In this document: positions 1-43,606 of the stretch, piece after piece
Position numbering within the stretch: the first letter of the stretch is position 1
Layout of the letters: every line of letters begins with the position of its first letter
Source of the DNA: Polyangiales bacterium
Lineage (GTDB): Bacteria; Myxococcota_A; Polyangia; Polyangiales; Houyiibacteriaceae
Length of the DNA: 43,606 nucleotides
Assembly: GCA_048550275.1 (NCBI GenBank)
Contig: JBLYYU010000248.1
Location: forward strand, 1-43,606
Direction of reading: 5' to 3'
Notes under the pieces: generated by a model
Told to the model about the DNA's origin: nothing
Seen by the model: the letters and a program-made list of their open reading frames with translations, nothing else
Database searches by the model: none
Translations under genes and position numbers: made by a program

Positions 1-165
1 GAAAGGCGGGTTCGGCGGCGACTTTTTGCGCGGCGGCGATGGAGACGATTTTTTGCAAGGCGATCCCACGCCCCGGTTCCCGCGACCCCCCCCACCACAT
101 CCGCGGCCGCCGGCGCCCCGGCACGCAGCCACCCGTCCCACAACCACGCCCAGCAATCCGGGCAG

Positions 166-807
166 CTAGAACGCCCGCCCACCCCTCTCACGCAATAGCC
201 TCAAGAGGTTCCGCACCACGACCGGGCGTACGTCGGTGCTTTCGACTGCCCCGGCGTGCAGCAAGTGCACAGGACGGAAGACGTGTGAGGCGCCGATCAG
301 CTCGCCATCCTGACTCCAGGCGGTTGTGCCGAATTCGGAGCCAACTTCGGCAGCATCGAATCGGTGCCCTGCGGGAAGTGCGAGGCGGAATTTCTCGGGT
401 AGACCGACGAAGAGCCCTTCTCTCGCCGAACCGATGTTGACCAGGCGGCCGCTCGCACGTTCTGCGGACGGCACCGAGCGCGGCGCGCCAAAGATCTCGG
501 CGACCGGGCCTACGGCGGAGCCCACTGCGAGGATCGTTGCGCCGTTCCCACAGAGCTGACGCGTCCATTCTCGCAATCGCTCGCTTCGCGTCGCGCTTGG
601 GCGGGTCGCGAGTATGGCGAGAGTCCCGGGATCCGAATGAAGCCTCGAAGACGAGAGAACCGGCCCCTCGGCCACGTCAAAGCCGTAGTCGCGGAGGTCG
701 GCGGCGAGCTGGAACGCCGAGCCGTCGTGAACCACGGTCGCCTTCCGCGGCCGCGCGCGAACGCGAGAATGTCTATCGTCAGCTTGGTTTCTATTTGTCC
801 GTGCCAT
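166..807 (-). CDS. Class-I glutamine amidotransferase-like protein (TrpG/PabA-like) lacking the nucleophile cysteine
   Basis: 213-aa ORF with ATG at 807. It is collinear with anthranilate/PABA synthase component II. ILAVGSAVGPVAEIFGA sits where the ILGVCLGHQAIGQAFGG nucleophile elbow is expected. GLFVGLPEKF matches GVFAGLPNPF, TTAWSQDGELIGASH matches VTAWTEDGEIMGVRH, and LHAGAVES matches FHPES. There is no Cys at the elbow. Confidence 0.5.
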   Translation of the reverse strand: MARTNRNQADDRHSRVRARPRKATVVHDGSAFQLAADLRDYGFDVAEGPVLSSSRLHSDPGTLAILATRPSATRSERLREWTRQLCGNGATILAVGSAVGPVAEIFGAPRSVPSAERASGRLVNIGSAREGLFVGLPEKFRLALPAGHRFDAAEVGSEFGTTAWSQDGELIGASHVFRPVHLLHAGAVESTDVRPVVVRNLLRLLRERGGRAF

Positions 808-857
808 CGTTCGGGGCTCCCAGCCCCTCTCACGACGGCCCTAGTTCTTTAAACCAA

Positions 858-884
858 GAAGGCCGCCCTGAGAGGCGGCCTTTG
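858..884 (-). terminator. Possible intrinsic terminator hairpin downstream of the 996-1865 gene
   Basis: Perfect 7-bp GC stem, ggccgcc (861-867) / ggcggcc (874-880), with a 6-nt loop. It is flanked by an A-rich run on one side and ttt on the other. It lies in the 188-bp gap between two minus-strand genes. Confidence 0.3.
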
Positions 885-995
885 AGCGACAAATCGCGCA
901 GGCCACCTCAGTCGGTGAACCAAAAAAAGTAGTTACGCAGGATGTCGCTGTGAGTTCTCATTACCTTTCCCATTCTACGGTCGGCCGCGTTTGGG

Positions 996-1865
996 TCAAG
1001 GGGCCGTCCAGCGACCCGACGGAATCGCTGGAAAAGCGTCGCTGTCACCCAAATAGATGTACGTCCAGGCGAGGACTGAGCCTTCGCTCGTCGCAGCGCT
1101 GATCAGTGAGCGCCGGTAGAGCGAGCCTCCTCCATCGTAGCCCAAGAAGTCCTCGTAAGAGTCGAGCTCTCGGAGCGTATCCGGCACATCGCCGACCTCG
1201 TAGAGCTCACCGTGAACAGAACCTTCGTCGCAGAGCACCAGCCCCGGATACCAGTCGATGTGAAGCAGCGTCGCTCGATCTACTCGGGCAGGTCCGTGCG
1301 CATGTATGACGCGAGAGGACAACAAGTCGTGGTTGCGTTCGCCCCGCATCAGGGTTCCATAGGTGAAGACATGCGCCGGACTAGGCTGCGCCGACTCTCC
1401 CGCCGCGGCGCTTAGAAGCGCATCATGGGTGTGACCGAAACGCGAGAGTCCACGCTTGACGATCTCTCGGTACTCCGGCCCTGGAGGGACGAAGCTCCCG
1501 ATTCGCTCATCGCAGACGCAATACGTAGTCGCCGAGTGAGCACGTCCGTCGTCCGTGAGGGCGGTGACCGATATGCGTCGATAGAACCCTCCGGACACGC
1601 CCTCTTTGGCGTCCAGCCCTTCCCAGTCGTGAACGCGGAACAGGGCGCCAGGGATCGCCGTACCGTGTCGCGGATGCAAATCTAGCGCGCCACCTTTACG
1701 CAGACGCGACTGGTAGTGGAACACCAGCTCGTGGTCCGGCAGCCATGCGGGCCCCAGCGATTCGATGGACTCCGGGTCGAATCCCTTGCTCGCGCACCAA
1801 AGAGCCCAGTTCTCAGAATCGAGATTCGAACCGTACGCAAAGTAGAGCACGCGGCAGCGTAGCAC
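996..1865 (-). CDS. Tandem gamma-glutamylcyclotransferase-fold protein (GGCT-like N-domain plus GGACT/AIG2-like C-domain)
   Basis: The N-terminal LYFAYGSNL matches the YGSNL signature of GGCT. The second half carries VFTYGTLMRGERNH and GELYEV, typical of AIG2/GGACT-like proteins. The start is GTG at 1865, and an in-frame GTG five codons downstream is also possible. Confidence 0.7.
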   Translation of the reverse strand: MLRCRVLYFAYGSNLDSENWALWCASKGFDPESIESLGPAWLPDHELVFHYQSRLRKGGALDLHPRHGTAIPGALFRVHDWEGLDAKEGVSGGFYRRISVTALTDDGRAHSATTYCVCDERIGSFVPPGPEYREIVKRGLSRFGHTHDALLSAAAGESAQPSPAHVFTYGTLMRGERNHDLLSSRVIHAHGPARVDRATLLHIDWYPGLVLCDEGSVHGELYEVGDVPDTLRELDSYEDFLGYDGGGSLYRRSLISAATSEGSVLAWTYIYLGDSDAFPAIPSGRWTAP

Positions 1866-1925
1866 TGACCATCGGATACCGGAGCGCTGGCATCGAACCG
1901 GCGACTGTCATAACCTCCGGCCGCG

Positions 1926-2543
1926 ATGGACCGTGACCTCTCAGGCCGATGCGGAACTTGCGGCTGGTACATCCGCAAACGCCAGGAGCCCGATGAGTCA
2001 TGGGTCGGGGATTGCAGGCTTGGGCAAGGTCGTTGGCCGCTCAGGGACATGGCGACCTGCTCGAGCCACAAGCCCAAGGACGTGCCCTGGGATCAGGCGC
2101 TCAAACGAAAGCCCGCTGTCGGTACACCGCGCGCCTATCGCGACGAGCCCGCTCCCAAACCACGCCCCATCATTCCTTCGGAGATTGGAATCGACATGGA
2201 TCAAGAAACGTTTCGACAAGTGCTACGGGAGGTGCTTCTCGACGAGCTCGGCGTTCGCGACGTCGAAATGGGCGACCGCTGGAACGAGGGCGAGCTGGTT
2301 CTCGTTCCAGGCCGAGAGGGCACTCAGGAGAAACGCATACCTCTCGACGTCTTCTTCAAGAAGATCGTCATGGTTCGCGACAAGCTCCGGGTGCTCGAGC
2401 AGAAGGTGAACGGCAACAAGAACCTGAGCGACGAAGACAAAGTCCAGCTCCAGCAGTACATCACCGGCTGCTACGGTTCACTGACCACGTTCAACGTGCT
2501 GTTCAGAACCAAAGACGACCAGTTCTCCGGGCAGAAGAAGTAG
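1926..2543 (+). CDS. Hypothetical protein with an N-terminal Cys-rich segment
   Basis: 205-aa ORF with ATG at 1926. The composition is non-shadow-like (Lys/Glu/Asp/Val-rich C-terminal half, e.g. IPLDVFFKKIVMVRDKLRVLEQKVNGNKNLSDEDK). The N-terminus has CGTCGWY...DCRLG...CSSH. I do not recognise a family. Confidence 0.5.
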   Translation: MDRDLSGRCGTCGWYIRKRQEPDESWVGDCRLGQGRWPLRDMATCSSHKPKDVPWDQALKRKPAVGTPRAYRDEPAPKPRPIIPSEIGIDMDQETFRQVLREVLLDELGVRDVEMGDRWNEGELVLVPGREGTQEKRIPLDVFFKKIVMVRDKLRVLEQKVNGNKNLSDEDKVQLQQYITGCYGSLTTFNVLFRTKDDQFSGQKK

Positions 2544-2559
2544 TCGGCCGCGGCTTTCG

Positions 2560-3024
2560 CTACATCATCCCGAGCTCGAGCTTGGCGGCCTCGGTCATTC
2601 GGTCAGGGGTCCAGGGTGGATCCCAGACCAACTCGACGTGCGAGGTGGAGACGCCTTCGACCCGACCCGATTTCTCTGCGACTTCCTCGACCAACGCCCC
2701 CGCCACCGGACAGGCCGGTGCGGTCAGGGTCATGCGAATCTCAGCGCGACCGTCTTCGTCGACCTCGACTCCGTAGATCAATCCGAGCGCGTAGATGTCC
2801 ACCGGAATCTCCGGATCGTAGATGGTCTGCAGGGCTTCGAGCACGGCGGCCTGCACCTGCTCCCGGTCGATCGGCGCTGCAGGCTTCTCCCCGGTGCCGC
2901 CCACGGCTTCGCTGATCGGTTCGGTAGGCGGATGATGTGGCTCCGTGACCGGCAAGAACACGTGGTCCGAGGTGGACCGCGGCTCGATCTTGTGGATCTT
3001 CAAGCGCTCGATGTCGTCGCCCAC
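2560..3024 (-). CDS. sufT: Fe-S cluster assembly protein, SufT-like (DUF59/MIP18 family)
   Basis: IYDPEIPVDIYALGLIY...MTLTAPACPVAGALVEEV is the DUF59 core with the conserved Cys. GTG start at 3024 with GGAG about 9 nt upstream. It is the last gene of the suf operon. Confidence 0.8.
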   Translation of the reverse strand: MGDDIERLKIHKIEPRSTSDHVFLPVTEPHHPPTEPISEAVGGTGEKPAAPIDREQVQAAVLEALQTIYDPEIPVDIYALGLIYGVEVDEDGRAEIRMTLTAPACPVAGALVEEVAEKSGRVEGVSTSHVELVWDPPWTPDRMTEAAKLELGMM

Positions 3025-3028
3025 CGCT

Positions 3029-3478
3029 CTACTCCGTCTTCACTTCGCCGCCCTCGTTGCGAAGGGCCTGGTTGAGGGTGTGCCACCCGAGGGTGGCGCA
3101 TTTGACGCGCATCGGAAACTCGCGAACGCCAGCAAACACGGCGAGCTTGCCTAGCGTCTCGAAGTCTTCAGCGGCGCCGTCGTCGCTCGTCAACATCGTG
3201 TGGAACTTTCCGAAGAGCCGTTCGACATCGGCGAGCTTCCTGCCCTTGATCGCCTCGGTCATGGTCGAGCACGACGCTTGCGAAATGGCGCAGCCCTGAC
3301 CGACGAAGCCAATGTCGGTGATGGTATCGCCGTCCAGTTGCAAGCGCAGGGCGACCTTGTCGCCGCAAAGCGGATTGTACCCGCGGCCTTCACGATTGTA
3401 CGGCTCTGGGAATTGGTGGTTCCGCGGGTTCTTTCCGTGATCGAGGATCACTTCTTGGTAGAGCTCACGAAGATCCAT
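3029..3478 (-). CDS. sufU: SUF-type Fe-S scaffold/sulfur acceptor SufU (NifU/IscU-like)
   Basis: LYQEVILDHGKNPRN, NPLCGD, GQGCAISQAS and CATL are the SufU/IscU signature Cys motifs. The ATG overlaps the sufS stop by 1 nt (TGATG). Confidence 0.85.
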   Translation of the reverse strand: MDLRELYQEVILDHGKNPRNHQFPEPYNREGRGYNPLCGDKVALRLQLDGDTITDIGFVGQGCAISQASCSTMTEAIKGRKLADVERLFGKFHTMLTSDDGAAEDFETLGKLAVFAGVREFPMRVKCATLGWHTLNQALRNEGGEVKTE

Positions 3479-4734
3479 CAGCCGAACAGCTCCTGTACTT
3501 TCTCGAGTGCTTTGGTTAGCGCGTCGATGTCGTCCGTCGTGTTGTAGATTCCGAGAGAGGCACGCGCTGTCGCAGCGATACCGAAGTGCTCCATCACGGG
3601 TTGCGCGCAGTGGTGACCCGTCCGGATGGCGACACCTTCCGAATCGACGATGGTGCCGATGTCATGCGGGTGTGCGCAGTCCATCAGGAAAGAGAGCACG
3701 GCGACCTTGCCAGGCGCGGTGCCGATGGGCCGCAAACCCGAAACCGACTCGAGCGCATCGCTCGCGTAGCGTAGGACCGCTTCTTCGTGCGTTAGGACGG
3801 CCTCTGCATCGAAGGAGTTGAAGTAGTCGATCGCGGCGCCGAGTCCGATCGCGCCGGCGATGTTCGGGGTGCCGGCTTCAAACTTGTAGGGCAATTCGTT
3901 GTAGATCGTCTCTTCAAAGGTGACAGAACGAATCATGTCGCCGCCACCCTGGTACGGCGGCATCGCATCGAGGAGGCGCTCCTTCGCGTACAGTGCGCCG
4001 ATCCCGGTTGGGCCATAGAGCTTGTGGCCGCTGAAAACGTAGAAATCGCATCCAAGCGCTTGGACGTCGACATCGACGTGGGAAACGGCTTGCGCCCCGT
4101 CTAGCAGCACGACGGCACCGCGATCCTGCGCAAGGGAAATGAGCTCAGCGACGGGCAAGACGGTGCCGAGCGCGTTCGAAACGTGAGCGATCGCCGCCAG
4201 GCGCGTCCTATCGCTGAGACGCTCCTCGAACGCTGCTGGCAAGATCTCACCGAGGTCGTTCATCGGAACGACGACGAGCTTTGCTCCGGTTTGCTGGCAG
4301 AGGATCTGCCAGGGCACGATGTTCGAATGGTGCTCGAGCTCAGTGACGAGGATTTCGTCGCCTTCGCGAAGGGAGCTTCGGCCCCAGCTCTGCGCCACGA
4401 GATTGATCGCTTCGGTCGTACCGCGCGTGAAAACGACTTCCGTCTTACTAGCGGCGTTCAAGAACGCGCGGACTTTGCCCCGTGCCTCCTCGTAGCGGGC
4501 GGTGGCTCGCTGGGAGAGCAGGTGAACCGCCCTGTGGATGTTGGCGCAATCCTTCGCGTACACCTCGTTGACGGCGTCGATCACAGCCTGCGGCTTGAGC
4601 GAGGTCGCCGCGCTGTCCAAATAGACCAGCGGCTTACCGTGCACTTCTTGATGCAGGGCAGGGAAATCTTCGCGGACCTTCCGGACGTCGAACGCTGATG
4701 AAGCGGTGGCGGCGACGGGCGTGAGCTCGTTCAC
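3478..4734 (-). CDS. sufS: Cysteine desulfurase SufS (class V aminotransferase, group II)
   Basis: FPALHQEVHGKPLVYLDSAATSLKP, FSGHKLYGPTGIGALY (PLP lysine) and RTGHHCAQP (active-site Cys loop). The GTG start overlaps the sufD stop (GTGA). Confidence 0.9.
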   Translation of the reverse strand: MNELTPVAATASSAFDVRKVREDFPALHQEVHGKPLVYLDSAATSLKPQAVIDAVNEVYAKDCANIHRAVHLLSQRATARYEEARGKVRAFLNAASKTEVVFTRGTTEAINLVAQSWGRSSLREGDEILVTELEHHSNIVPWQILCQQTGAKLVVVPMNDLGEILPAAFEERLSDRTRLAAIAHVSNALGTVLPVAELISLAQDRGAVVLLDGAQAVSHVDVDVQALGCDFYVFSGHKLYGPTGIGALYAKERLLDAMPPYQGGGDMIRSVTFEETIYNELPYKFEAGTPNIAGAIGLGAAIDYFNSFDAEAVLTHEEAVLRYASDALESVSGLRPIGTAPGKVAVLSFLMDCAHPHDIGTIVDSEGVAIRTGHHCAQPVMEHFGIAATARASLGIYNTTDDIDALTKALEKVQELFG

Positions 4735-5948
4735 GTAACCTCCCGAACCTCTTCGCCGCGAGGGACTCTGGCGAGCAGCGCTTCCCGCATTCGCGTGCGC
4801 GTCGGTTCATGGCTCACCCGGTCGACGATCGACTCGAGGAAAGCATATGTGAGCATCGTATGCGCCAGCTCCTCGGGGATGCCGCGAGTGCGCAGGTAGA
4901 AGAGCTGGTCCTCGTCGAGCGCGCCGACTGTGGCGCCGTGGCTGCAAACCACGTCGTCGGCGTCGATTTCCAGATGCGGTTTGGTGTGCACGGTAGCGGA
5001 GTCGGAGAGCAGCAGGTTGCGGTTCTCCTGATGGGCCTCGGTCTTCTGAGCGTCGCGGTGAACGATGACGACGCCGTCCCAGACGGCTGTCCCCTTCCCC
5101 GACGCTATCCCGCGGTACGTCTGCTCGCTTCTGCAATGGGGCGCCTGATGCTCGACCAAGGTGTGGTGGTCGACATGGTCCTCGCCCTCTACCAGGTAGG
5201 CGCCGTCGAGCTGGCATTCAGCACCTCGGCCCTGGAGAAGGCAGCGGACGTCGAAACGATGAAGCGCGCCGCTGAGGGTCACCACGGTCGATCGGTACCG
5301 GCTGTCCGCATCTTGCCGGACGTCGACGCGGCCGACTTGCAACCCGGCGTTCTCGTGCACGCGAACGTGGCTCATCTTGGCGTTTCGGCCGAGCTCGATC
5401 TCAACGACGGAGTTGGTGAGGCGCTCCCCTCGGGTACCGGCGTAGCTCTCAATCAGCGTGAGCTCCGCGGACTCGCCCAGGGTGACGAGCATGCGTGGAT
5501 ACGAGACGCTCGATTCGGGTCCCCCGGACATCAGGTGGCGAACCTCAACCGGCAATTCGACGCATTCGCCGGCAGGGACATCGATCCAAATTCCGTCTTC
5601 GAACAGGGCGGTGTTGAGGGCCGCGAAGTGGCTGGGAGCGCCCGCAAGTTCGAGGCGCCCGTCGAGGAGGTCGGGCTCTTCCGCAAGGACCTTCGCGAGA
5701 CTCCGGGCGACCACTCCGTCTGGAAGCTCGGATGAGAAGGCTGGCGCGCTGTCGCGGTCGCGCGAGAAGTCCGCACCGACGATCGAACGCACCGGAGTGA
5801 AGCGCCAGGCCTCGGTGCGTTTCGTGGGCAGCCCGTCGCTGCGAAGGTTGTCCGCCGCACGGTCACGAAGCCCACGCAGCCAGTCGGGCCCGGTGTCGAA
5901 CGAGCTGGGTACGCTCGCGAGCAGCGTCTGCTGGTTTGCTCCAGTCAC
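4731..5948 (-). CDS. sufD: Fe-S cluster assembly protein SufD
   Basis: It sits between sufC and sufS. The C-terminal region (HQENRNLLLSDSATVHTKPHLEIDADDVVCSHGATVGALDEDQLFYLRTRGI) is the SufB/SufD beta-helix signature. The GTG start overlaps the sufC stop (GTGA). Confidence 0.85.
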   Translation of the reverse strand: MTGANQQTLLASVPSSFDTGPDWLRGLRDRAADNLRSDGLPTKRTEAWRFTPVRSIVGADFSRDRDSAPAFSSELPDGVVARSLAKVLAEEPDLLDGRLELAGAPSHFAALNTALFEDGIWIDVPAGECVELPVEVRHLMSGGPESSVSYPRMLVTLGESAELTLIESYAGTRGERLTNSVVEIELGRNAKMSHVRVHENAGLQVGRVDVRQDADSRYRSTVVTLSGALHRFDVRCLLQGRGAECQLDGAYLVEGEDHVDHHTLVEHQAPHCRSEQTYRGIASGKGTAVWDGVVIVHRDAQKTEAHQENRNLLLSDSATVHTKPHLEIDADDVVCSHGATVGALDEDQLFYLRTRGIPEELAHTMLTYAFLESIVDRVSHEPTRTRMREALLARVPRGEEVREVT

Positions 5949-6697
5949 GGTTGCTGGGCGTCCCGAACCTCGGCGTACCCCTCTTTTTCGAGCTGCTTCG
6001 CGAGATTCTTGTCTCCGGTTCGAACGACCCGGCCATCGATGAGGACATGCACGACGTCCGGAACGATGTAGTCGAGAAGGCGCTGGTAGTGCGTGATGAC
6101 GAGCATGGAGCGCTCGGGGCCGCGTAGAGCGTTCACGCCTTCGGCGACGACCTTCAGTGCGTCGATATCGAGCCCAGAATCGGTTTCGTCGAGCACGGCG
6201 AGCGACGGCTCGAGCATGGCCATCTGGAAGATTTCGTTTCGCTTCTTCTCACCGCCGCTGAATCCGTCGTTGACCGAGCGCTTGGTGAGCTCGTCCGGAA
6301 GCTGAACCAGTGCTGCTTTCTTTTTCGAGAGCATCATGAAATCGATGGCGTCGAGAGGCGGCTCGCCGCGGTGTTTTCGAATCGCGTTGAGTGCGGCCTT
6401 GAGGAAGTAGATGTTGCTCACCCCGGGTATCGCCACTGGGTACTGGAAGCCGAGAAACAGGCCTTCCGCGGCACGCTGTTCCGGTTCCATGTCGAGCAGA
6501 TCCTGGCCCTTGTAGGTGACCCGGCCTCTCGTGACCTCGTAGCCGTCGCGGCCCGCCAATACGTACGCGAGCGTGCTCTTGCCGGAACCGTTCGGCCCCA
6601 TGATCGCGTGTACTTGCCCCGCCTCGATCTCGAGGTTGATCCCCTTGAGGATGACTTTGCCGTCTACTTCGACGTGCAGGTCCTCGATCTTCAACAT
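5945..6697 (-). CDS. sufC: Fe-S cluster assembly ATPase SufC
   Basis: Walker A GPNGSGKST, ABC signature FSGGEKKR, Walker B LAVLDETDSGLD and VITHYQRLL. Confidence 0.95.
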   Translation of the reverse strand: MLKIEDLHVEVDGKVILKGINLEIEAGQVHAIMGPNGSGKSTLAYVLAGRDGYEVTRGRVTYKGQDLLDMEPEQRAAEGLFLGFQYPVAIPGVSNIYFLKAALNAIRKHRGEPPLDAIDFMMLSKKKAALVQLPDELTKRSVNDGFSGGEKKRNEIFQMAMLEPSLAVLDETDSGLDIDALKVVAEGVNALRGPERSMLVITHYQRLLDYIVPDVVHVLIDGRVVRTGDKNLAKQLEKEGYAEVRDAQQP

Positions 6698-8145
6698 CAG
6701 CCGACCGCTCCTTCCAAACTAACGCCGAGGAGCTTCTGCGCCTCGACCGCAAATTCCATCGGCAGCTCTTTCAACACCTGCTTGGCGAAGCCGTTGACGA
6801 TCAAGCTCACCGAATCCTCTTCGGAGAGCCCGCGTTGCCGGCAGTAGAAAAGCTGGTCGTCTCCGATGCGCGACGTCGTAGCCTCGTGCTCGAGCTTCGA
6901 AGAGCTGTTCCGCACGTCGACGTACGGAACCGTGTGCGCGCCACACTTGTCACCGATCAGAAGCGAGTCGCACTGAGTGTAGTTCCGCGCATTGCTGGCA
7001 CCGCGGGAGATCTTGACCCCGCCGCGGTACGTCTGCTGCCCGTGCCCGGCGCTGATACCTTTGGAAATAATGGTAGATTTCGTGTTCTTGCCGAGGTGGA
7101 TCATCTTGGTGCCCGTATCGGCTTGCTGCCGGTGGTTGCTCAAGGCCACCGAATAGAACTCCCCGATCGAGTCGTCTCCCTTGAGAATGCAGCTCGGGTA
7201 CTTCCAGGTGATCGCCGAACCAGTCTCCACCTGCGTCCAGCTGATCTTGGAACGCGCGCCCTCGCAGAGACCGCGTTTGGTGACGAAGTTGAGGATGCCG
7301 CCCTTCCCGTTCTCGTCGCCGGGGTACCAGTTCTGGACGGTGGAGTACTTGATCTCGGCGTCTTGATGAGCGACGAGCTCGACGACGGCCGCATGCAGCT
7401 GGTTCTCGTCACGCATCGGCGCGGTGCAGCCTTCGAGATAGCTCACGTAGCTGCCCTCATCTGCGATGATCAGAGTGCGCTCGAACTGCCCGGTCTTCGC
7501 GGCGTTGATTCGGAAGTACGTGGAGAGCTCCATCGGGCAGCGAACGCCTTTTGGAATGTAGACGACCGAACCGTCGCTGAACACCGCGCTGTTCAGCGCC
7601 GCGTAGAAGTTGTCCGAGACCGGGACGACCGAACCGAGGTACTTCCTGATCAGCTCCGGGTGCTCCCTCACCGCCTCCGAGAACGGCATGAAGATGACGC
7701 CGACCTCGGATAGCTTTTTGCGGAACGTCGTCGCGACCGAAACGCTGTCGAAGACTGCGTCGACCGCCACGCCGGCGAGCACTTCGCGTTCGTGCAGCGG
7801 AATTCCTAGCTTTTCGTAGGTTTCGAGGAGCTCCGGGTCGACTTCGTCGAGGCTCTTGGGTGCGTCTTCATTGGTCTTGGGTGCAGCGTAGTAGCAGATG
7901 TCTTGGAAATCGATTCGCGGGTAGCTCACCTTCGCCCAGGTCGGCTCTTTCATCTCGAGCCAGCGCCGGTATGCCTTGAGCCGCCACTCGAGCAACCACT
8001 CGGGCTCTTCCTTCTTGTTGGAGATGAAGGCGACGATCTCTTCACTCAGACCGGGCGGAGCGTACTCTTGCTCGATGTCGGTGACGAAGCCTGCGTCGTA
8101 TCTCTTCTTGAGAAGGTCGTCGATTTGTTCGGTGCTTGCTGACAT
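6697..8145 (-). CDS. sufB: Fe-S cluster assembly scaffold SufB
   Basis: 482 aa with characteristic SufB blocks ([45 protein letters not shown]). Confidence 0.95.
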
Positions 8146-8158
8146 GCCTCACTCCAAC

Positions 8159-8650
8159 TCAGTGGACTTCGCTCCCTGAGGGATGTGCGGACCGCATTTG
8201 GTCCGCCTCTTTGCTGGACCGCGCGATCGAGACCAACTCGGCGACGCCTGGAAAAGCCATGTCCGCAAGACTGATTTCGGACAGGGCGCGATGAACCGCG
8301 TGGTTGATGCGCTGCCAGTTGGCGCGCACCCCGCAGCTCGTTTCGTATTCACAAGACGAGTCCGCCGTTTCGTCCGAACATTCGGTCACGGCGATTGGAC
8401 CTTCCACCGCCTCGATGATCTCGTGAACGCCGATCGCTTCCGGGCTTCGGGCGAGCGCGTAGCCGCCCTTGGCGCCACGCTGCGACGTCACGACCCCGGC
8501 ACGAGCAAGCGTCTTGAGAACTTTGCTCGCGGTAGGCTCTGGAATCTGCGTCTGCACGGCGAGATCGCGGGCCGCGTGGGGCCCTTCGGCCGCCGCCAGA
8601 TGCGTAGCCAGAACGACTGCGTAGTCGGTCAATTTAGAAATCCGTAGCAT
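8159..8650 (-). CDS. Rrf2-family transcriptional regulator (IscR/SufR-like), first gene of the suf operon
   Basis: MLRISKLTDYAVVLATHLA and the wHTH region LAVQTQIPEPTASKVLKTLARAGVVTSQRGAKGGYALA. The C-terminal half has Cys residues (CSDETADSSCEYETSC) that could bind a cluster. Confidence 0.85.
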   Translation of the reverse strand: MLRISKLTDYAVVLATHLAAAEGPHAARDLAVQTQIPEPTASKVLKTLARAGVVTSQRGAKGGYALARSPEAIGVHEIIEAVEGPIAVTECSDETADSSCEYETSCGVRANWQRINHAVHRALSEISLADMAFPGVAELVSIARSSKEADQMRSAHPSGSEVH

Positions 8651-8669
8651 TTTCAGTGGGTTACATACC

Positions 8670-8684
8670 GGACTGTTTCAGTCC
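8670..8684. promoter_or_regulatory. Perfect palindrome in the rrf2/PNPOx divergent promoter gap (candidate operator)
   Basis: ggactg-ttt-cagtcc is a perfect 6+6 inverted repeat. It lies 20 bp upstream of the rrf2 ATG (8650), inside the 80-bp divergent gap. Confidence 0.25.
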
Positions 8685-8730
8685 TATATCCGGATCTAGA
8701 GTACTGTCGACTGGGTGTCAAGGTTGGCCC

Positions 8731-9285
8731 ATGGCCAAGACGTTCCAGACCTTCGAGCCCAAGCTCCGCAAGTTCATCGAAGCGCAGAAGATGTTCTTCG
8801 TCGCAACCGCGCCGATGGGCGCTGACGGTCACATCAACCTATCGCCGAAGGGCCTCCCTGGAACGTTCACCGTCTTGGATGATCAGAGTATCGCATACTT
8901 GGATTTCACCGGGAGCGGCGTCGAGACGATCGCACACGTGCGTGAGAACGGACGCATCTGCGTCATGTTCTGCGCATTCGATGGTCCACCTCGAATCGTG
9001 CGCGTCCACGGGTCTGGCGACGTCATTGAACCGGGTGACGAAGAGTTCGCAGCCTTGCGCACGAAATTCGATGAGTACCCGGGCGTCCGCGCGATCATCC
9101 GCGTGCGAGCGACTCGGATCAGTGACTCATGCGGCTACGGCGTTCCTCTATACGACTATCGAGGCGAACGCGATCAGCTCCAGCGTTGGGCCGAGAACAA
9201 GGGCCCGGACGCTGTTGCCAAGTACCAAGAGGAAAACAACGCTCAGAGCCTGGACGGGTTACCGAGCTTGCTCGGGGACCATTAG
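8731..9285 (+). CDS. Pyridoxamine 5'-phosphate oxidase-family (FMN-binding split-barrel) protein
   Basis: MAKTFQTFEPKLRKFIEAQKMFFVATAPMGADGHINLSPKG is typical of PNPOx-like proteins. I prefer the ATG at 8731 over the track's GTG at 8656, which would remove the promoter gap. Confidence 0.75.
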   Translation: MAKTFQTFEPKLRKFIEAQKMFFVATAPMGADGHINLSPKGLPGTFTVLDDQSIAYLDFTGSGVETIAHVRENGRICVMFCAFDGPPRIVRVHGSGDVIEPGDEEFAALRTKFDEYPGVRAIIRVRATRISDSCGYGVPLYDYRGERDQLQRWAENKGPDAVAKYQEENNAQSLDGLPSLLGDH

Positions 9286-10194
9286 CATCGGAATCGGTGC
9301 GATCCTCAGACAGCGTGACGCAGTGCTGCCGACAAGCAGACGGCCGAGCACACCTTGCCTGTGCGTGCCCACGACCATGACGTCCGCTTCGATGCCCTGC
9401 GCGGTTTCACACATCGCGTGAGATGCATAATCTGCCGAAACTACCTGGTGAAGCTGTGCCCCAGGCGCGTGCTCGTCGATGTACGCGGCTAGTTTCTTTC
9501 CAGCTTCGAGCTTGCTCTGGTCGCGGAGAACCTGACGCCATGTTCGTTCCTCGTCGGGCTTCTCCTCGCCACCTGCGGGAATGACGACGTTGGCAACGTG
9601 GAGCTCACCTTGCACACGAGCTGCCGCTCGCTTCGCCCAACTCACCGCCGCCAAGGCGGACGCCGAGAAGTCGGTACCGACCAGCCACGTCGTGCCGCGT
9701 AGCGCTTCGGGGATTGGTTCCTCGCCTGTGGCGACGAACACCGGCCGGTCCGCGGCGCGGATCACCCGCTGCGCGGTCGAGCCGAGAACCCGCTCCGGCG
9801 CGCCCTTGCTTTGGACCGAGCGCGCGCCGCTCGCCCCGTAAGGACCGATGGTGATGAGAAACGCGCCTCGCTCACCTGCGAGCTCGGGAATGACCCGCCA
9901 GGGCCTGCCCCGAACCACGAAGGCTTCGCAATCGACACCGGCCGCGACGCAGCGATCGCGCTCCTTTTCGAGCTCAGCCTCCAGTGCCGCCTCGTAACGT
10001 GTCGCGTCCTCCTTGGCTGCCTCCGCAGCGGCCTGCAGCTCGGCCGACTCCGGCCACCAGGAATCCGCGTCATCGAGGACGTGGACCAGGTCAATTTTGA
10101 CCCCGAACGCCTGGGCGGCTGCGATCGCGAGATCGACGGTTCGGGGCCCAGCCGAGGTCAAGTCCGTTGCGCAAAGAATGCTCGCTCCTGCCAT
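9259..10194 (-). CDS. Universal stress protein, tandem USP domains
   Basis: There are two USP-like halves: ILCATDLT...IDLVHVLDD, and WLVGTDFS...LHVANVV...MVVGTHRQGVLGRLLVGSTASRCLRIAPIPMLMV, the G-2x-G-9x-G(S/T) ATP motif. I prefer the ATG at 10194 (MAGAS) because it leaves a 62-bp divergent gap. Confidence 0.7.
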   Translation of the reverse strand: MAGASILCATDLTSAGPRTVDLAIAAAQAFGVKIDLVHVLDDADSWWPESAELQAAAEAAKEDATRYEAALEAELEKERDRCVAAGVDCEAFVVRGRPWRVIPELAGERGAFLITIGPYGASGARSVQSKGAPERVLGSTAQRVIRAADRPVFVATGEEPIPEALRGTTWLVGTDFSASALAAVSWAKRAAARVQGELHVANVVIPAGGEEKPDEERTWRQVLRDQSKLEAGKKLAAYIDEHAPGAQLHQVVSADYASHAMCETAQGIEADVMVVGTHRQGVLGRLLVGSTASRCLRIAPIPMLMVPEQAR

Positions 10195-10256
10195 GCGGGA
10201 AGCATAGATCAACCCGTTGGAGGCGCACATGGTCGGCGCTACGATGGGCATAGCCG

Positions 10257-11462
10257 ATGGACGAAGCGCCGATTTACATGGACCACCACGCTACGACGCC
10301 AGTCGACCCGCGCGTGCTGGCAGAGATGCTGCCGTTCTTCACCGAACGCTTCGGCAACGCGGCCAGTCGCTCTCACGGGCACGGCAAGGTGGCCCGGGAC
10401 GCGGCGGAGCGCGGGAGAGCCCAGCTCGCCACCCTGCTCGGCTCGAAGCCCGAAGAGCTGGTGTTCACTTCGGGAGCCACGGAGAGCGACAATCTTGCCA
10501 TCCGCGGTGTAGCGGAGGCGCGCAAACGGGATGGCAAGCACATCGTCACGGTCCGGACCGAGCACAGAGCCGTGCTGGACAGCTGTGCTGAGCTCGAGCG
10601 TCTTGGCTGGCGAGTCACCCGACTCGACGTGGACGAAGACGGGATGGTGTCCCCCGAAGCCGTCGCGGCGGCACTCACCGACGAGACCGTCTTGCTGAGC
10701 GTGATGCTCGCGAACAACGAGATCGGCGTCGTACAGCGCCTGGCCGATATAGGTTCGGTCGCGAAGGAGCGCGGCGTAACGTTCCACTGCGATGCCGCAC
10801 AAGGACTCGGCTACGTCCCCTTCTCGATCGACGAGATGCACATCGATCTGGCAAGTGTTTCGGCGCACAAGATGTACGGCCCAAAAGGCGTGGGGGCGCT
10901 CTACGTTCGTGAAGCACTTCTGTCGCAGCAAATCCCTAGCCCCCAGATGTACGGGGGCGGCCACGAACGCGGCCTGCGCTCAGGTACGCTCAATGTTCCG
11001 GGCATCGTCGGCTTCGGCGCTGCCGCGGCGATCATGAAGAACGAAGGCGCTCAGGAAGCGGAGCGCATCCAAGCCCTCAGGGACCGATTGAAGGACCGGC
11101 TGCTCTCAGTCGTCCAAGAAGCCCACCTGAACGGAGCCGCCGCACCACGGCACCCTGGAAATCTCAATCTCTCCTTTGGGTACGTCGACGGGGCAGGACT
11201 GCTGCTCGAGCTCGGCAGGGCCGTGTCGGTGTCGAGCGGAGCGGCCTGCAGCACCGCAACGCCCGGACCGAGCTATGTGCTCGAAGCGATGGGCATTCCG
11301 AAGAGTTGGAGTACTGCCTCGGTCCGCTTCGGACTCGGGCGCGACACCACGGTGGAAGAGGTCGAAGCGGTTGGAGACGCCGTGATCGAGACCGTCGCCC
11401 GACTCCGTGAGCGATCGCCCCTCTGGAATCGCAGGGAGAGCGGAAAGCCAGTCGATTGGTGA
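10257..11462 (+). CDS. Cysteine desulfurase, NifS/IscS-like (class V aminotransferase, group I)
   Basis: IYMDHHATTPVDPRV, SVSAHKMYGPKGVGALYVR (PLP Lys) and SSGAACSTATPGPSYVLEAMG (active-site Cys loop). Confidence 0.85.
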   Translation: MDEAPIYMDHHATTPVDPRVLAEMLPFFTERFGNAASRSHGHGKVARDAAERGRAQLATLLGSKPEELVFTSGATESDNLAIRGVAEARKRDGKHIVTVRTEHRAVLDSCAELERLGWRVTRLDVDEDGMVSPEAVAAALTDETVLLSVMLANNEIGVVQRLADIGSVAKERGVTFHCDAAQGLGYVPFSIDEMHIDLASVSAHKMYGPKGVGALYVREALLSQQIPSPQMYGGGHERGLRSGTLNVPGIVGFGAAAAIMKNEGAQEAERIQALRDRLKDRLLSVVQEAHLNGAAAPRHPGNLNLSFGYVDGAGLLLELGRAVSVSSGAACSTATPGPSYVLEAMGIPKSWSTASVRFGLGRDTTVEEVEAVGDAVIETVARLRERSPLWNRRESGKPVDW

Positions 11463-11512
11463 GGGAAGCTCCGAGCTGGCGGAAGCGGGCCCCGCGCCTT
11501 AGATAGAGGCAG

Positions 11513-11857
11513 ATGAGCGAAGCACAGAGCATAACCCTGACGCCACGAGCGGTGGAGATGGCCAAACAGAAGGTCGCCGACGCGGACGCGCCCGTCGAAG
11601 GGTTGCGACTGGGCGTCAAGGGTGGGGGCTGCTCGGGCTACTACTACGTCTATGACTTCGCGAAGAAGATCCGGCCGACTAAGGATTTGGTGTTCGAGTT
11701 CGACGGGCTCAAAGTCATCGTCGACAATCGGAGTATCGAATTTCTGGCGGGCGCAACGCTCGACTGGGAGCAGAGCCTGATGAGCTACGGCTTCAAGTGG
11801 AAGAACCCGAACGCAACGGGCGACTGCGGCTGTGGCGAGTCCTTCGAGGTCGACTAA
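11513..11857 (+). CDS. Iron-sulfur cluster insertion/A-type carrier protein (HesB/IscA/ErpA family)
   Basis: GVKGGGCSGYYY...NPNATGDCGCGESFEV gives the three conserved Cys of A-type carriers. It lies 50 bp downstream of the desulfurase. Confidence 0.85.
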   Translation: MSEAQSITLTPRAVEMAKQKVADADAPVEGLRLGVKGGGCSGYYYVYDFAKKIRPTKDLVFEFDGLKVIVDNRSIEFLAGATLDWEQSLMSYGFKWKNPNATGDCGCGESFEVD

Positions 11858-13080
11858 AAACCGTCTTGCGGCGGAACCGGAATCGGGTTGGGCAGGTTGA
11901 CGAAGGCCTGCAAGTCCTCGGCCGTGCACTCTTCTGGGAGCTGTTCGGGCGAGTTGAGCTCTACGGAACGACAGCAACGGTCGAACGCGGGATCGAGGCC
12001 CGATTGCTGCCCGGCACAGGGCTGTGGAGTTGGGAGCTCGACAGGTGCCACGAGATCAGCGATTCGCGCGCGAGCGCCCTGGAACGTGATCGCAACGCCG
12101 ATAGCGGTGCATTCGTCCTCGGAGCCGCCGGCGCCTTCGTCCGCACGGAGATCGAGATGATCGGTGAGCAGTCCGATGACGCTTTCTTGAAGGGTTTCGT
12201 TGCAGATCCCGACTGGCTCGAGAGCGCTGACGAGCTTGCCAGCCGGGAATCGTCCCGCGATGAGGCCTTTGTCGAGCGACTGCCCATCTTCGCTGAGATC
12301 GGCGATCAGGAATCCTTTGAGTGTGATGGAAAAGGTTCCGGGGCCCGTCGGAAGCACGATTGTCGAATCGGTATCGAGAGGAAGCACGATGCGGCCGCTC
12401 GCAATGTACGCGTCGCTCTTCCAGATCACCGGTCGATCGAGGTCCCCGCCAATCAACGTGGACGGATCGACGAAAAAGTAGTCCTCACCGTCCCAGGCCG
12501 GATCCGGGGCATCATCGATGCTGTCAGGGAGGACGAGGTCGGAGCCGTTGGGTCCCGACCACTCGAGCTCGGAGATATCGTCCAGTGACGTCCCGTCGAC
12601 CGAGACGAATGAAGACACTTCGACTCTCGCGTCATTCGGAGTGCCGTTCCAATCGCGAAGCCGAATGAGAACCGTGCCGCGACCCGAGCCCTGATTGAGG
12701 GCGATGTTGTCTTCGAGGCATGGGATCAAGCTCACGACCGTAGGCAAGACGTACTGCCCGAACGCATTGTCGATCCCTTTTTCGCCATCGAGTGGTGGAC
12801 GCCCGCTCGAGCCGACGCATTCCGCTGCGTCGGCGACCGACGCCGTGTTCATTCCGTCCAGGTCCAAGCCAAAGCGCCGCCAGCGGTCACCCGATTGATC
12901 GAGCGAGACGTCGTGCACAGCGAAGACCGCCTCGACGTCGTCATCATCCGAGGTCGTTACCATGGGCGGCCGCGCCGGGACCCCTGCAAGCCCCTTCTCC
13001 ACGAGATTGGAGTCGTACACGCTGCACGCCGAGGCGGTCAGGGCGAGGAACACGAGCGGTAGGTAGATCCGGGATTTCAT
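11854..13080 (-). CDS. Cys-rich lipoprotein of unknown function (paralog A)
   Basis: The ATG at 13080 gives MKSRIYLPLVFLALTASAC, a signal peptide plus lipobox. It shares collinear blocks with 15302-16606 (CSVYDS, GIDNA, PCLEDN.AL.QG.G.GTVL, PDPAW, the CC motif near the C-terminus). Confidence 0.6.
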   Translation of the reverse strand: MKSRIYLPLVFLALTASACSVYDSNLVEKGLAGVPARPPMVTTSDDDDVEAVFAVHDVSLDQSGDRWRRFGLDLDGMNTASVADAAECVGSSGRPPLDGEKGIDNAFGQYVLPTVVSLIPCLEDNIALNQGSGRGTVLIRLRDWNGTPNDARVEVSSFVSVDGTSLDDISELEWSGPNGSDLVLPDSIDDAPDPAWDGEDYFFVDPSTLIGGDLDRPVIWKSDAYIASGRIVLPLDTDSTIVLPTGPGTFSITLKGFLIADLSEDGQSLDKGLIAGRFPAGKLVSALEPVGICNETLQESVIGLLTDHLDLRADEGAGGSEDECTAIGVAITFQGARARIADLVAPVELPTPQPCAGQQSGLDPAFDRCCRSVELNSPEQLPEECTAEDLQAFVNLPNPIPVPPQDGF

Positions 13081-13134
13081 GCAATTGCGGTTCCGCAACA
13101 CAGACCATAATCTAGCACCTACAGAATAAAGCAG

Positions 13135-13162
13135 CCTCACAGGATTTCCAGGGATTGTGAGG
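13135..13162 (-). terminator. Possible intrinsic terminator after the BASS transporter gene
   Basis: 7-bp perfect stem cctcaca / tgtgagg with a 14-nt loop. On the minus strand it is followed by the U-rich cugcuuuauucu. It lies 28 bp downstream of the 13190 stop. Confidence 0.35.
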
Positions 13163-13189
13163 AATCTCGCAAAAACGCCGGTCGAGGCG

Positions 13190-14179
13190 CTACGGTCGTT
13201 GGCGTTCAGGGGCCGGGGGGGCGTCGATGGGCGGCCTCCGAGACCAGACCGCCGCCACGGCGCTTCCGATGATGCAGTGGCTGATCGCCGAGATGGCGCT
13301 TGGTATCGCGGTCAGCGGGTTGGCGAAATGTGCCTGAGCGAGCACGGCGCCGAGACCGGAGTTCTGCATCCCGACCTCGATCGATATGGTCCGCGCAACG
13401 CTTCCGAAGCCACCACTGAAGCCACCGAACGAGTAGCCGAGGAGGAAGCCCATGGCGTGCGTCGTGACAACGGCGCCGAGAAGCTGCAGGCCGGAGTCGA
13501 GAACGGCGTCCTTTTGAGCGCCGAGGATCGCGGAAACGATCAAGACGATCATCAGCACGGCTGCCCCTGGCGCGACGGGGAGAAGTTTCTCCGTGAGCTT
13601 AGGGAGGTAGCGGCGCATGACGAGTCCGACCGCGACGGGAAGAAGGACGACCTTTGCCGTGCTCAGAAACAAGCCCCAGCCGTCGACGTCGACTCTGCTC
13701 CCGACAATCCATGTGGTGAGGAGCGGCGTGCAGGCGGCTGCAAGCATCGTCGAGAACGCCGTCATCGAAACCGAGAGCGCGACGTCGGCTTTGGCCAGGT
13801 AGGCGATTACGTTGGACGCCGTGCCACCCGGACAGCAACAGACGAGCACCAGCCCAACCGCGAACACGGTGGGCAGTTGAAACAAGTAGCCCACCCCCCA
13901 ACCCAGCAGGGGCATGACGGTGTACTGCAGAAGCACCCCCCAGAGAATCGGCGCCGGCGCCCGCAAAACCCTGGAGAAATCGGAAAGCTGAAGGGTAAGC
14001 CCCATGCCCAGCATGATGATTTGCAGACCGGGGCTGATCAGTCCGTAGTCGAGGAACCACTGGAACGCCGGCGGATAGATCAGCGCGACGACACCACCGA
14101 GAGTGACCCACAGCGGAAAGAGCCTGACGAAAACAGCCACGAGGTCGGCATGTAGCACAGGGCATTGTAGTTCGGGCAA
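13190..14179 (-). CDS. Bile acid:sodium symporter (BASS/SBF-like) family transporter
   Basis: Polytopic membrane protein with LQIIMLGMGLTL, LLQYTVMPLLGW and CCPGGTASNVIAYLAKADVALSVSMTAFST blocks typical of BASS. The start is uncertain: TTG at 14179, or in-frame GTG at 14158 or 14140. Confidence 0.8.
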   Translation of the reverse strand: MPELQCPVLHADLVAVFVRLFPLWVTLGGVVALIYPPAFQWFLDYGLISPGLQIIMLGMGLTLQLSDFSRVLRAPAPILWGVLLQYTVMPLLGWGVGYLFQLPTVFAVGLVLVCCCPGGTASNVIAYLAKADVALSVSMTAFSTMLAAACTPLLTTWIVGSRVDVDGWGLFLSTAKVVLLPVAVGLVMRRYLPKLTEKLLPVAPGAAVLMIVLIVSAILGAQKDAVLDSGLQLLGAVVTTHAMGFLLGYSFGGFSGGFGSVARTISIEVGMQNSGLGAVLAQAHFANPLTAIPSAISAISHCIIGSAVAAVWSRRPPIDAPPAPERQRP

Positions 14180-14220
14180 GGGAGACGCCGTGGTGCTTCC
14201 ATGCTAGAAAGCCGTCTCTC

Positions 14221-15288
14221 ATGTTCCGCCCCCCTACTGACGACGTACGGATCCAGGACCTTCGTCCGCTGATCCCGCCAGCAATCTTGATGGAGGAAAT
14301 CCATCCCGGCGAAGAAGCCATCGGGCGCATCGCGAAAGCGCGCACAGAGATCAGTGACGTCGTCCACGGCCGCGACGACCGCCTGCTCGTCGTCGTAGGT
14401 CCATGTTCGATTCACGATCCGGACGCCGCGCTCGACTACGCAAAGCGGCTCAAGGGCTTGCGCGAGCGGCACTCCAAAGATCTCGTGATCGTCATGCGCA
14501 CGTACTTCGAGAAGCCGCGGACGACTGTCGGTTGGAAGGGGCTAATCAACGACCCCAACCTCGACGACAGCTTCGACATCAATCACGGGCTGCGTGTGGC
14601 GCGAGGCTTCCTGAGCACGCTCGCGGAAATGGACTTGCCGACGGGCACCGAGTTCCTCGACCCGATCTCGCCGCAGTTCGTCGCCGACTTGGTGTCCTGG
14701 GGCGCGATCGGCGCGCGGACCACCGAAAGCCAGGTCCATCGCGAGCTCGCCAGCGGCCTTTCGATGCCGGTTGGGTTCAAAAACGGAACACGCGGGACCG
14801 TGATCATTGCCGTCGAGGCGGTTCGCGCAGCGCGCAACCCACATCACTTCCTTTCGGTGACGAAGCAAGGGCTAACCGCGATCGTCGCGACGAAGGGCAA
14901 CCTCGATTGCCACGTGATCCTCCGAGGCGGTGCGGGGAAACCAAACTACGGGGCCGAGCACGTGGCCTCCACAGTGGAGATGCTCGAAGCCGCGGGCCTC
15001 GAAGGGCGAGTCATGGTCGACTGCAGCCACGCCAACAGCCACAAGGATCATGAGAAGCAAGCGGGCGTCGCGATGCAGATTGGCGAGCAGATCGCGGAGG
15101 GAAGCACGGGTGTGTTCGGCGTGATGCTCGAGAGCTTCCTCGAAGGGGGCCGTCAGAACAACGAGCCGGGCACCGAGCTCACATACGGGCAGAGCATCAC
15201 CGACGCCTGCATGAGCTGGGACGCGACCGTGCCGGTCATCGACGGTCTGGCCGACTCCGTGCGCAAGCGCCGAAGCGCGGGCGCCTGA
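14221..15288 (+). CDS. 3-deoxy-7-phosphoheptulonate (DAHP) synthase, class I (AroF/G/H type)
   Basis: DDVRIQDLRPLIPPAILMEE, LLVVVGPCSIHD, KPRTTVGWKGLINDP and MVDCSHANS are class-I DAHPS signatures. The isozyme cannot be assigned. Confidence 0.9.
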   Translation: MFRPPTDDVRIQDLRPLIPPAILMEEIHPGEEAIGRIAKARTEISDVVHGRDDRLLVVVGPCSIHDPDAALDYAKRLKGLRERHSKDLVIVMRTYFEKPRTTVGWKGLINDPNLDDSFDINHGLRVARGFLSTLAEMDLPTGTEFLDPISPQFVADLVSWGAIGARTTESQVHRELASGLSMPVGFKNGTRGTVIIAVEAVRAARNPHHFLSVTKQGLTAIVATKGNLDCHVILRGGAGKPNYGAEHVASTVEMLEAAGLEGRVMVDCSHANSHKDHEKQAGVAMQIGEQIAEGSTGVFGVMLESFLEGGRQNNEPGTELTYGQSITDACMSWDATVPVIDGLADSVRKRRSAGA

Positions 15289-15301
15289 CTCGAAACGAGG
15301 C

Positions 15302-16606
15302 CTAGTACGGCGCGGGAGCCGGGACCGGAATCTCGGTCGCACTCGCTCGCGCGTCGAAGCGAGCAGCCTTGACGACCTTCGCAGGCGAATCGCAGGTTTC
15401 GAAGCGCGGTTTGCCTTTGCTCCATTCGCTCGGACAGCAGAGGTCAGGGACGAGCGGCTGCACCTGTTCGCAGGGCTCGAGGCTCGATCGCGAGGACGTG
15501 CCGAGGCCGCCAATCTGACCGGCGACGGCGCTGAATGTCACACCCACACTGAACGCGTCGCACTCGAGGCCTGCCCCGTCGTCCTCCGGCAGCCCGGGGA
15601 TGTCGGCGAACTGGCCCAAAAGAGTGCGCATCAGCTCGGCGTCGAACGTGCACATACCGACTTTGGGTGTGATCTCGCTCAGTCGCTCGAGGGTGAGTCG
15701 ACCTGCGAAAAGACCGTGTTCGAGCCGACTCAGATCAGGGCTGAGGTCACCCATGATGTACCCGCCATTGACGACGATGGTCATGTCACCGTCGGTCGGG
15801 ATGGTGCCGTCGCCAGCGATCAGCTTGAAACCCGTCTCTGGCAGCAGCGGAACTACTAGCCGCCCGAACGCGACGTACCCGTCCACTTGACGGGTCTTCG
15901 GCAGGTCGAGGCTTGGTTTTCCGGTTTCGTCCGAGTCAAAGTCGGCCGGGTCGAGGTACCAGGAGTCGCCACCGACCCACGCCGGATCGGGAGCTTCTAC
16001 GCTCTGCTCTCCGTCGAGGTAGACCAGATTCACTGGATCTTGGCTTCCGAATCCGACCAACGACGGGTCCTCGCTCGTGCCGTCCACCGTATTCGTGAGA
16101 ACCACCGACACGTGGGCGTCGTCGGCCCGCCCGTTCCAACCCTGAACCCATAGGAGCACCGTCCCGATTCCCCGTCCTTGCGTCAGCGCGAGGTTGTCTT
16201 CGAGGCAGGGCAGCGCGGTCTCCGTGGTGGGCAGCAACAGCGCTCCAATCGCGTTGTCGATCCCCCTCTCGCCGTCCGGCACCGACTGGCCGACCACTTC
16301 TCCTTCGTCCGTTGGCGGGTCACACGTAGCGGTGCTCGGACCGGTGGTCATCGTTCCATCGAGGTCGATTCCGATTTTTGCAGCTAGCTCCGCGGTCTGC
16401 CCGAGAAAGATGTCGTTGAGCGCAAACACCAGCGACTCCGCGTCGTCGGGTGAGCTGCTGCTGGCCCCCGGGCGATCGGGAACGCCGGCCACTCCACCTT
16501 CGATGAGGGCGGAGTCGTAGACCGAGCACCCAAAGGTGAAGGCGAGCGCGCACAGGCCGAACCTGCGGCCGAGCCGGCGCCATCCGTCGCGATCTGTCCC
16601 CCTCAC
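15302..16606 (-). CDS. Cys-rich lipoprotein of unknown function (paralog B)
   Basis: GTG at 16606 is the first start codon after the upstream gene's stop (16647). It gives VRGTDRDGWRRLGRRFGLCALAFTFGC, a signal peptide plus lipobox. The mature N-terminus CSVYDSALIEGGVAGVPDRP mirrors paralog A (CSVYDSNLVEKGLAGVPARP). Confidence 0.55.
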   Translation of the reverse strand: MRGTDRDGWRRLGRRFGLCALAFTFGCSVYDSALIEGGVAGVPDRPGASSSSPDDAESLVFALNDIFLGQTAELAAKIGIDLDGTMTTGPSTATCDPPTDEGEVVGQSVPDGERGIDNAIGALLLPTTETALPCLEDNLALTQGRGIGTVLLWVQGWNGRADDAHVSVVLTNTVDGTSEDPSLVGFGSQDPVNLVYLDGEQSVEAPDPAWVGGDSWYLDPADFDSDETGKPSLDLPKTRQVDGYVAFGRLVVPLLPETGFKLIAGDGTIPTDGDMTIVVNGGYIMGDLSPDLSRLEHGLFAGRLTLERLSEITPKVGMCTFDAELMRTLLGQFADIPGLPEDDGAGLECDAFSVGVTFSAVAGQIGGLGTSSRSSLEPCEQVQPLVPDLCCPSEWSKGKPRFETCDSPAKVVKAARFDARASATEIPVPAPAPY

Positions 16607-16646
16607 TACTACAGGGTAGCAAGCGGGTGGGAAGGGCCCAAAGACA

Positions 16647-17648
<1,002 letters not shown>

Positions 17649-17769
17649 CGCAGCCTCCAAGAGTTCGAACTAGACGGTTTGCCCCGCGGATTCAAGGGGC
17701 TGGCCGTCTTGACAATCTTCTGCAATTCGTGCCACGAGCGTCAGTCCACCGACGCTGCCCGATGAAGCC

Positions 17770-20160
17770 ATGAGTGAACCCCGCTGCATTCCGCTCGAAG
17801 CGATTTCCGACGAATCCGTCGGTGGAAAGGCGGAAGGCTTGGCGCGTCTCCTACGGTACGGGTTCGACGTTCCTGCCGGCTTCGTGATCGTCGGTGCGAG
17901 CCCGGGTCGACTCCCGGACGACCTCGAGAACTTATATTCACGTATCGGTGCGGGCAAAGTTGCTGTTCGCTCATCGGCGCTTGGGGAGGACTCGGGCGAC
18001 GCGTCGTTTGCAGGGCAGTACGAAACGGTTCTGAACGTCGAAGGCGCCGAGGCCTTGAAGGCGGCCGTCGAAGACTGCCTGCAGTCCCTGGAGAACGCGC
18101 GGGCCCTCGCTTATCGCGAAGAGAACGCGGACCAAAGCGACGTACGGATGAACATCGTCGTGCAGCAGATGGTAGATGCTCGCGCGGCCGGGGTGCTTTT
18201 CACAGTCAATCCGGTGACGGCCCGCCGCGATCAGATCGTCGTCGACGCGGTGGAAGGCCTCGGCGAAGCGCTGGTTGGCGGGCACGCAACGCCCGACCAT
18301 TGGCTCTTGGCCAGAGATGGCTCCGTGGTCAAGAACGAGGTGCACGGAAGCGCGCCGATTCTGAGCAACGCGGAGCTGACGCTACTCCTCGAAGGGGCGC
18401 TTCGCGCCGAAGCGCAGTACGGCGCACCCCTCGACATGGAATGGGCCATCGATCAGTCCGGCGAGCTTCGCTGGCTGCAGGCGCGTCCGATCACCAAGCT
18501 GCCGGGTGACCCGAACGAGCTCGACACGACGCCAGATCCTCGGGACGTCTTCACCTGGTGCAATATCGGCGAGATGATGCCGGGCGCGGTCACCCCGCTC
18601 ACCTATTCGGTCACCGGTCGCGGAATCGACATCGGCATGCAGCGTGCCTACCGGAAAATGGGCGCGAACATTCCGCAAGGAGACGGCATCCGATACGTGG
18701 GAATGTACTTCGGGCATCTCTTTCTGAACCTCTCCACGTTGTCGGAGCTCGCATCGGCGGTCGCAGGGTCGACGAAGAGCCAGATGTGCATCGCCCTTTG
18801 CGGAAGAGACATCGCAGAGGTGAGCGAGCCAGAACCCGAGCCAACACTGAGGCGAGCGCTCAACGGCGCCAAGTATTTTTCGATTCTCTTGGGGGCCGCG
18901 AAGCACCGCAAGGCCCTGGACGCGCTCGTTGCCAACCTCGACCTGCCGCGCCTGGGTACGGCACGCCAGCTCTACCGCAGCATCGACGAGAACCTCGAGC
19001 AGGTCTGGCGTGCGTACGAGCTTCACCTGTTCTCTTCTTCTTCGTCGGGCGCGCTCAGCCCGATCCTCCTCGGCGTTCTCGCTCAGGGAAAAGAACCGAC
19101 GCAGGAACACCACGCCGAGGTCGCCGAGATGCTCGCAGGCGCGAAGAACGTCGAGAGCGCGGACATCGCCGAGGGCGTCGAACGAATCGTCGAGCACCTC
19201 GCGAAGCATCCCGACGCTGAAGAGTCCTTTGCAGCCGCCGAACCGGAAGCCGCACTTGCCTGGCTATGCTCGAGTGAATCGGCCGAGGCTGGTGTGGAGT
19301 TCGGAAAGTATCTGGACAGGCACGGCCATCGCGCCGTTCGGGAGCTCGAGCTTCGGCAAAGAGGCTGGGCAGTCGATCCGAAGCCCCTGATTATCTCCCT
19401 TCAGTCCGGGTTCCGAGCGCGGCGGGAACGTGGTGCTGCTTCACGTCCGAGGGCACGGCAACAGGTCGCCGCAGTGGACCATCCGATCATCCGCAGGCTG
19501 CTCCCACTCGCGCATGCGGCGATTCGAACGAGGGAGCACACGAAGTCGAGCCTGGTGGCCGTCACGACGGCATTCAAGCATGCGTACCGGGCGCTCGGCG
19601 CGCGATTGGCCGAGGAGGGCAGGCTTCCGGACCAAGACGCCGTCTTCTTCCTCACGCACCAAGAGCTCGGCGAGCTGCTTCGGGGCCGACGGGAGCTCGC
19701 GAAGCTCGCCGTCTCGCGCCGTGAGCTCATCGACTACCAGATGCCGCTTCACTTTCCGGAAGTGTTCCGCGGTCGACCCGAGCCGCTCGGGCTCGACGCT
19801 GTCGAAGTCGAGGACGGCGCTCTCGTAGGCAAGCCGGTCAGCCGCGGGAAAGTGACCGGACCGGCACGCGTCGTCCAAACGCTGGAAGAGGCCTCTGCGT
19901 TGCAGTCAGGGGAAATCCTCGTTGCGCCCATCACGGACGTTGGTTGGACGCCCTACTTCAGCTTGATCGCGGGTCTTGCCACGGACGTTGGAAGCGCGGT
20001 GTCGCACGGGGCCGTGGTTGCGCGGGAATACGGCCTTCCGGCGGTCGTCAACCTCAGGGTGGCGACCACGCACGTTCAAACCGGAGACTGGGTCACGCTC
20101 GACGGCGACCGCGGAACCCTCACCCTGGTGTCGCCTGAGACGGGCTCTTCGGGCTCTTGA
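17770..20160 (+). CDS. PEP/pyruvate-binding plus PEP-utiliser mobile-domain protein (PpsA-related; same architecture as rifampicin-phosphotransferase-type enzymes)
   Basis: The N-terminus has VGGKAEGLARLLRYGFDVPAGFVI, AVRSSALGEDS and DMEWAI (PPDK_N ATP-grasp). The C-terminus has GEILVAPITDVGWTPYFSLIAGLATDVGSAVSHGAVVAREYGLPAVV (swivelling His domain). There is a roughly 350-aa middle region and no PEP/pyruvate TIM-barrel domain. Confidence 0.75.
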   Translation: MSEPRCIPLEAISDESVGGKAEGLARLLRYGFDVPAGFVIVGASPGRLPDDLENLYSRIGAGKVAVRSSALGEDSGDASFAGQYETVLNVEGAEALKAAVEDCLQSLENARALAYREENADQSDVRMNIVVQQMVDARAAGVLFTVNPVTARRDQIVVDAVEGLGEALVGGHATPDHWLLARDGSVVKNEVHGSAPILSNAELTLLLEGALRAEAQYGAPLDMEWAIDQSGELRWLQARPITKLPGDPNELDTTPDPRDVFTWCNIGEMMPGAVTPLTYSVTGRGIDIGMQRAYRKMGANIPQGDGIRYVGMYFGHLFLNLSTLSELASAVAGSTKSQMCIALCGRDIAEVSEPEPEPTLRRALNGAKYFSILLGAAKHRKALDALVANLDLPRLGTARQLYRSIDENLEQVWRAYELHLFSSSSSGALSPILLGVLAQGKEPTQEHHAEVAEMLAGAKNVESADIAEGVERIVEHLAKHPDAEESFAAAEPEAALAWLCSSESAEAGVEFGKYLDRHGHRAVRELELRQRGWAVDPKPLIISLQSGFRARRERGAASRPRARQQVAAVDHPIIRRLLPLAHAAIRTREHTKSSLVAVTTAFKHAYRALGARLAEEGRLPDQDAVFFLTHQELGELLRGRRELAKLAVSRRELIDYQMPLHFPEVFRGRPEPLGLDAVEVEDGALVGKPVSRGKVTGPARVVQTLEEASALQSGEILVAPITDVGWTPYFSLIAGLATDVGSAVSHGAVVAREYGLPAVVNLRVATTHVQTGDWVTLDGDRGTLTLVSPETGSSGS

Positions 20161-20204
20161 CTTCCAGGGGCAATATGCGATCCGCAAGCCCCTAAGGAGC
20201 TATC

Positions 20205-21359
20205 ATGGTCGCCACGATCGGACTCACCGGCCTCCGCCCGGACCCGTCCCGCGTGTCCCAAATCGCGTCTCCACCGTACGACGTGATCAAGCCAGGCACG
20301 CCACTCGAGAAACTGCTCGAAAAAGAGCGGAGCTCGCTGTTTCACATCATTCTCGGTGACCAACCTGCCGAAGCGACGGATCGACTCGTGGCGGAAGGTG
20401 GGCTCATCGAAGACCCGGAACCCGCGTACTACGTCTACGAGCAGACATGGCCCGAGGGACGGCGAACCGGGGTGTTCGTCGCCGCGGAGGTGTCGCCCTA
20501 CGACGCCAAGCAGATCATTCGTCACGAGAAAACTTTCGACGCCAAGGTCAAGGGGCGCATAGCAATGAGAAGCGCGACGGGGCTGCACATCGGGCCCGTG
20601 TTCGTCCTGACGCGCGCTCCAATCGCATCGGCCCTCGAGGCGGCGAAGCACGACGACGACCCGATCTACGACTTCACGAGCTCCTTCGGAGGATTCAGCG
20701 AGCTCGAAGGCATCCGCAACAAGGTTTGGCGCGTCCCTGAGGCAAGCGAGACCGGGCGCGCCCTTCAGGCCGCCCTCGACACCGAACCGCTGTACATCGC
20801 CGACGGCCATCACCGGTACCACGCCAGCCTCCTGAACGAGCAGACGCACTTCCTTTGCTACGTCACCGAGGAAGCCGTCATTCAGGCCTATAACCGGGTG
20901 ATCAACGGCGTCCGCCCGTTCTCCGAGATCGCCGACGACCTGCCCTTGCGCCCGGTGGACTCGTTTCGGACACCCAGCAAGAACAGCTTCTGCATCTACA
21001 CCAAGGACGGCTGCTACGAGCTCGACGCAGAACATGTGCCCGAAGACGTGGTCGGGCGCCTGGACTGCGCGATTCTCGAGCGAGAGCTGTACCCGAAGCT
21101 AGGGCTCACGCACGACATGATCATCGACCCCAAGCACTTCGACTACTACTCGGAGTCTGCGCTCGACGAGATGAAGGCCGCCGTCGACCGGGGCGACTAC
21201 GACATGGCGGTCGCACTCCATCCGGTGAGCCTCGACGAGCTCATGGCCGTGGCTGATGCTGGCCTCGAGGACCCAGAGGTCGTGATGCCCGAGAAGAGCA
21301 CATTCTTCCAACCGAAGATCCTATCCGGCCTGTCTCTGTACAGGTTCTCGAAGAAATGA
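20205..21359 (+). CDS. DUF1015-family protein
   Basis: GLRPDPSRVSQIASPPYDVIKPG and IADGHHRYHAS match the DUF1015 N-terminal and central motifs as I remember them. AGGAG lies 8 nt upstream of the ATG. Confidence 0.65.
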   Translation: MVATIGLTGLRPDPSRVSQIASPPYDVIKPGTPLEKLLEKERSSLFHIILGDQPAEATDRLVAEGGLIEDPEPAYYVYEQTWPEGRRTGVFVAAEVSPYDAKQIIRHEKTFDAKVKGRIAMRSATGLHIGPVFVLTRAPIASALEAAKHDDDPIYDFTSSFGGFSELEGIRNKVWRVPEASETGRALQAALDTEPLYIADGHHRYHASLLNEQTHFLCYVTEEAVIQAYNRVINGVRPFSEIADDLPLRPVDSFRTPSKNSFCIYTKDGCYELDAEHVPEDVVGRLDCAILERELYPKLGLTHDMIIDPKHFDYYSESALDEMKAAVDRGDYDMAVALHPVSLDELMAVADAGLEDPEVVMPEKSTFFQPKILSGLSLYRFSKK

Positions 21360-22342
21360 GCGCCCTCCCGCAGTACGGGAAACACCTCGATCCGAACGCG
21401 ACCATGCGCGCTGTCGTCATCGAACGGTACGGCGGGCCCGAAGTCCTTCAAGAGCTGCGCATGCCGCGACCCGTGCCGACGCGCGGACAAGTCTTAGTTC
21501 GTACGCGCTTCATCGGTGTGAATCCGAAGGATGTGATCGTTCGAAAAGGGAAGTTCCAAGTCCTCACGGGAAAGAAATTCCCGATCATCGTCGGGCACGA
21601 CATCGCGGGAGAGGTGGTGGAAGCTGGGGTTGGCGCAGACCTGGCGAAGGGCGATCTCGTATTCGGAATGATCAACGACTTCGCGGGCCGAGCATATGCG
21701 GAATACGCCGCGGTCGGCTGCCAAGAGCTCGCCAAGGCGCCGGCCTCGGTCGATTTGCGGGCTGCGGCTGCGGTGCCTCTGGCAGCGCAGACCGCGTTGC
21801 AGGCTCTTCGGGACGACGCACACCTGCAGGCTGGACAGAAAGTGCTAGTCAACGGCGCCTCAGGCGGCGTCGGCGTGTTTGCGGTGCAGATCGCGAAGAT
21901 CCTCGGGGCGGACGTTACGGCGGTCTGCAGCCAGCGAAACGCCGAACTGGTCACTGAGCTGGGTGCGGACCGAGTGATCGACTACACGCAAACCGAGTTG
22001 GTCGAAATCGATGAGCAGTTCGATGCGTTCTTCGATGTCTTTGGCAACTACAACTTCGACAAGATCAAGCACTTGCTCGAACCGCGCGGCACTTACGTGC
22101 ACACCATCCCCAATGCGAAGATCTTCATGGAGGTCGCGCGCACCTTCGTTCGGCGAAAACGAGCCAAGATCGTCATCGTCAAGTCCAAACGGGCGCAGCT
22201 GGACTGGCTCCGACAACAGATCGACGCCGGCCGCCTCCGCAGCGTCGTGGACCGATCCTATTCGTTGTCCGACGCAGCCGAAGCTCACAGGTACATGGAA
22301 ACCAAGCGAGCCCGGGGCAAAGTGGTGCTCGAAGTCGACTAG
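21356..22342 (+). CDS. Medium-chain dehydrogenase/reductase, NADPH:quinone oxidoreductase-like
   Basis: [48 protein letters not shown] (Rossmann) and GKVVLEV at the C-terminus. The ATG at 21356 overlaps the upstream stop (ATGA). An alternative ATG at 21404 (MRAVVI) is equally plausible. Confidence 0.8.
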
Positions 22343-22398
22343 GACGGCGCCGAAGAGGTGTGCGAAACCGCGGGCTGTGCGATTATGCCGCCAGAACC

Positions 22399-23616
22399 AT
22401 GGATTTCACCTACAGCGACAAGACCCAAGCCCTGATCTCGCGCGTCCAAGACTTCATGGACGCCCACATCTATCCAAACGAAGCGGCGGTGCGCGTTCAA
22501 CACGACCTCCTCCCGGACCGTTGGGACACGCCGCCTCTAATCGAAGAGCTCAAGAAGAAGGCGCAGGACGCAGGGCTATGGAACCTATTCTTGCCAGAGA
22601 GTGAGCGCGGCGCCGGGCTGACCAACCTCGAATACGCGCCACTATGCGAGATCATGGGACGAGTCGCGTTCGCACCCGAAGTGTTCAACTGCGCGGCGCC
22701 GGATACCGGCAACATGGAGGTCCTGGACCGTTACGGGACCGACGCTCAGAAGAAAGAGTGGCTCGAGCCCCTGCTCGCCGGGCGCATTCGCTCGGCCTTC
22801 GCGATGACCGAACCAGAGGTCGCTTCGTCCGATGCCACCAACATCTGCACCGAAATACGGCGCGACGGCGACGAGTACGTAGTCAACGGACGCAAATGGT
22901 GGACCTCGGGCATCATGGACAAGCGCTGCGAGATCATGATCGTGATGGGCAAGAGCGACCCGAGCGCTTCGGCGCACTTGCAGCAGAGCATGATTCTCGT
23001 TCCGCGCGACGCGAAGGGCGTGACGGTCGAGCGCTATCTGCCCGTTTACGGTTTCGACGACGCGCCTCATGGGCACGGCGAGGTCACGTTTGAAAACGTC
23101 CGCGTCCCGGCGAGCAATATGCTGCTCGGCGAGGGCCGTGGTTTCGAGATCGCCCAGGGCAGGCTTGGCCCGGGACGAATTCACCATTGCATGCGTTTGA
23201 TCGGGGTCGCCGAGCGAGCTCTCGAGAAGATGTGTGCGCGATTGATGAGCCGGACGGCCTTCGGCAAGAAGGTTTACGAGCACTCGGTTTGGGAAGAGCG
23301 AGTTGCGGATGCGCGAATCGATATCGAGTGCGCCCGTCTTCTGACGCTCAAAGCGGCCGACATGATGGACAAGGTCGGCAACAAGGCGGCACGCGCCGAG
23401 ATCGCCATGATCAAGGTCAAGGCACCGATCACGGCGCTCAAGGTGTTGGACGATGCCGTGCAAGCCCACGGCGGCGCCGGTGTCACCACGGACTTTGGCT
23501 TGGCGGAGACCTGGGCCCAGAGTCGAACCTTGCGCCTCGCAGACGGCCCGGACGAAGTGCACCGGCGAACCGTGGCCCGAATCGAATTCAAGAAGCACGG
23601 GGCCCGAGCGCGCTGA
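22399..23616 (+). CDS. Acyl-CoA dehydrogenase family protein
   Basis: [21 protein letters not shown], the [21 protein letters not shown] helical domain and QAHGGAGV. I prefer the ATG at 22399 (MDFTYSDKT). Confidence 0.85.
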
Positions 23617-23641
23617 CCGAAATCGGCTATCATCGGCGACC

Positions 23642-25723
23642 ATGACAGTTCGTTCGCTTTTCCTAGTCGCCGTCGCCATCATCATCGCCTGCAGCAGCGA
23701 TGAAGGCGTGGATCTCGAGCAACGCGTGGACGAGCTCGTCGCGCAGATGACACTCGAAGAAAAAGCCGCTCAGATGGCCGGTGACAGCGGCATCTTCTTG
23801 CCCGACGGGGGCACGCTTTGGGGCGTTCCGGGGGTCGAACGACTCGGCGTCCCGCGCTTCACGATGTCGGACGGCCCAAGGGGGCTCGGCTCGGTCCAGG
23901 GCGCAACCACCTTTCCGGTTGGCATGGCGCGCAGCGCGACTTGGGAACCCGAGCTCGAGAGACGCGTCGGTGCGGCGATGGGTCGCGAGCTCAGAGCGGC
24001 CGGCGGTAACATCTTGCTCGCGCCGACGATCAACAACTTGCGCCATCCGAGCTGGGGCCGCTCGCAGGAAACCTACGGAGAAGACGTGCACCTCTTGTCG
24101 CGCATGGCGGTTGCGTTCGTCGACGGCGTCCAAGAGTACGCGCTTGCCAACCCTAAGCACTACGCGGCCAACAGCATCGAAGACACACGGTTCGAAGTCG
24201 ACGTCACGATCGACGAAAGAACCCTTCGCGAGATCTACCTGAAGCACTTTCGAGCTGCGGTGCTCGAAGGCGGAGCGGCCTCGGTAATGAGCGCGTACAA
24301 CTCGGTCAACGGGCAGTTTTGCGGCGAAAACGAGCACTTGATTCGCGACATCCTCAAAGGCGAGTGGGGCTTCGACGGCTTCGTCCTCTCCGATTGGATT
24401 TTCGGAACGCAGTCGACCCTGGGCTCGGCGCTCAACGGGCTCGATATCGAGATGCCGATCGCGATGGTCTACGGAGAGCCTCTGCTCACAGCCGTGCAGG
24501 ACGGAGATGTCCCCGAGTCGGTCATCGATGATGCAGTTCGACGGATGGTTCGAAAGAAGCTCCAGTACCGGCTCGACCAGCCGAGCGGACTCCCCGAGGA
24601 TGTGATCGGAAGCAACGAGCACTTGGCGCTGGCGCGCGAAGCGGCGGTAGAAGGCTCCGTACTCCTGAAGAACGCATCCGGCACGCTTCCCCTGGACAGG
24701 GCCGCGCTGACTCGAATTGCCGTAGTTGGCCTGCTCGCCGACACGCCGAACACGGGGGACAACGGAAGCAGCAGCACGCGGCCGGACTTCGTCGTGACAG
24801 CCTTGCAGGGTATCGAGGAGGCCGCGGGCTTGGCAGCCGAGGTGGACCATATCGGCAAAGACGTTCTCGATGCCGAGGATATCGCGACGATCGAAGCCGC
24901 GGACGCCGTAGTCGTCGTCACCGGCCTGACCTTCGAAGACGAAGGCGAAGGCCTGATCGGCGCCGGCGATCGCGACGAACTAGGCCTCTCGGCCGAGCGC
25001 GAAGCTCTCATCAAAGACGCCGCCGCCGCGAACCCTAAGACGGTCGTCGTCCTCGAGGGAGGCGGCGCGATTACCATGGGCAACTGGCTCCCCGACATCG
25101 AAGCCCTGCTGATGGTCTGGTACCCAGGGCAAATGGGCGGCTACTCGATCGCTGACCTCTTGTTCGGCGAGGCCAATCCTTCAGGCAAGCTGCCGATCAG
25201 CTTCCCCACCGGCCTCGATCAGTTGCCCCCGTTCGACAACGAATCGCTCGACGTGACGTACGAGTACTTCCACGGCTATCGCTACCTCGATCGCAACGAC
25301 TCGACCCCCGAGTTCCCGTTCGGCTTTGGCCTGAGCTACACCACGTTCTCGATCGACAACTTGCAGGCCAGCCAAACCCAGGCTGAATCCGGCGATGTCG
25401 TTCGCTTCAGCCTCGATGTCACAAACACTGGTTCGGTAGCCGGCGCAGAAGTCGTGCAGCTCTACGCGACCTATCCAGGGTCGGTGGTCGAGCGCGCCGA
25501 GCGCGAGCTCAAAGGGTTCACCAAGGTCTTCGTGCAGCCCGGCGCCACGGTTAGAGCGGAGATCGAGCTCCCAGTAAACGACCTCGCCTACTACGACGTC
25601 GCCGCGTCCGACTGGGTGCTCGAGGGGCTCGTTCACGAGATCCACGTGGGCACCTCCTCGCGCGATTTGCCGCTCTCCACGACGCTCAGCGTGGCGCCGC
25701 AAGCGCCGGTTTCGGTGTACTGA
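23642..25723 (+). CDS. Glycoside hydrolase family 3 beta-glucosidase-like lipoprotein
   Basis: The ATG at 23642 gives MTVRSLFLVAVAIIIAC (lipobox). GH3 blocks are present: MSDGPRG, NPKHYAANS, GFVLSDW (nucleophile Asp context), VVVTGL...EGEG.DR and FGFGLSYTTF. Confidence 0.85.
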   Translation: MTVRSLFLVAVAIIIACSSDEGVDLEQRVDELVAQMTLEEKAAQMAGDSGIFLPDGGTLWGVPGVERLGVPRFTMSDGPRGLGSVQGATTFPVGMARSATWEPELERRVGAAMGRELRAAGGNILLAPTINNLRHPSWGRSQETYGEDVHLLSRMAVAFVDGVQEYALANPKHYAANSIEDTRFEVDVTIDERTLREIYLKHFRAAVLEGGAASVMSAYNSVNGQFCGENEHLIRDILKGEWGFDGFVLSDWIFGTQSTLGSALNGLDIEMPIAMVYGEPLLTAVQDGDVPESVIDDAVRRMVRKKLQYRLDQPSGLPEDVIGSNEHLALAREAAVEGSVLLKNASGTLPLDRAALTRIAVVGLLADTPNTGDNGSSSTRPDFVVTALQGIEEAAGLAAEVDHIGKDVLDAEDIATIEAADAVVVVTGLTFEDEGEGLIGAGDRDELGLSAEREALIKDAAAANPKTVVVLEGGGAITMGNWLPDIEALLMVWYPGQMGGYSIADLLFGEANPSGKLPISFPTGLDQLPPFDNESLDVTYEYFHGYRYLDRNDSTPEFPFGFGLSYTTFSIDNLQASQTQAESGDVVRFSLDVTNTGSVAGAEVVQLYATYPGSVVERAERELKGFTKVFVQPGATVRAEIELPVNDLAYYDVAASDWVLEGLVHEIHVGTSSRDLPLSTTLSVAPQAPVSVY

Positions 25724-25771
25724 ATACGTCTTTCGGGCTAACGTCTCTTCTGTTCGAATGAGGAGATACCG

Positions 25772-26563
25772 ATGCGTAAGCTGACAGGCGTGCTCGCCGC
25801 GATTGCAACGTTGCTGACTCTCAACGTGAGCAGCGCAGTCGCGGATGACGTATTCAGGAGCGTGGACTACCCAACAGCGGGCGGCATCCAAGGCCGAGCC
25901 GACGTGTACGCGTCCCCGAACAAATCGGCTGCGCTCATCCTTCTCTTTCATCAGGCGGGTTGGAGCCGGGGCGAGTATCGGGAGATCGCACCGAAGCTCG
26001 TCAAGGCCGGCTACCGGGTCATGGCCGTGGATCAGCGCTCCGGAGGCAGGGTCGGCGGTGTCCCAAACGAAACTCACCGACGGGCGACGAAAATGGGGCT
26101 CCCACGAGACTACCTCGATGCATACGCCGACATGAAGGCGGCGCTTCGCTACGCGCGGAAAGAGCTCAAGGCGGAGCGCGTCATCGTTTGGGGAAGCTCG
26201 TACTCCGCTTCCCTGGTCTTCAGGCTCGCCGCAGAACACGACGACGAAGTCATGGCTGTCATGGCGTTCGCCCCTGGAGAGTACTTCGCGAAGCAAAAGG
26301 GCCCGATCTACATCTGGGACTTCGCAAAGCGCGTGAAACAGCCGCTCTTCGTGACTTCATCCAAGAAAGAGCGGGAACAGGTTCGGCCGATCTACGACGC
26401 CTCGCCCGCCAAGAAGAAGATACTCTTCACGCCCGCGTCGAAGGGGCAACATGGGTCACGCGCGCTCTGGTCGCGGTGGCCGGACAACGACGTCTACTGG
26501 GCCGCGGTGAACGGCTTTCTTTCACGCTACGCTCCCGCAGCACCTCCTCCCCCGGCGAACTGA
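25772..26563 (+). CDS. Secreted alpha/beta hydrolase (dienelactone hydrolase/esterase-like)
   Basis: Signal peptide MRKLTGVLAAIATLLTLNVSSAVA. Nucleophile-elbow-like VIVWGSSYSASL. GAGGAG SD 6 nt upstream of the ATG. Confidence 0.6.
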   Translation: MRKLTGVLAAIATLLTLNVSSAVADDVFRSVDYPTAGGIQGRADVYASPNKSAALILLFHQAGWSRGEYREIAPKLVKAGYRVMAVDQRSGGRVGGVPNETHRRATKMGLPRDYLDAYADMKAALRYARKELKAERVIVWGSSYSASLVFRLAAEHDDEVMAVMAFAPGEYFAKQKGPIYIWDFAKRVKQPLFVTSSKKEREQVRPIYDASPAKKKILFTPASKGQHGSRALWSRWPDNDVYWAAVNGFLSRYAPAAPPPPAN

Positions 26564-26604
26564 GCCCGCTGGATTCAATACGGAGCTGGGCTAGACCAGA
26601 CACC

Positions 26605-28032
26605 GTGACTGCGACCACCGGACAACTTCTCTTGGACCTCGATCGAGCGCGCCTTGCGGGCCGAGCGCTCGGAACCGACATCGACATCTCGACTCGGATC
26701 GAGCCGTACGAGGCCTATCGCTGGCACGAGGGCGACACGCCCCACCCGACGCTGCAGCTAGACGACGTTTCGGCGATTCCGTTCCTCGTCGATATCGCCG
26801 GCGTCGAGGAGTACCAGCACCGTGGACGACTCCGGGCAGGTGATCACGATGTGTACGTGACGGTTACTCCGGCCGTCGGCGGATACGAAGCCTATTGCCA
26901 CGATACACTTCACATGGGGGCGCCGGAGCATCTCGTGGCGGACCCGGTCGGTCCACCCATCGCCGTGGCTCGCGCCTGCACCAAGGGGTACACGCACACG
27001 CACCTCGTCGACACCGCGAAGGCGGCAGGCGGCCTCACGATACACCCATACATGGGCATCGAGGACGTTTGGGAGCTCGCGGCGATGCTGAGCGTCGACA
27101 GCCGCTGCCCGATTCGCGTTTTGGCGCCGCCGCCGCCGGTCACCTGGATCGCAAACGACAAGTCGCTCTTCGACGAGCTCGTCGCGCGCGTCCTCGGAAG
27201 GGAGGCGCTCGTCGACACCCGAATCGCGCGTGACGCGGTCGGCATCGAGAGCAATTTGCGCGCATTGTCCAAGCTGCACCAGCGAGTCGGGCTCAAGCGA
27301 ACACGCTGCGCTTCCGCGATGGGCAACGCGGTCTTCGCGTCGCGCGATGTACAGTCGGAACGCGACGCGAAACGAGCAGTAGAAAACTTTCTGGACCGAA
27401 CCGAATGGCCCGAGGGCGAGGACGTGCTGGCGGTGGCCTGGCTCGATACCGACCTTTCGCCGTCGACGCAGCTTTGGATTCCACCTCTCGGCCTCGGCGA
27501 CCCGCGTCTCGACGGCATCTACGAGCAGATCCTCAAAGGCGAGGAGAAGGTTTTCGTCGGGAGCAGGCCCTCGACGCTGCCTGAAGCCGTGAATCAGGAG
27601 CTCGGCAAGTCCGCGCTCATGGTCGGCGCCGCGCTTCAGGAGCTCGGGTACGTGGGGCGTTGCTCGTTCGACCACCTGGTCACAGGCGATCCGAGTGGAG
27701 ACTTCCGCATCGTGTTCACCGAGTGCAACGGCCGATGGGGGGGCACCAGCACACCGATGAGCCTCCTCGACCGTCTCCTGCGCGGACCCCGCCCCGCGTA
27801 CCGCGCGCAGGACGTCGTCTACCCCAGCCTGGTGGGCGCCAGCCTTCCCGACTTGCTCGAGTTGCTCGGTGACCTGACGTTTCGCACGGAGACCGGGCAG
27901 GGCCGGTTCATCCTCTACAACGTCGGCCCCCTCGACGGACACGGTAAATTCGACGTGATCTCGATCGGCGTCGACCAGGAGGACGCCGAGCACGGTGCGC
28001 TCGAGGTCCTTCCCGAGCGTCTCGGTCTATGA
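26605..28032 (+). CDS. ATP-grasp-like ligase (pre-ATP-grasp plus ATP-grasp; PGM1-related type is my best guess)
   Basis: GTG at 26605 is the only start codon between the upstream stop (26563) and the conserved region. The C-terminal GRCSFDHLV...FRIVFTECNGRWGGTS resembles the Mg/ATP-binding E-x-N strand of ATP-grasp enzymes. The assignment is from memory of motif shape only. Confidence 0.45.
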   Translation: MTATTGQLLLDLDRARLAGRALGTDIDISTRIEPYEAYRWHEGDTPHPTLQLDDVSAIPFLVDIAGVEEYQHRGRLRAGDHDVYVTVTPAVGGYEAYCHDTLHMGAPEHLVADPVGPPIAVARACTKGYTHTHLVDTAKAAGGLTIHPYMGIEDVWELAAMLSVDSRCPIRVLAPPPPVTWIANDKSLFDELVARVLGREALVDTRIARDAVGIESNLRALSKLHQRVGLKRTRCASAMGNAVFASRDVQSERDAKRAVENFLDRTEWPEGEDVLAVAWLDTDLSPSTQLWIPPLGLGDPRLDGIYEQILKGEEKVFVGSRPSTLPEAVNQELGKSALMVGAALQELGYVGRCSFDHLVTGDPSGDFRIVFTECNGRWGGTSTPMSLLDRLLRGPRPAYRAQDVVYPSLVGASLPDLLELLGDLTFRTETGQGRFILYNVGPLDGHGKFDVISIGVDQEDAEHGALEVLPERLGL

Positions 28033-28075
28033 GACCGGCTTGCCGAAGCAACACCTGTCTGACTATGGTCGGCCC

Positions 28076-28507
28076 ATGAGTGCAGAAGGTCTTTCGGCGT
28101 CGAGAATCCAAATGATTCGCCTGGTTTGCTTCTTCTTCGCGTCGACATCGTTCGTCATCGGCGGCTGGATGCTGGTCGACCCGAGCTCGGCATGGGGATC
28201 GATGGGCTTGTCGGTGGCCGACGACCCCTTTGTTCCGGCGCTCTACGGAGGCGCGATCATGGGAGAAGGCGTGATGTTCGCGCTCGGCGCCGTATGGCCG
28301 ATTAGGTACCTCGTCTTCTTCCAATACTTGGTCATCTACAAGACGCTGGCCTGCCTGGCCGGCGCCGCGGTGCTCCTTCGCATGGAGCCGGCCCCGACCG
28401 GCGCCTGGCTCGTCATCGGCGGCTGGGCGTTTGCGGGATTGGTTTCAGCCGTCGTCTTTCCTTGGAAAGACTGGCCGGCTCTCCTCCACGTGCCGCGGAC
28501 CGAGTGA
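28076..28507 (+). CDS. Small integral membrane protein (about 4 TM helices), unknown function
   Basis: The ATG at 28076 gives four hydrophobic segments (IRLVCFFFASTSFVIGGWMLV, ALYGGAIMGEGVMFALGAVW, LVFFQYLVIYKTLACLAGAAVLL, AWLVIGGWAFAGLVSAVVF). It is tightly packed between the ATP-grasp and hydroxylase genes. Confidence 0.45.
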   Translation: MSAEGLSASRIQMIRLVCFFFASTSFVIGGWMLVDPSSAWGSMGLSVADDPFVPALYGGAIMGEGVMFALGAVWPIRYLVFFQYLVIYKTLACLAGAAVLLRMEPAPTGAWLVIGGWAFAGLVSAVVFPWKDWPALLHVPRTE

Positions 28508-28541
28508 AACCCGGACTGCTTGGTGTTAGAGTCCGCTTCCA

Positions 28542-29324
28542 ATGTTGGATTGGCTGCGCGAGATCTACACCGAGCCCATGTTCTGGCTCTTCCCGGTCGC
28601 GGGAACCGTCATAGGGATCGTTTCGTTCCTAGCGTTTGCCGTTCCCTTCACCCTGCTTGCGTACAAGCAACCCGCGTGGGCGGAGCCGTACCGCATCCAA
28701 GCTCGAAAGACTGGCCGGCGCTCCGTGGTTGGGCCTGCTTTTTGGCACGTGGCTCGCAACAACATGGTGATGGCGGTCGCGACCTTAGGCGCCTGGCCCT
28801 TGCTGCGGCTCTCCAACGTGCATGCAGGCCCCCTACCCGCCTGGTGGGTGATCGTCCTGCAACTGCTCTTCTTCATCGTGCTCGACGACTTCCTGTTCTA
28901 TTGGATGCACCGGAGCCTCCACGAGAGCCGTTGGCTCTTCAAGAAGGTTCACTCGACCCATCATCGGATCATGACCCCCTGGGCGATCACCGGTCACTAC
29001 ATGCACCCGGTCGAATACGTCCTTACCGGCACCGTGATGCTAGTCGGTCCCCTCCTCGTCGGCGCACACGTCGTGACGCTGTACATCTGGATCGTGCTTC
29101 GCCAGTGGGAAGCCGCCGAAGGCCACGCAGGCTACGACTTCCCCTGGAGCCCGACCCACCTGATGCCCTTCAGCGACGGCGCCACGCACCACGACTTCCA
29201 CCACGCAAAGGTCAAAGGCAACTACGCCGGGTTCTTTCCATGGACGGATGCCGCGTTTGGAACGATGTGCGCCGGGTATGCGGAGCATTTGGAAAATCGG
29301 AAGAAGCTGAAGGCAGCGGCGTAG
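28542..29324 (+). CDS. Fatty acid hydroxylase superfamily protein (sterol desaturase / C-4 methyl oxidase-like di-iron membrane enzyme)
   Basis: Histidine boxes HRSLH, HSTHHR and HHDFHH, plus HPVEY, in the order and spacing typical of the FA_hydroxylase family. There are N-terminal TM helices. Confidence 0.8.
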   Translation: MLDWLREIYTEPMFWLFPVAGTVIGIVSFLAFAVPFTLLAYKQPAWAEPYRIQARKTGRRSVVGPAFWHVARNNMVMAVATLGAWPLLRLSNVHAGPLPAWWVIVLQLLFFIVLDDFLFYWMHRSLHESRWLFKKVHSTHHRIMTPWAITGHYMHPVEYVLTGTVMLVGPLLVGAHVVTLYIWIVLRQWEAAEGHAGYDFPWSPTHLMPFSDGATHHDFHHAKVKGNYAGFFPWTDAAFGTMCAGYAEHLENRKKLKAAA

Positions 29325-29572
29325 AGATCCCGGCTCGGAAGGTCTGGAGAATCGTCATCGGAGAACGGTGCGCGACGCACGTGCTCGCGATTGGGGCCCG
29401 CTCGGCCGATCCTTACGGCTCTCTACGTCTAGCCTCCCGCCCAATCGCTGTGCCGCGCATCGCAAGCCGTTCTCCTATGTAGATGAAGACAGGGCATTAA
29501 GGTCTGTTGACGGAGACGGGCGGCGCTGCAGCGCTGTCACACTCGCCGCCATCCTCACTGGATACGAATGGA

Positions 29573-29767
29573 GGGGCGCGGAAAAAAAGGCGCGATGGGG
29601 GGCGCAGTCGACGTCGCAAGTGCCAATCCGCAAGACAGTAACCACCCCGGATTGGCGCGCGAGCCGAGGCGAGGCTTGCCTGGTCTCCGGCCCCCAGTCC
29701 GACCGACCAGAAACGCAAGCCGAGCCGGTCGGCGAAGCCCCGCGTCGCGCCTTTTTTTCCGCGCCCC
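29573..29767. repeat. 195-bp element bounded by 23-nt perfect inverted repeats, with internal hairpins
   Basis: ggggcgcggaaaaaaaggcgcga (29573-29595) is the exact reverse complement of tcgcgcctttttttccgcgcccc (29745-29767). There is an internal perfect 9-bp hairpin gccaatccg (29622-29630) / cggattggc (29648-29656). A related arm sequence recurs at 38664-38720. Confidence 0.6.
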
Positions 29768-29776
29768 GGTAGCTGA

Positions 29777-31003
29777 CTACTGCGCGTCCTTGCGCTTCTT
29801 GATATCCAGCGCCGCACGGATCCCCTTCTCGCGGATCACTTTGAGCTTGAGCCCCGTCTCGGTGAGCTTGAAGAAGCGCTTCCCATATTTCCGGAGCTTC
29901 TTCTTGTCGATCTCGAATCCTAGGCCGGGGCGCCGGAACGGAGGAAGCATGCCGTTCGCGTTTGGCAGGATAGGGTCGATGATCCCTTCACGGAACTCGG
30001 GGATCCAAGATGGCTCTTCGAGGGGGAACTCGAGCGGGTGGCTGTTCTTTCGATCGGCCAGGGCCATGTTCCAGTTCACGTAGAAGCCGATCCCGTTGGT
30101 CCAAGTGTGCGGCGAATAGGTTCGGTCGTGTTCGTGACAGGCGTCGATGACCTTCTTCACCTGAGCCATGCCACCCGCGAAACAGGCATCCGGCTGATAG
30201 ATGTCCAAGCAGTCCTTTTCGAACATGATCTTGATCTCGTCCCAACCGTGATTGAGCTCAGCGCCCGCGATTTTCACCTTCGACGCCTTCTTCAAAGCGG
30301 CGAGGCCGTCGTAGTCGTGCCAGTCGAGCGGCTCTTCGAGCCAGGAGATCCCGTTGTCGTGGCAGGCCGCTGCGAACTCGGTCGCGCGTTTCAAATCCCA
30401 GGCCGGCACACGGTCGACGATCGAAACCAGCCAACCCTGATTCGCGTCGACACCGAGGGCGAAGTCGTCGCCGATCCCTTTGCGCACAACTTCGATCTGA
30501 CGAATGTCCTCTGCGAGGTCCGGGCTCTTCACCCTTAGCTTCGCCGTCCGATACCCGTGCTCCATCATCCGAAGCAGCTCGTCGACGCGCTGCTCGGGCG
30601 GATGCACCTCGCCCGTCGACAGGTAGACCGGGAGCGGGCGCGGCGTCCCTCCGAAGAGCTCGTACACGGGCTTGCCCTCGGCCTTGCCCTTGATGTCCCA
30701 GCAAGCGGCCTCCAGCCAGAAGTTTCGCCAACCTAGGAAGCCCGCCTGCTTCAGCAAGTCCTGAACGCGATCGATGTCGGTCGGATCACTGCCGAGAAGG
30801 TAGCCGCCGAGCAGGTCCCCGAGCCCCTGGCGCTCGGTGCCCATCGACTGGCCGGCCGCGTAACCCTCGATACCGTCATTGGTGACGAGCTTCGCGAGCG
30901 TGAACCGGTTGTGCGTTTGTGGATAGCCCGGAATCCACGAGGGCCAGAAGGTTTGGCGCAACGGGACCGAGACATGAAAGAGCTCGATGGAGGTGATCCG
31001 CAT
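29777..31003 (-). CDS. Enolase-superfamily enzyme (mandelate racemase/muconate lactonising/acid-sugar dehydratase-like)
   Basis: MRITSIELFHVSVPL capping domain. Barrel motifs LGVDANQGW, ISWLEEPL, AGAELNHGW, DIYQPDACFAGGM and SPHTW correspond to the metal ligands and catalytic residues of the family. Confidence 0.8.
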   Translation of the reverse strand: MRITSIELFHVSVPLRQTFWPSWIPGYPQTHNRFTLAKLVTNDGIEGYAAGQSMGTERQGLGDLLGGYLLGSDPTDIDRVQDLLKQAGFLGWRNFWLEAACWDIKGKAEGKPVYELFGGTPRPLPVYLSTGEVHPPEQRVDELLRMMEHGYRTAKLRVKSPDLAEDIRQIEVVRKGIGDDFALGVDANQGWLVSIVDRVPAWDLKRATEFAAACHDNGISWLEEPLDWHDYDGLAALKKASKVKIAGAELNHGWDEIKIMFEKDCLDIYQPDACFAGGMAQVKKVIDACHEHDRTYSPHTWTNGIGFYVNWNMALADRKNSHPLEFPLEEPSWIPEFREGIIDPILPNANGMLPPFRRPGLGFEIDKKKLRKYGKRFFKLTETGLKLKVIREKGIRAALDIKKRKDAQ

Positions 31004-31020
31004 TTCGGCGAGTGCAGCCC

Positions 31021-32397
31021 TTAGGCAGCCGACTCCGGAATCTCGGGAGTGTCGATCGCGGAGATCGCCGCGTCGACGTCGTCCTGGCTGAGCTCGTGAC
31101 GATGCAGCTTGCCTGCGAAGTAGGCCTCGTACGAGGACATGTCGAAGTGGCCGTGGCCGCAGAGGTTGAACAGAATGACCCGCTTTTTGCCCTCTTCCTT
31201 GGCTTCATTCGCCTGCCGAATCGCGGCCGCGACGCCGTGGTTGGCCTCGGGGGCTGGGATGATGCCTTCGGCGCGGGCGAAAAGCACACCCGCTTCGAAG
31301 CTCTCGATCTGATCGATCGCCTCGGCCTCGATCAAGTCGTCGTGGAGGAGCTGACTGACCAGCGCACCCGCACCGTGATAGCGCAAGCCGCCTGCATGGA
31401 TTTTCGCCGGGACGAAGTTGTGACCCAAGGTGTACATCGGAATCAGCGGTGTCATGCCGATGGTGTCGCCGAAGTCGTAGCGGAACACGCCACGAGTGAG
31501 CTTCGGACAGGACGTGGGCTCGACCGCCAGGCAGCGGATGTTCTTCCCCTCCACGAAATTCATTCGAAGGAACGGGAAGCTGAGGCCGGCGAAGTTCGAG
31601 CCACCGCCAAACGGGGCTATCACCACATCTGGAAGCTCGCCCGCCTTTTCCATCTGCTTGATCGCCTCTTGGCCGACGACCGTCTGATGCGTGAGCACGT
31701 GGTTGAGCACGCTCCCGAGCGAGTACTTGGTGTCCGGATCGCTGGCGGCGCGCTCCACGGCCTCGGAAATCGCGATCCCGAGGCTTCCCGGTGAATCCGG
31801 ATCGCCAGCGAGGATCTTCCTGCCCGCTTCGGTCTGCGGGCTAGGCGAAGGGATCACCTCGGCCCCCCAGGTGTTCATCATCAGCTTACGGTATGGCTTC
31901 TGATCGTAGCTGATGCGTACCATGTAGACTTCACAGCCCACACCGAAATGCTGGCAGGCATAGCTCAAGGCGCTTCCCCATTGGCCGGCCCCGGTCTCGG
32001 TCGTGATTCTCTTCACGCCCTCTTGCTTGTTGTAATAGGCCTGCGCGACGGCAGTGTTCGGCTTGTGCGAACCGGCCGGACTGACGCCTTCGTACTTGTA
32101 GTAAATGTGCGCAGGCGTATCGAGCGCCTTTTCGAGCCCATAGGCCCGAAACATCGGAGACGGTCGCCACTGCGTGTAGATCTGCCGGACCTCGTCGGGA
32201 ATCGGAATCCAACGGTCCTGGCTGACTTCCTGCTCGATTAGAGCCATTGGGAAGAGCGGCGCCAAAGCCTCCGGGCCAATCGGCTCCTGGGTCGCCGGGT
32301 TGAGCGGCGGCAACGGCTTGTTCGGCATGTCCGCGACAATGTTGTACCAACGCTCGGGGATTTCGTTCTCTTCGAGAGTGATCTTGGTTTGCTTCAT
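31021..32397 (-). CDS. trpB2: TrpB-like PLP-dependent enzyme, type 2 (TrpB2)
   Basis: [54 protein letters not shown] (PLP Lys), [12 protein letters not shown] and GGGSNFAG. There is no trpA or other trp gene nearby. Confidence 0.9.
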
Positions 32398-32478
32398 GGC
32401 GTCGGGGAGCCTACCAGCGCTTTGCCTCGTAGACGACCCCTAGATCGACCAGTTCGACCAGAAAGCACATCCGGCCAA

Positions 32479-33780
32479 ATGACCCAGCCCCAAGCTCCTC
32501 AGCTCCGCCGTTCCCTCGGGTTTTGGGCTCTGGTTTTCTATGGCGTAGGCGACATCCTGGGCGCCGGAATCTATGCCCTCGTCGGCAAGGTGGCTGGGGT
32601 CGCGGGAAGCGCTAGCTGGGCGGCGTTCGGCGTCGCTCTTTTCGTAGCCGGCCTGACCGCCCTCACCTACGCCGAGCTCGGCGGCCGCTTCCCGAGGAGC
32701 GCCGGCGAGTCCTTCTTCACCGAGCAGGCGTTCGGGCGCCCCGGCCTGGCCCTTCTCGTCGGCTGGGTGGTTCTTTGTTCGGGCATTCTGTCCTTGGCGA
32801 CCGTTTCGGTCGCGTTCGGCGGCTACATGAGCGGGCTCCTCCCCGGGCTCCCTCCATCGGTCACCATCGTCGGGATTCTACTCCTGCTCGCTGCGATCAA
32901 CTTCCGAGGCATGCGAGAGTCGTCCACCACCAACATCATCGCCACCATGGTCGAGCTAACCGGTCTATTGATCGTGATTGTGGCAGGTGCCCTCTTCCTC
33001 GGACGCGACTCCGCTTCTGGCATCGCCCAAACCATCGAGAGCAGTCGCAGCGTCGGGTGGACAGAGATCGCCAGCGGGGCCGCGCTAGGGTTTTTCGCCT
33101 TCATCGGGTTCGAAGACATGGTCAACGTCGCCGAAGAGGTGAAGGACCCGGAGCGCAACATGCCGCGCGCGATTCTGATTGCACTTTGCGTCACGGGCGT
33201 CGTCTATTTGCTGGTAGTGCTCGTCGCGACGAGCGTCGTTGCGCCCGCCGTGCTTGCCGACTCAGAAGCGCCACTCCTCTCGGTCGTTCAACGAGCCACG
33301 GACGTCGTCCCCGATCGTCTCTTCGCGACGATCGCGCTCTTCGCAGTTGCCAACACGGGCTTGCTCAACTTCATCATGGGCTCGCGCCTGATCTACGGCA
33401 TGTCGCGACAAGGACTTCTACCGGCGGCGCTCGGCAAGGTTCACCCTAGACGGCGCACTCCGCACCTCGCCATCCTCGCGGTTCTAGGCGTTGCCCTGGT
33501 TCTGGCGCTCTCGGGCACGCTCTCCTACCTCGCCGGCACGACGAGCCTGCTCCTGCTTCTGGTCTTCTTCACGGTCAACGTCTCGCTCGCAACAATCAAG
33601 CGGCGCGACCGGGGCGCGATACGCACATTTTGCGCGCCTCGACTCGTGCCGATCGCGGGTGCGCTGAGCTGTCTTGGCTTGATGCCATTCGTGCCCCGAG
33701 GTTCGCTCCTGACGGCCGCAACCATTCTCACGCTAGGCGCGGGCCTGGTGGCCCATCGCGGCCGGACGCGAGCCGCCTAG
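32479..33780 (+). CDS. APC-superfamily amino acid permease
   Basis: The ATG at 32479 gives MTQPQAPQLRRSLGFWALVFYGVGDILGAGIYALVGKVAG, the typical APC TM1 with its GxG unwound motif. About 12 hydrophobic segments follow. Confidence 0.8.
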   Translation: MTQPQAPQLRRSLGFWALVFYGVGDILGAGIYALVGKVAGVAGSASWAAFGVALFVAGLTALTYAELGGRFPRSAGESFFTEQAFGRPGLALLVGWVVLCSGILSLATVSVAFGGYMSGLLPGLPPSVTIVGILLLLAAINFRGMRESSTTNIIATMVELTGLLIVIVAGALFLGRDSASGIAQTIESSRSVGWTEIASGAALGFFAFIGFEDMVNVAEEVKDPERNMPRAILIALCVTGVVYLLVVLVATSVVAPAVLADSEAPLLSVVQRATDVVPDRLFATIALFAVANTGLLNFIMGSRLIYGMSRQGLLPAALGKVHPRRRTPHLAILAVLGVALVLALSGTLSYLAGTTSLLLLLVFFTVNVSLATIKRRDRGAIRTFCAPRLVPIAGALSCLGLMPFVPRGSLLTAATILTLGAGLVAHRGRTRAA

Positions 33781-34052
33781 TCGTCTTCGGGCTTGGGCGC
33801 TGCGTGCGGAATCGAGGGCCGAAATTCGGCCTTGCGAAGGTCGATAAACACGATGACCAGGAACAGGGCGAATGATAGCGTGCCAATACCTTGGCCGACC
33901 GACATCGCCATCATCACGGGAATCCAACCCTGGTCGAAAAGCGACCAGCTCATCAGCGCCAGGCCGATCAGCCCGAGCCAGCAAGCCCAGACCATGAGCT
34001 TCGAGCGCGACGCCGTGTCGAGGAACTTCGTGATTCGGGCTTTCGCGTTCAT
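33777..34052 (-). CDS. Small two-TM membrane protein, coupled to the NapC/NirT-like cytochrome gene
   Basis: 91 aa with two hydrophobic helices (LMVWACWLGLIGLALMSWSLF, IGTLSFALFLVIVFI). The ATG overlaps the upstream stop (ATGA at 34049-34052). Confidence 0.45.
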   Translation of the reverse strand: MNAKARITKFLDTASRSKLMVWACWLGLIGLALMSWSLFDQGWIPVMMAMSVGQGIGTLSFALFLVIVFIDLRKAEFRPSIPHAAPKPEDD

Positions 34053-34726
34053 GTCCCCTCCGGTGCTGGCGTTTGGAGCGCCGAATGTGCCTCACCATCG
34101 GATGGAGTTTCCTCTTCCGGCTTGCTAAAAGGATGCGCGTAGCCATGGCAACCCGCACTCACGCAGCTCGTCTCGCCGGTGCGCAGGTCGTCGAGAAGCC
34201 CGACGTGGTCCTGTGTGCCGTTCCAGATGCTCCCGGTCGTGCTGTGGCACTGCATGCAGTTGTCGTTCTTGAAGGGTCGCACGATGTGAATCTTCTCGAT
34301 GACCTCGTCGCGATCGTAGAACATCCACTCGCTGAGGAACTTGTAGACGTGGCCCATGCCGCCGATCTTGGTCATGGCGTAGCCGAACATCCCGTAGTCT
34401 TTGTGGCAGACGTAACAGCTCTTCTTGCCGAACTTGTGGCTGCGCGAATGAATGGCAGCGAGGGACTCGCTCTCCGAATCGTTCGCGTCCTCGATCCACA
34501 TGTCCATGGTGTGGCAACTGCCGCAGAACCCCTGACGCTCGGTCGCTGCGAGGCCCTCCATGTTGCCGATCATTGCGACCATGATCGGCAGCACGCCGAC
34601 GCCGAGCACCATCACCGACTTGCCCGCGGCGTCGAGTGGCGGCCGGCGGATCAAGTAGTAGAGCATGATGCCTGCCGCAACGATTGCGCAGGCGAGGCCG
34701 ATCCAGGAAAGAGGCGATACGTGCAT
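34049..34726 (-). CDS. Membrane-anchored NapC/NirT/NrfH-like multiheme cytochrome c (3 CXXCH plus 1 CX4CH)
   Basis: Two N-terminal hydrophobic helices, then FCGSCHTM (the C-x-SCH-x-M context typical of NapC/NrfH heme 1), CYVCH, CMQCH and CVSAGCH. Confidence 0.75.
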   Translation of the reverse strand: MHVSPLSWIGLACAIVAAGIMLYYLIRRPPLDAAGKSVMVLGVGVLPIMVAMIGNMEGLAATERQGFCGSCHTMDMWIEDANDSESESLAAIHSRSHKFGKKSCYVCHKDYGMFGYAMTKIGGMGHVYKFLSEWMFYDRDEVIEKIHIVRPFKNDNCMQCHSTTGSIWNGTQDHVGLLDDLRTGETSCVSAGCHGYAHPFSKPEEETPSDGEAHSALQTPAPEGT

Positions 34727-34732
34727 GGTTCA

Positions 34733-36058
34733 GTGGGCTCACCGCGGCGACGCGCGGAGCAGCATGACCATGATCCAGGATCGGGTCGCAATGCAAGCGA
34801 GAAGATCGGCCACGCAGCCCGCTGGGCGCTCGGACTCGCAGCCGCAATTGCCTTGACGTTTGCTGGGACGGTTCTGACGCCGCCTTCCACCGCTGGCGCC
34901 CAGCCTCACAGTGTGGGCGCGGAGCTTTGGGGGCAGCTCGACCCCAATGTCGGACTGATCGTCATAGAAGGATCGACGAAGAAGTATCCGTACGTCGACG
35001 CCGAAGCACTCGTCTGGGGTGGCGCGGGTTCTCCCCAATACGGCCTGCGTGGCAATGAGGCAACCTTCGAAGCACTCGTGGTTTCGCTCCGAGTGCGTGA
35101 TCCGAAAGGGATCAGCGATGCACGGCTAGGGCGGTTCATTCTCGGAACCGGCGCTGTCCGGGCCCAGCACATCGACGGCGGGCACCTCACACTGCGCGCG
35201 CCGTCGAAGACCCACTTCGAGGTGTTTGGCGGAGTGCCGGTAGACGGCAATCTCGACGGGCGCAGGTACGACTGGATTGCCGGCGGTCGAATCTCGCAAG
35301 GGCTCGGAAAGATCGGCGTGATCGGCGGCTCTTACTACAACCGCTACAACGCCGGACAGCGTTCAGACGAAGAAGTAGGTGTGGACTTCTCCTTGCGCGC
35401 AGCGAGCTGGCTAGACATGGCCGCCAAGTTCTCGTGGGAGATTGTGAACCCGGGTCTCGCAGAGGTGCTCGCCACCATTTCGTCGCAGACCAACAATCGG
35501 AAATTCCGAGGAGAGCTCTTCGCGAGCAAACGCAATCCCACGCGCTTCCTGCAGCAGACTTCGCTGTTCACGGTCCTGGGAGACCTCGGGACCCTGAAAA
35601 CCGGTGCGAATCTTTTCTGGCGTGCGGCGCCGCGGCTCGACCTCACGATGGAAGGAGCGGCACAGCAGGCCTCGAACCAATGGGGCTGGAGCGGCTATCT
35701 TCGAGGGCTCTTACGAACCGACGATGAGGGCAAGGGCAGCGTCCTTGGCGAGCTGCGACGGCAACAGGTCGCCGACTCCCGGTGGACGGGAATCCGACTC
35801 GCTTCGGTGATTCAGCTCTTCGAAGACGTGCGCCAAACCGTCGGGCTGATGCCCGAATTCGAGGTCATCATTCCGGACGACCGGAACTCCGTCACCGGGC
35901 GGGCCTGGCCATGGGGTCGGCTCGCGCTGCGCTATCAGCACGAGTCTGGATGGACCTTCGCGGCCGCGGCGGAGGCAAGCGCCAACCAAGTTCAGCGGCT
36001 CGACGTCCGAGGGCTCGCTCGAGTCGCCTATCAGCGCACATGGCACGGGAAGAAATGA
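34733..36058 (+). CDS. Exported protein, candidate outer-membrane beta-barrel (porin-like partner of the downstream cytochromes)
   Basis: Signal-peptide-like ARWALGLAAAIALTFAGTVLTPPSTAGA. Many short amphipathic stretches rich in Gly/Tyr/Trp/Arg (IGVIGGSYYNRYN, VGVDFSLRAA, AKFSWEIV, WGWSGYLRGLLR, GRLALRYQHE, WTFAAAAEAS). The C-terminus is LARVAYQRTW-HGKK. There is no ATG, so the start is GTG at 34733 or 34721. The stop overlaps the next ATG (ATGA). Confidence 0.45.
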   Translation: MGSPRRRAEQHDHDPGSGRNASEKIGHAARWALGLAAAIALTFAGTVLTPPSTAGAQPHSVGAELWGQLDPNVGLIVIEGSTKKYPYVDAEALVWGGAGSPQYGLRGNEATFEALVVSLRVRDPKGISDARLGRFILGTGAVRAQHIDGGHLTLRAPSKTHFEVFGGVPVDGNLDGRRYDWIAGGRISQGLGKIGVIGGSYYNRYNAGQRSDEEVGVDFSLRAASWLDMAAKFSWEIVNPGLAEVLATISSQTNNRKFRGELFASKRNPTRFLQQTSLFTVLGDLGTLKTGANLFWRAAPRLDLTMEGAAQQASNQWGWSGYLRGLLRTDDEGKGSVLGELRRQQVADSRWTGIRLASVIQLFEDVRQTVGLMPEFEVIIPDDRNSVTGRAWPWGRLALRYQHESGWTFAAAAEASANQVQRLDVRGLARVAYQRTWHGKK

Positions 36059-37113
36059 AACAGATCGTCGCACTCACATTCCTGGTGCTGCTCGCGGGTT
36101 CTGCCGGGGCCTGCGCGAAGATGCTGGGCCTCGAGCAAGAGAAAGAAAGCTCGGCGTTCGAGCACCGCGCACACGTTGTCGAAGGGATTAACTGCCTCGA
36201 GTGTCACGCCGGGATCCAGGAAGCGGGCGATACCGGACCGCTGCACATGCCTTCGACGGCTGATTGCGTCTCATGCCATGAGGAGCCGCATGACCCGAAC
36301 ACCTGCTCGGACTGTCACGGCCGGGCACGCAACCGGCACGCCGCCGAGATGGCTCGCAAGCACCTGCGTTTCTCGCACGTCACGCACAACGAAGAAGGCG
36401 CGGGCGACTGCGTGCGCTGCCACGTGAACGTCACGACGGATGCGGACTACGTTCGCACGAAGCACCCGACTTGCCTGAGCTGCCATGCGCACAAGGGCCA
36501 GTGGGACACTCGCGACTGCGGTGGCTGTCACGTCGATCTTCCGAGCGAAATGGCGCGGCCCGAAAGCCACGTAGTTCACGACGGCAACTTCCTTCGCGAG
36601 CACGGCGTGCAAGCAAACGCCCAAGGTGACCTGTGCACGGCCTGTCACACGCAACGCGAATGTGCCTCCTGTCACGGCGTGACGGTTCCGACCATCCCGT
36701 CGAGGTTCCGCTTCGACGCCCCGATGCGCGACTCGATGCACCGAGCAAACTTCATCTCGGTCCACGACATGCAGGCCGCCGCTGACCCGGCCGCCTGCAT
36801 CACCTGTCACAGCGAGCTCTTCTGCGTCGATTGCCATACCCGCCTGGGCATATCGGGCCTCAATGCATCTCGCGGAAACCCGCATCCGCCAGGCTGGTCC
36901 GGTCCTCCCGGCGCCCCCAACACACACGGGCGGGCCGCAAGGCTCGACCCGCTGTCTTGCGCGAGCTGTCACGGCGGCGCAGGCGAAACCCTCTGCGTGA
37001 GCTGCCACCAGGTCGGCGGACCAGGCGGTAACCCCCATCCCACTGGCTTCAACAGCCGACTCAGCAAGGCCAACGACCTTCCTTGCAGGCTCTGCCACAT
37101 CGGAGGCCTATGA
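36055..37113 (+). CDS. 13-heme c-type cytochrome, probable lipoprotein (c3/c7-like repeats)
   Basis: MKQIVALTFLVLLAGSAGAC (signal plus Cys). 13 CXXCH motifs in 352 aa. There are recurrent F-x-H-x2-H segments (FEHRAHV, FSHVTHN) as in c7/c3 modules. Confidence 0.85.
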   Translation: MKQIVALTFLVLLAGSAGACAKMLGLEQEKESSAFEHRAHVVEGINCLECHAGIQEAGDTGPLHMPSTADCVSCHEEPHDPNTCSDCHGRARNRHAAEMARKHLRFSHVTHNEEGAGDCVRCHVNVTTDADYVRTKHPTCLSCHAHKGQWDTRDCGGCHVDLPSEMARPESHVVHDGNFLREHGVQANAQGDLCTACHTQRECASCHGVTVPTIPSRFRFDAPMRDSMHRANFISVHDMQAAADPAACITCHSELFCVDCHTRLGISGLNASRGNPHPPGWSGPPGAPNTHGRAARLDPLSCASCHGGAGETLCVSCHQVGGPGGNPHPTGFNSRLSKANDLPCRLCHIGGL

Positions 37114-38657
37114 AGCGGGCCGCGATCCTGGCCTTGGTGTTCTTGGCGCTCGGATTCGTGGCCGGGTACGTCTTCGCGGCATTCACAACCGACGTTGTTC
37201 CGACGATCACGGAGCAGCGCGCAGCAGGTCCCACCCGTGAGGTCTCGGTCGACTGGCACGTCGACAAGTTCTCGCCCGGGCATTCTCAGCACGTCGTAAA
37301 CCACGCCCTTCAGTGTAACGATTGCCATGACCCCGCCCGGTCGGACTTCAAAGAGGTCGACATCGGCGTCTGCACGAACTGCCACCTCGAGCAGACGTCT
37401 CACCCCCATCTCGACCAAGATGGCGAAATCACCGAGTGCCTCACCTGCCACTCCTTCAAGTTCAACGCTGAGCCGGACAGCCCCTGGGACTGCGTGCGCT
37501 GCCACGGGCCTTTCGATACGCCGACTCACACGGGCCTCGCGATGCACGATCAAATCGCCTGCGCGAACTGCCACCATCCGCATAAGCCGACATCTCAGAC
37601 GGCCGCAGAGTGCAACGACTGCCACGAAGCACTCAAGGTTCAGCACGGGCGCCCCAAGCTCAGCGGTACCTGCGCGGATTGCCACGGCGGCCACAAGCTC
37701 GCCGCGGAGGCCCCGGCCTGCATGGAGTGCCATGCGAACGAGAAACCCCGGGTGCCTAAGTCAGCGGTGTTCGCAGACGGCCACGATGCCTGCGTCGACT
37801 GTCACGAGCCGCACGCGTTCTCGGCAGCGAGCGCGCTTCAGTGTGGGAGTTGTCATCGTCGCAAGCCGGTCTTTGCCCAGAACACCGCGCGAGAACACCG
37901 GGATTGCAGTAGCTGCCACGAGCCCCACGCCGTTCGCGCTGCCGGCGACCGAAGCTGCAAGGGTTGCCACGAAGACATCGCATCGACCCATGTCGCCGAG
38001 GGCAAGTCGGACTGCGTCTCCTGCCACGATCCGCATCCGAAGCGTCGGGCGCAGATCGCGCTGCAGTGTTCGAGTTGCCACGAAGAGGCGAGCTCGGAAC
38101 GCGCCTTCCACGCAGCGAAATCCGTGTGCACCGACTGCCACACGCCGCACGGCTTCGATCTCAGCGGCGCGACGGAGCCAGCATTTTGCGCCTCCTGCCA
38201 CCAGCAGCAGGTGCGGCTCACCAAGCGCATTTCCGACCATTCGAGCTGCGCCGACTGCCACGAGGGCACGTCGCACGCGCTAGAGGACCCGGTGGCCTGC
38301 GCGAGCTGCCACGAGGAGCTCGAACAGTCGAGCCCGGAGGGCCACCGAGACTGCGCCTCCTGCCACGAGCCTCACGGCGGCGCGATGAACGCCGGTGCCT
38401 GCACGAGCTGTCATGAGAACGCCAGCCTCCCCGGCCTGCACCGTATTCCTGGCGACCCCCAAAGTACCGGCCACTCCGACTGCTCGACCTGCCACAACGC
38501 GCACGACGCCCAAGTCCGCGCCGACCGCGCCGCGTGCATGGAGTGCCACGACGACATCGCCAACCACGAACCAGACGCAAAGATCTGCACGGGATGTCAC
38601 ACGTTCATCAGCGGGAAGCCAAAAAGCGCACTGACGCCGAGGGCACGGCCGCGGTAG
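37110..38657 (+). CDS. 23-heme c-type cytochrome with an N-terminal signal/anchor helix (paired-CXXCH repeat type)
   Basis: MKRAAILALVFLALGFVAGYVFA. 23 CXXCH motifs in 515 aa. The unit CxxCH-(E/D/T/N)-(P/A)-H-x9-13-CxxCH repeats. GGAGG lies 5 nt upstream, and the ATG overlaps the upstream stop (ATGA). Confidence 0.85.
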   Translation: MKRAAILALVFLALGFVAGYVFAAFTTDVVPTITEQRAAGPTREVSVDWHVDKFSPGHSQHVVNHALQCNDCHDPARSDFKEVDIGVCTNCHLEQTSHPHLDQDGEITECLTCHSFKFNAEPDSPWDCVRCHGPFDTPTHTGLAMHDQIACANCHHPHKPTSQTAAECNDCHEALKVQHGRPKLSGTCADCHGGHKLAAEAPACMECHANEKPRVPKSAVFADGHDACVDCHEPHAFSAASALQCGSCHRRKPVFAQNTAREHRDCSSCHEPHAVRAAGDRSCKGCHEDIASTHVAEGKSDCVSCHDPHPKRRAQIALQCSSCHEEASSERAFHAAKSVCTDCHTPHGFDLSGATEPAFCASCHQQQVRLTKRISDHSSCADCHEGTSHALEDPVACASCHEELEQSSPEGHRDCASCHEPHGGAMNAGACTSCHENASLPGLHRIPGDPQSTGHSDCSTCHNAHDAQVRADRAACMECHDDIANHEPDAKICTGCHTFISGKPKSALTPRARPR

Positions 38658-38663
38658 GCTGTC

Positions 38664-38720
38664 GGGCCGCGAAAAACGGCGCGACGCGGGGTTCCCGTAT
38701 CGCGCTCTTTTCCGCGCCCC
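38664..38720. terminator. Bidirectional intrinsic terminator hairpin between convergent cytochrome operons
   Basis: The arms gggccgcgaaaaacggcgcga / tcgcgctcttttccgcgcccc pair at 17 of 21 positions plus one G-U. The inner stem GCGCGA/TCGCGC is followed by a U-run on either strand. It fills the 64-bp gap between the stops at 38657 (+) and 38722 (-). Confidence 0.55.
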
Positions 38721-38721
38721 G

Positions 38722-39780
38722 CTAGAACGCGTCTACTCGTCCGTTGATGTGTGGCGCTTCAATCGTAAGCAGCGTGCCTTCGGCATTGATCCCCCGGTGG
38801 CAGCTATTGCACGAGATGGTGGAGTGTCCGGGAGGTGGATTCTGGTGGCAGGCGCCACAGTCGAGGTCCAACCCCTCTTCGTCCCAGGCCACGTCCGGTG
38901 TCGTGCCGCCGCGGACATGGCACGTCGTCGTGCAGTCGCGGGTTTCGAAGTCGTAGCTCGCTCCCTCGGCCCACGCCGGCTGGAAAACCACGTCGACCTC
39001 GCCGTTGCCGTGCGTGCCGACGAGCATCGAGTAGTCCTGGCCGAAGTGGCAGGTCTGGCAATCGAGGCCGCTCGGATTGTTGGCCGATGGCTCGGCGTGA
39101 TCCGCATGCGCGTAGCCAGGTTGCGGGGGGCGGAAGTAACACAGATCCCTTGGTGGATAGGCCCGCTCCCCGTCTCCGTGGCAGGTACCGCAAGCCATCA
39201 CCCCGCCGGGAAGGCTGTGACAGTCGGTGCAATCTGCAGCTCCGGGGGGCGGTTTGATGACCGGCTCGACTGCTTCAGGCGAACCCCGGTGGCAAAGACC
39301 GCAGGCATCCGAACGCGCTGGATCGACGATCGGCTGCCAGTCAGTCGCTCTCAGGTAGGCGCCATGCCAGTCGTCGGCGCGTGGGTCGTTCCACTGCCCG
39401 GGATGCGTGCTGTCGGTCGTGGGGACGGCGCCATCGGTTACCCAGGTTGTTAGCCCACGCCTCTCGTCCTCGGCCAGGAGGTCGGCGTGATCGGGACGCT
39501 CGAGCACGGCAAGGATTGGCGCCGTCTGATCTGACGGCAGCGTAGCGGGCTGACCGTCTGGATCGGGTATGCAGCGAATCGTCTCCAGATAGTCTTCGAC
39601 GCTGTACCCCGCGGACGGCGTCCCGCCGCCGTGGCATTCGACGCAGCGCTGTTCGAGAATGGGATTCACATCCGCAAAGACGAGCGGCGGTTCTTCCCGA
39701 TCACGTGCTTCGTTGCAGCCGAGAAGTGCAACGGTGGCGCAGAGCAACCCGACAAGCCGAACGCTCGTCCGACCGATCAT
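38722..39780 (-). CDS. Multiheme cytochrome c lipoprotein (7 CXXCH plus 1 CX3CH)
   Basis: The ATG at 39780 gives MIGRTSVRLVGLLCATVALLGC (lipobox). Motifs are CVECH, CGLCH, CTDCH, CGTCH, CQTCH, CTTTCH, CGACH and CNSCH. The tail CTTTCH...W...CGACHQNPPPGH...CNSCH resembles the Geobacter/myxobacterial CxxxxCH...CXXCH domain. The ATG overlaps the upstream stop (ATGA). Confidence 0.8.
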   Translation of the reverse strand: MIGRTSVRLVGLLCATVALLGCNEARDREEPPLVFADVNPILEQRCVECHGGGTPSAGYSVEDYLETIRCIPDPDGQPATLPSDQTAPILAVLERPDHADLLAEDERRGLTTWVTDGAVPTTDSTHPGQWNDPRADDWHGAYLRATDWQPIVDPARSDACGLCHRGSPEAVEPVIKPPPGAADCTDCHSLPGGVMACGTCHGDGERAYPPRDLCYFRPPQPGYAHADHAEPSANNPSGLDCQTCHFGQDYSMLVGTHGNGEVDVVFQPAWAEGASYDFETRDCTTTCHVRGGTTPDVAWDEEGLDLDCGACHQNPPPGHSTISCNSCHRGINAEGTLLTIEAPHINGRVDAF

Positions 39781-41864
39781 GGCGCCGGCGGGTTGGGCAG
39801 TAAGTTGGCATGGCAGGTGCCGCATTCGTTGGTAAACGCGACAGGCTGCTCGAGGGGCTCACCGACATCCCGCCAGGGGGTCATCGTCATCCGATGCGTG
39901 GCGATGTCGTTCCAGAAGTACTGGACATCCAGGGTCACGCCCGAGCCTGGATCGAGGAGGGCGGGCACAGCGGCTCCGGAGCGGGCGGTCGGTACGAGAT
40001 GGCAGTCGGCGCAGAGAAGCCCGAAGCCCGAGTGCACTGAATTGCCCGTGGCGGACTCGACGTGACTATCGAGGTTGTCCGGCTCGGCCAAACCACTGTG
40101 GCATGTGGTGCAAAGCGCATTCGGATTCCCCGAGGTATCCATGGCCGCGATGTCATCGTCGTTGGCGTGCGGGCTGTGGCAATTGGTACAAGAGACGAGT
40201 CGAGTGCCGTTTCGATAGTGTCGCGTCTGAATGTGTCCCGAATACTGTTGGTAGTGAGCCTTCTCGTCCCCGGAATCAAAGAAGGCGGCTGGCGCACCGC
40301 CGACCCGGTTGGTGTAGTTCGCCGCAAAGTCTGCGCGCCGGATTCCCGGAGGGGGCATCTCGTTTTCATCCGATAGCGGCAGCCCCGTTTCGCCGGCGCC
40401 GATGCCAAGAGGCCGCGAATGGCAGCTGCCACAGAGCGCGGCTTGGCGGCCTGGGGTCAACAGCCCGGGAGAGACCATGAAACTACCGTTGGGGCTTGGA
40501 TTCAGGTGATCGGAGCCAGCGCCGTGACAGGATTCACATCCCACGTTGAGGAGCTCGAGCCGACCGTCGCCGTCGTAATCGAACGCGCCGCCCGAATCGA
40601 CCACAGCGCTCGCAGACCAGCCGTCCATCTCGCTGCCGCTCAGCGCGTAGCCCGTGAAATGGCAGCCTGCGCAGTTGTTGTCGAAGGAATCAGCGGACGA
40701 CGGCGCGAGATCCGAATCCCGAAGCATGTCGGTGTCGAAGTCGAACCAGAGGTCGGAGCGGTAGTCGCGCCAGGGCCAGTCATCGGAGGTCCCGTTGCCA
40801 GGAAGGCTGCCGTTGTCGAAGTCACCCTCGTAGTTGTACTGAAGGGGCAACAAGAAGTAGCTGAAGCTTTCGTCCGCATTGCTTCGGCGCGTCAGGTACT
40901 GTTGGGCCCCCAATGCGCCGCCGTACGTGAGGACCACATCGTAGCGACGCGTCGGCTGCCCGTTTATGAGATTCTCCATTTGAATGAAGTAGGCGCCAAT
41001 CACTCCAAGTGGCGTGTTCGTGTCCCTTCTCAAATCGATTCGGAACTTCGCGCTCGGACCGGGATTCTGAACTTGCACCTTGCAGTTGGACGGATCTTCA
41101 TGCGTCGAGGCCGCGGCATCGCAGTCGTAGTAGTAGAGGGACGTGCCGGCCTCGAATCCTTCGAGGCCATCATCGAAGCTCGGCCAGGGCTCGACGTCCT
41201 GCAAAATCGAGCGCGAGCCTGGGACTTGAAGCCCCACGTTGTGCGCTGTTCGTGACGTGCTGTGAAGCGCATGGCACCCGAGGCACGTAGACGAACCGAC
41301 GTAGGTGGCGTTCTCGCTCGGCTGAGCGCTCACGCGGATGTCCATCTGCATGCCAATCAGGGATGCCGTGTCAAACGCGACGCTGCTGCTGTCGCCGCCA
41401 GGCAAGTGCAGACCGTCGCCATCGGCGGGGGCCCAGACGATAAAGTGCTCTCCCTCGGGTAGCGTCACAAATCGGTACTCGCCGGAGTCATCGACGGCGG
41501 CCTGCTCGTAGTTCGTGCCGTTGACGTCGAGCAGATCTTCGATTGGCTCGTCGACTTCCAGCATCGCTGTCGCTTCCGGCGACAAGAAGAGATCGATTTC
41601 TGTCTCCGACAGGTCTTCGACGTCGCTTGCTGGTACGAGATACACGGTGCCGCCCTGCACCGGCGTCATGTTCGGCTCCATGACCCTGCCGACGAGCCCC
41701 TCTAGCTCCGGATCGATCTCCTCGCCGGGCGTCTCCCCTGGTGGACCTGGCTCGCCCGGCGGCCCCTGCGGTCCGGGTTCGCCGGTGTCGCCCGTGCAGG
41801 CAACCATGACGAAAGAGGCACACACGCAAAACGAAAGCCAAGAAAACCAGCGGATGGAAGTCAT
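39777..41864 (-). CDS. Octaheme cytochrome c lipoprotein with a collagen-like G-X-Y tether and an N-terminal beta-sandwich-like domain
   Basis: The ATG at 41864 gives MTSIRWFSWLSFCVCASFVMVAC (lipobox); the track's 41882 is a TTG. Then come GDT-GEP-GPQ-GPP-GEP-GPP-GET, and GRVMEPNMTPVQGGTVYLV...DDSGEYRFVTLPEGEHFIVW (CarboxypepD_reg-like). There are 8 CXXCH motifs (CLGCH, CAGCH, CESCH, CGSCH, CTNCH, CTTCH, CADCH, CGTCH). Confidence 0.8.
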   Translation of the reverse strand: MTSIRWFSWLSFCVCASFVMVACTGDTGEPGPQGPPGEPGPPGETPGEEIDPELEGLVGRVMEPNMTPVQGGTVYLVPASDVEDLSETEIDLFLSPEATAMLEVDEPIEDLLDVNGTNYEQAAVDDSGEYRFVTLPEGEHFIVWAPADGDGLHLPGGDSSSVAFDTASLIGMQMDIRVSAQPSENATYVGSSTCLGCHALHSTSRTAHNVGLQVPGSRSILQDVEPWPSFDDGLEGFEAGTSLYYYDCDAAASTHEDPSNCKVQVQNPGPSAKFRIDLRRDTNTPLGVIGAYFIQMENLINGQPTRRYDVVLTYGGALGAQQYLTRRSNADESFSYFLLPLQYNYEGDFDNGSLPGNGTSDDWPWRDYRSDLWFDFDTDMLRDSDLAPSSADSFDNNCAGCHFTGYALSGSEMDGWSASAVVDSGGAFDYDGDGRLELLNVGCESCHGAGSDHLNPSPNGSFMVSPGLLTPGRQAALCGSCHSRPLGIGAGETGLPLSDENEMPPPGIRRADFAANYTNRVGGAPAAFFDSGDEKAHYQQYSGHIQTRHYRNGTRLVSCTNCHSPHANDDDIAAMDTSGNPNALCTTCHSGLAEPDNLDSHVESATGNSVHSGFGLLCADCHLVPTARSGAAVPALLDPGSGVTLDVQYFWNDIATHRMTMTPWRDVGEPLEQPVAFTNECGTCHANLLPNPPAP

Positions 41865-41961
41865 CCTGCCGATAATATGCAACCGGGGCGCGCCTTCAAG
41901 CGAAGACGTGCCCCGGACTGCTGTTTCTGGGCTCTGGTGGCCCTACGTGACCCGCGGGTCG

Positions 41962-43606
41962 CTACGGCCGAGCAATGCTAGGCGAGCCGCCCATCGCCTC
42001 GATCGAATCGACGAGAAGCTGCTTGATGTAGGCCCCGTTGTGGATGTAGCCGCCTGGATCCTTGTCCGCGACGACGAAGTTGTAGGCCGCCGTCAGCATG
42101 TCGAAGTCGAAGTCCAGGTACCGGTTCGGGTAGATCGCCGGCACACCAGCCTTGAACCAGTACGGGTAGGAGCCGCCGTCATACTGCACCGGCGAGTCCT
42201 TGGGAAGCCCCGTCGCGGGGTTGCCCGTATTGGCGTACGCCTGGATCGCCGCCAGCAGCTCGCCCTTCAACGTCTGGATGTCGCTGAAGTTGTTGGTGGG
42301 CGAGCCGCTCATCGTCGGGAAGGTGCTCCCCACGTGGCAGGTATTGCAGTCCGCCACCTTCGGAAGGAAGGTGTGCTTCTTGGCCTCGTCTTCGTCCGCG
42401 TTCATGTGGCAGCCGATGCAATCGACCAGCCCGACCGCGTCTGGCAGGTTCGTGTGAACGCCGAACGGGTTCAGACCGCGGTACGTCTCTCCTTCATACT
42501 GGTACCCACCTCGTACGTCGTTGCCGAAGAGCGTTGCCCCCGCGGCGTAGTAGTGGATGTTGATGAAGCTGTAAGAGTCGTAGACGACGTTCTCGCCGTT
42601 TGGCGTTGCGTCGTTCACGTCGTCCGTCGAGGACCGACCCGGGTGACAGCTCATGCAGATGTTGCTGTTGGTCTCGAGGTTGGCGGTCTCGCCCGACGGG
42701 AACTCTACGTCGTCGAGGGCGGGGTTCGTCGTCAGATCGTCCCATCGCGTCTCGGAGTTCGAGTAGAGATTGAACTGATTGTGACACGAGGTGCAGTCGA
42801 CCGTGGACAAGGGAAGGTGCGCGGTCGTCGATTGCCCCTGGGCAAACTCGGCGAAGCCGTTGGTGTTGTGGCACTTCGAGCATGCGCCCGAGACCTCACC
42901 GTCCTCGTCCCAGTGACGGAACACTTCCGAGGCCGCGTCGCCGTGACCGCTGATCTGCCACTGCTGCGTCGGCGTTGCCGTCCCGATGGCCGAGCCGTTC
43001 GCTGCCAGATCGCCGCGACCGATTACACCGACAGTGGGCGTGCCTCCGAGATCGACGATCGAATCGTAAGCGATTTGCTGCAGGTACGTACCATTGTGGA
43101 TGAACCCAGCGGGGTCCTTCTGGGTGACCTGGTAGTTGTAAGCAGCTGCGAGAAGAGCGTCATCGAACTCATCGTACCGGTTCGGGTACGCAGCGGGTCC
43201 GCCTTCCTTGAAGAAGTAGGGATACGCTTCGGCATAGAAGATGCCGGTTCCAATCACGTTGGTCGCATAGGACTGAATCTGCGCGTAGAGCTCGGGGACG
43301 AGAGCCTCGATGTTGGCGAGGCTCTGTGCGGGCGAGCCTTGAAGGGTCTCGAAGCTGTCGCCGCCGTGGCAGCCAACGCAGGAATCCAGAGCTGGTTCCC
43401 AGGTATGCGGTTCGCCGGCTTCGGCGTTCTGCATGTGGCAGCCCTCACAGGTGGAGAAGTCGTCGGGATGCGAAGGGAAGGTGTTCCTCGGCCGGTAGTC
43501 GAAGCCCTCGTATTCGTACCCCGCCGTCGATTCGCCGCCGTATAGAGAGGCCGCAGCGGCGTAGTAGTGGATGTTGATGAACGTGTGCTGGTCGTTCGCG
43601 TCAATC
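41962..43606 (-). CDS. Multiheme cytochrome c with an internal tandem repeat, 5'-truncated by the window edge
   Basis: The reading frame is open from the window end. My translation upstream of the track's first Met is IDANDQHTFINIHYYAAAASLYGGESTAGYEYEGFDYRPRNTFPSHPDDFSTCEGCHM. Seven CXXCH motifs are visible. The block INIHYYAA...CxGCHM...CxxCH...YPY(F/W)FK...YPNRY...DP(A/G)G(F/Y)IHNG occurs twice. Confidence 0.75.
   Translation of the reverse strand, partial: IDANDQHTFINIHYYAAAASLYGGESTAGYEYEGFDYRPRNTFPSHPDDFSTCEGCHMQNAEAGEPHTWEPALDSCVGCHGGDSFETLQGSPAQSLANIEALVPELYAQIQSYATNVIGTGIFYAEAYPYFFKEGGPAAYPNRYDEFDDALLAAAYNYQVTQKDPAGFIHNGTYLQQIAYDSIVDLGGTPTVGVIGRGDLAANGSAIGTATPTQQWQISGHGDAASEVFRHWDEDGEVSGACSKCHNTNGFAEFAQGQSTTAHLPLSTVDCTSCHNQFNLYSNSETRWDDLTTNPALDDVEFPSGETANLETNSNICMSCHPGRSSTDDVNDATPNGENVVYDSYSFINIHYYAAGATLFGNDVRGGYQYEGETYRGLNPFGVHTNLPDAVGLVDCIGCHMNADEDEAKKHTFLPKVADCNTCHVGSTFPTMSGSPTNNFSDIQTLKGELLAAIQAYANTGNPATGLPKDSPVQYDGGSYPYWFKAGVPAIYPNRYLDFDFDMLTAAYNFVVADKDPGGYIHNGAYIKQLLVDSIEAMGGSPSIARP

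Follow-up and report, generated by a model that had tools for sequence, protein, structure and literature searches.

The principle of an outer-membrane barrel working with multiheme cytochromes as an electron conduit is already known. Pcc systems of Geobacter and Anaeromyxobacter (OmbB-OmaB-OmcB type; Shi et al. 2014) place a barrel of 18-22 strands beside a cytochrome with 5-14 hemes, and atypical CX3-4CH motifs are reported in their outer-membrane cytochromes and absent from their periplasmic ones (PMC4245776). Anaeromyxobacter, like the present host a member of the Myxococcota, has a pcc of two genes whose cytochrome carries 12 hemes (PMC4245776). PCC3 has been predicted in Proteobacteria and is not yet biochemically characterized (He et al. 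2017, PMC5566968; Hoover et al. 2023, PMC10734462). It combines a porin with a 21-27-heme periplasmic cytochrome and a second large cytochrome (PMC5566968; PMC10734462), and the 21-27-heme protein is proposed to span the periplasm (PMC10734462). In Shewanella, MtrCAB and CymA join a NapC/NirT-family quinol dehydrogenase and decaheme surface lipoproteins to the cytochrome-in-barrel logic, a scheme that the locus described here would share.

Within a window of 43,606 nucleotides, the whole stretch of DNA that was analyzed, a locus of eight genes (g1-g8) from an uncultured Polyangiales-related myxobacterium probably specifies a trans-envelope electron conduit of the porin-cytochrome type. Judged by published descriptions, on which the comparison with Pcc and PCC3 is based, the locus appears to lie in concept between Geobacter/Anaeromyxobacter Pcc and PCC3; its protein family is undescribed. 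The earlier note on this DNA had called the parts list unlike any named system. That view goes too far, as the concept overlaps Pcc and PCC3.

Gene layout and conservation

Six open reading frames between positions 34049 and 43606 encode 61 CXXCH motifs, one CX4CH, and one CX3CH. The remaining ~34 kb of the window contains a single CXXCH in six-frame translation, at 17721, and the clustering of heme motifs in the locus is therefore far beyond chance. A motif scan of the locus proteins detects no CXXCK. The ORF map places g1 and g2 on the minus strand, back-to-back with g3, g4, and g5 on the plus strand, followed by a minus-strand trio (g6, g7, and g8) that is convergent with g5. Start and stop codons overlap by 4 bp at both g3/g4 and g4/g5. 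Each visible N-terminus carries a lipobox or a hydrophobic segment, export signals being judged by pattern and hydropathy only. In all of these respects, the motif counts gene by gene, the arrangement of the strands, and the export signals, our results agree with the earlier note. Neighboring genes in the window are of housekeeping or heterotroph type (Suf, DAHP synthase, GH3 glycosidase, acyl-CoA dehydrogenase). The DNA of the window is GC-rich, and long spurious ORFs are common in it.

Of about 80 loci, practically all that have a long enough contig contain the core, in which g1-g2 diverge from g3-g4-g5. It is kept down to 37-43% barrel identity, and its heme counts are retained down to ~40% identity. 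All 79 loci listed are from MAGs, nearly all labeled Myxococcota, and the homologs of the locus proteins are all "hypothetical" proteins from MAGs. The cluster is real and conserved, in an uncultured Polyangiales-type myxobacterium. Adjacency by chance, which the earlier note had named as fatal to its proposal of a nine-gene block, is contradicted by a gene order shared across many genomes; the block itself shrinks to g1-g6, conserved in both clades, with g7 and g8 as clade-specific accessories. A Rieske/cytochrome b/multiheme module interrupts the island in 12-17 relatives, which we count as support for a tie to quinol-level respiration.

Components of the core

The g1 product (33777-34052, minus strand; 91 aa) has two hydrophobic helices in its hydropathy profile (residues about 19-39 and 49-77), no heme motif, and no Pfam or NCBIfam match. 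Its homologs (41-88% identity) adjoin the NapC-like gene in most loci and share the conserved core LMxWSLFD...P[VI]..A[ML]S[VI]GQ..GT.SF. The neighboring g2 (34049-34726, minus strand) encodes a tetraheme protein with three CXXCH motifs and a CX4CH at residue 188. Its score against PF03264 (41 bits; cut-off 24.1) assigns it by sequence to the NapC/NirT family, as had been claimed, and it is presumably a quinol dehydrogenase. Like NrfH, CymA, and NapC, it combines an above-threshold PF03264 match with a membrane helix and four heme sites. In 69/70 homologs the first motif reads CXXCHxM; heme 1 of NrfH is likewise CXXCHxM and has a Met ligand. In contrast to these relatives, the fourth site of g2 is CX4CH (70/70 homologs), and the protein has an additional N-terminal helix, the PF03264 match starting at the second of two, and a dedicated small membrane partner, g1. 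It scores well under the NCBIfam equivalog cut-offs for NrfH (TIGR03153; just 36.9 against 134.2), NapC, and TorC, and the locus holds no NrfA-type partner. PCC3 also has an inner-membrane component in its cluster, but that protein has five helices in ~300 aa and bears two HX13H motifs, whereas here the inner-membrane part would be the NapC/NirT c-type tetraheme protein plus the 91-aa two-helix protein.

The g3 product (34733-36058, plus strand) is predicted to be an outer-membrane β-barrel outside described families. It has no match in Pfam or NCBIfam, and no PDB chain is matched by sequence at E<=10; 577 clusters (50% identity) match it at E<=1e-3, and relatives occur in 187 species-level genomes. 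An AF2 model (pLDDT 76) forms 22 antiparallel strands, and the Foldseek PDB matches listed are all outer-membrane barrels (FimD/PapC usher pores, OprD/Occ, AlgE), in favor of the membrane barrel that the earlier note had made decisive for its proposal. The N-terminal region contains a signal-like hydrophobic segment by pattern and hydropathy; the start codon is GTG, at either 34733 or 34721, with no ATG preceding this segment. The 22 strands, with the 13 hemes of the adjacent cytochrome, resemble Pcc, and 22 strands are also predicted for the PCC3 porin of Leptothrix cholodnii. With no match in Pfam, NCBIfam, or PDB sequences and with 22 strands where solved MtrB has 26, the barrel is not MtrB/PioB-like.

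The lipoprotein cytochrome g4 (36055-37113, plus strand) carries a lipobox and 13 CXXCH motifs, and begins with a c7-like triheme module according to Pfam and other sequence comparison. It is the best-conserved cytochrome, with 49-55% identity in the distant clade, 13 CXXCH in 67/67 loci, and the lipobox Cys in 119/120 homologs. In the remote locus L084, the barrel is again paired with a 13-heme lipoprotein cytochrome, followed by a NapC-like gene, and in L085 a barrel is followed by a lipoprotein multiheme cytochrome. The barrel-adjacent cytochrome of Pcc is soluble and periplasmic, whereas here it is a lipoprotein. Outer cytochromes of PCC3 carry 34 hemes at the median, versus 13 here.

The g5 product (37110-38657, plus strand) contains 23 CXXCH motifs at 22.4 residues per heme. 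All 23 motifs and 22-23 additional His are invariant among 24 sequences of 37-82% identity, and its hemes are apparently all bis-His; homologs have 23, 24, or 26 hemes. Similarity in Pfam, NCBIfam, and further sequence comparison is only of a generic c3/c7/Hmc/MtrA-like kind. The hydrophobic N-terminus of ~20-30 residues (hydropathy) is a ~20-residue uncharged helix without Cys in the close clade and a lipobox in the distant clade, so that the predicted tether keeps its place but switches chemically between helix and lipid anchor. This segment may act as an anchor or be cleaved off as a signal peptide. Because the structure model reaches a pLDDT of only 50, the number of hemes serves to extrapolate its length and shape. 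The protein is a candidate periplasm-spanning wire. It is a likeness to PCC3, which has a heme-dense cytochrome of 21-27 hemes and a second large cytochrome in the same cluster; this likeness rests on published descriptions and crosses host phyla. A 23-heme tethered cytochrome and a NapC/NirT-type gene as fixed cluster parts distinguish the locus from Pcc, and the tethered protein takes the place of the soluble periplasmic shuttle of MtrCAB, none being encoded here.

Accessory lipoproteins

The lipoprotein cytochrome g6 (38722-39780, minus strand) has seven CXXCH motifs and a CX3CH at residue 283 that is kept in 40/40 homologs. Its GSu_C4xC__C2xCH domain matches TIGR01904 in NCBIfam (41.5 bits; cut-off 27). 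In both clades, most loci have a homolog close to the core. Close-clade homologs contain 7 hemes and distant-clade homologs 10 + 2 CX4CH, and the lipobox Cys is retained in 31/33 cases. The atypical motif is a likeness to the outer lipoprotein cytochromes of Pcc.

The octaheme lipoprotein g7 (39777-41864, minus strand; 8 CXXCH) is restricted to the close clade, with 8 CXXCH in 16/16 homologs and the lipobox Cys in 10/11. By sequence it has one PDB match only, 6i5b_A (E 0.0018). Its N-terminal region is heme-free for ~190 aa, and the "collagen-like" tether claimed in the earlier note proved to be a short Gly/Pro-rich linker, with about six G-X-Y triplets and a Pfam Collagen score of 16.3 versus 27.2 bits.

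For g8 (41962 to beyond 43606, minus strand), the window holds the C-terminal 547 aa of a predicted decaheme lipoprotein, with the seven visible CXXCH motifs previously counted; the N-terminus lies past the window end. The repeat construction proposed for it is borne out: its two halves, each a copy of a ~330-aa pentaheme module, align at 45% identity (E 1e-55), and full-length homologs have 10 hemes arranged 5+5. PF22113 (MtrC/MtrF domains II/IV; cut-off 30) scores 29.2 bits for g8 and 33.6-34.2 for full-length homologs, with no individual stretch passing the threshold. The 5+5 duplication and this borderline match liken the g8 lipoprotein to MtrCAB. In one homolog (L004; 865 aa), a lipobox and a Gly-rich linker are accompanied by CHB_HEX_C_1 and Fn3_assoc domains, both typical of extracellular proteins.

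In profile searches, none of the locus proteins passes a family threshold for Mtr, Nrf, Otr, or Hao or that of any validated EET protein family. MtrA/DmsE and OmcA/MtrC models score far under cut-off, and no Pcc-type family model in Pfam or NCBIfam matches the locus proteins. The full-length match to Nrf, Hao/ONR, or Otr that the earlier note regarded as damaging was likewise not found, nor was one to Mtr.

Proposed conduit and alternatives

A trans-envelope porin-cytochrome conduit, most likely leading from inner membrane to surface, is the reading best supported, and the complete system put forward in the earlier note gains partial support. We propose that g2, accompanied by g1, would exchange electrons with the quinol pool in the inner membrane, and that g5, held to a membrane by its N-terminus, would carry them across the periplasm along an all-bis-His 23-heme chain without diffusible carriers. 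The g3 barrel would sheathe the cytochrome that crosses the outer membrane, most likely g4, the invariable neighbor of g3, rather than g5. As exchangeable distal or surface modules, g6, g7, and g8 might contact an extracellular partner: Fe(III) or Mn(IV) oxides or humics, or else a donor if the flow is reversed. Several lines of evidence argue for this proposal: the concentration of heme motifs, the family of g2, the g3 barrel and the g3-g4-g5 overlaps, core synteny with conserved heme counts, the pairing of barrel and lipoprotein cytochrome that persists in the remote loci, the 23 conserved distal His and positionally conserved tether of g5, the domains of the g8 homolog, the Pcc-like atypical motif of g6, the lack of CXXCK and of a match to a characterized periplasmic reductase, and the periplasm-spanning role proposed for the PCC3 cytochrome (PMC10734462). 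Against it count the failure of every component to reach the threshold of a validated EET family, homologs that are all "hypothetical" MAG proteins, and the low confidence of the g5 model. The lipoproteins may all face the periplasm. Cultured Polyangiales are known aerobes.

The same conduit could run inward, from Fe(II) minerals, Mn(II), reduced humics, or a partner cell to the quinone pool, an orientation also suggested for MtoAB/PioAB and for PCC3. Among concepts with a 21-27-heme periplasmic cytochrome, PCC3 comes closest to the locus, and it was defined in Fe(II) oxidizers; Mto/Mtr electron transfer can be reversible (PMC10734462), and the Rieske/cytochrome b module of some relatives could serve uphill or downhill quinone chemistry. 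Flow direction cannot be read from sequence, the window gives no indication of lithotrophy, the neighboring genes being of housekeeping or heterotroph type, and we regard inward flow as unlikely.

A periplasmic capacitor, or feeder of soluble-substrate reductases, with g7 and g8 as enzymes and g3 as a non-conducting substrate or export channel, is quite improbable. The high residues per heme of g7 (87) and g8 (78), their large heme-free regions, their weak resemblance to models of the octaheme tetrathionate-reductase, c554, and c552 types, and the predicted nature of all localizations are consistent with such a network. However, these scores are far under cut-offs (e.g., TIGR04315, 24.9 versus 375), CXXCK or another catalytic-heme signature is absent from the motif scan, and the core persists in the distant clade without g7 and g8. 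Moreover, translational coupling links g3 to g4, the two are inherited together, and the L084 and L085 barrels again precede a lipoprotein cytochrome. The reading that unrelated cytochrome genes lie together by chance, or that ORFs were over-called, to which the many spurious long ORFs of GC-rich DNA lend some color, has a negligible probability. It is refuted by synteny and conserved heme counts, since the homologs of each gene number in the hundreds and about 80 loci share the gene order and orientation.

Heme motifs and genomic setting

The multiheme cytochrome island occupies positions 33777-43606 of the window and comprises eight genes, g1 to g8. Its core consists of g1 (33777-34052) and g2 (34049-34726) on the minus strand, which diverge from g3 (34733-36058), g4 (36055-37113), and g5 (37110-38657) on the plus strand. 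The lipoprotein cytochrome genes g6 (38722-39780), g7 (39777-41864), and g8 (41962 to the window end, which truncates it) lie on the minus strand. When the ORFs are translated and their heme motifs counted, the per-gene numbers of the earlier note are reproduced exactly: three CXXCH and one CX4CH in g2, 13 CXXCH in g4, 23 in g5, seven and one CX3CH in g6, eight in g7, and seven visible in g8. Summed over these six cytochrome genes, the count is 61 CXXCH. The remaining ~34 kb of the window contains a single CXXCH, with all six frames taken together; therefore, the concentration of motifs in the island is not due to chance.

The window has an even GC content (0.60-0.66), and the genes upstream of the island have housekeeping functions (Suf Fe-S assembly, DAHP synthase, PEP-utilizing enzyme, acyl-CoA dehydrogenase, GH3 glycosidase, and an enolase-superfamily enzyme). 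The island therefore sits in ordinary chromosome, and a recent horizontal origin is unsupported by composition. The Suf operon (3478-8145, minus strand) appears complete, with a SufS-like aminotransferase, SufD, SufC, and SufB, and is unrelated to the island. Promoter and terminator scans of 33400-43606 yielded nothing above the shuffled expectation. Around 34721-34733, the divergent genes g2 and g3 are at most 6 bp apart if g3 starts at the GTG at 34733, and no ATG lies upstream of the signal-like segment of g3. These features imply that the promoters are located inside neighboring coding sequences or that the start of g3 is unusual. The corresponding gap in relatives is 21-243 bp.

Components of the island and their conservation

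Judged by its sequence, g2 is a member of the NapC/NirT cytochrome family. It passes PF03264 with 41 bits (cutoff 24.1; residues 38-198), has two N-terminal hydrophobic helices by hydropathy, and carries four c-heme sites (three CXXCH and one CX4CH, with heme attachment at the latter assumed) that are kept in 68-70 of 70 homologs. The first motif reads CXXCHxM in 69 of these 70, and all 70 have CX4CH as the fourth. The protein scores far below the NrfH, NapC, and TorC equivalog cutoffs of NCBIfam. Assignment as NrfH is rejected, given 36.9 bits for TIGR03153 against a cutoff of 134.2 and no CXXCK, the motif of an NrfA-type partner, in any of the eight proteins. Gene g1, which accompanies g2 in most loci, encodes a 91-residue protein with two helices and one histidine. 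It is the sole non-heme membrane protein of the island and matches no family in Pfam or NCBIfam.

The earlier note had described g3 as a barrel candidate. This reading is supported because an AlphaFold2 model built from a 28-sequence alignment (pLDDT 76) contains 22 antiparallel strands, and because all of its listed Foldseek matches in the PDB are outer-membrane barrels (usher pores, OprD/Occ, and AlgE). The protein, which has no Pfam or NCBIfam family match, is thus a predicted member of an undescribed barrel family; at E ≤ 1e-3, matches to it fall into 577 clusters (50% identity). A profile of 28 homologs searched against PDB chains at E ≤ 10 returned no barrel protein; a match to a RecA concatemer was spurious, with no stretch passing alone. 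A tblastn search of plasmids with g3 returned nothing.

Translational coupling links g3 to g4, which encodes a 13-heme protein with a lipobox that 119 of 120 homologs share. This protein is distantly related to g5 (25% identity over 333 columns). The g5 protein contains 23 hemes at 22.4 residues per heme. Aligned sequences with identities of 37-82% keep every one of the 23 CXXCH motifs, and 22-23 additional histidines are likewise invariant. This pattern fits bis-His ligation of every heme, which is what a pure electron wire would be expected to show. In the window's clade, the g5 N-terminus is an uncharged helix of ~20 residues lacking cysteine, whereas the ortholog of the distant clade (23-26 hemes) has an N-terminal lipobox. 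The conservation of a tether despite the exchange of its chemistry argues for a membrane-held g5 rather than a freely diffusing one. AlphaFold2 prediction of g5 from a 24-sequence alignment gave a pLDDT of 50 and no usable model. An exact look-up of g5 in public assemblies found no record, and a tblastn search of plasmids gave one match, a cytochrome c3 family gene in Emticicia (24% identity). In sequence searches against PDB chains, g2, g4, g5, g6, g7, and g8 gave either no matches or short generic ones of c3, c7, ActA, Hmc, or MtrA type.

Among the remaining cytochromes, g6 contains a GSu_C4xC__C2xCH domain (TIGR01904, 41.5 bits, cutoff 27; residues 257-320), and g7 is an octaheme lipoprotein. 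The segment of g7 that the earlier note called collagen-like does not bear that description, consisting of about six G-X-Y triplets and scoring 16.3 bits for PF01391 against a gathering score of 27.2. The repeat construction proposed for g8 is confirmed by two halves of ~330 residues that are 45% identical; full-length homologs contain ten hemes in a 5+5 arrangement. In one relative, the homolog combines a lipobox and a Gly-rich linker with CHB_HEX_C_1/Fn3_assoc domains. PF22113, a model of MtrC/MtrF domains, gave a borderline match, to g8 only.

Every homolog of g3, g4, and g5 is an unnamed metagenomic protein, assigned, where an organism is given, to Myxococcota, Polyangiales, or "Deltaproteobacteria." With one genome scanned per species, barrel relatives were located in 187 genomes. 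The 79 loci listed are all from MAGs labeled Polyangiales, Polyangiaceae, Sandaracinaceae, Labilithrix, or similar, and the nearest of them shares only ~80% DNA identity with the window. Conservation of the core was assessed from a tblastn table over the loci and from called-gene maps. The earlier note had asked whether the block is conserved in related genomes, and synteny of the core holds: g1-g2 diverging from g3-g4-g5 is found in essentially every locus with a long enough contig, including a clade with 37-43% barrel identity. Gene g6 is near the core in most loci, and g7 and g8 occur in the closer clade only. Heme numbers are also kept, at 13 for g4 (67 of 67 loci), 23, 24, or 26 for g5, and eight for g7 (16 of 16). 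Even the remote barrels of loci L084 and L085 again precede a lipoprotein multiheme cytochrome; the one in L084 carries 13 hemes, and a NapC-like gene comes next. A barrel and a lipoprotein cytochrome therefore constitute the minimal module.

Relation to described systems and a proposed electron path

No island protein reaches the Pfam or NCBIfam thresholds for the MtrA/DmsE, OmcA/MtrC, MtrB/PioB, NrfH, octaheme tetrathionate reductase, or GSU2203 families. A characterized periplasmic pathway, which the earlier note had named beforehand as the outcome opposed to its complete inner-membrane-to-surface conduit, is therefore not indicated: scores for Nrf, Otr, and Hao proteins are far below cutoffs, and CXXCK is absent. 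Nor do the proteins fit MtrCAB. The top 50 Foldseek matches of g3, whose model has 22 strands and which belongs to no Pfam or NCBIfam family, are ushers and porins and not MtrB; TIGR03508 (MtrA/DmsE) reaches 43 bits at best against a cutoff of 192.2; and TIGR03507 (OmcA/MtrC) has no match in g4-g8.

The porin-cytochrome (Pcc) clusters of Geobacter and Anaeromyxobacter are closer. These have porins of 18-22 strands and partners with 5-14 hemes; the Anaeromyxobacter version consists of two genes, its cytochrome with 12 hemes (PMC4245776). The 22-strand g3 adjoining the 13-heme g4 falls within these published ranges. However, g4 is a lipoprotein, whereas the Pcc partner is a soluble periplasmic cytochrome, and the present cluster differs further in its fixed 23-heme protein and NapC/NirT gene. 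The NCBIfam GSU2203 decaheme model scores 48.5 against a cutoff of 325, which is an indirect comparison only, as the Pcc family itself is defined by BLAST-level similarity to OmaB, OmbB, and OmcB. The PCC3 type, a predicted proteobacterial porin-cytochrome system, comprises a porin (22 strands in Leptothrix), a periplasmic cytochrome with 21-27 hemes, a second large cytochrome, and an inner-membrane protein (PMC5566968, PMC10734462). The g3 barrel and the heme number and density of g5 resemble this system. In contrast, the inner-membrane module here is a c-type NapC/NirT protein with the 91-residue g1, and that of PCC3 is a conserved protein of ~300 residues with five helices and two WX3HX13H motifs (PMC5566968, PMC10734462). 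The likenesses and differences to both systems are those of architecture, taken from their published descriptions. The earlier claim that the parts list fits no named system is overstated: no family threshold is reached, but the architecture has precedent in Pcc and PCC3.

In the proposed path, g2 would oxidize quinol with g1 alongside, g5 would carry electrons through the periplasm, a cytochrome sheathed by g3 would cross the outer membrane, and electrons would arrive at the lipoprotein cytochromes g6-g8. The direction of flow is not readable from sequence. We favor g4 as the barrel occupant because no other cytochrome is as well conserved, because its gene is coupled to g3 in translation, and because it is the sole partner retained in remote loci. 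By analogy, Pcc porins co-evolve with the inner cytochrome while outer cytochromes diverge (PMC4245776). Ten hemes give MtrA a maximal dimension of ~100 Å, as cited in PMC5566968; by extrapolation, 23 hemes would span the periplasm and 13 the outer membrane. Hoover et al. (PMC10734462) make the same length argument for the 21-27-heme PCC3 cytochrome. A bolder reading is possible but rather doubtful: a hard-wired, envelope-spanning conduit of ~40 hemes, evolved independently of Mtr, Pcc, and PCC3, in which a NapC/NirT-type quinol dehydrogenase feeds a membrane-tethered 23-heme bis-His wire and then a 13-heme lipoprotein that plugs the 22-strand barrel much as LptE plugs LptD, and in which the surface lipoprotein cytochromes are exchangeable. 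Such a conduit would equip a large and uncultured part of Polyangiales for mineral, humic, or electrode respiration.

Polyangiales are generally viewed as aerobes that prey on other cells or degrade polymers. A literature search on multiheme, porin-cytochrome, and extracellular electron transfer (EET) systems in Myxococcota, Polyangiales, and Sandaracinaceae found no description of the present cluster or of EET systems in Polyangiales. Uncharacterized porin-cytochrome neighborhoods turn up regularly in genome mining, and one survey reports 440 gene clusters without homologs in the FeGenie HMM library (PMC11475568). The cluster shows good conservation and a wide distribution in a group where it was not expected, and is so far predicted only. 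Two of its predicted features are of mechanistic interest, the tethered 23-heme wire and the lipoprotein as barrel partner. If it functions as proposed, EET would extend to widespread soil, peat, and sediment myxobacteria, with the barrel in at least 187 species-level genomes, and the cluster would represent a fourth or fifth independent solution for hemes crossing the outer membrane. It would also be a compact test case for whether a single very long cytochrome can replace diffusible periplasmic carriers and whether a lipoprotein cytochrome can occupy a barrel. Because no protein reaches existing EET model thresholds, current marker-based tools do not see the cluster; therefore, iron-cycling potential in soil, peat, and sediment habitats may be undercounted.

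Variation among relatives

Directly upstream of the island (31021-33780) are a PALP (TrpB-like) gene and an amino-acid-permease-like ORF. Most close relatives have both in the same position (identities of 87-95% and 72-87%, respectively), and the left border of the island is therefore fixed in the close clade. In 12-17 close relatives, genes for a Rieske Fe-S protein, a cytochrome b, and a 452-residue multiheme cytochrome with a C-terminal helix are located between g5 and g6. The Rieske/cytochrome b insertion lies at 13863-16796 of L009 and is also found in L014, L017, L022, L023, L025, L026, L028, L033, L039, L042, and L045; the equivalent site in the window (38657-38722) is a 64-bp gap. The island is thus modular, with some lineages coupling it to a bc-type complex. 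In the distant clade (L002:5197-8791 and L003:5170-8829), the accessory cytochromes flank the core at its other end, downstream of the gene for the small membrane protein. There, a 221-230-residue protein without a family, a ~440-residue cytochrome, and a ~510-residue GSu_C4xC__C2xCH cytochrome occupy the place of g7 and g8.

Two loci with 68-72% barrel identity and the same syntenic cluster, including the upstream PALP gene, were deposited as MAGs of an "Actinomycetes bacterium" (L023, JAHEJX010000068.1) and an "uncultured Coxiellaceae bacterium" (L028, CAXMND010000168.1), and are probably mis-binned myxobacterial contigs. Two "MAG ... chromosome" records of the close clade, L005 (CP070713.1, 3.54 Mb) and L047 (CP070650.1, 2.78 Mb), are shorter than is usual in Myxococcota. 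The match to the 13-heme gene in L047 covers only 23% of its length, and no 23-heme gene was found there; decay or a faulty assembly may be the cause.

Follow-up and report, generated by a model that had tools for sequence, protein, structure and literature searches.

A gene cluster in the window, the whole 43,606-nucleotide stretch of DNA analyzed here, probably encodes a Myxococcota-specific conduit of the porin-cytochrome type that moves electrons across the cell envelope, most likely outward. The cluster combines a predicted outer-membrane barrel, a putative quinol-oxidizing inner-membrane cytochrome, and several multiheme cytochromes, which together would most likely act as a wire for respiratory electrons across the envelope. 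The first-pass annotation had proposed a porin-cytochrome module made of three plus-strand genes, ORF1, ORF2, and ORF3. Our analysis supports this reading, but the conserved unit exceeds the trio: the same conserved island includes a divergent NrfH-type gene and its partner with two transmembrane (TM) helices (33777-34726, minus strand), as well as three convergent lipoprotein cytochrome genes (38722-43606, minus strand).

The predicted barrel and its coupled cytochromes

ORF1 (34733-36058, plus strand; 441 aa as called) contains neither Cys residues nor CXXCH motifs. A hydrophobic signal-type segment at residues ~31-50 is followed by AGA/QPH, giving a mature protein of ~385 aa from Gln57, and the final predicted strand closes with ...VAYQRTW, then HGKK. 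The called start, GTG at 34733, lies only 6 bp from the ATG of the divergent gene (34726) and adds a hydrophilic leader of 30 residues; the start position is uncertain, and the mature protein is the same either way. The AlphaFold2 model is a compact 22-strand beta-barrel (pLDDT 81.5, pTM 0.67) with 262 of 385 mature residues (68%) in strands, short loops, and no plug or long constriction loop. Such a barrel would be an open hole unless a partner fills its lumen. In a Foldseek search with this model, outer-membrane barrels made up all of the top 50 neighbors (E down to 3e-10), the best being 24-strand ushers; ushers pass folded proteins. Amphipathic alternation in the ORF1 strands was 2.11, compared to 1.41±0.24 for shuffled sequences (shuffle maximum, 2.23). 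No Pfam or NCBIfam match assigned ORF1 to a family, and an exhaustive profile search returned 577 cluster representatives.

ORF2 (36055-37113, plus strand; 352 aa) is a c-type cytochrome lipoprotein with 13 CXXCH motifs, and its 27 Cys residues comprise 26 in heme motifs and Cys20 in the lipobox (SAGA-C). ORF3 (37110-38657, plus strand; 515 aa) is likewise a c-type cytochrome, with 23 CXXCH motifs that account for all 46 Cys residues, or one heme per 22 aa. Chance is no explanation for these heme counts, with 0.17 and 0.38 motifs expected upon shuffling ORF2 and ORF3, respectively. Among ORF2 homologs, 117 of 120 carry 13 CXXCH motifs. All 15 N-termini inspected retain the lipobox Cys, as do seven of eight rows of a cross-tier alignment, in which all 13 heme motifs are invariant down to 31-35% identity. 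ORF3 is built of repeated two-heme units (CxxCHxPH.../CxxCH...) and contains Paired_CXXCH domains (Pfam); across 35 homologs, all 23 CXXCH motifs and ~23 further (distal) His residues are invariant. Its N-terminus forms a 20-residue hydrophobic helix, either a signal anchor or a long signal peptide, and homologs in the far tier have 27 hemes and a lipobox. In the AlphaFold2 model of ORF3 (pLDDT 52), helix 2-38 is confident and the remainder is poor; an elongated shape is predicted from heme density only. The sequence features noted for each of the three ORFs in the first-pass annotation were thus borne out: a predicted beta-barrel free of heme motifs, with a signal-like N-terminus and VAYQRTW near its C-terminus, a 13-heme protein with a lipobox, and a 23-heme protein with a hydrophobic signal or anchor.

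A conserved island larger than the trio

The three ORFs are joined by ATGA stop/start overlaps at 36055-36058 (ORF1-ORF2) and 37110-37113 (ORF2-ORF3), as had been noted, and the 4-nt overlaps are preserved in near-tier loci (28/28 and 34/34, respectively). The carriers are Polyangiales/Myxococcota metagenome-assembled genomes (MAGs) from soils, peat, and sediments; no isolate was found among them. In these MAGs, the expected co-occurrence of barrel homologs with cytochrome genes proved strict: an ORF2 homolog directly follows the barrel gene in 73 of 73 evaluable loci, ORF3 is next in line in 59 of 61, and a divergent NrfH/NapC-type tetraheme gene lies upstream of the barrel gene in 72 of 73. 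Even in remote relatives (~20-25% identity), the barrel gene is still followed by a 13-heme lipoprotein gene; ORF2 is the invariant partner of the barrel gene. At this same distance, both occur together with a cytochrome of the type encoded by the 367-aa ORF on the opposite strand, in other gene orders. The deeply conserved trio is the barrel, ORF2, and the homolog of this 367-aa cytochrome, and the 23-heme ORF3 is a lineage-specific addition confined to the Polyangiales tiers. In some related genomes, a cytochrome b and a 9-heme protein are inserted as a pair within the island.

The divergent gene (34049-34726, minus strand; 225 aa) encodes a membrane tetraheme cytochrome of the NrfH/NapC/NirT type that matches PF03264 at 41 bits (cutoff, 24.1), matches NrfH TIGR03153 weakly, and scores under the NrfH and NapC equivalog cutoffs. 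It has three CXXCH motifs and one CX4CH motif. The NrfH-type CXXCHxM first heme motif is found in 64 of 65 homologs; the CX4CH fourth heme motif, conserved in 65 of 65, sets the protein apart from NrfH, CymA, and NapC, as do two N-terminal TM helices and a conserved 91-aa partner. We predict that this protein is a quinol dehydrogenase of the inner membrane. The gene for the 91-aa protein (33777-34052, minus strand; two TM helices predicted by hydropathy) is coupled to it by ATGA at 34049-34052. Its product has no Pfam match, yet all long related loci of both tiers have a homolog immediately downstream of the NrfH-like gene, which makes this protein a candidate for the dehydrogenase's partner in the membrane.

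Convergent with ORF3 is a cytochrome lipoprotein gene (38722-39780, minus strand; 352 aa from Met16 of the 367-aa ORF). The 367-aa product has seven CXXCH motifs and one CX3CH motif, a lipobox (LLGC), and a CxxxxCH/CxxCH-type domain, and it matches TIGR01904 at 41 bits (cutoff, 27). In both tiers, genes of this type are conserved close to the module, and those of the remote tier adjoin a barrel or ORF2-like gene in L080, L082, L083, L085, and L106-L115. An ATGA overlap (39777-39780) couples the 367-aa ORF to its upstream gene (39777-41864, minus strand), which encodes an 8-heme lipoprotein cytochrome of ~695 aa with a lipobox (MVAC), a collagen-like Pro/Gly linker behind the lipid Cys, and Pfam and NCBIfam multiheme matches. 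This gene is conserved in near-tier loci, and remote locus L082 has a similar one that converges on the module; its product is a candidate surface or terminal cytochrome. The last gene (41962-43606, minus strand) is cut by the window end, its reading frame being open to 43605. The C-terminal part that is present, at least 547 aa with at least seven CXXCH motifs, belongs to a large multiheme lipoprotein whose gene is conserved in near-tier loci; four of five homolog frames examined (open frames of 733-926 codons) have a lipobox and a Gly-rich linker.

Relation to known conduits

The combined 13 + 23 hemes had been described as far above the load in Geobacter. The counts are correct, but there is a precedent in PCC3 (porin-cytochrome c complex 3), which has been described for Sideroxydans, Leptothrix, and other Proteobacteria and is itself a genomic prediction only (He et al. 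2017, PMC5566968; Gallionellaceae pangenome, bioRxiv 10.1101/2023.01.26.525709). PCC3 is a nearer analogue than the Geobacter Pcc because its periplasmic cytochromes, proposed to span the periplasm, hold 21-27 hemes (PMC5566968; 10.1101/2023.01.26.525709), compared to 23 in ORF3 and 27 in its far-tier homologs. Both systems group genes for an outer-membrane barrel, a very heme-dense cytochrome, and a redox protein of the inner membrane, along with additional outer cytochromes. The best BLASTP match of ORF3 is a PCC3 periplasmic cytochrome (62 bits), although their profile similarity is no better than that between ORF3 and ORF2. The ORF1 family aligns with the PCC3 porin barrel domain over 210 columns (hhalign Prob 87.5, E 3.6e-6), while reversed and block-shuffled controls were negative (scores of 16-24). 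However, PCC3 porins have an ~400-aa N-terminal extension that ORF1 lacks, the PCC3 outer cytochrome is a giant with 10-105 hemes rather than 13- and 8-heme lipoproteins, and its inner-membrane component is a 5-TM diheme-b-like protein rather than an NrfH-type tetraheme c cytochrome with a 2-TM protein. The hosts also differ, being Proteobacteria for PCC3 and Myxococcota here.

The Geobacter sulfurreducens Pcc (OmbB-OmaB-OmcB) and Ext systems likewise have adjacent genes for a barrel, a non-lipoprotein multiheme cytochrome, and a lipoprotein multiheme cytochrome (Liu et al. 2014, PMC4282303; PMC12307469), and Pcc homolog barrels have 18-22 predicted strands (PMC4282303), compared to 22 in ORF1. 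None of the Pfam or NCBIfam models ties the proteins together; OmbB, OmaB, and OmcB were compared by description. OmaB and OmcB carry 8 + 12 hemes, compared to 13 + 23 (+8) here, and our island includes a quinol dehydrogenase gene. Both deep-core cytochromes here are lipoproteins, unlike MtrA or OmaB, and the topology may thus differ from that of known conduits. Shewanella MtrCAB (PDB 6R2Q) and MtoAB/PioAB share the plan of a barrel-insulated heme chain with a lipoprotein cytochrome partner. Their barrels have 26 strands, and ORF1 did not match PF11854 (MtrB_PioB). The ORF3 profile matches the MtrA chain at E 3.5e-11, a generic cytochrome similarity; against the DmsE/MtrA family, ORF2 and ORF3 score 21 and 43 bits, far under the cutoff of 192.

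Proposed electron path and direction

Gene structure, heme motifs, the predicted barrel fold, and strict synteny are observations, whereas localization, complex formation, the identity of the cytochrome that occupies the barrel, and the direction of flow are inferred. In the most speculative step, the N-terminal helix would anchor ORF3, with its 22 residues per heme and all-bis-His ligation, at the inner membrane or close to it, and ORF3 would form a long heme wire. In MtrA, hemes are spaced at 8-9 Å; at this spacing, the wire would be ~190 Å long, enough to bridge the periplasm. Judging from sequence and fold, ORF2 would be the intimate partner of the plug-less ORF1, both carrying the heme chain through the outer membrane, and the 367-aa, ~695-aa, and large flexible-linker lipoprotein cytochromes would take electrons at the cell surface. 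The predicted barrel fold, the gene coupling and strict synteny, and the invariance of heme motifs and His residues count for a conduit, and the NrfH-type signature, together with the cytochrome b/9-heme pair in some genomes, suggests a link to quinone.

Some features of the core proteins count against a conduit, among them the lipoprotein nature of both core cytochromes. ORF1 lacks a terminal aromatic residue, its sequence ending in ...RTWHGKK. Among solved sequence relatives, ActA subunits of alternative complex III come nearest to the ORF2 N-terminus, which also matches QrcA weakly; ActA and QrcA are inner-membrane-associated cytochromes. The ActA-like N-terminus would fit a periplasmic or inner-membrane-associated chain of the NrfH-like protein, ORF3, and ORF2, serving, e.g., as a reductase or electron store for a soluble substrate, with ORF1 as an accessory: a dedicated solute porin or an assembly/secretion factor for the lipoprotein cytochromes. 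We consider this arrangement quite improbable, given that the barrel has 22 strands, is mostly strand, and has no plug or long constriction loop, that strict coupling of its gene to a cytochrome gene was seen at all evolutionary distances sampled, and that the neighboring lipoprotein cytochromes bear long tethers, collagen-like or Gly-rich, of a kind typical of surface display. Furthermore, Pfam and NCBIfam searches found no molybdopterin, FeS, or siroheme catalytic subunit within the island.

The same hardware could instead run inward, as proposed for MtoAB/PioAB and PCC3 of iron oxidizers, in which case extracellular Fe(II), Mn(II), minerals, reduced humics, or partner cells would supply electrons to the quinone pool or periplasmic acceptors. 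Multiheme chains are reversible in principle, PCC3, the nearest known analogue, is found in genomes of Fe(II) oxidizers (PMC5566968), the ORF1 barrel is distantly similar to PCC3 porins, and Mto clusters are also accompanied by NapC/CymA-type genes (10.1101/2023.01.26.525709). Inward flow nevertheless appears unlikely for Polyangiales/Myxococcota hosts of soils, peat, and sediments: the remaining genes of the window are ordinary heterotroph housekeeping genes, no marker of carbon fixation or other lithotrophy occurs within the 43.6 kb, and menaquinol oxidation is the normal role of NrfH-type enzymes. Outward flow through the conduit would most likely represent anaerobic respiration by a heterotroph on insoluble or extracellular acceptors, possibly Fe(III)/Mn(IV) oxides or humic matter.

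A coupled trio: a predicted barrel and two multihaem cytochromes

The first-pass annotation had described a trio of plus-strand genes for a predicted β-barrel and two exported cytochromes, and this description held throughout: the coordinates of ORF1 (34733-36058), ORF2 (36055-37113) and ORF3 (37110-38657), their haem counts of 0, 13 and 23, their export signals, and the ATGA overlaps that join them at 36055 and 37110.

ORF1 encodes 441 residues from a GTG start and contains neither Cys nor haem motifs. AlphaFold2, run on a 35-sequence alignment, returned a model with a pLDDT of 81.5 and a pTM of 0.67, in which an N-terminal helix, corresponding to the signal peptide (a signal-type h-region followed by AGA/Q), precedes 22 β-strands that take up 262 of the 385 residues of the mature protein. 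The best 50 Foldseek matches in the PDB were all outer-membrane barrels (FimD/PapC ushers, AlgE, OprD/Occ, and OmpM1; lowest E value, 3e-10; identity, at most 12%), bearing out the barrel proposed earlier. Even/odd alternation of hydrophobicity along the strands scored 2.11 versus 1.41 ± 0.24 in shuffles (shuffle maximum, 2.23). By its predicted structure, ORF1 is thus an outer-membrane β-barrel protein, having a closed, even-stranded barrel behind a signal peptide. By standard barrel geometry, a barrel of 22 strands would have a Cα diameter of ~40 Å. A C-terminal β-signal closing with an aromatic residue is a mark of such proteins; ORF1 ends in VAYQRTWHGKK, with the aromatic residue five from the end, and a remote homolog on contig L082 ends in YQFARMF. 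No Pfam or NCBIfam model matched ORF1, and a profile built from the barrel alignment retrieved only RecA-fusion entries from the PDB sequences; these matches included no significant stretch and were dismissed as spurious.

As called, ORF1 carries a hydrophilic leader of 30 residues ahead of the signal h-region, while its homologs in other species start immediately upstream of that region. Initiation at the in-frame ATC at 34805 would produce a signal peptide of canonical form. The GTG at 34733 lies 6 bp from the divergent ATG at 34726 of a minus-strand gene, leaving no room for an intergenic promoter. A promoter and terminator scan of 33600-39000 found no signal exceeding shuffles.

ORF2 (352 residues) has 13 CXXCH motifs, against 0.17 expected in a shuffled protein. 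Its sole nonhaem Cys, Cys20, closes the signal peptide in a lipobox (SAGA-C20), and ORF2 is therefore, as judged from sequence, a bacterial lipoprotein. The residue at position +2 is Ala and not Lys; Lys at this position has been linked to inner membrane retention of lipoproteins in Myxococcus xanthus (PMC3222651).

ORF3 (515 residues) has 23 CXXCH motifs (0.38 expected in a shuffled protein), no other Cys, and an N-terminal hydrophobic helix of 20 residues. It is built of serial two-haem units, CxxCH-x-PH followed by CxxCH, with a motif spacing of ~19 residues. At 22.4 residues per haem, haems are packed more densely than in MtrA. All 23 CXXCH motifs and ~23 further His residues are invariant among ORF3 homologs, implying bis-His haems throughout. 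The ten haems of MtrA reportedly extend over ~80 to 100 Å in the MtrCAB structure. The same span is quoted for MtrA in PMC5566968, and, scaled from it, the 23 haems of ORF3 would reach ~190 Å, approximately the width of the periplasm. This reach is one that we infer by analogy because the AlphaFold2 model of ORF3 (35-sequence alignment) was poor, with a pLDDT of 52 and a pTM of 0.27, and was excluded from shape and fold searches.

Extent and conservation of the island

The trio is flanked by further conserved genes. Divergent from ORF1, the minus-strand gene at 34049-34726 encodes a cytochrome with two N-terminal transmembrane helices that matches PF03264 with 41 bits (cutoff, 24.1). Of its four haem sites, three are CXXCH and the fourth is CX4CH (CVSAGCH), which is kept in 65/65 homologs; CXXCHxM is present in 64/65. 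By sequence, it belongs to the NapC/NirT/NrfH family, with the fourth haem motif being a variant. This NrfH-like gene is always followed by an open reading frame for a 91-residue protein with two transmembrane helices, a single His and no known family (33777-34052, minus strand), coupled to it by an ATGA overlap.

Convergent with ORF3 is a conserved minus-strand gene for a CxxxxCH/CxxCH-domain lipoprotein cytochrome, open over 367 codons (38722-39825) but probably starting at Met16 (ATG at 39780). At this start, an ATGA overlap (39777-39780, minus strand) couples it in the window to the upstream gene of an 8-haem lipoprotein of ~695 residues with a collagen-like tether. Farther upstream, a minus-strand gene for a large multihaem lipoprotein (41962-43606) runs past the end of the window; of five homologous frames examined (733 to 926 codons open), four combine a lipobox with an extended Gly-rich linker. 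Together, the candidates for outer cytochromes carry 13, 8, 8, and at least 7 haems. The conservation of these flanking NrfH-like, two-helix, and cytochrome genes delimits an island of 33777-43606, in which four ATGA junctions and no fewer than 62 haem motifs are found.

The stop codons of ORF3 and the 367-residue cytochrome gene are 65 bp apart in the window. In some near-tier genomes, this point is occupied by genes for a cytochrome b (PF00033) and for a periplasmic cytochrome with nine haems (13863-16186 in locus L005, and also L010, L021, and L029), both absent from the window; this pair is another link between the island and the quinone pool. The remainder of the window (1-33780) is occupied by housekeeping genes: Suf Fe-S assembly, class V aminotransferases, DAHP synthase, a PEP-utilizing enzyme, a GH3 glycosidase, an acyl-CoA dehydrogenase, an enolase superfamily enzyme, a PLP enzyme, and an amino acid permease. 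The GC content is 60 to 66% across the window, and composition does not shift at the island.

Word-indexed searches yielded 292 homologs of ORF1, the few with names being from metagenome-assembled genomes (MAGs) of Myxococcota/Polyangiales. Relatives of ORF1 are encoded in 188 stretches of species-representative genomes, and 79 loci were retrieved. The titles of nearly all 79 loci refer to Polyangiales, Polyangiaceae, Sandaracinaceae, Labilithrix, Myxococcales, or a delta proteobacterium. The carriers are uncultured Polyangiales/Myxococcota of soils, peat, permafrost, and sediments. No isolate with the cluster was found when one was sought, and every retrieved locus came from a MAG. The co-occurrence of the barrel with cytochromes, a check suggested for the earlier reading, was pervasive. 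The barrel gene is followed by an ORF2 homolog in all 73 evaluable loci and then by an ORF3 homolog in 59/61, and its divergent upstream neighbor is a NapC/NrfH-type gene in 72/73.

By identity to ORF1, the relatives fall into a near (56 to 90%), a far (37 to 43%), and a remote (~20 to 25%) tier, the last being among the 577 cluster representatives found in an exhaustive ORF1 profile search. Near-tier loci retain the 4-nt overlaps between ORF1 and ORF2 (28/28) and between ORF2 and ORF3 (34/34). In a cross-tier alignment, 13/13 haem motifs of ORF2 are invariant in every tier and the lipobox Cys is present in seven of eight rows, as it is in all 15 homolog N termini inspected. ORF3 homologs differ between tiers: near-tier proteins have 23 haems and a helix of the MKRAAIL...A type, whereas those of the far tier (P0201 to P0240, from loci L043 to L079) have 27 haems in ~600 residues and a lipobox instead of the N-terminal hydrophobic helix, indicating that the tethering of the wire was altered. 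The homolog P0484, used as a query, found no relative among the genomes. In L042 (CP070650.1, Myxococcales bin861), a closed MAG chromosome, the ORF2 homolog (11314-11556) aligned over residues 1 to 81 only, and the locus lacks both ORF3 and the cytochromes of the minus strand, possibly through a deletion or an assembly error.

On the remote-tier contigs (L080, L082, L083, and L085, and L106 to L115 from "Myxococcales bacterium" soil MAGs), the barrel gene is always beside genes for a 13-haem ORF2-like lipoprotein and a cytochrome of the 367-residue type, in varying order. No 23-haem gene adjoins the module on these contigs, and usually the NrfH-like gene is missing too. This gene content points to an ancient core of a barrel and two lipoprotein cytochromes, to which ORF3 and the divergent NrfH-like gene would be Polyangiales additions. 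The porin-cytochrome reading of the first-pass annotation was thus supported, but the trio did not stand as the whole unit, the island being wider and its conserved core different. Two of the soil MAGs have the core in duplicate on different contigs (L106/L110 in SMAG_U476 and L108/L113 in SMAG_U419).

Comparison with known porin-cytochrome systems

In the Geobacter Pcc systems, adjacent genes encode a barrel predicted to have 18 to 22 strands, a periplasmic cytochrome, and an outer membrane lipoprotein cytochrome (PMC4282303). The genes described here adjoin in the same layout, with a predicted 22-strand barrel, ORF2 with a lipobox, and ORF3 with a nonlipoprotein signal or anchor, and the architecture corresponds to the published description of Pcc (OmbB-OmaB-OmcB). 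No NCBIfam or Pfam family is common to the two; the decahaem model of the GSU2203 family scored 18.6 bits (cutoff, 325). Membership in the MtrB/PioB family, for which we took a PF11854 match and 26 to 28 strands as defining, was rejected for ORF1, which has no PF11854 match (Pfam, E ≤ 0.1) and 22 predicted strands rather than 26; the MtrB chain (6R2Q) was absent from the barrel profile matches among PDB sequences. The MtrA/DmsE decahaem family (TIGR03508; cutoff, 192 bits) was likewise rejected for ORF3 (43 bits) and ORF2 (21 bits), which have 23 and 13 haems versus 10.

PCC3 systems have four components: a porin, an extracellular cytochrome, a periplasmic cytochrome whose 21 to 27 haems have been proposed to bridge the periplasm, and a 5-TM inner membrane protein (PMC5566968; 10.1101/2023.01.26.525709). 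The last is conserved, with ~300 residues and two WX3HX13H motifs, and the extracellular cytochrome is very large, with a median of 34 haems (He et al. 2017, PMC5566968). ORF3 resembles the periplasmic component both in haem number (23, and 27 in the far tier) and in its low number of residues per haem. In contrast, the island lacks the 5-TM protein, having the NrfH-type cytochrome and the 91-residue protein instead, and has no counterpart of the giant extracellular cytochrome.

The ORF2-like protein of L080, used as a query, gave only generic multihaem matches in Betaproteobacteria, whose loci proved to be PCC3 and supplied the porins for comparison with ORF1. An ORF1 family profile aligned by hhalign to the barrel domain of the PCC3 porins (probability, 87.5; E value, 3.6e-6) over 210 columns, covering the N-terminal half of the barrel only; there was no full-length match. 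Reversed and 20 block-shuffled controls scored 16 to 24 (P ≥ 0.05). The motifs R-x-G-R-Q/F...D-G...F-G-G-x-P and R-x-x-P...T-S/N are colinear in the two families. This distant similarity hints at a common origin of cytochrome-sheathing barrels. A specific homology of ORF3 to the PCC3 cytochromes was discarded: its profile-profile E value of 9e-24 was close to that of a control comparing the ORF3 and ORF2 families (2e-21), as multihaem profile scores are driven by CXXCH and His. Single ORFs in the PCC3 loci L088 (7053-16577), L089 (4752-16718), and L092 (6048-14294) contain 83, 105, and 69 CXXCH motifs, each adjoined by a 24-haem periplasmic cytochrome; where the locus extends far enough, as in L092, the porin has ~900 residues and a Pro/Ala/Thr-rich linker. 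Taken together, the comparisons suggest a module that would work like a PCC3- or Pcc-type conduit, yet lies outside both families as defined.

A candidate trans-envelope conduit in Myxococcota

Porin-cytochrome conduits are the known Gram-negative route for respiring minerals, electrodes, and humic matter, and to our knowledge biochemical study has been confined to Mtr and a single Geobacter complex. We consider it probable that the locus encodes a conduit for electrons across the cell envelope, its most likely use being extracellular respiration with outward flow. The identical hardware could instead carry electrons inward, which we regard as improbable. Less probable still is a periplasmic chain beside an ordinary porin. 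Bearing on this last reading, the N terminus of ORF2 is similar to that of ActA of alternative complex III (the match to QrcA is weak), a caveat on placing ORF2 at the outer membrane; the predicted barrel of ORF1, with short loops and no plug, is open and would therefore need a partner to fill it. Should the conduit reading be wrong, the locus would still represent a well-defined family with a clear set of partners.

Under the conduit reading, the island would be an additional conserved version, distinct in sequence and widespread within one group. No description of this module was found among the papers searched, in which Myxococcota were mentioned only for their wealth of novel multihaem clusters (10.1101/2022.03.26.485925). 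Tentatively, the data might be joined as follows: Myxococcota would have their own family of cytochrome-sheathing barrels, sharing ancestry with PCC3 porins, with a core of a 22-strand barrel and two lipoprotein multihaem cytochromes, to which Polyangiales added an inner-membrane-anchored wire of 23 to 27 haems and an NrfH-type quinol dehydrogenase. Such a chain, fully hard-wired and with 48 haems or more, would connect the quinone pool with the cell surface and require no diffusible periplasmic carrier. With its predicted anatomy of a quinol dehydrogenase, a 23-haem wire of periplasmic length, a compact barrel, and two lipoprotein cytochromes, the island offers a direct test of whether a hard-wired circuit can cross the envelope with no shuttle. 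The lineage of these carriers is regarded as one of aerobic predators and polymer degraders, and Polyangiales/Myxococcota are not commonly regarded as electroactive. If the joint reading is true, they would be widespread, overlooked electroactive bacteria of soil and sediment.
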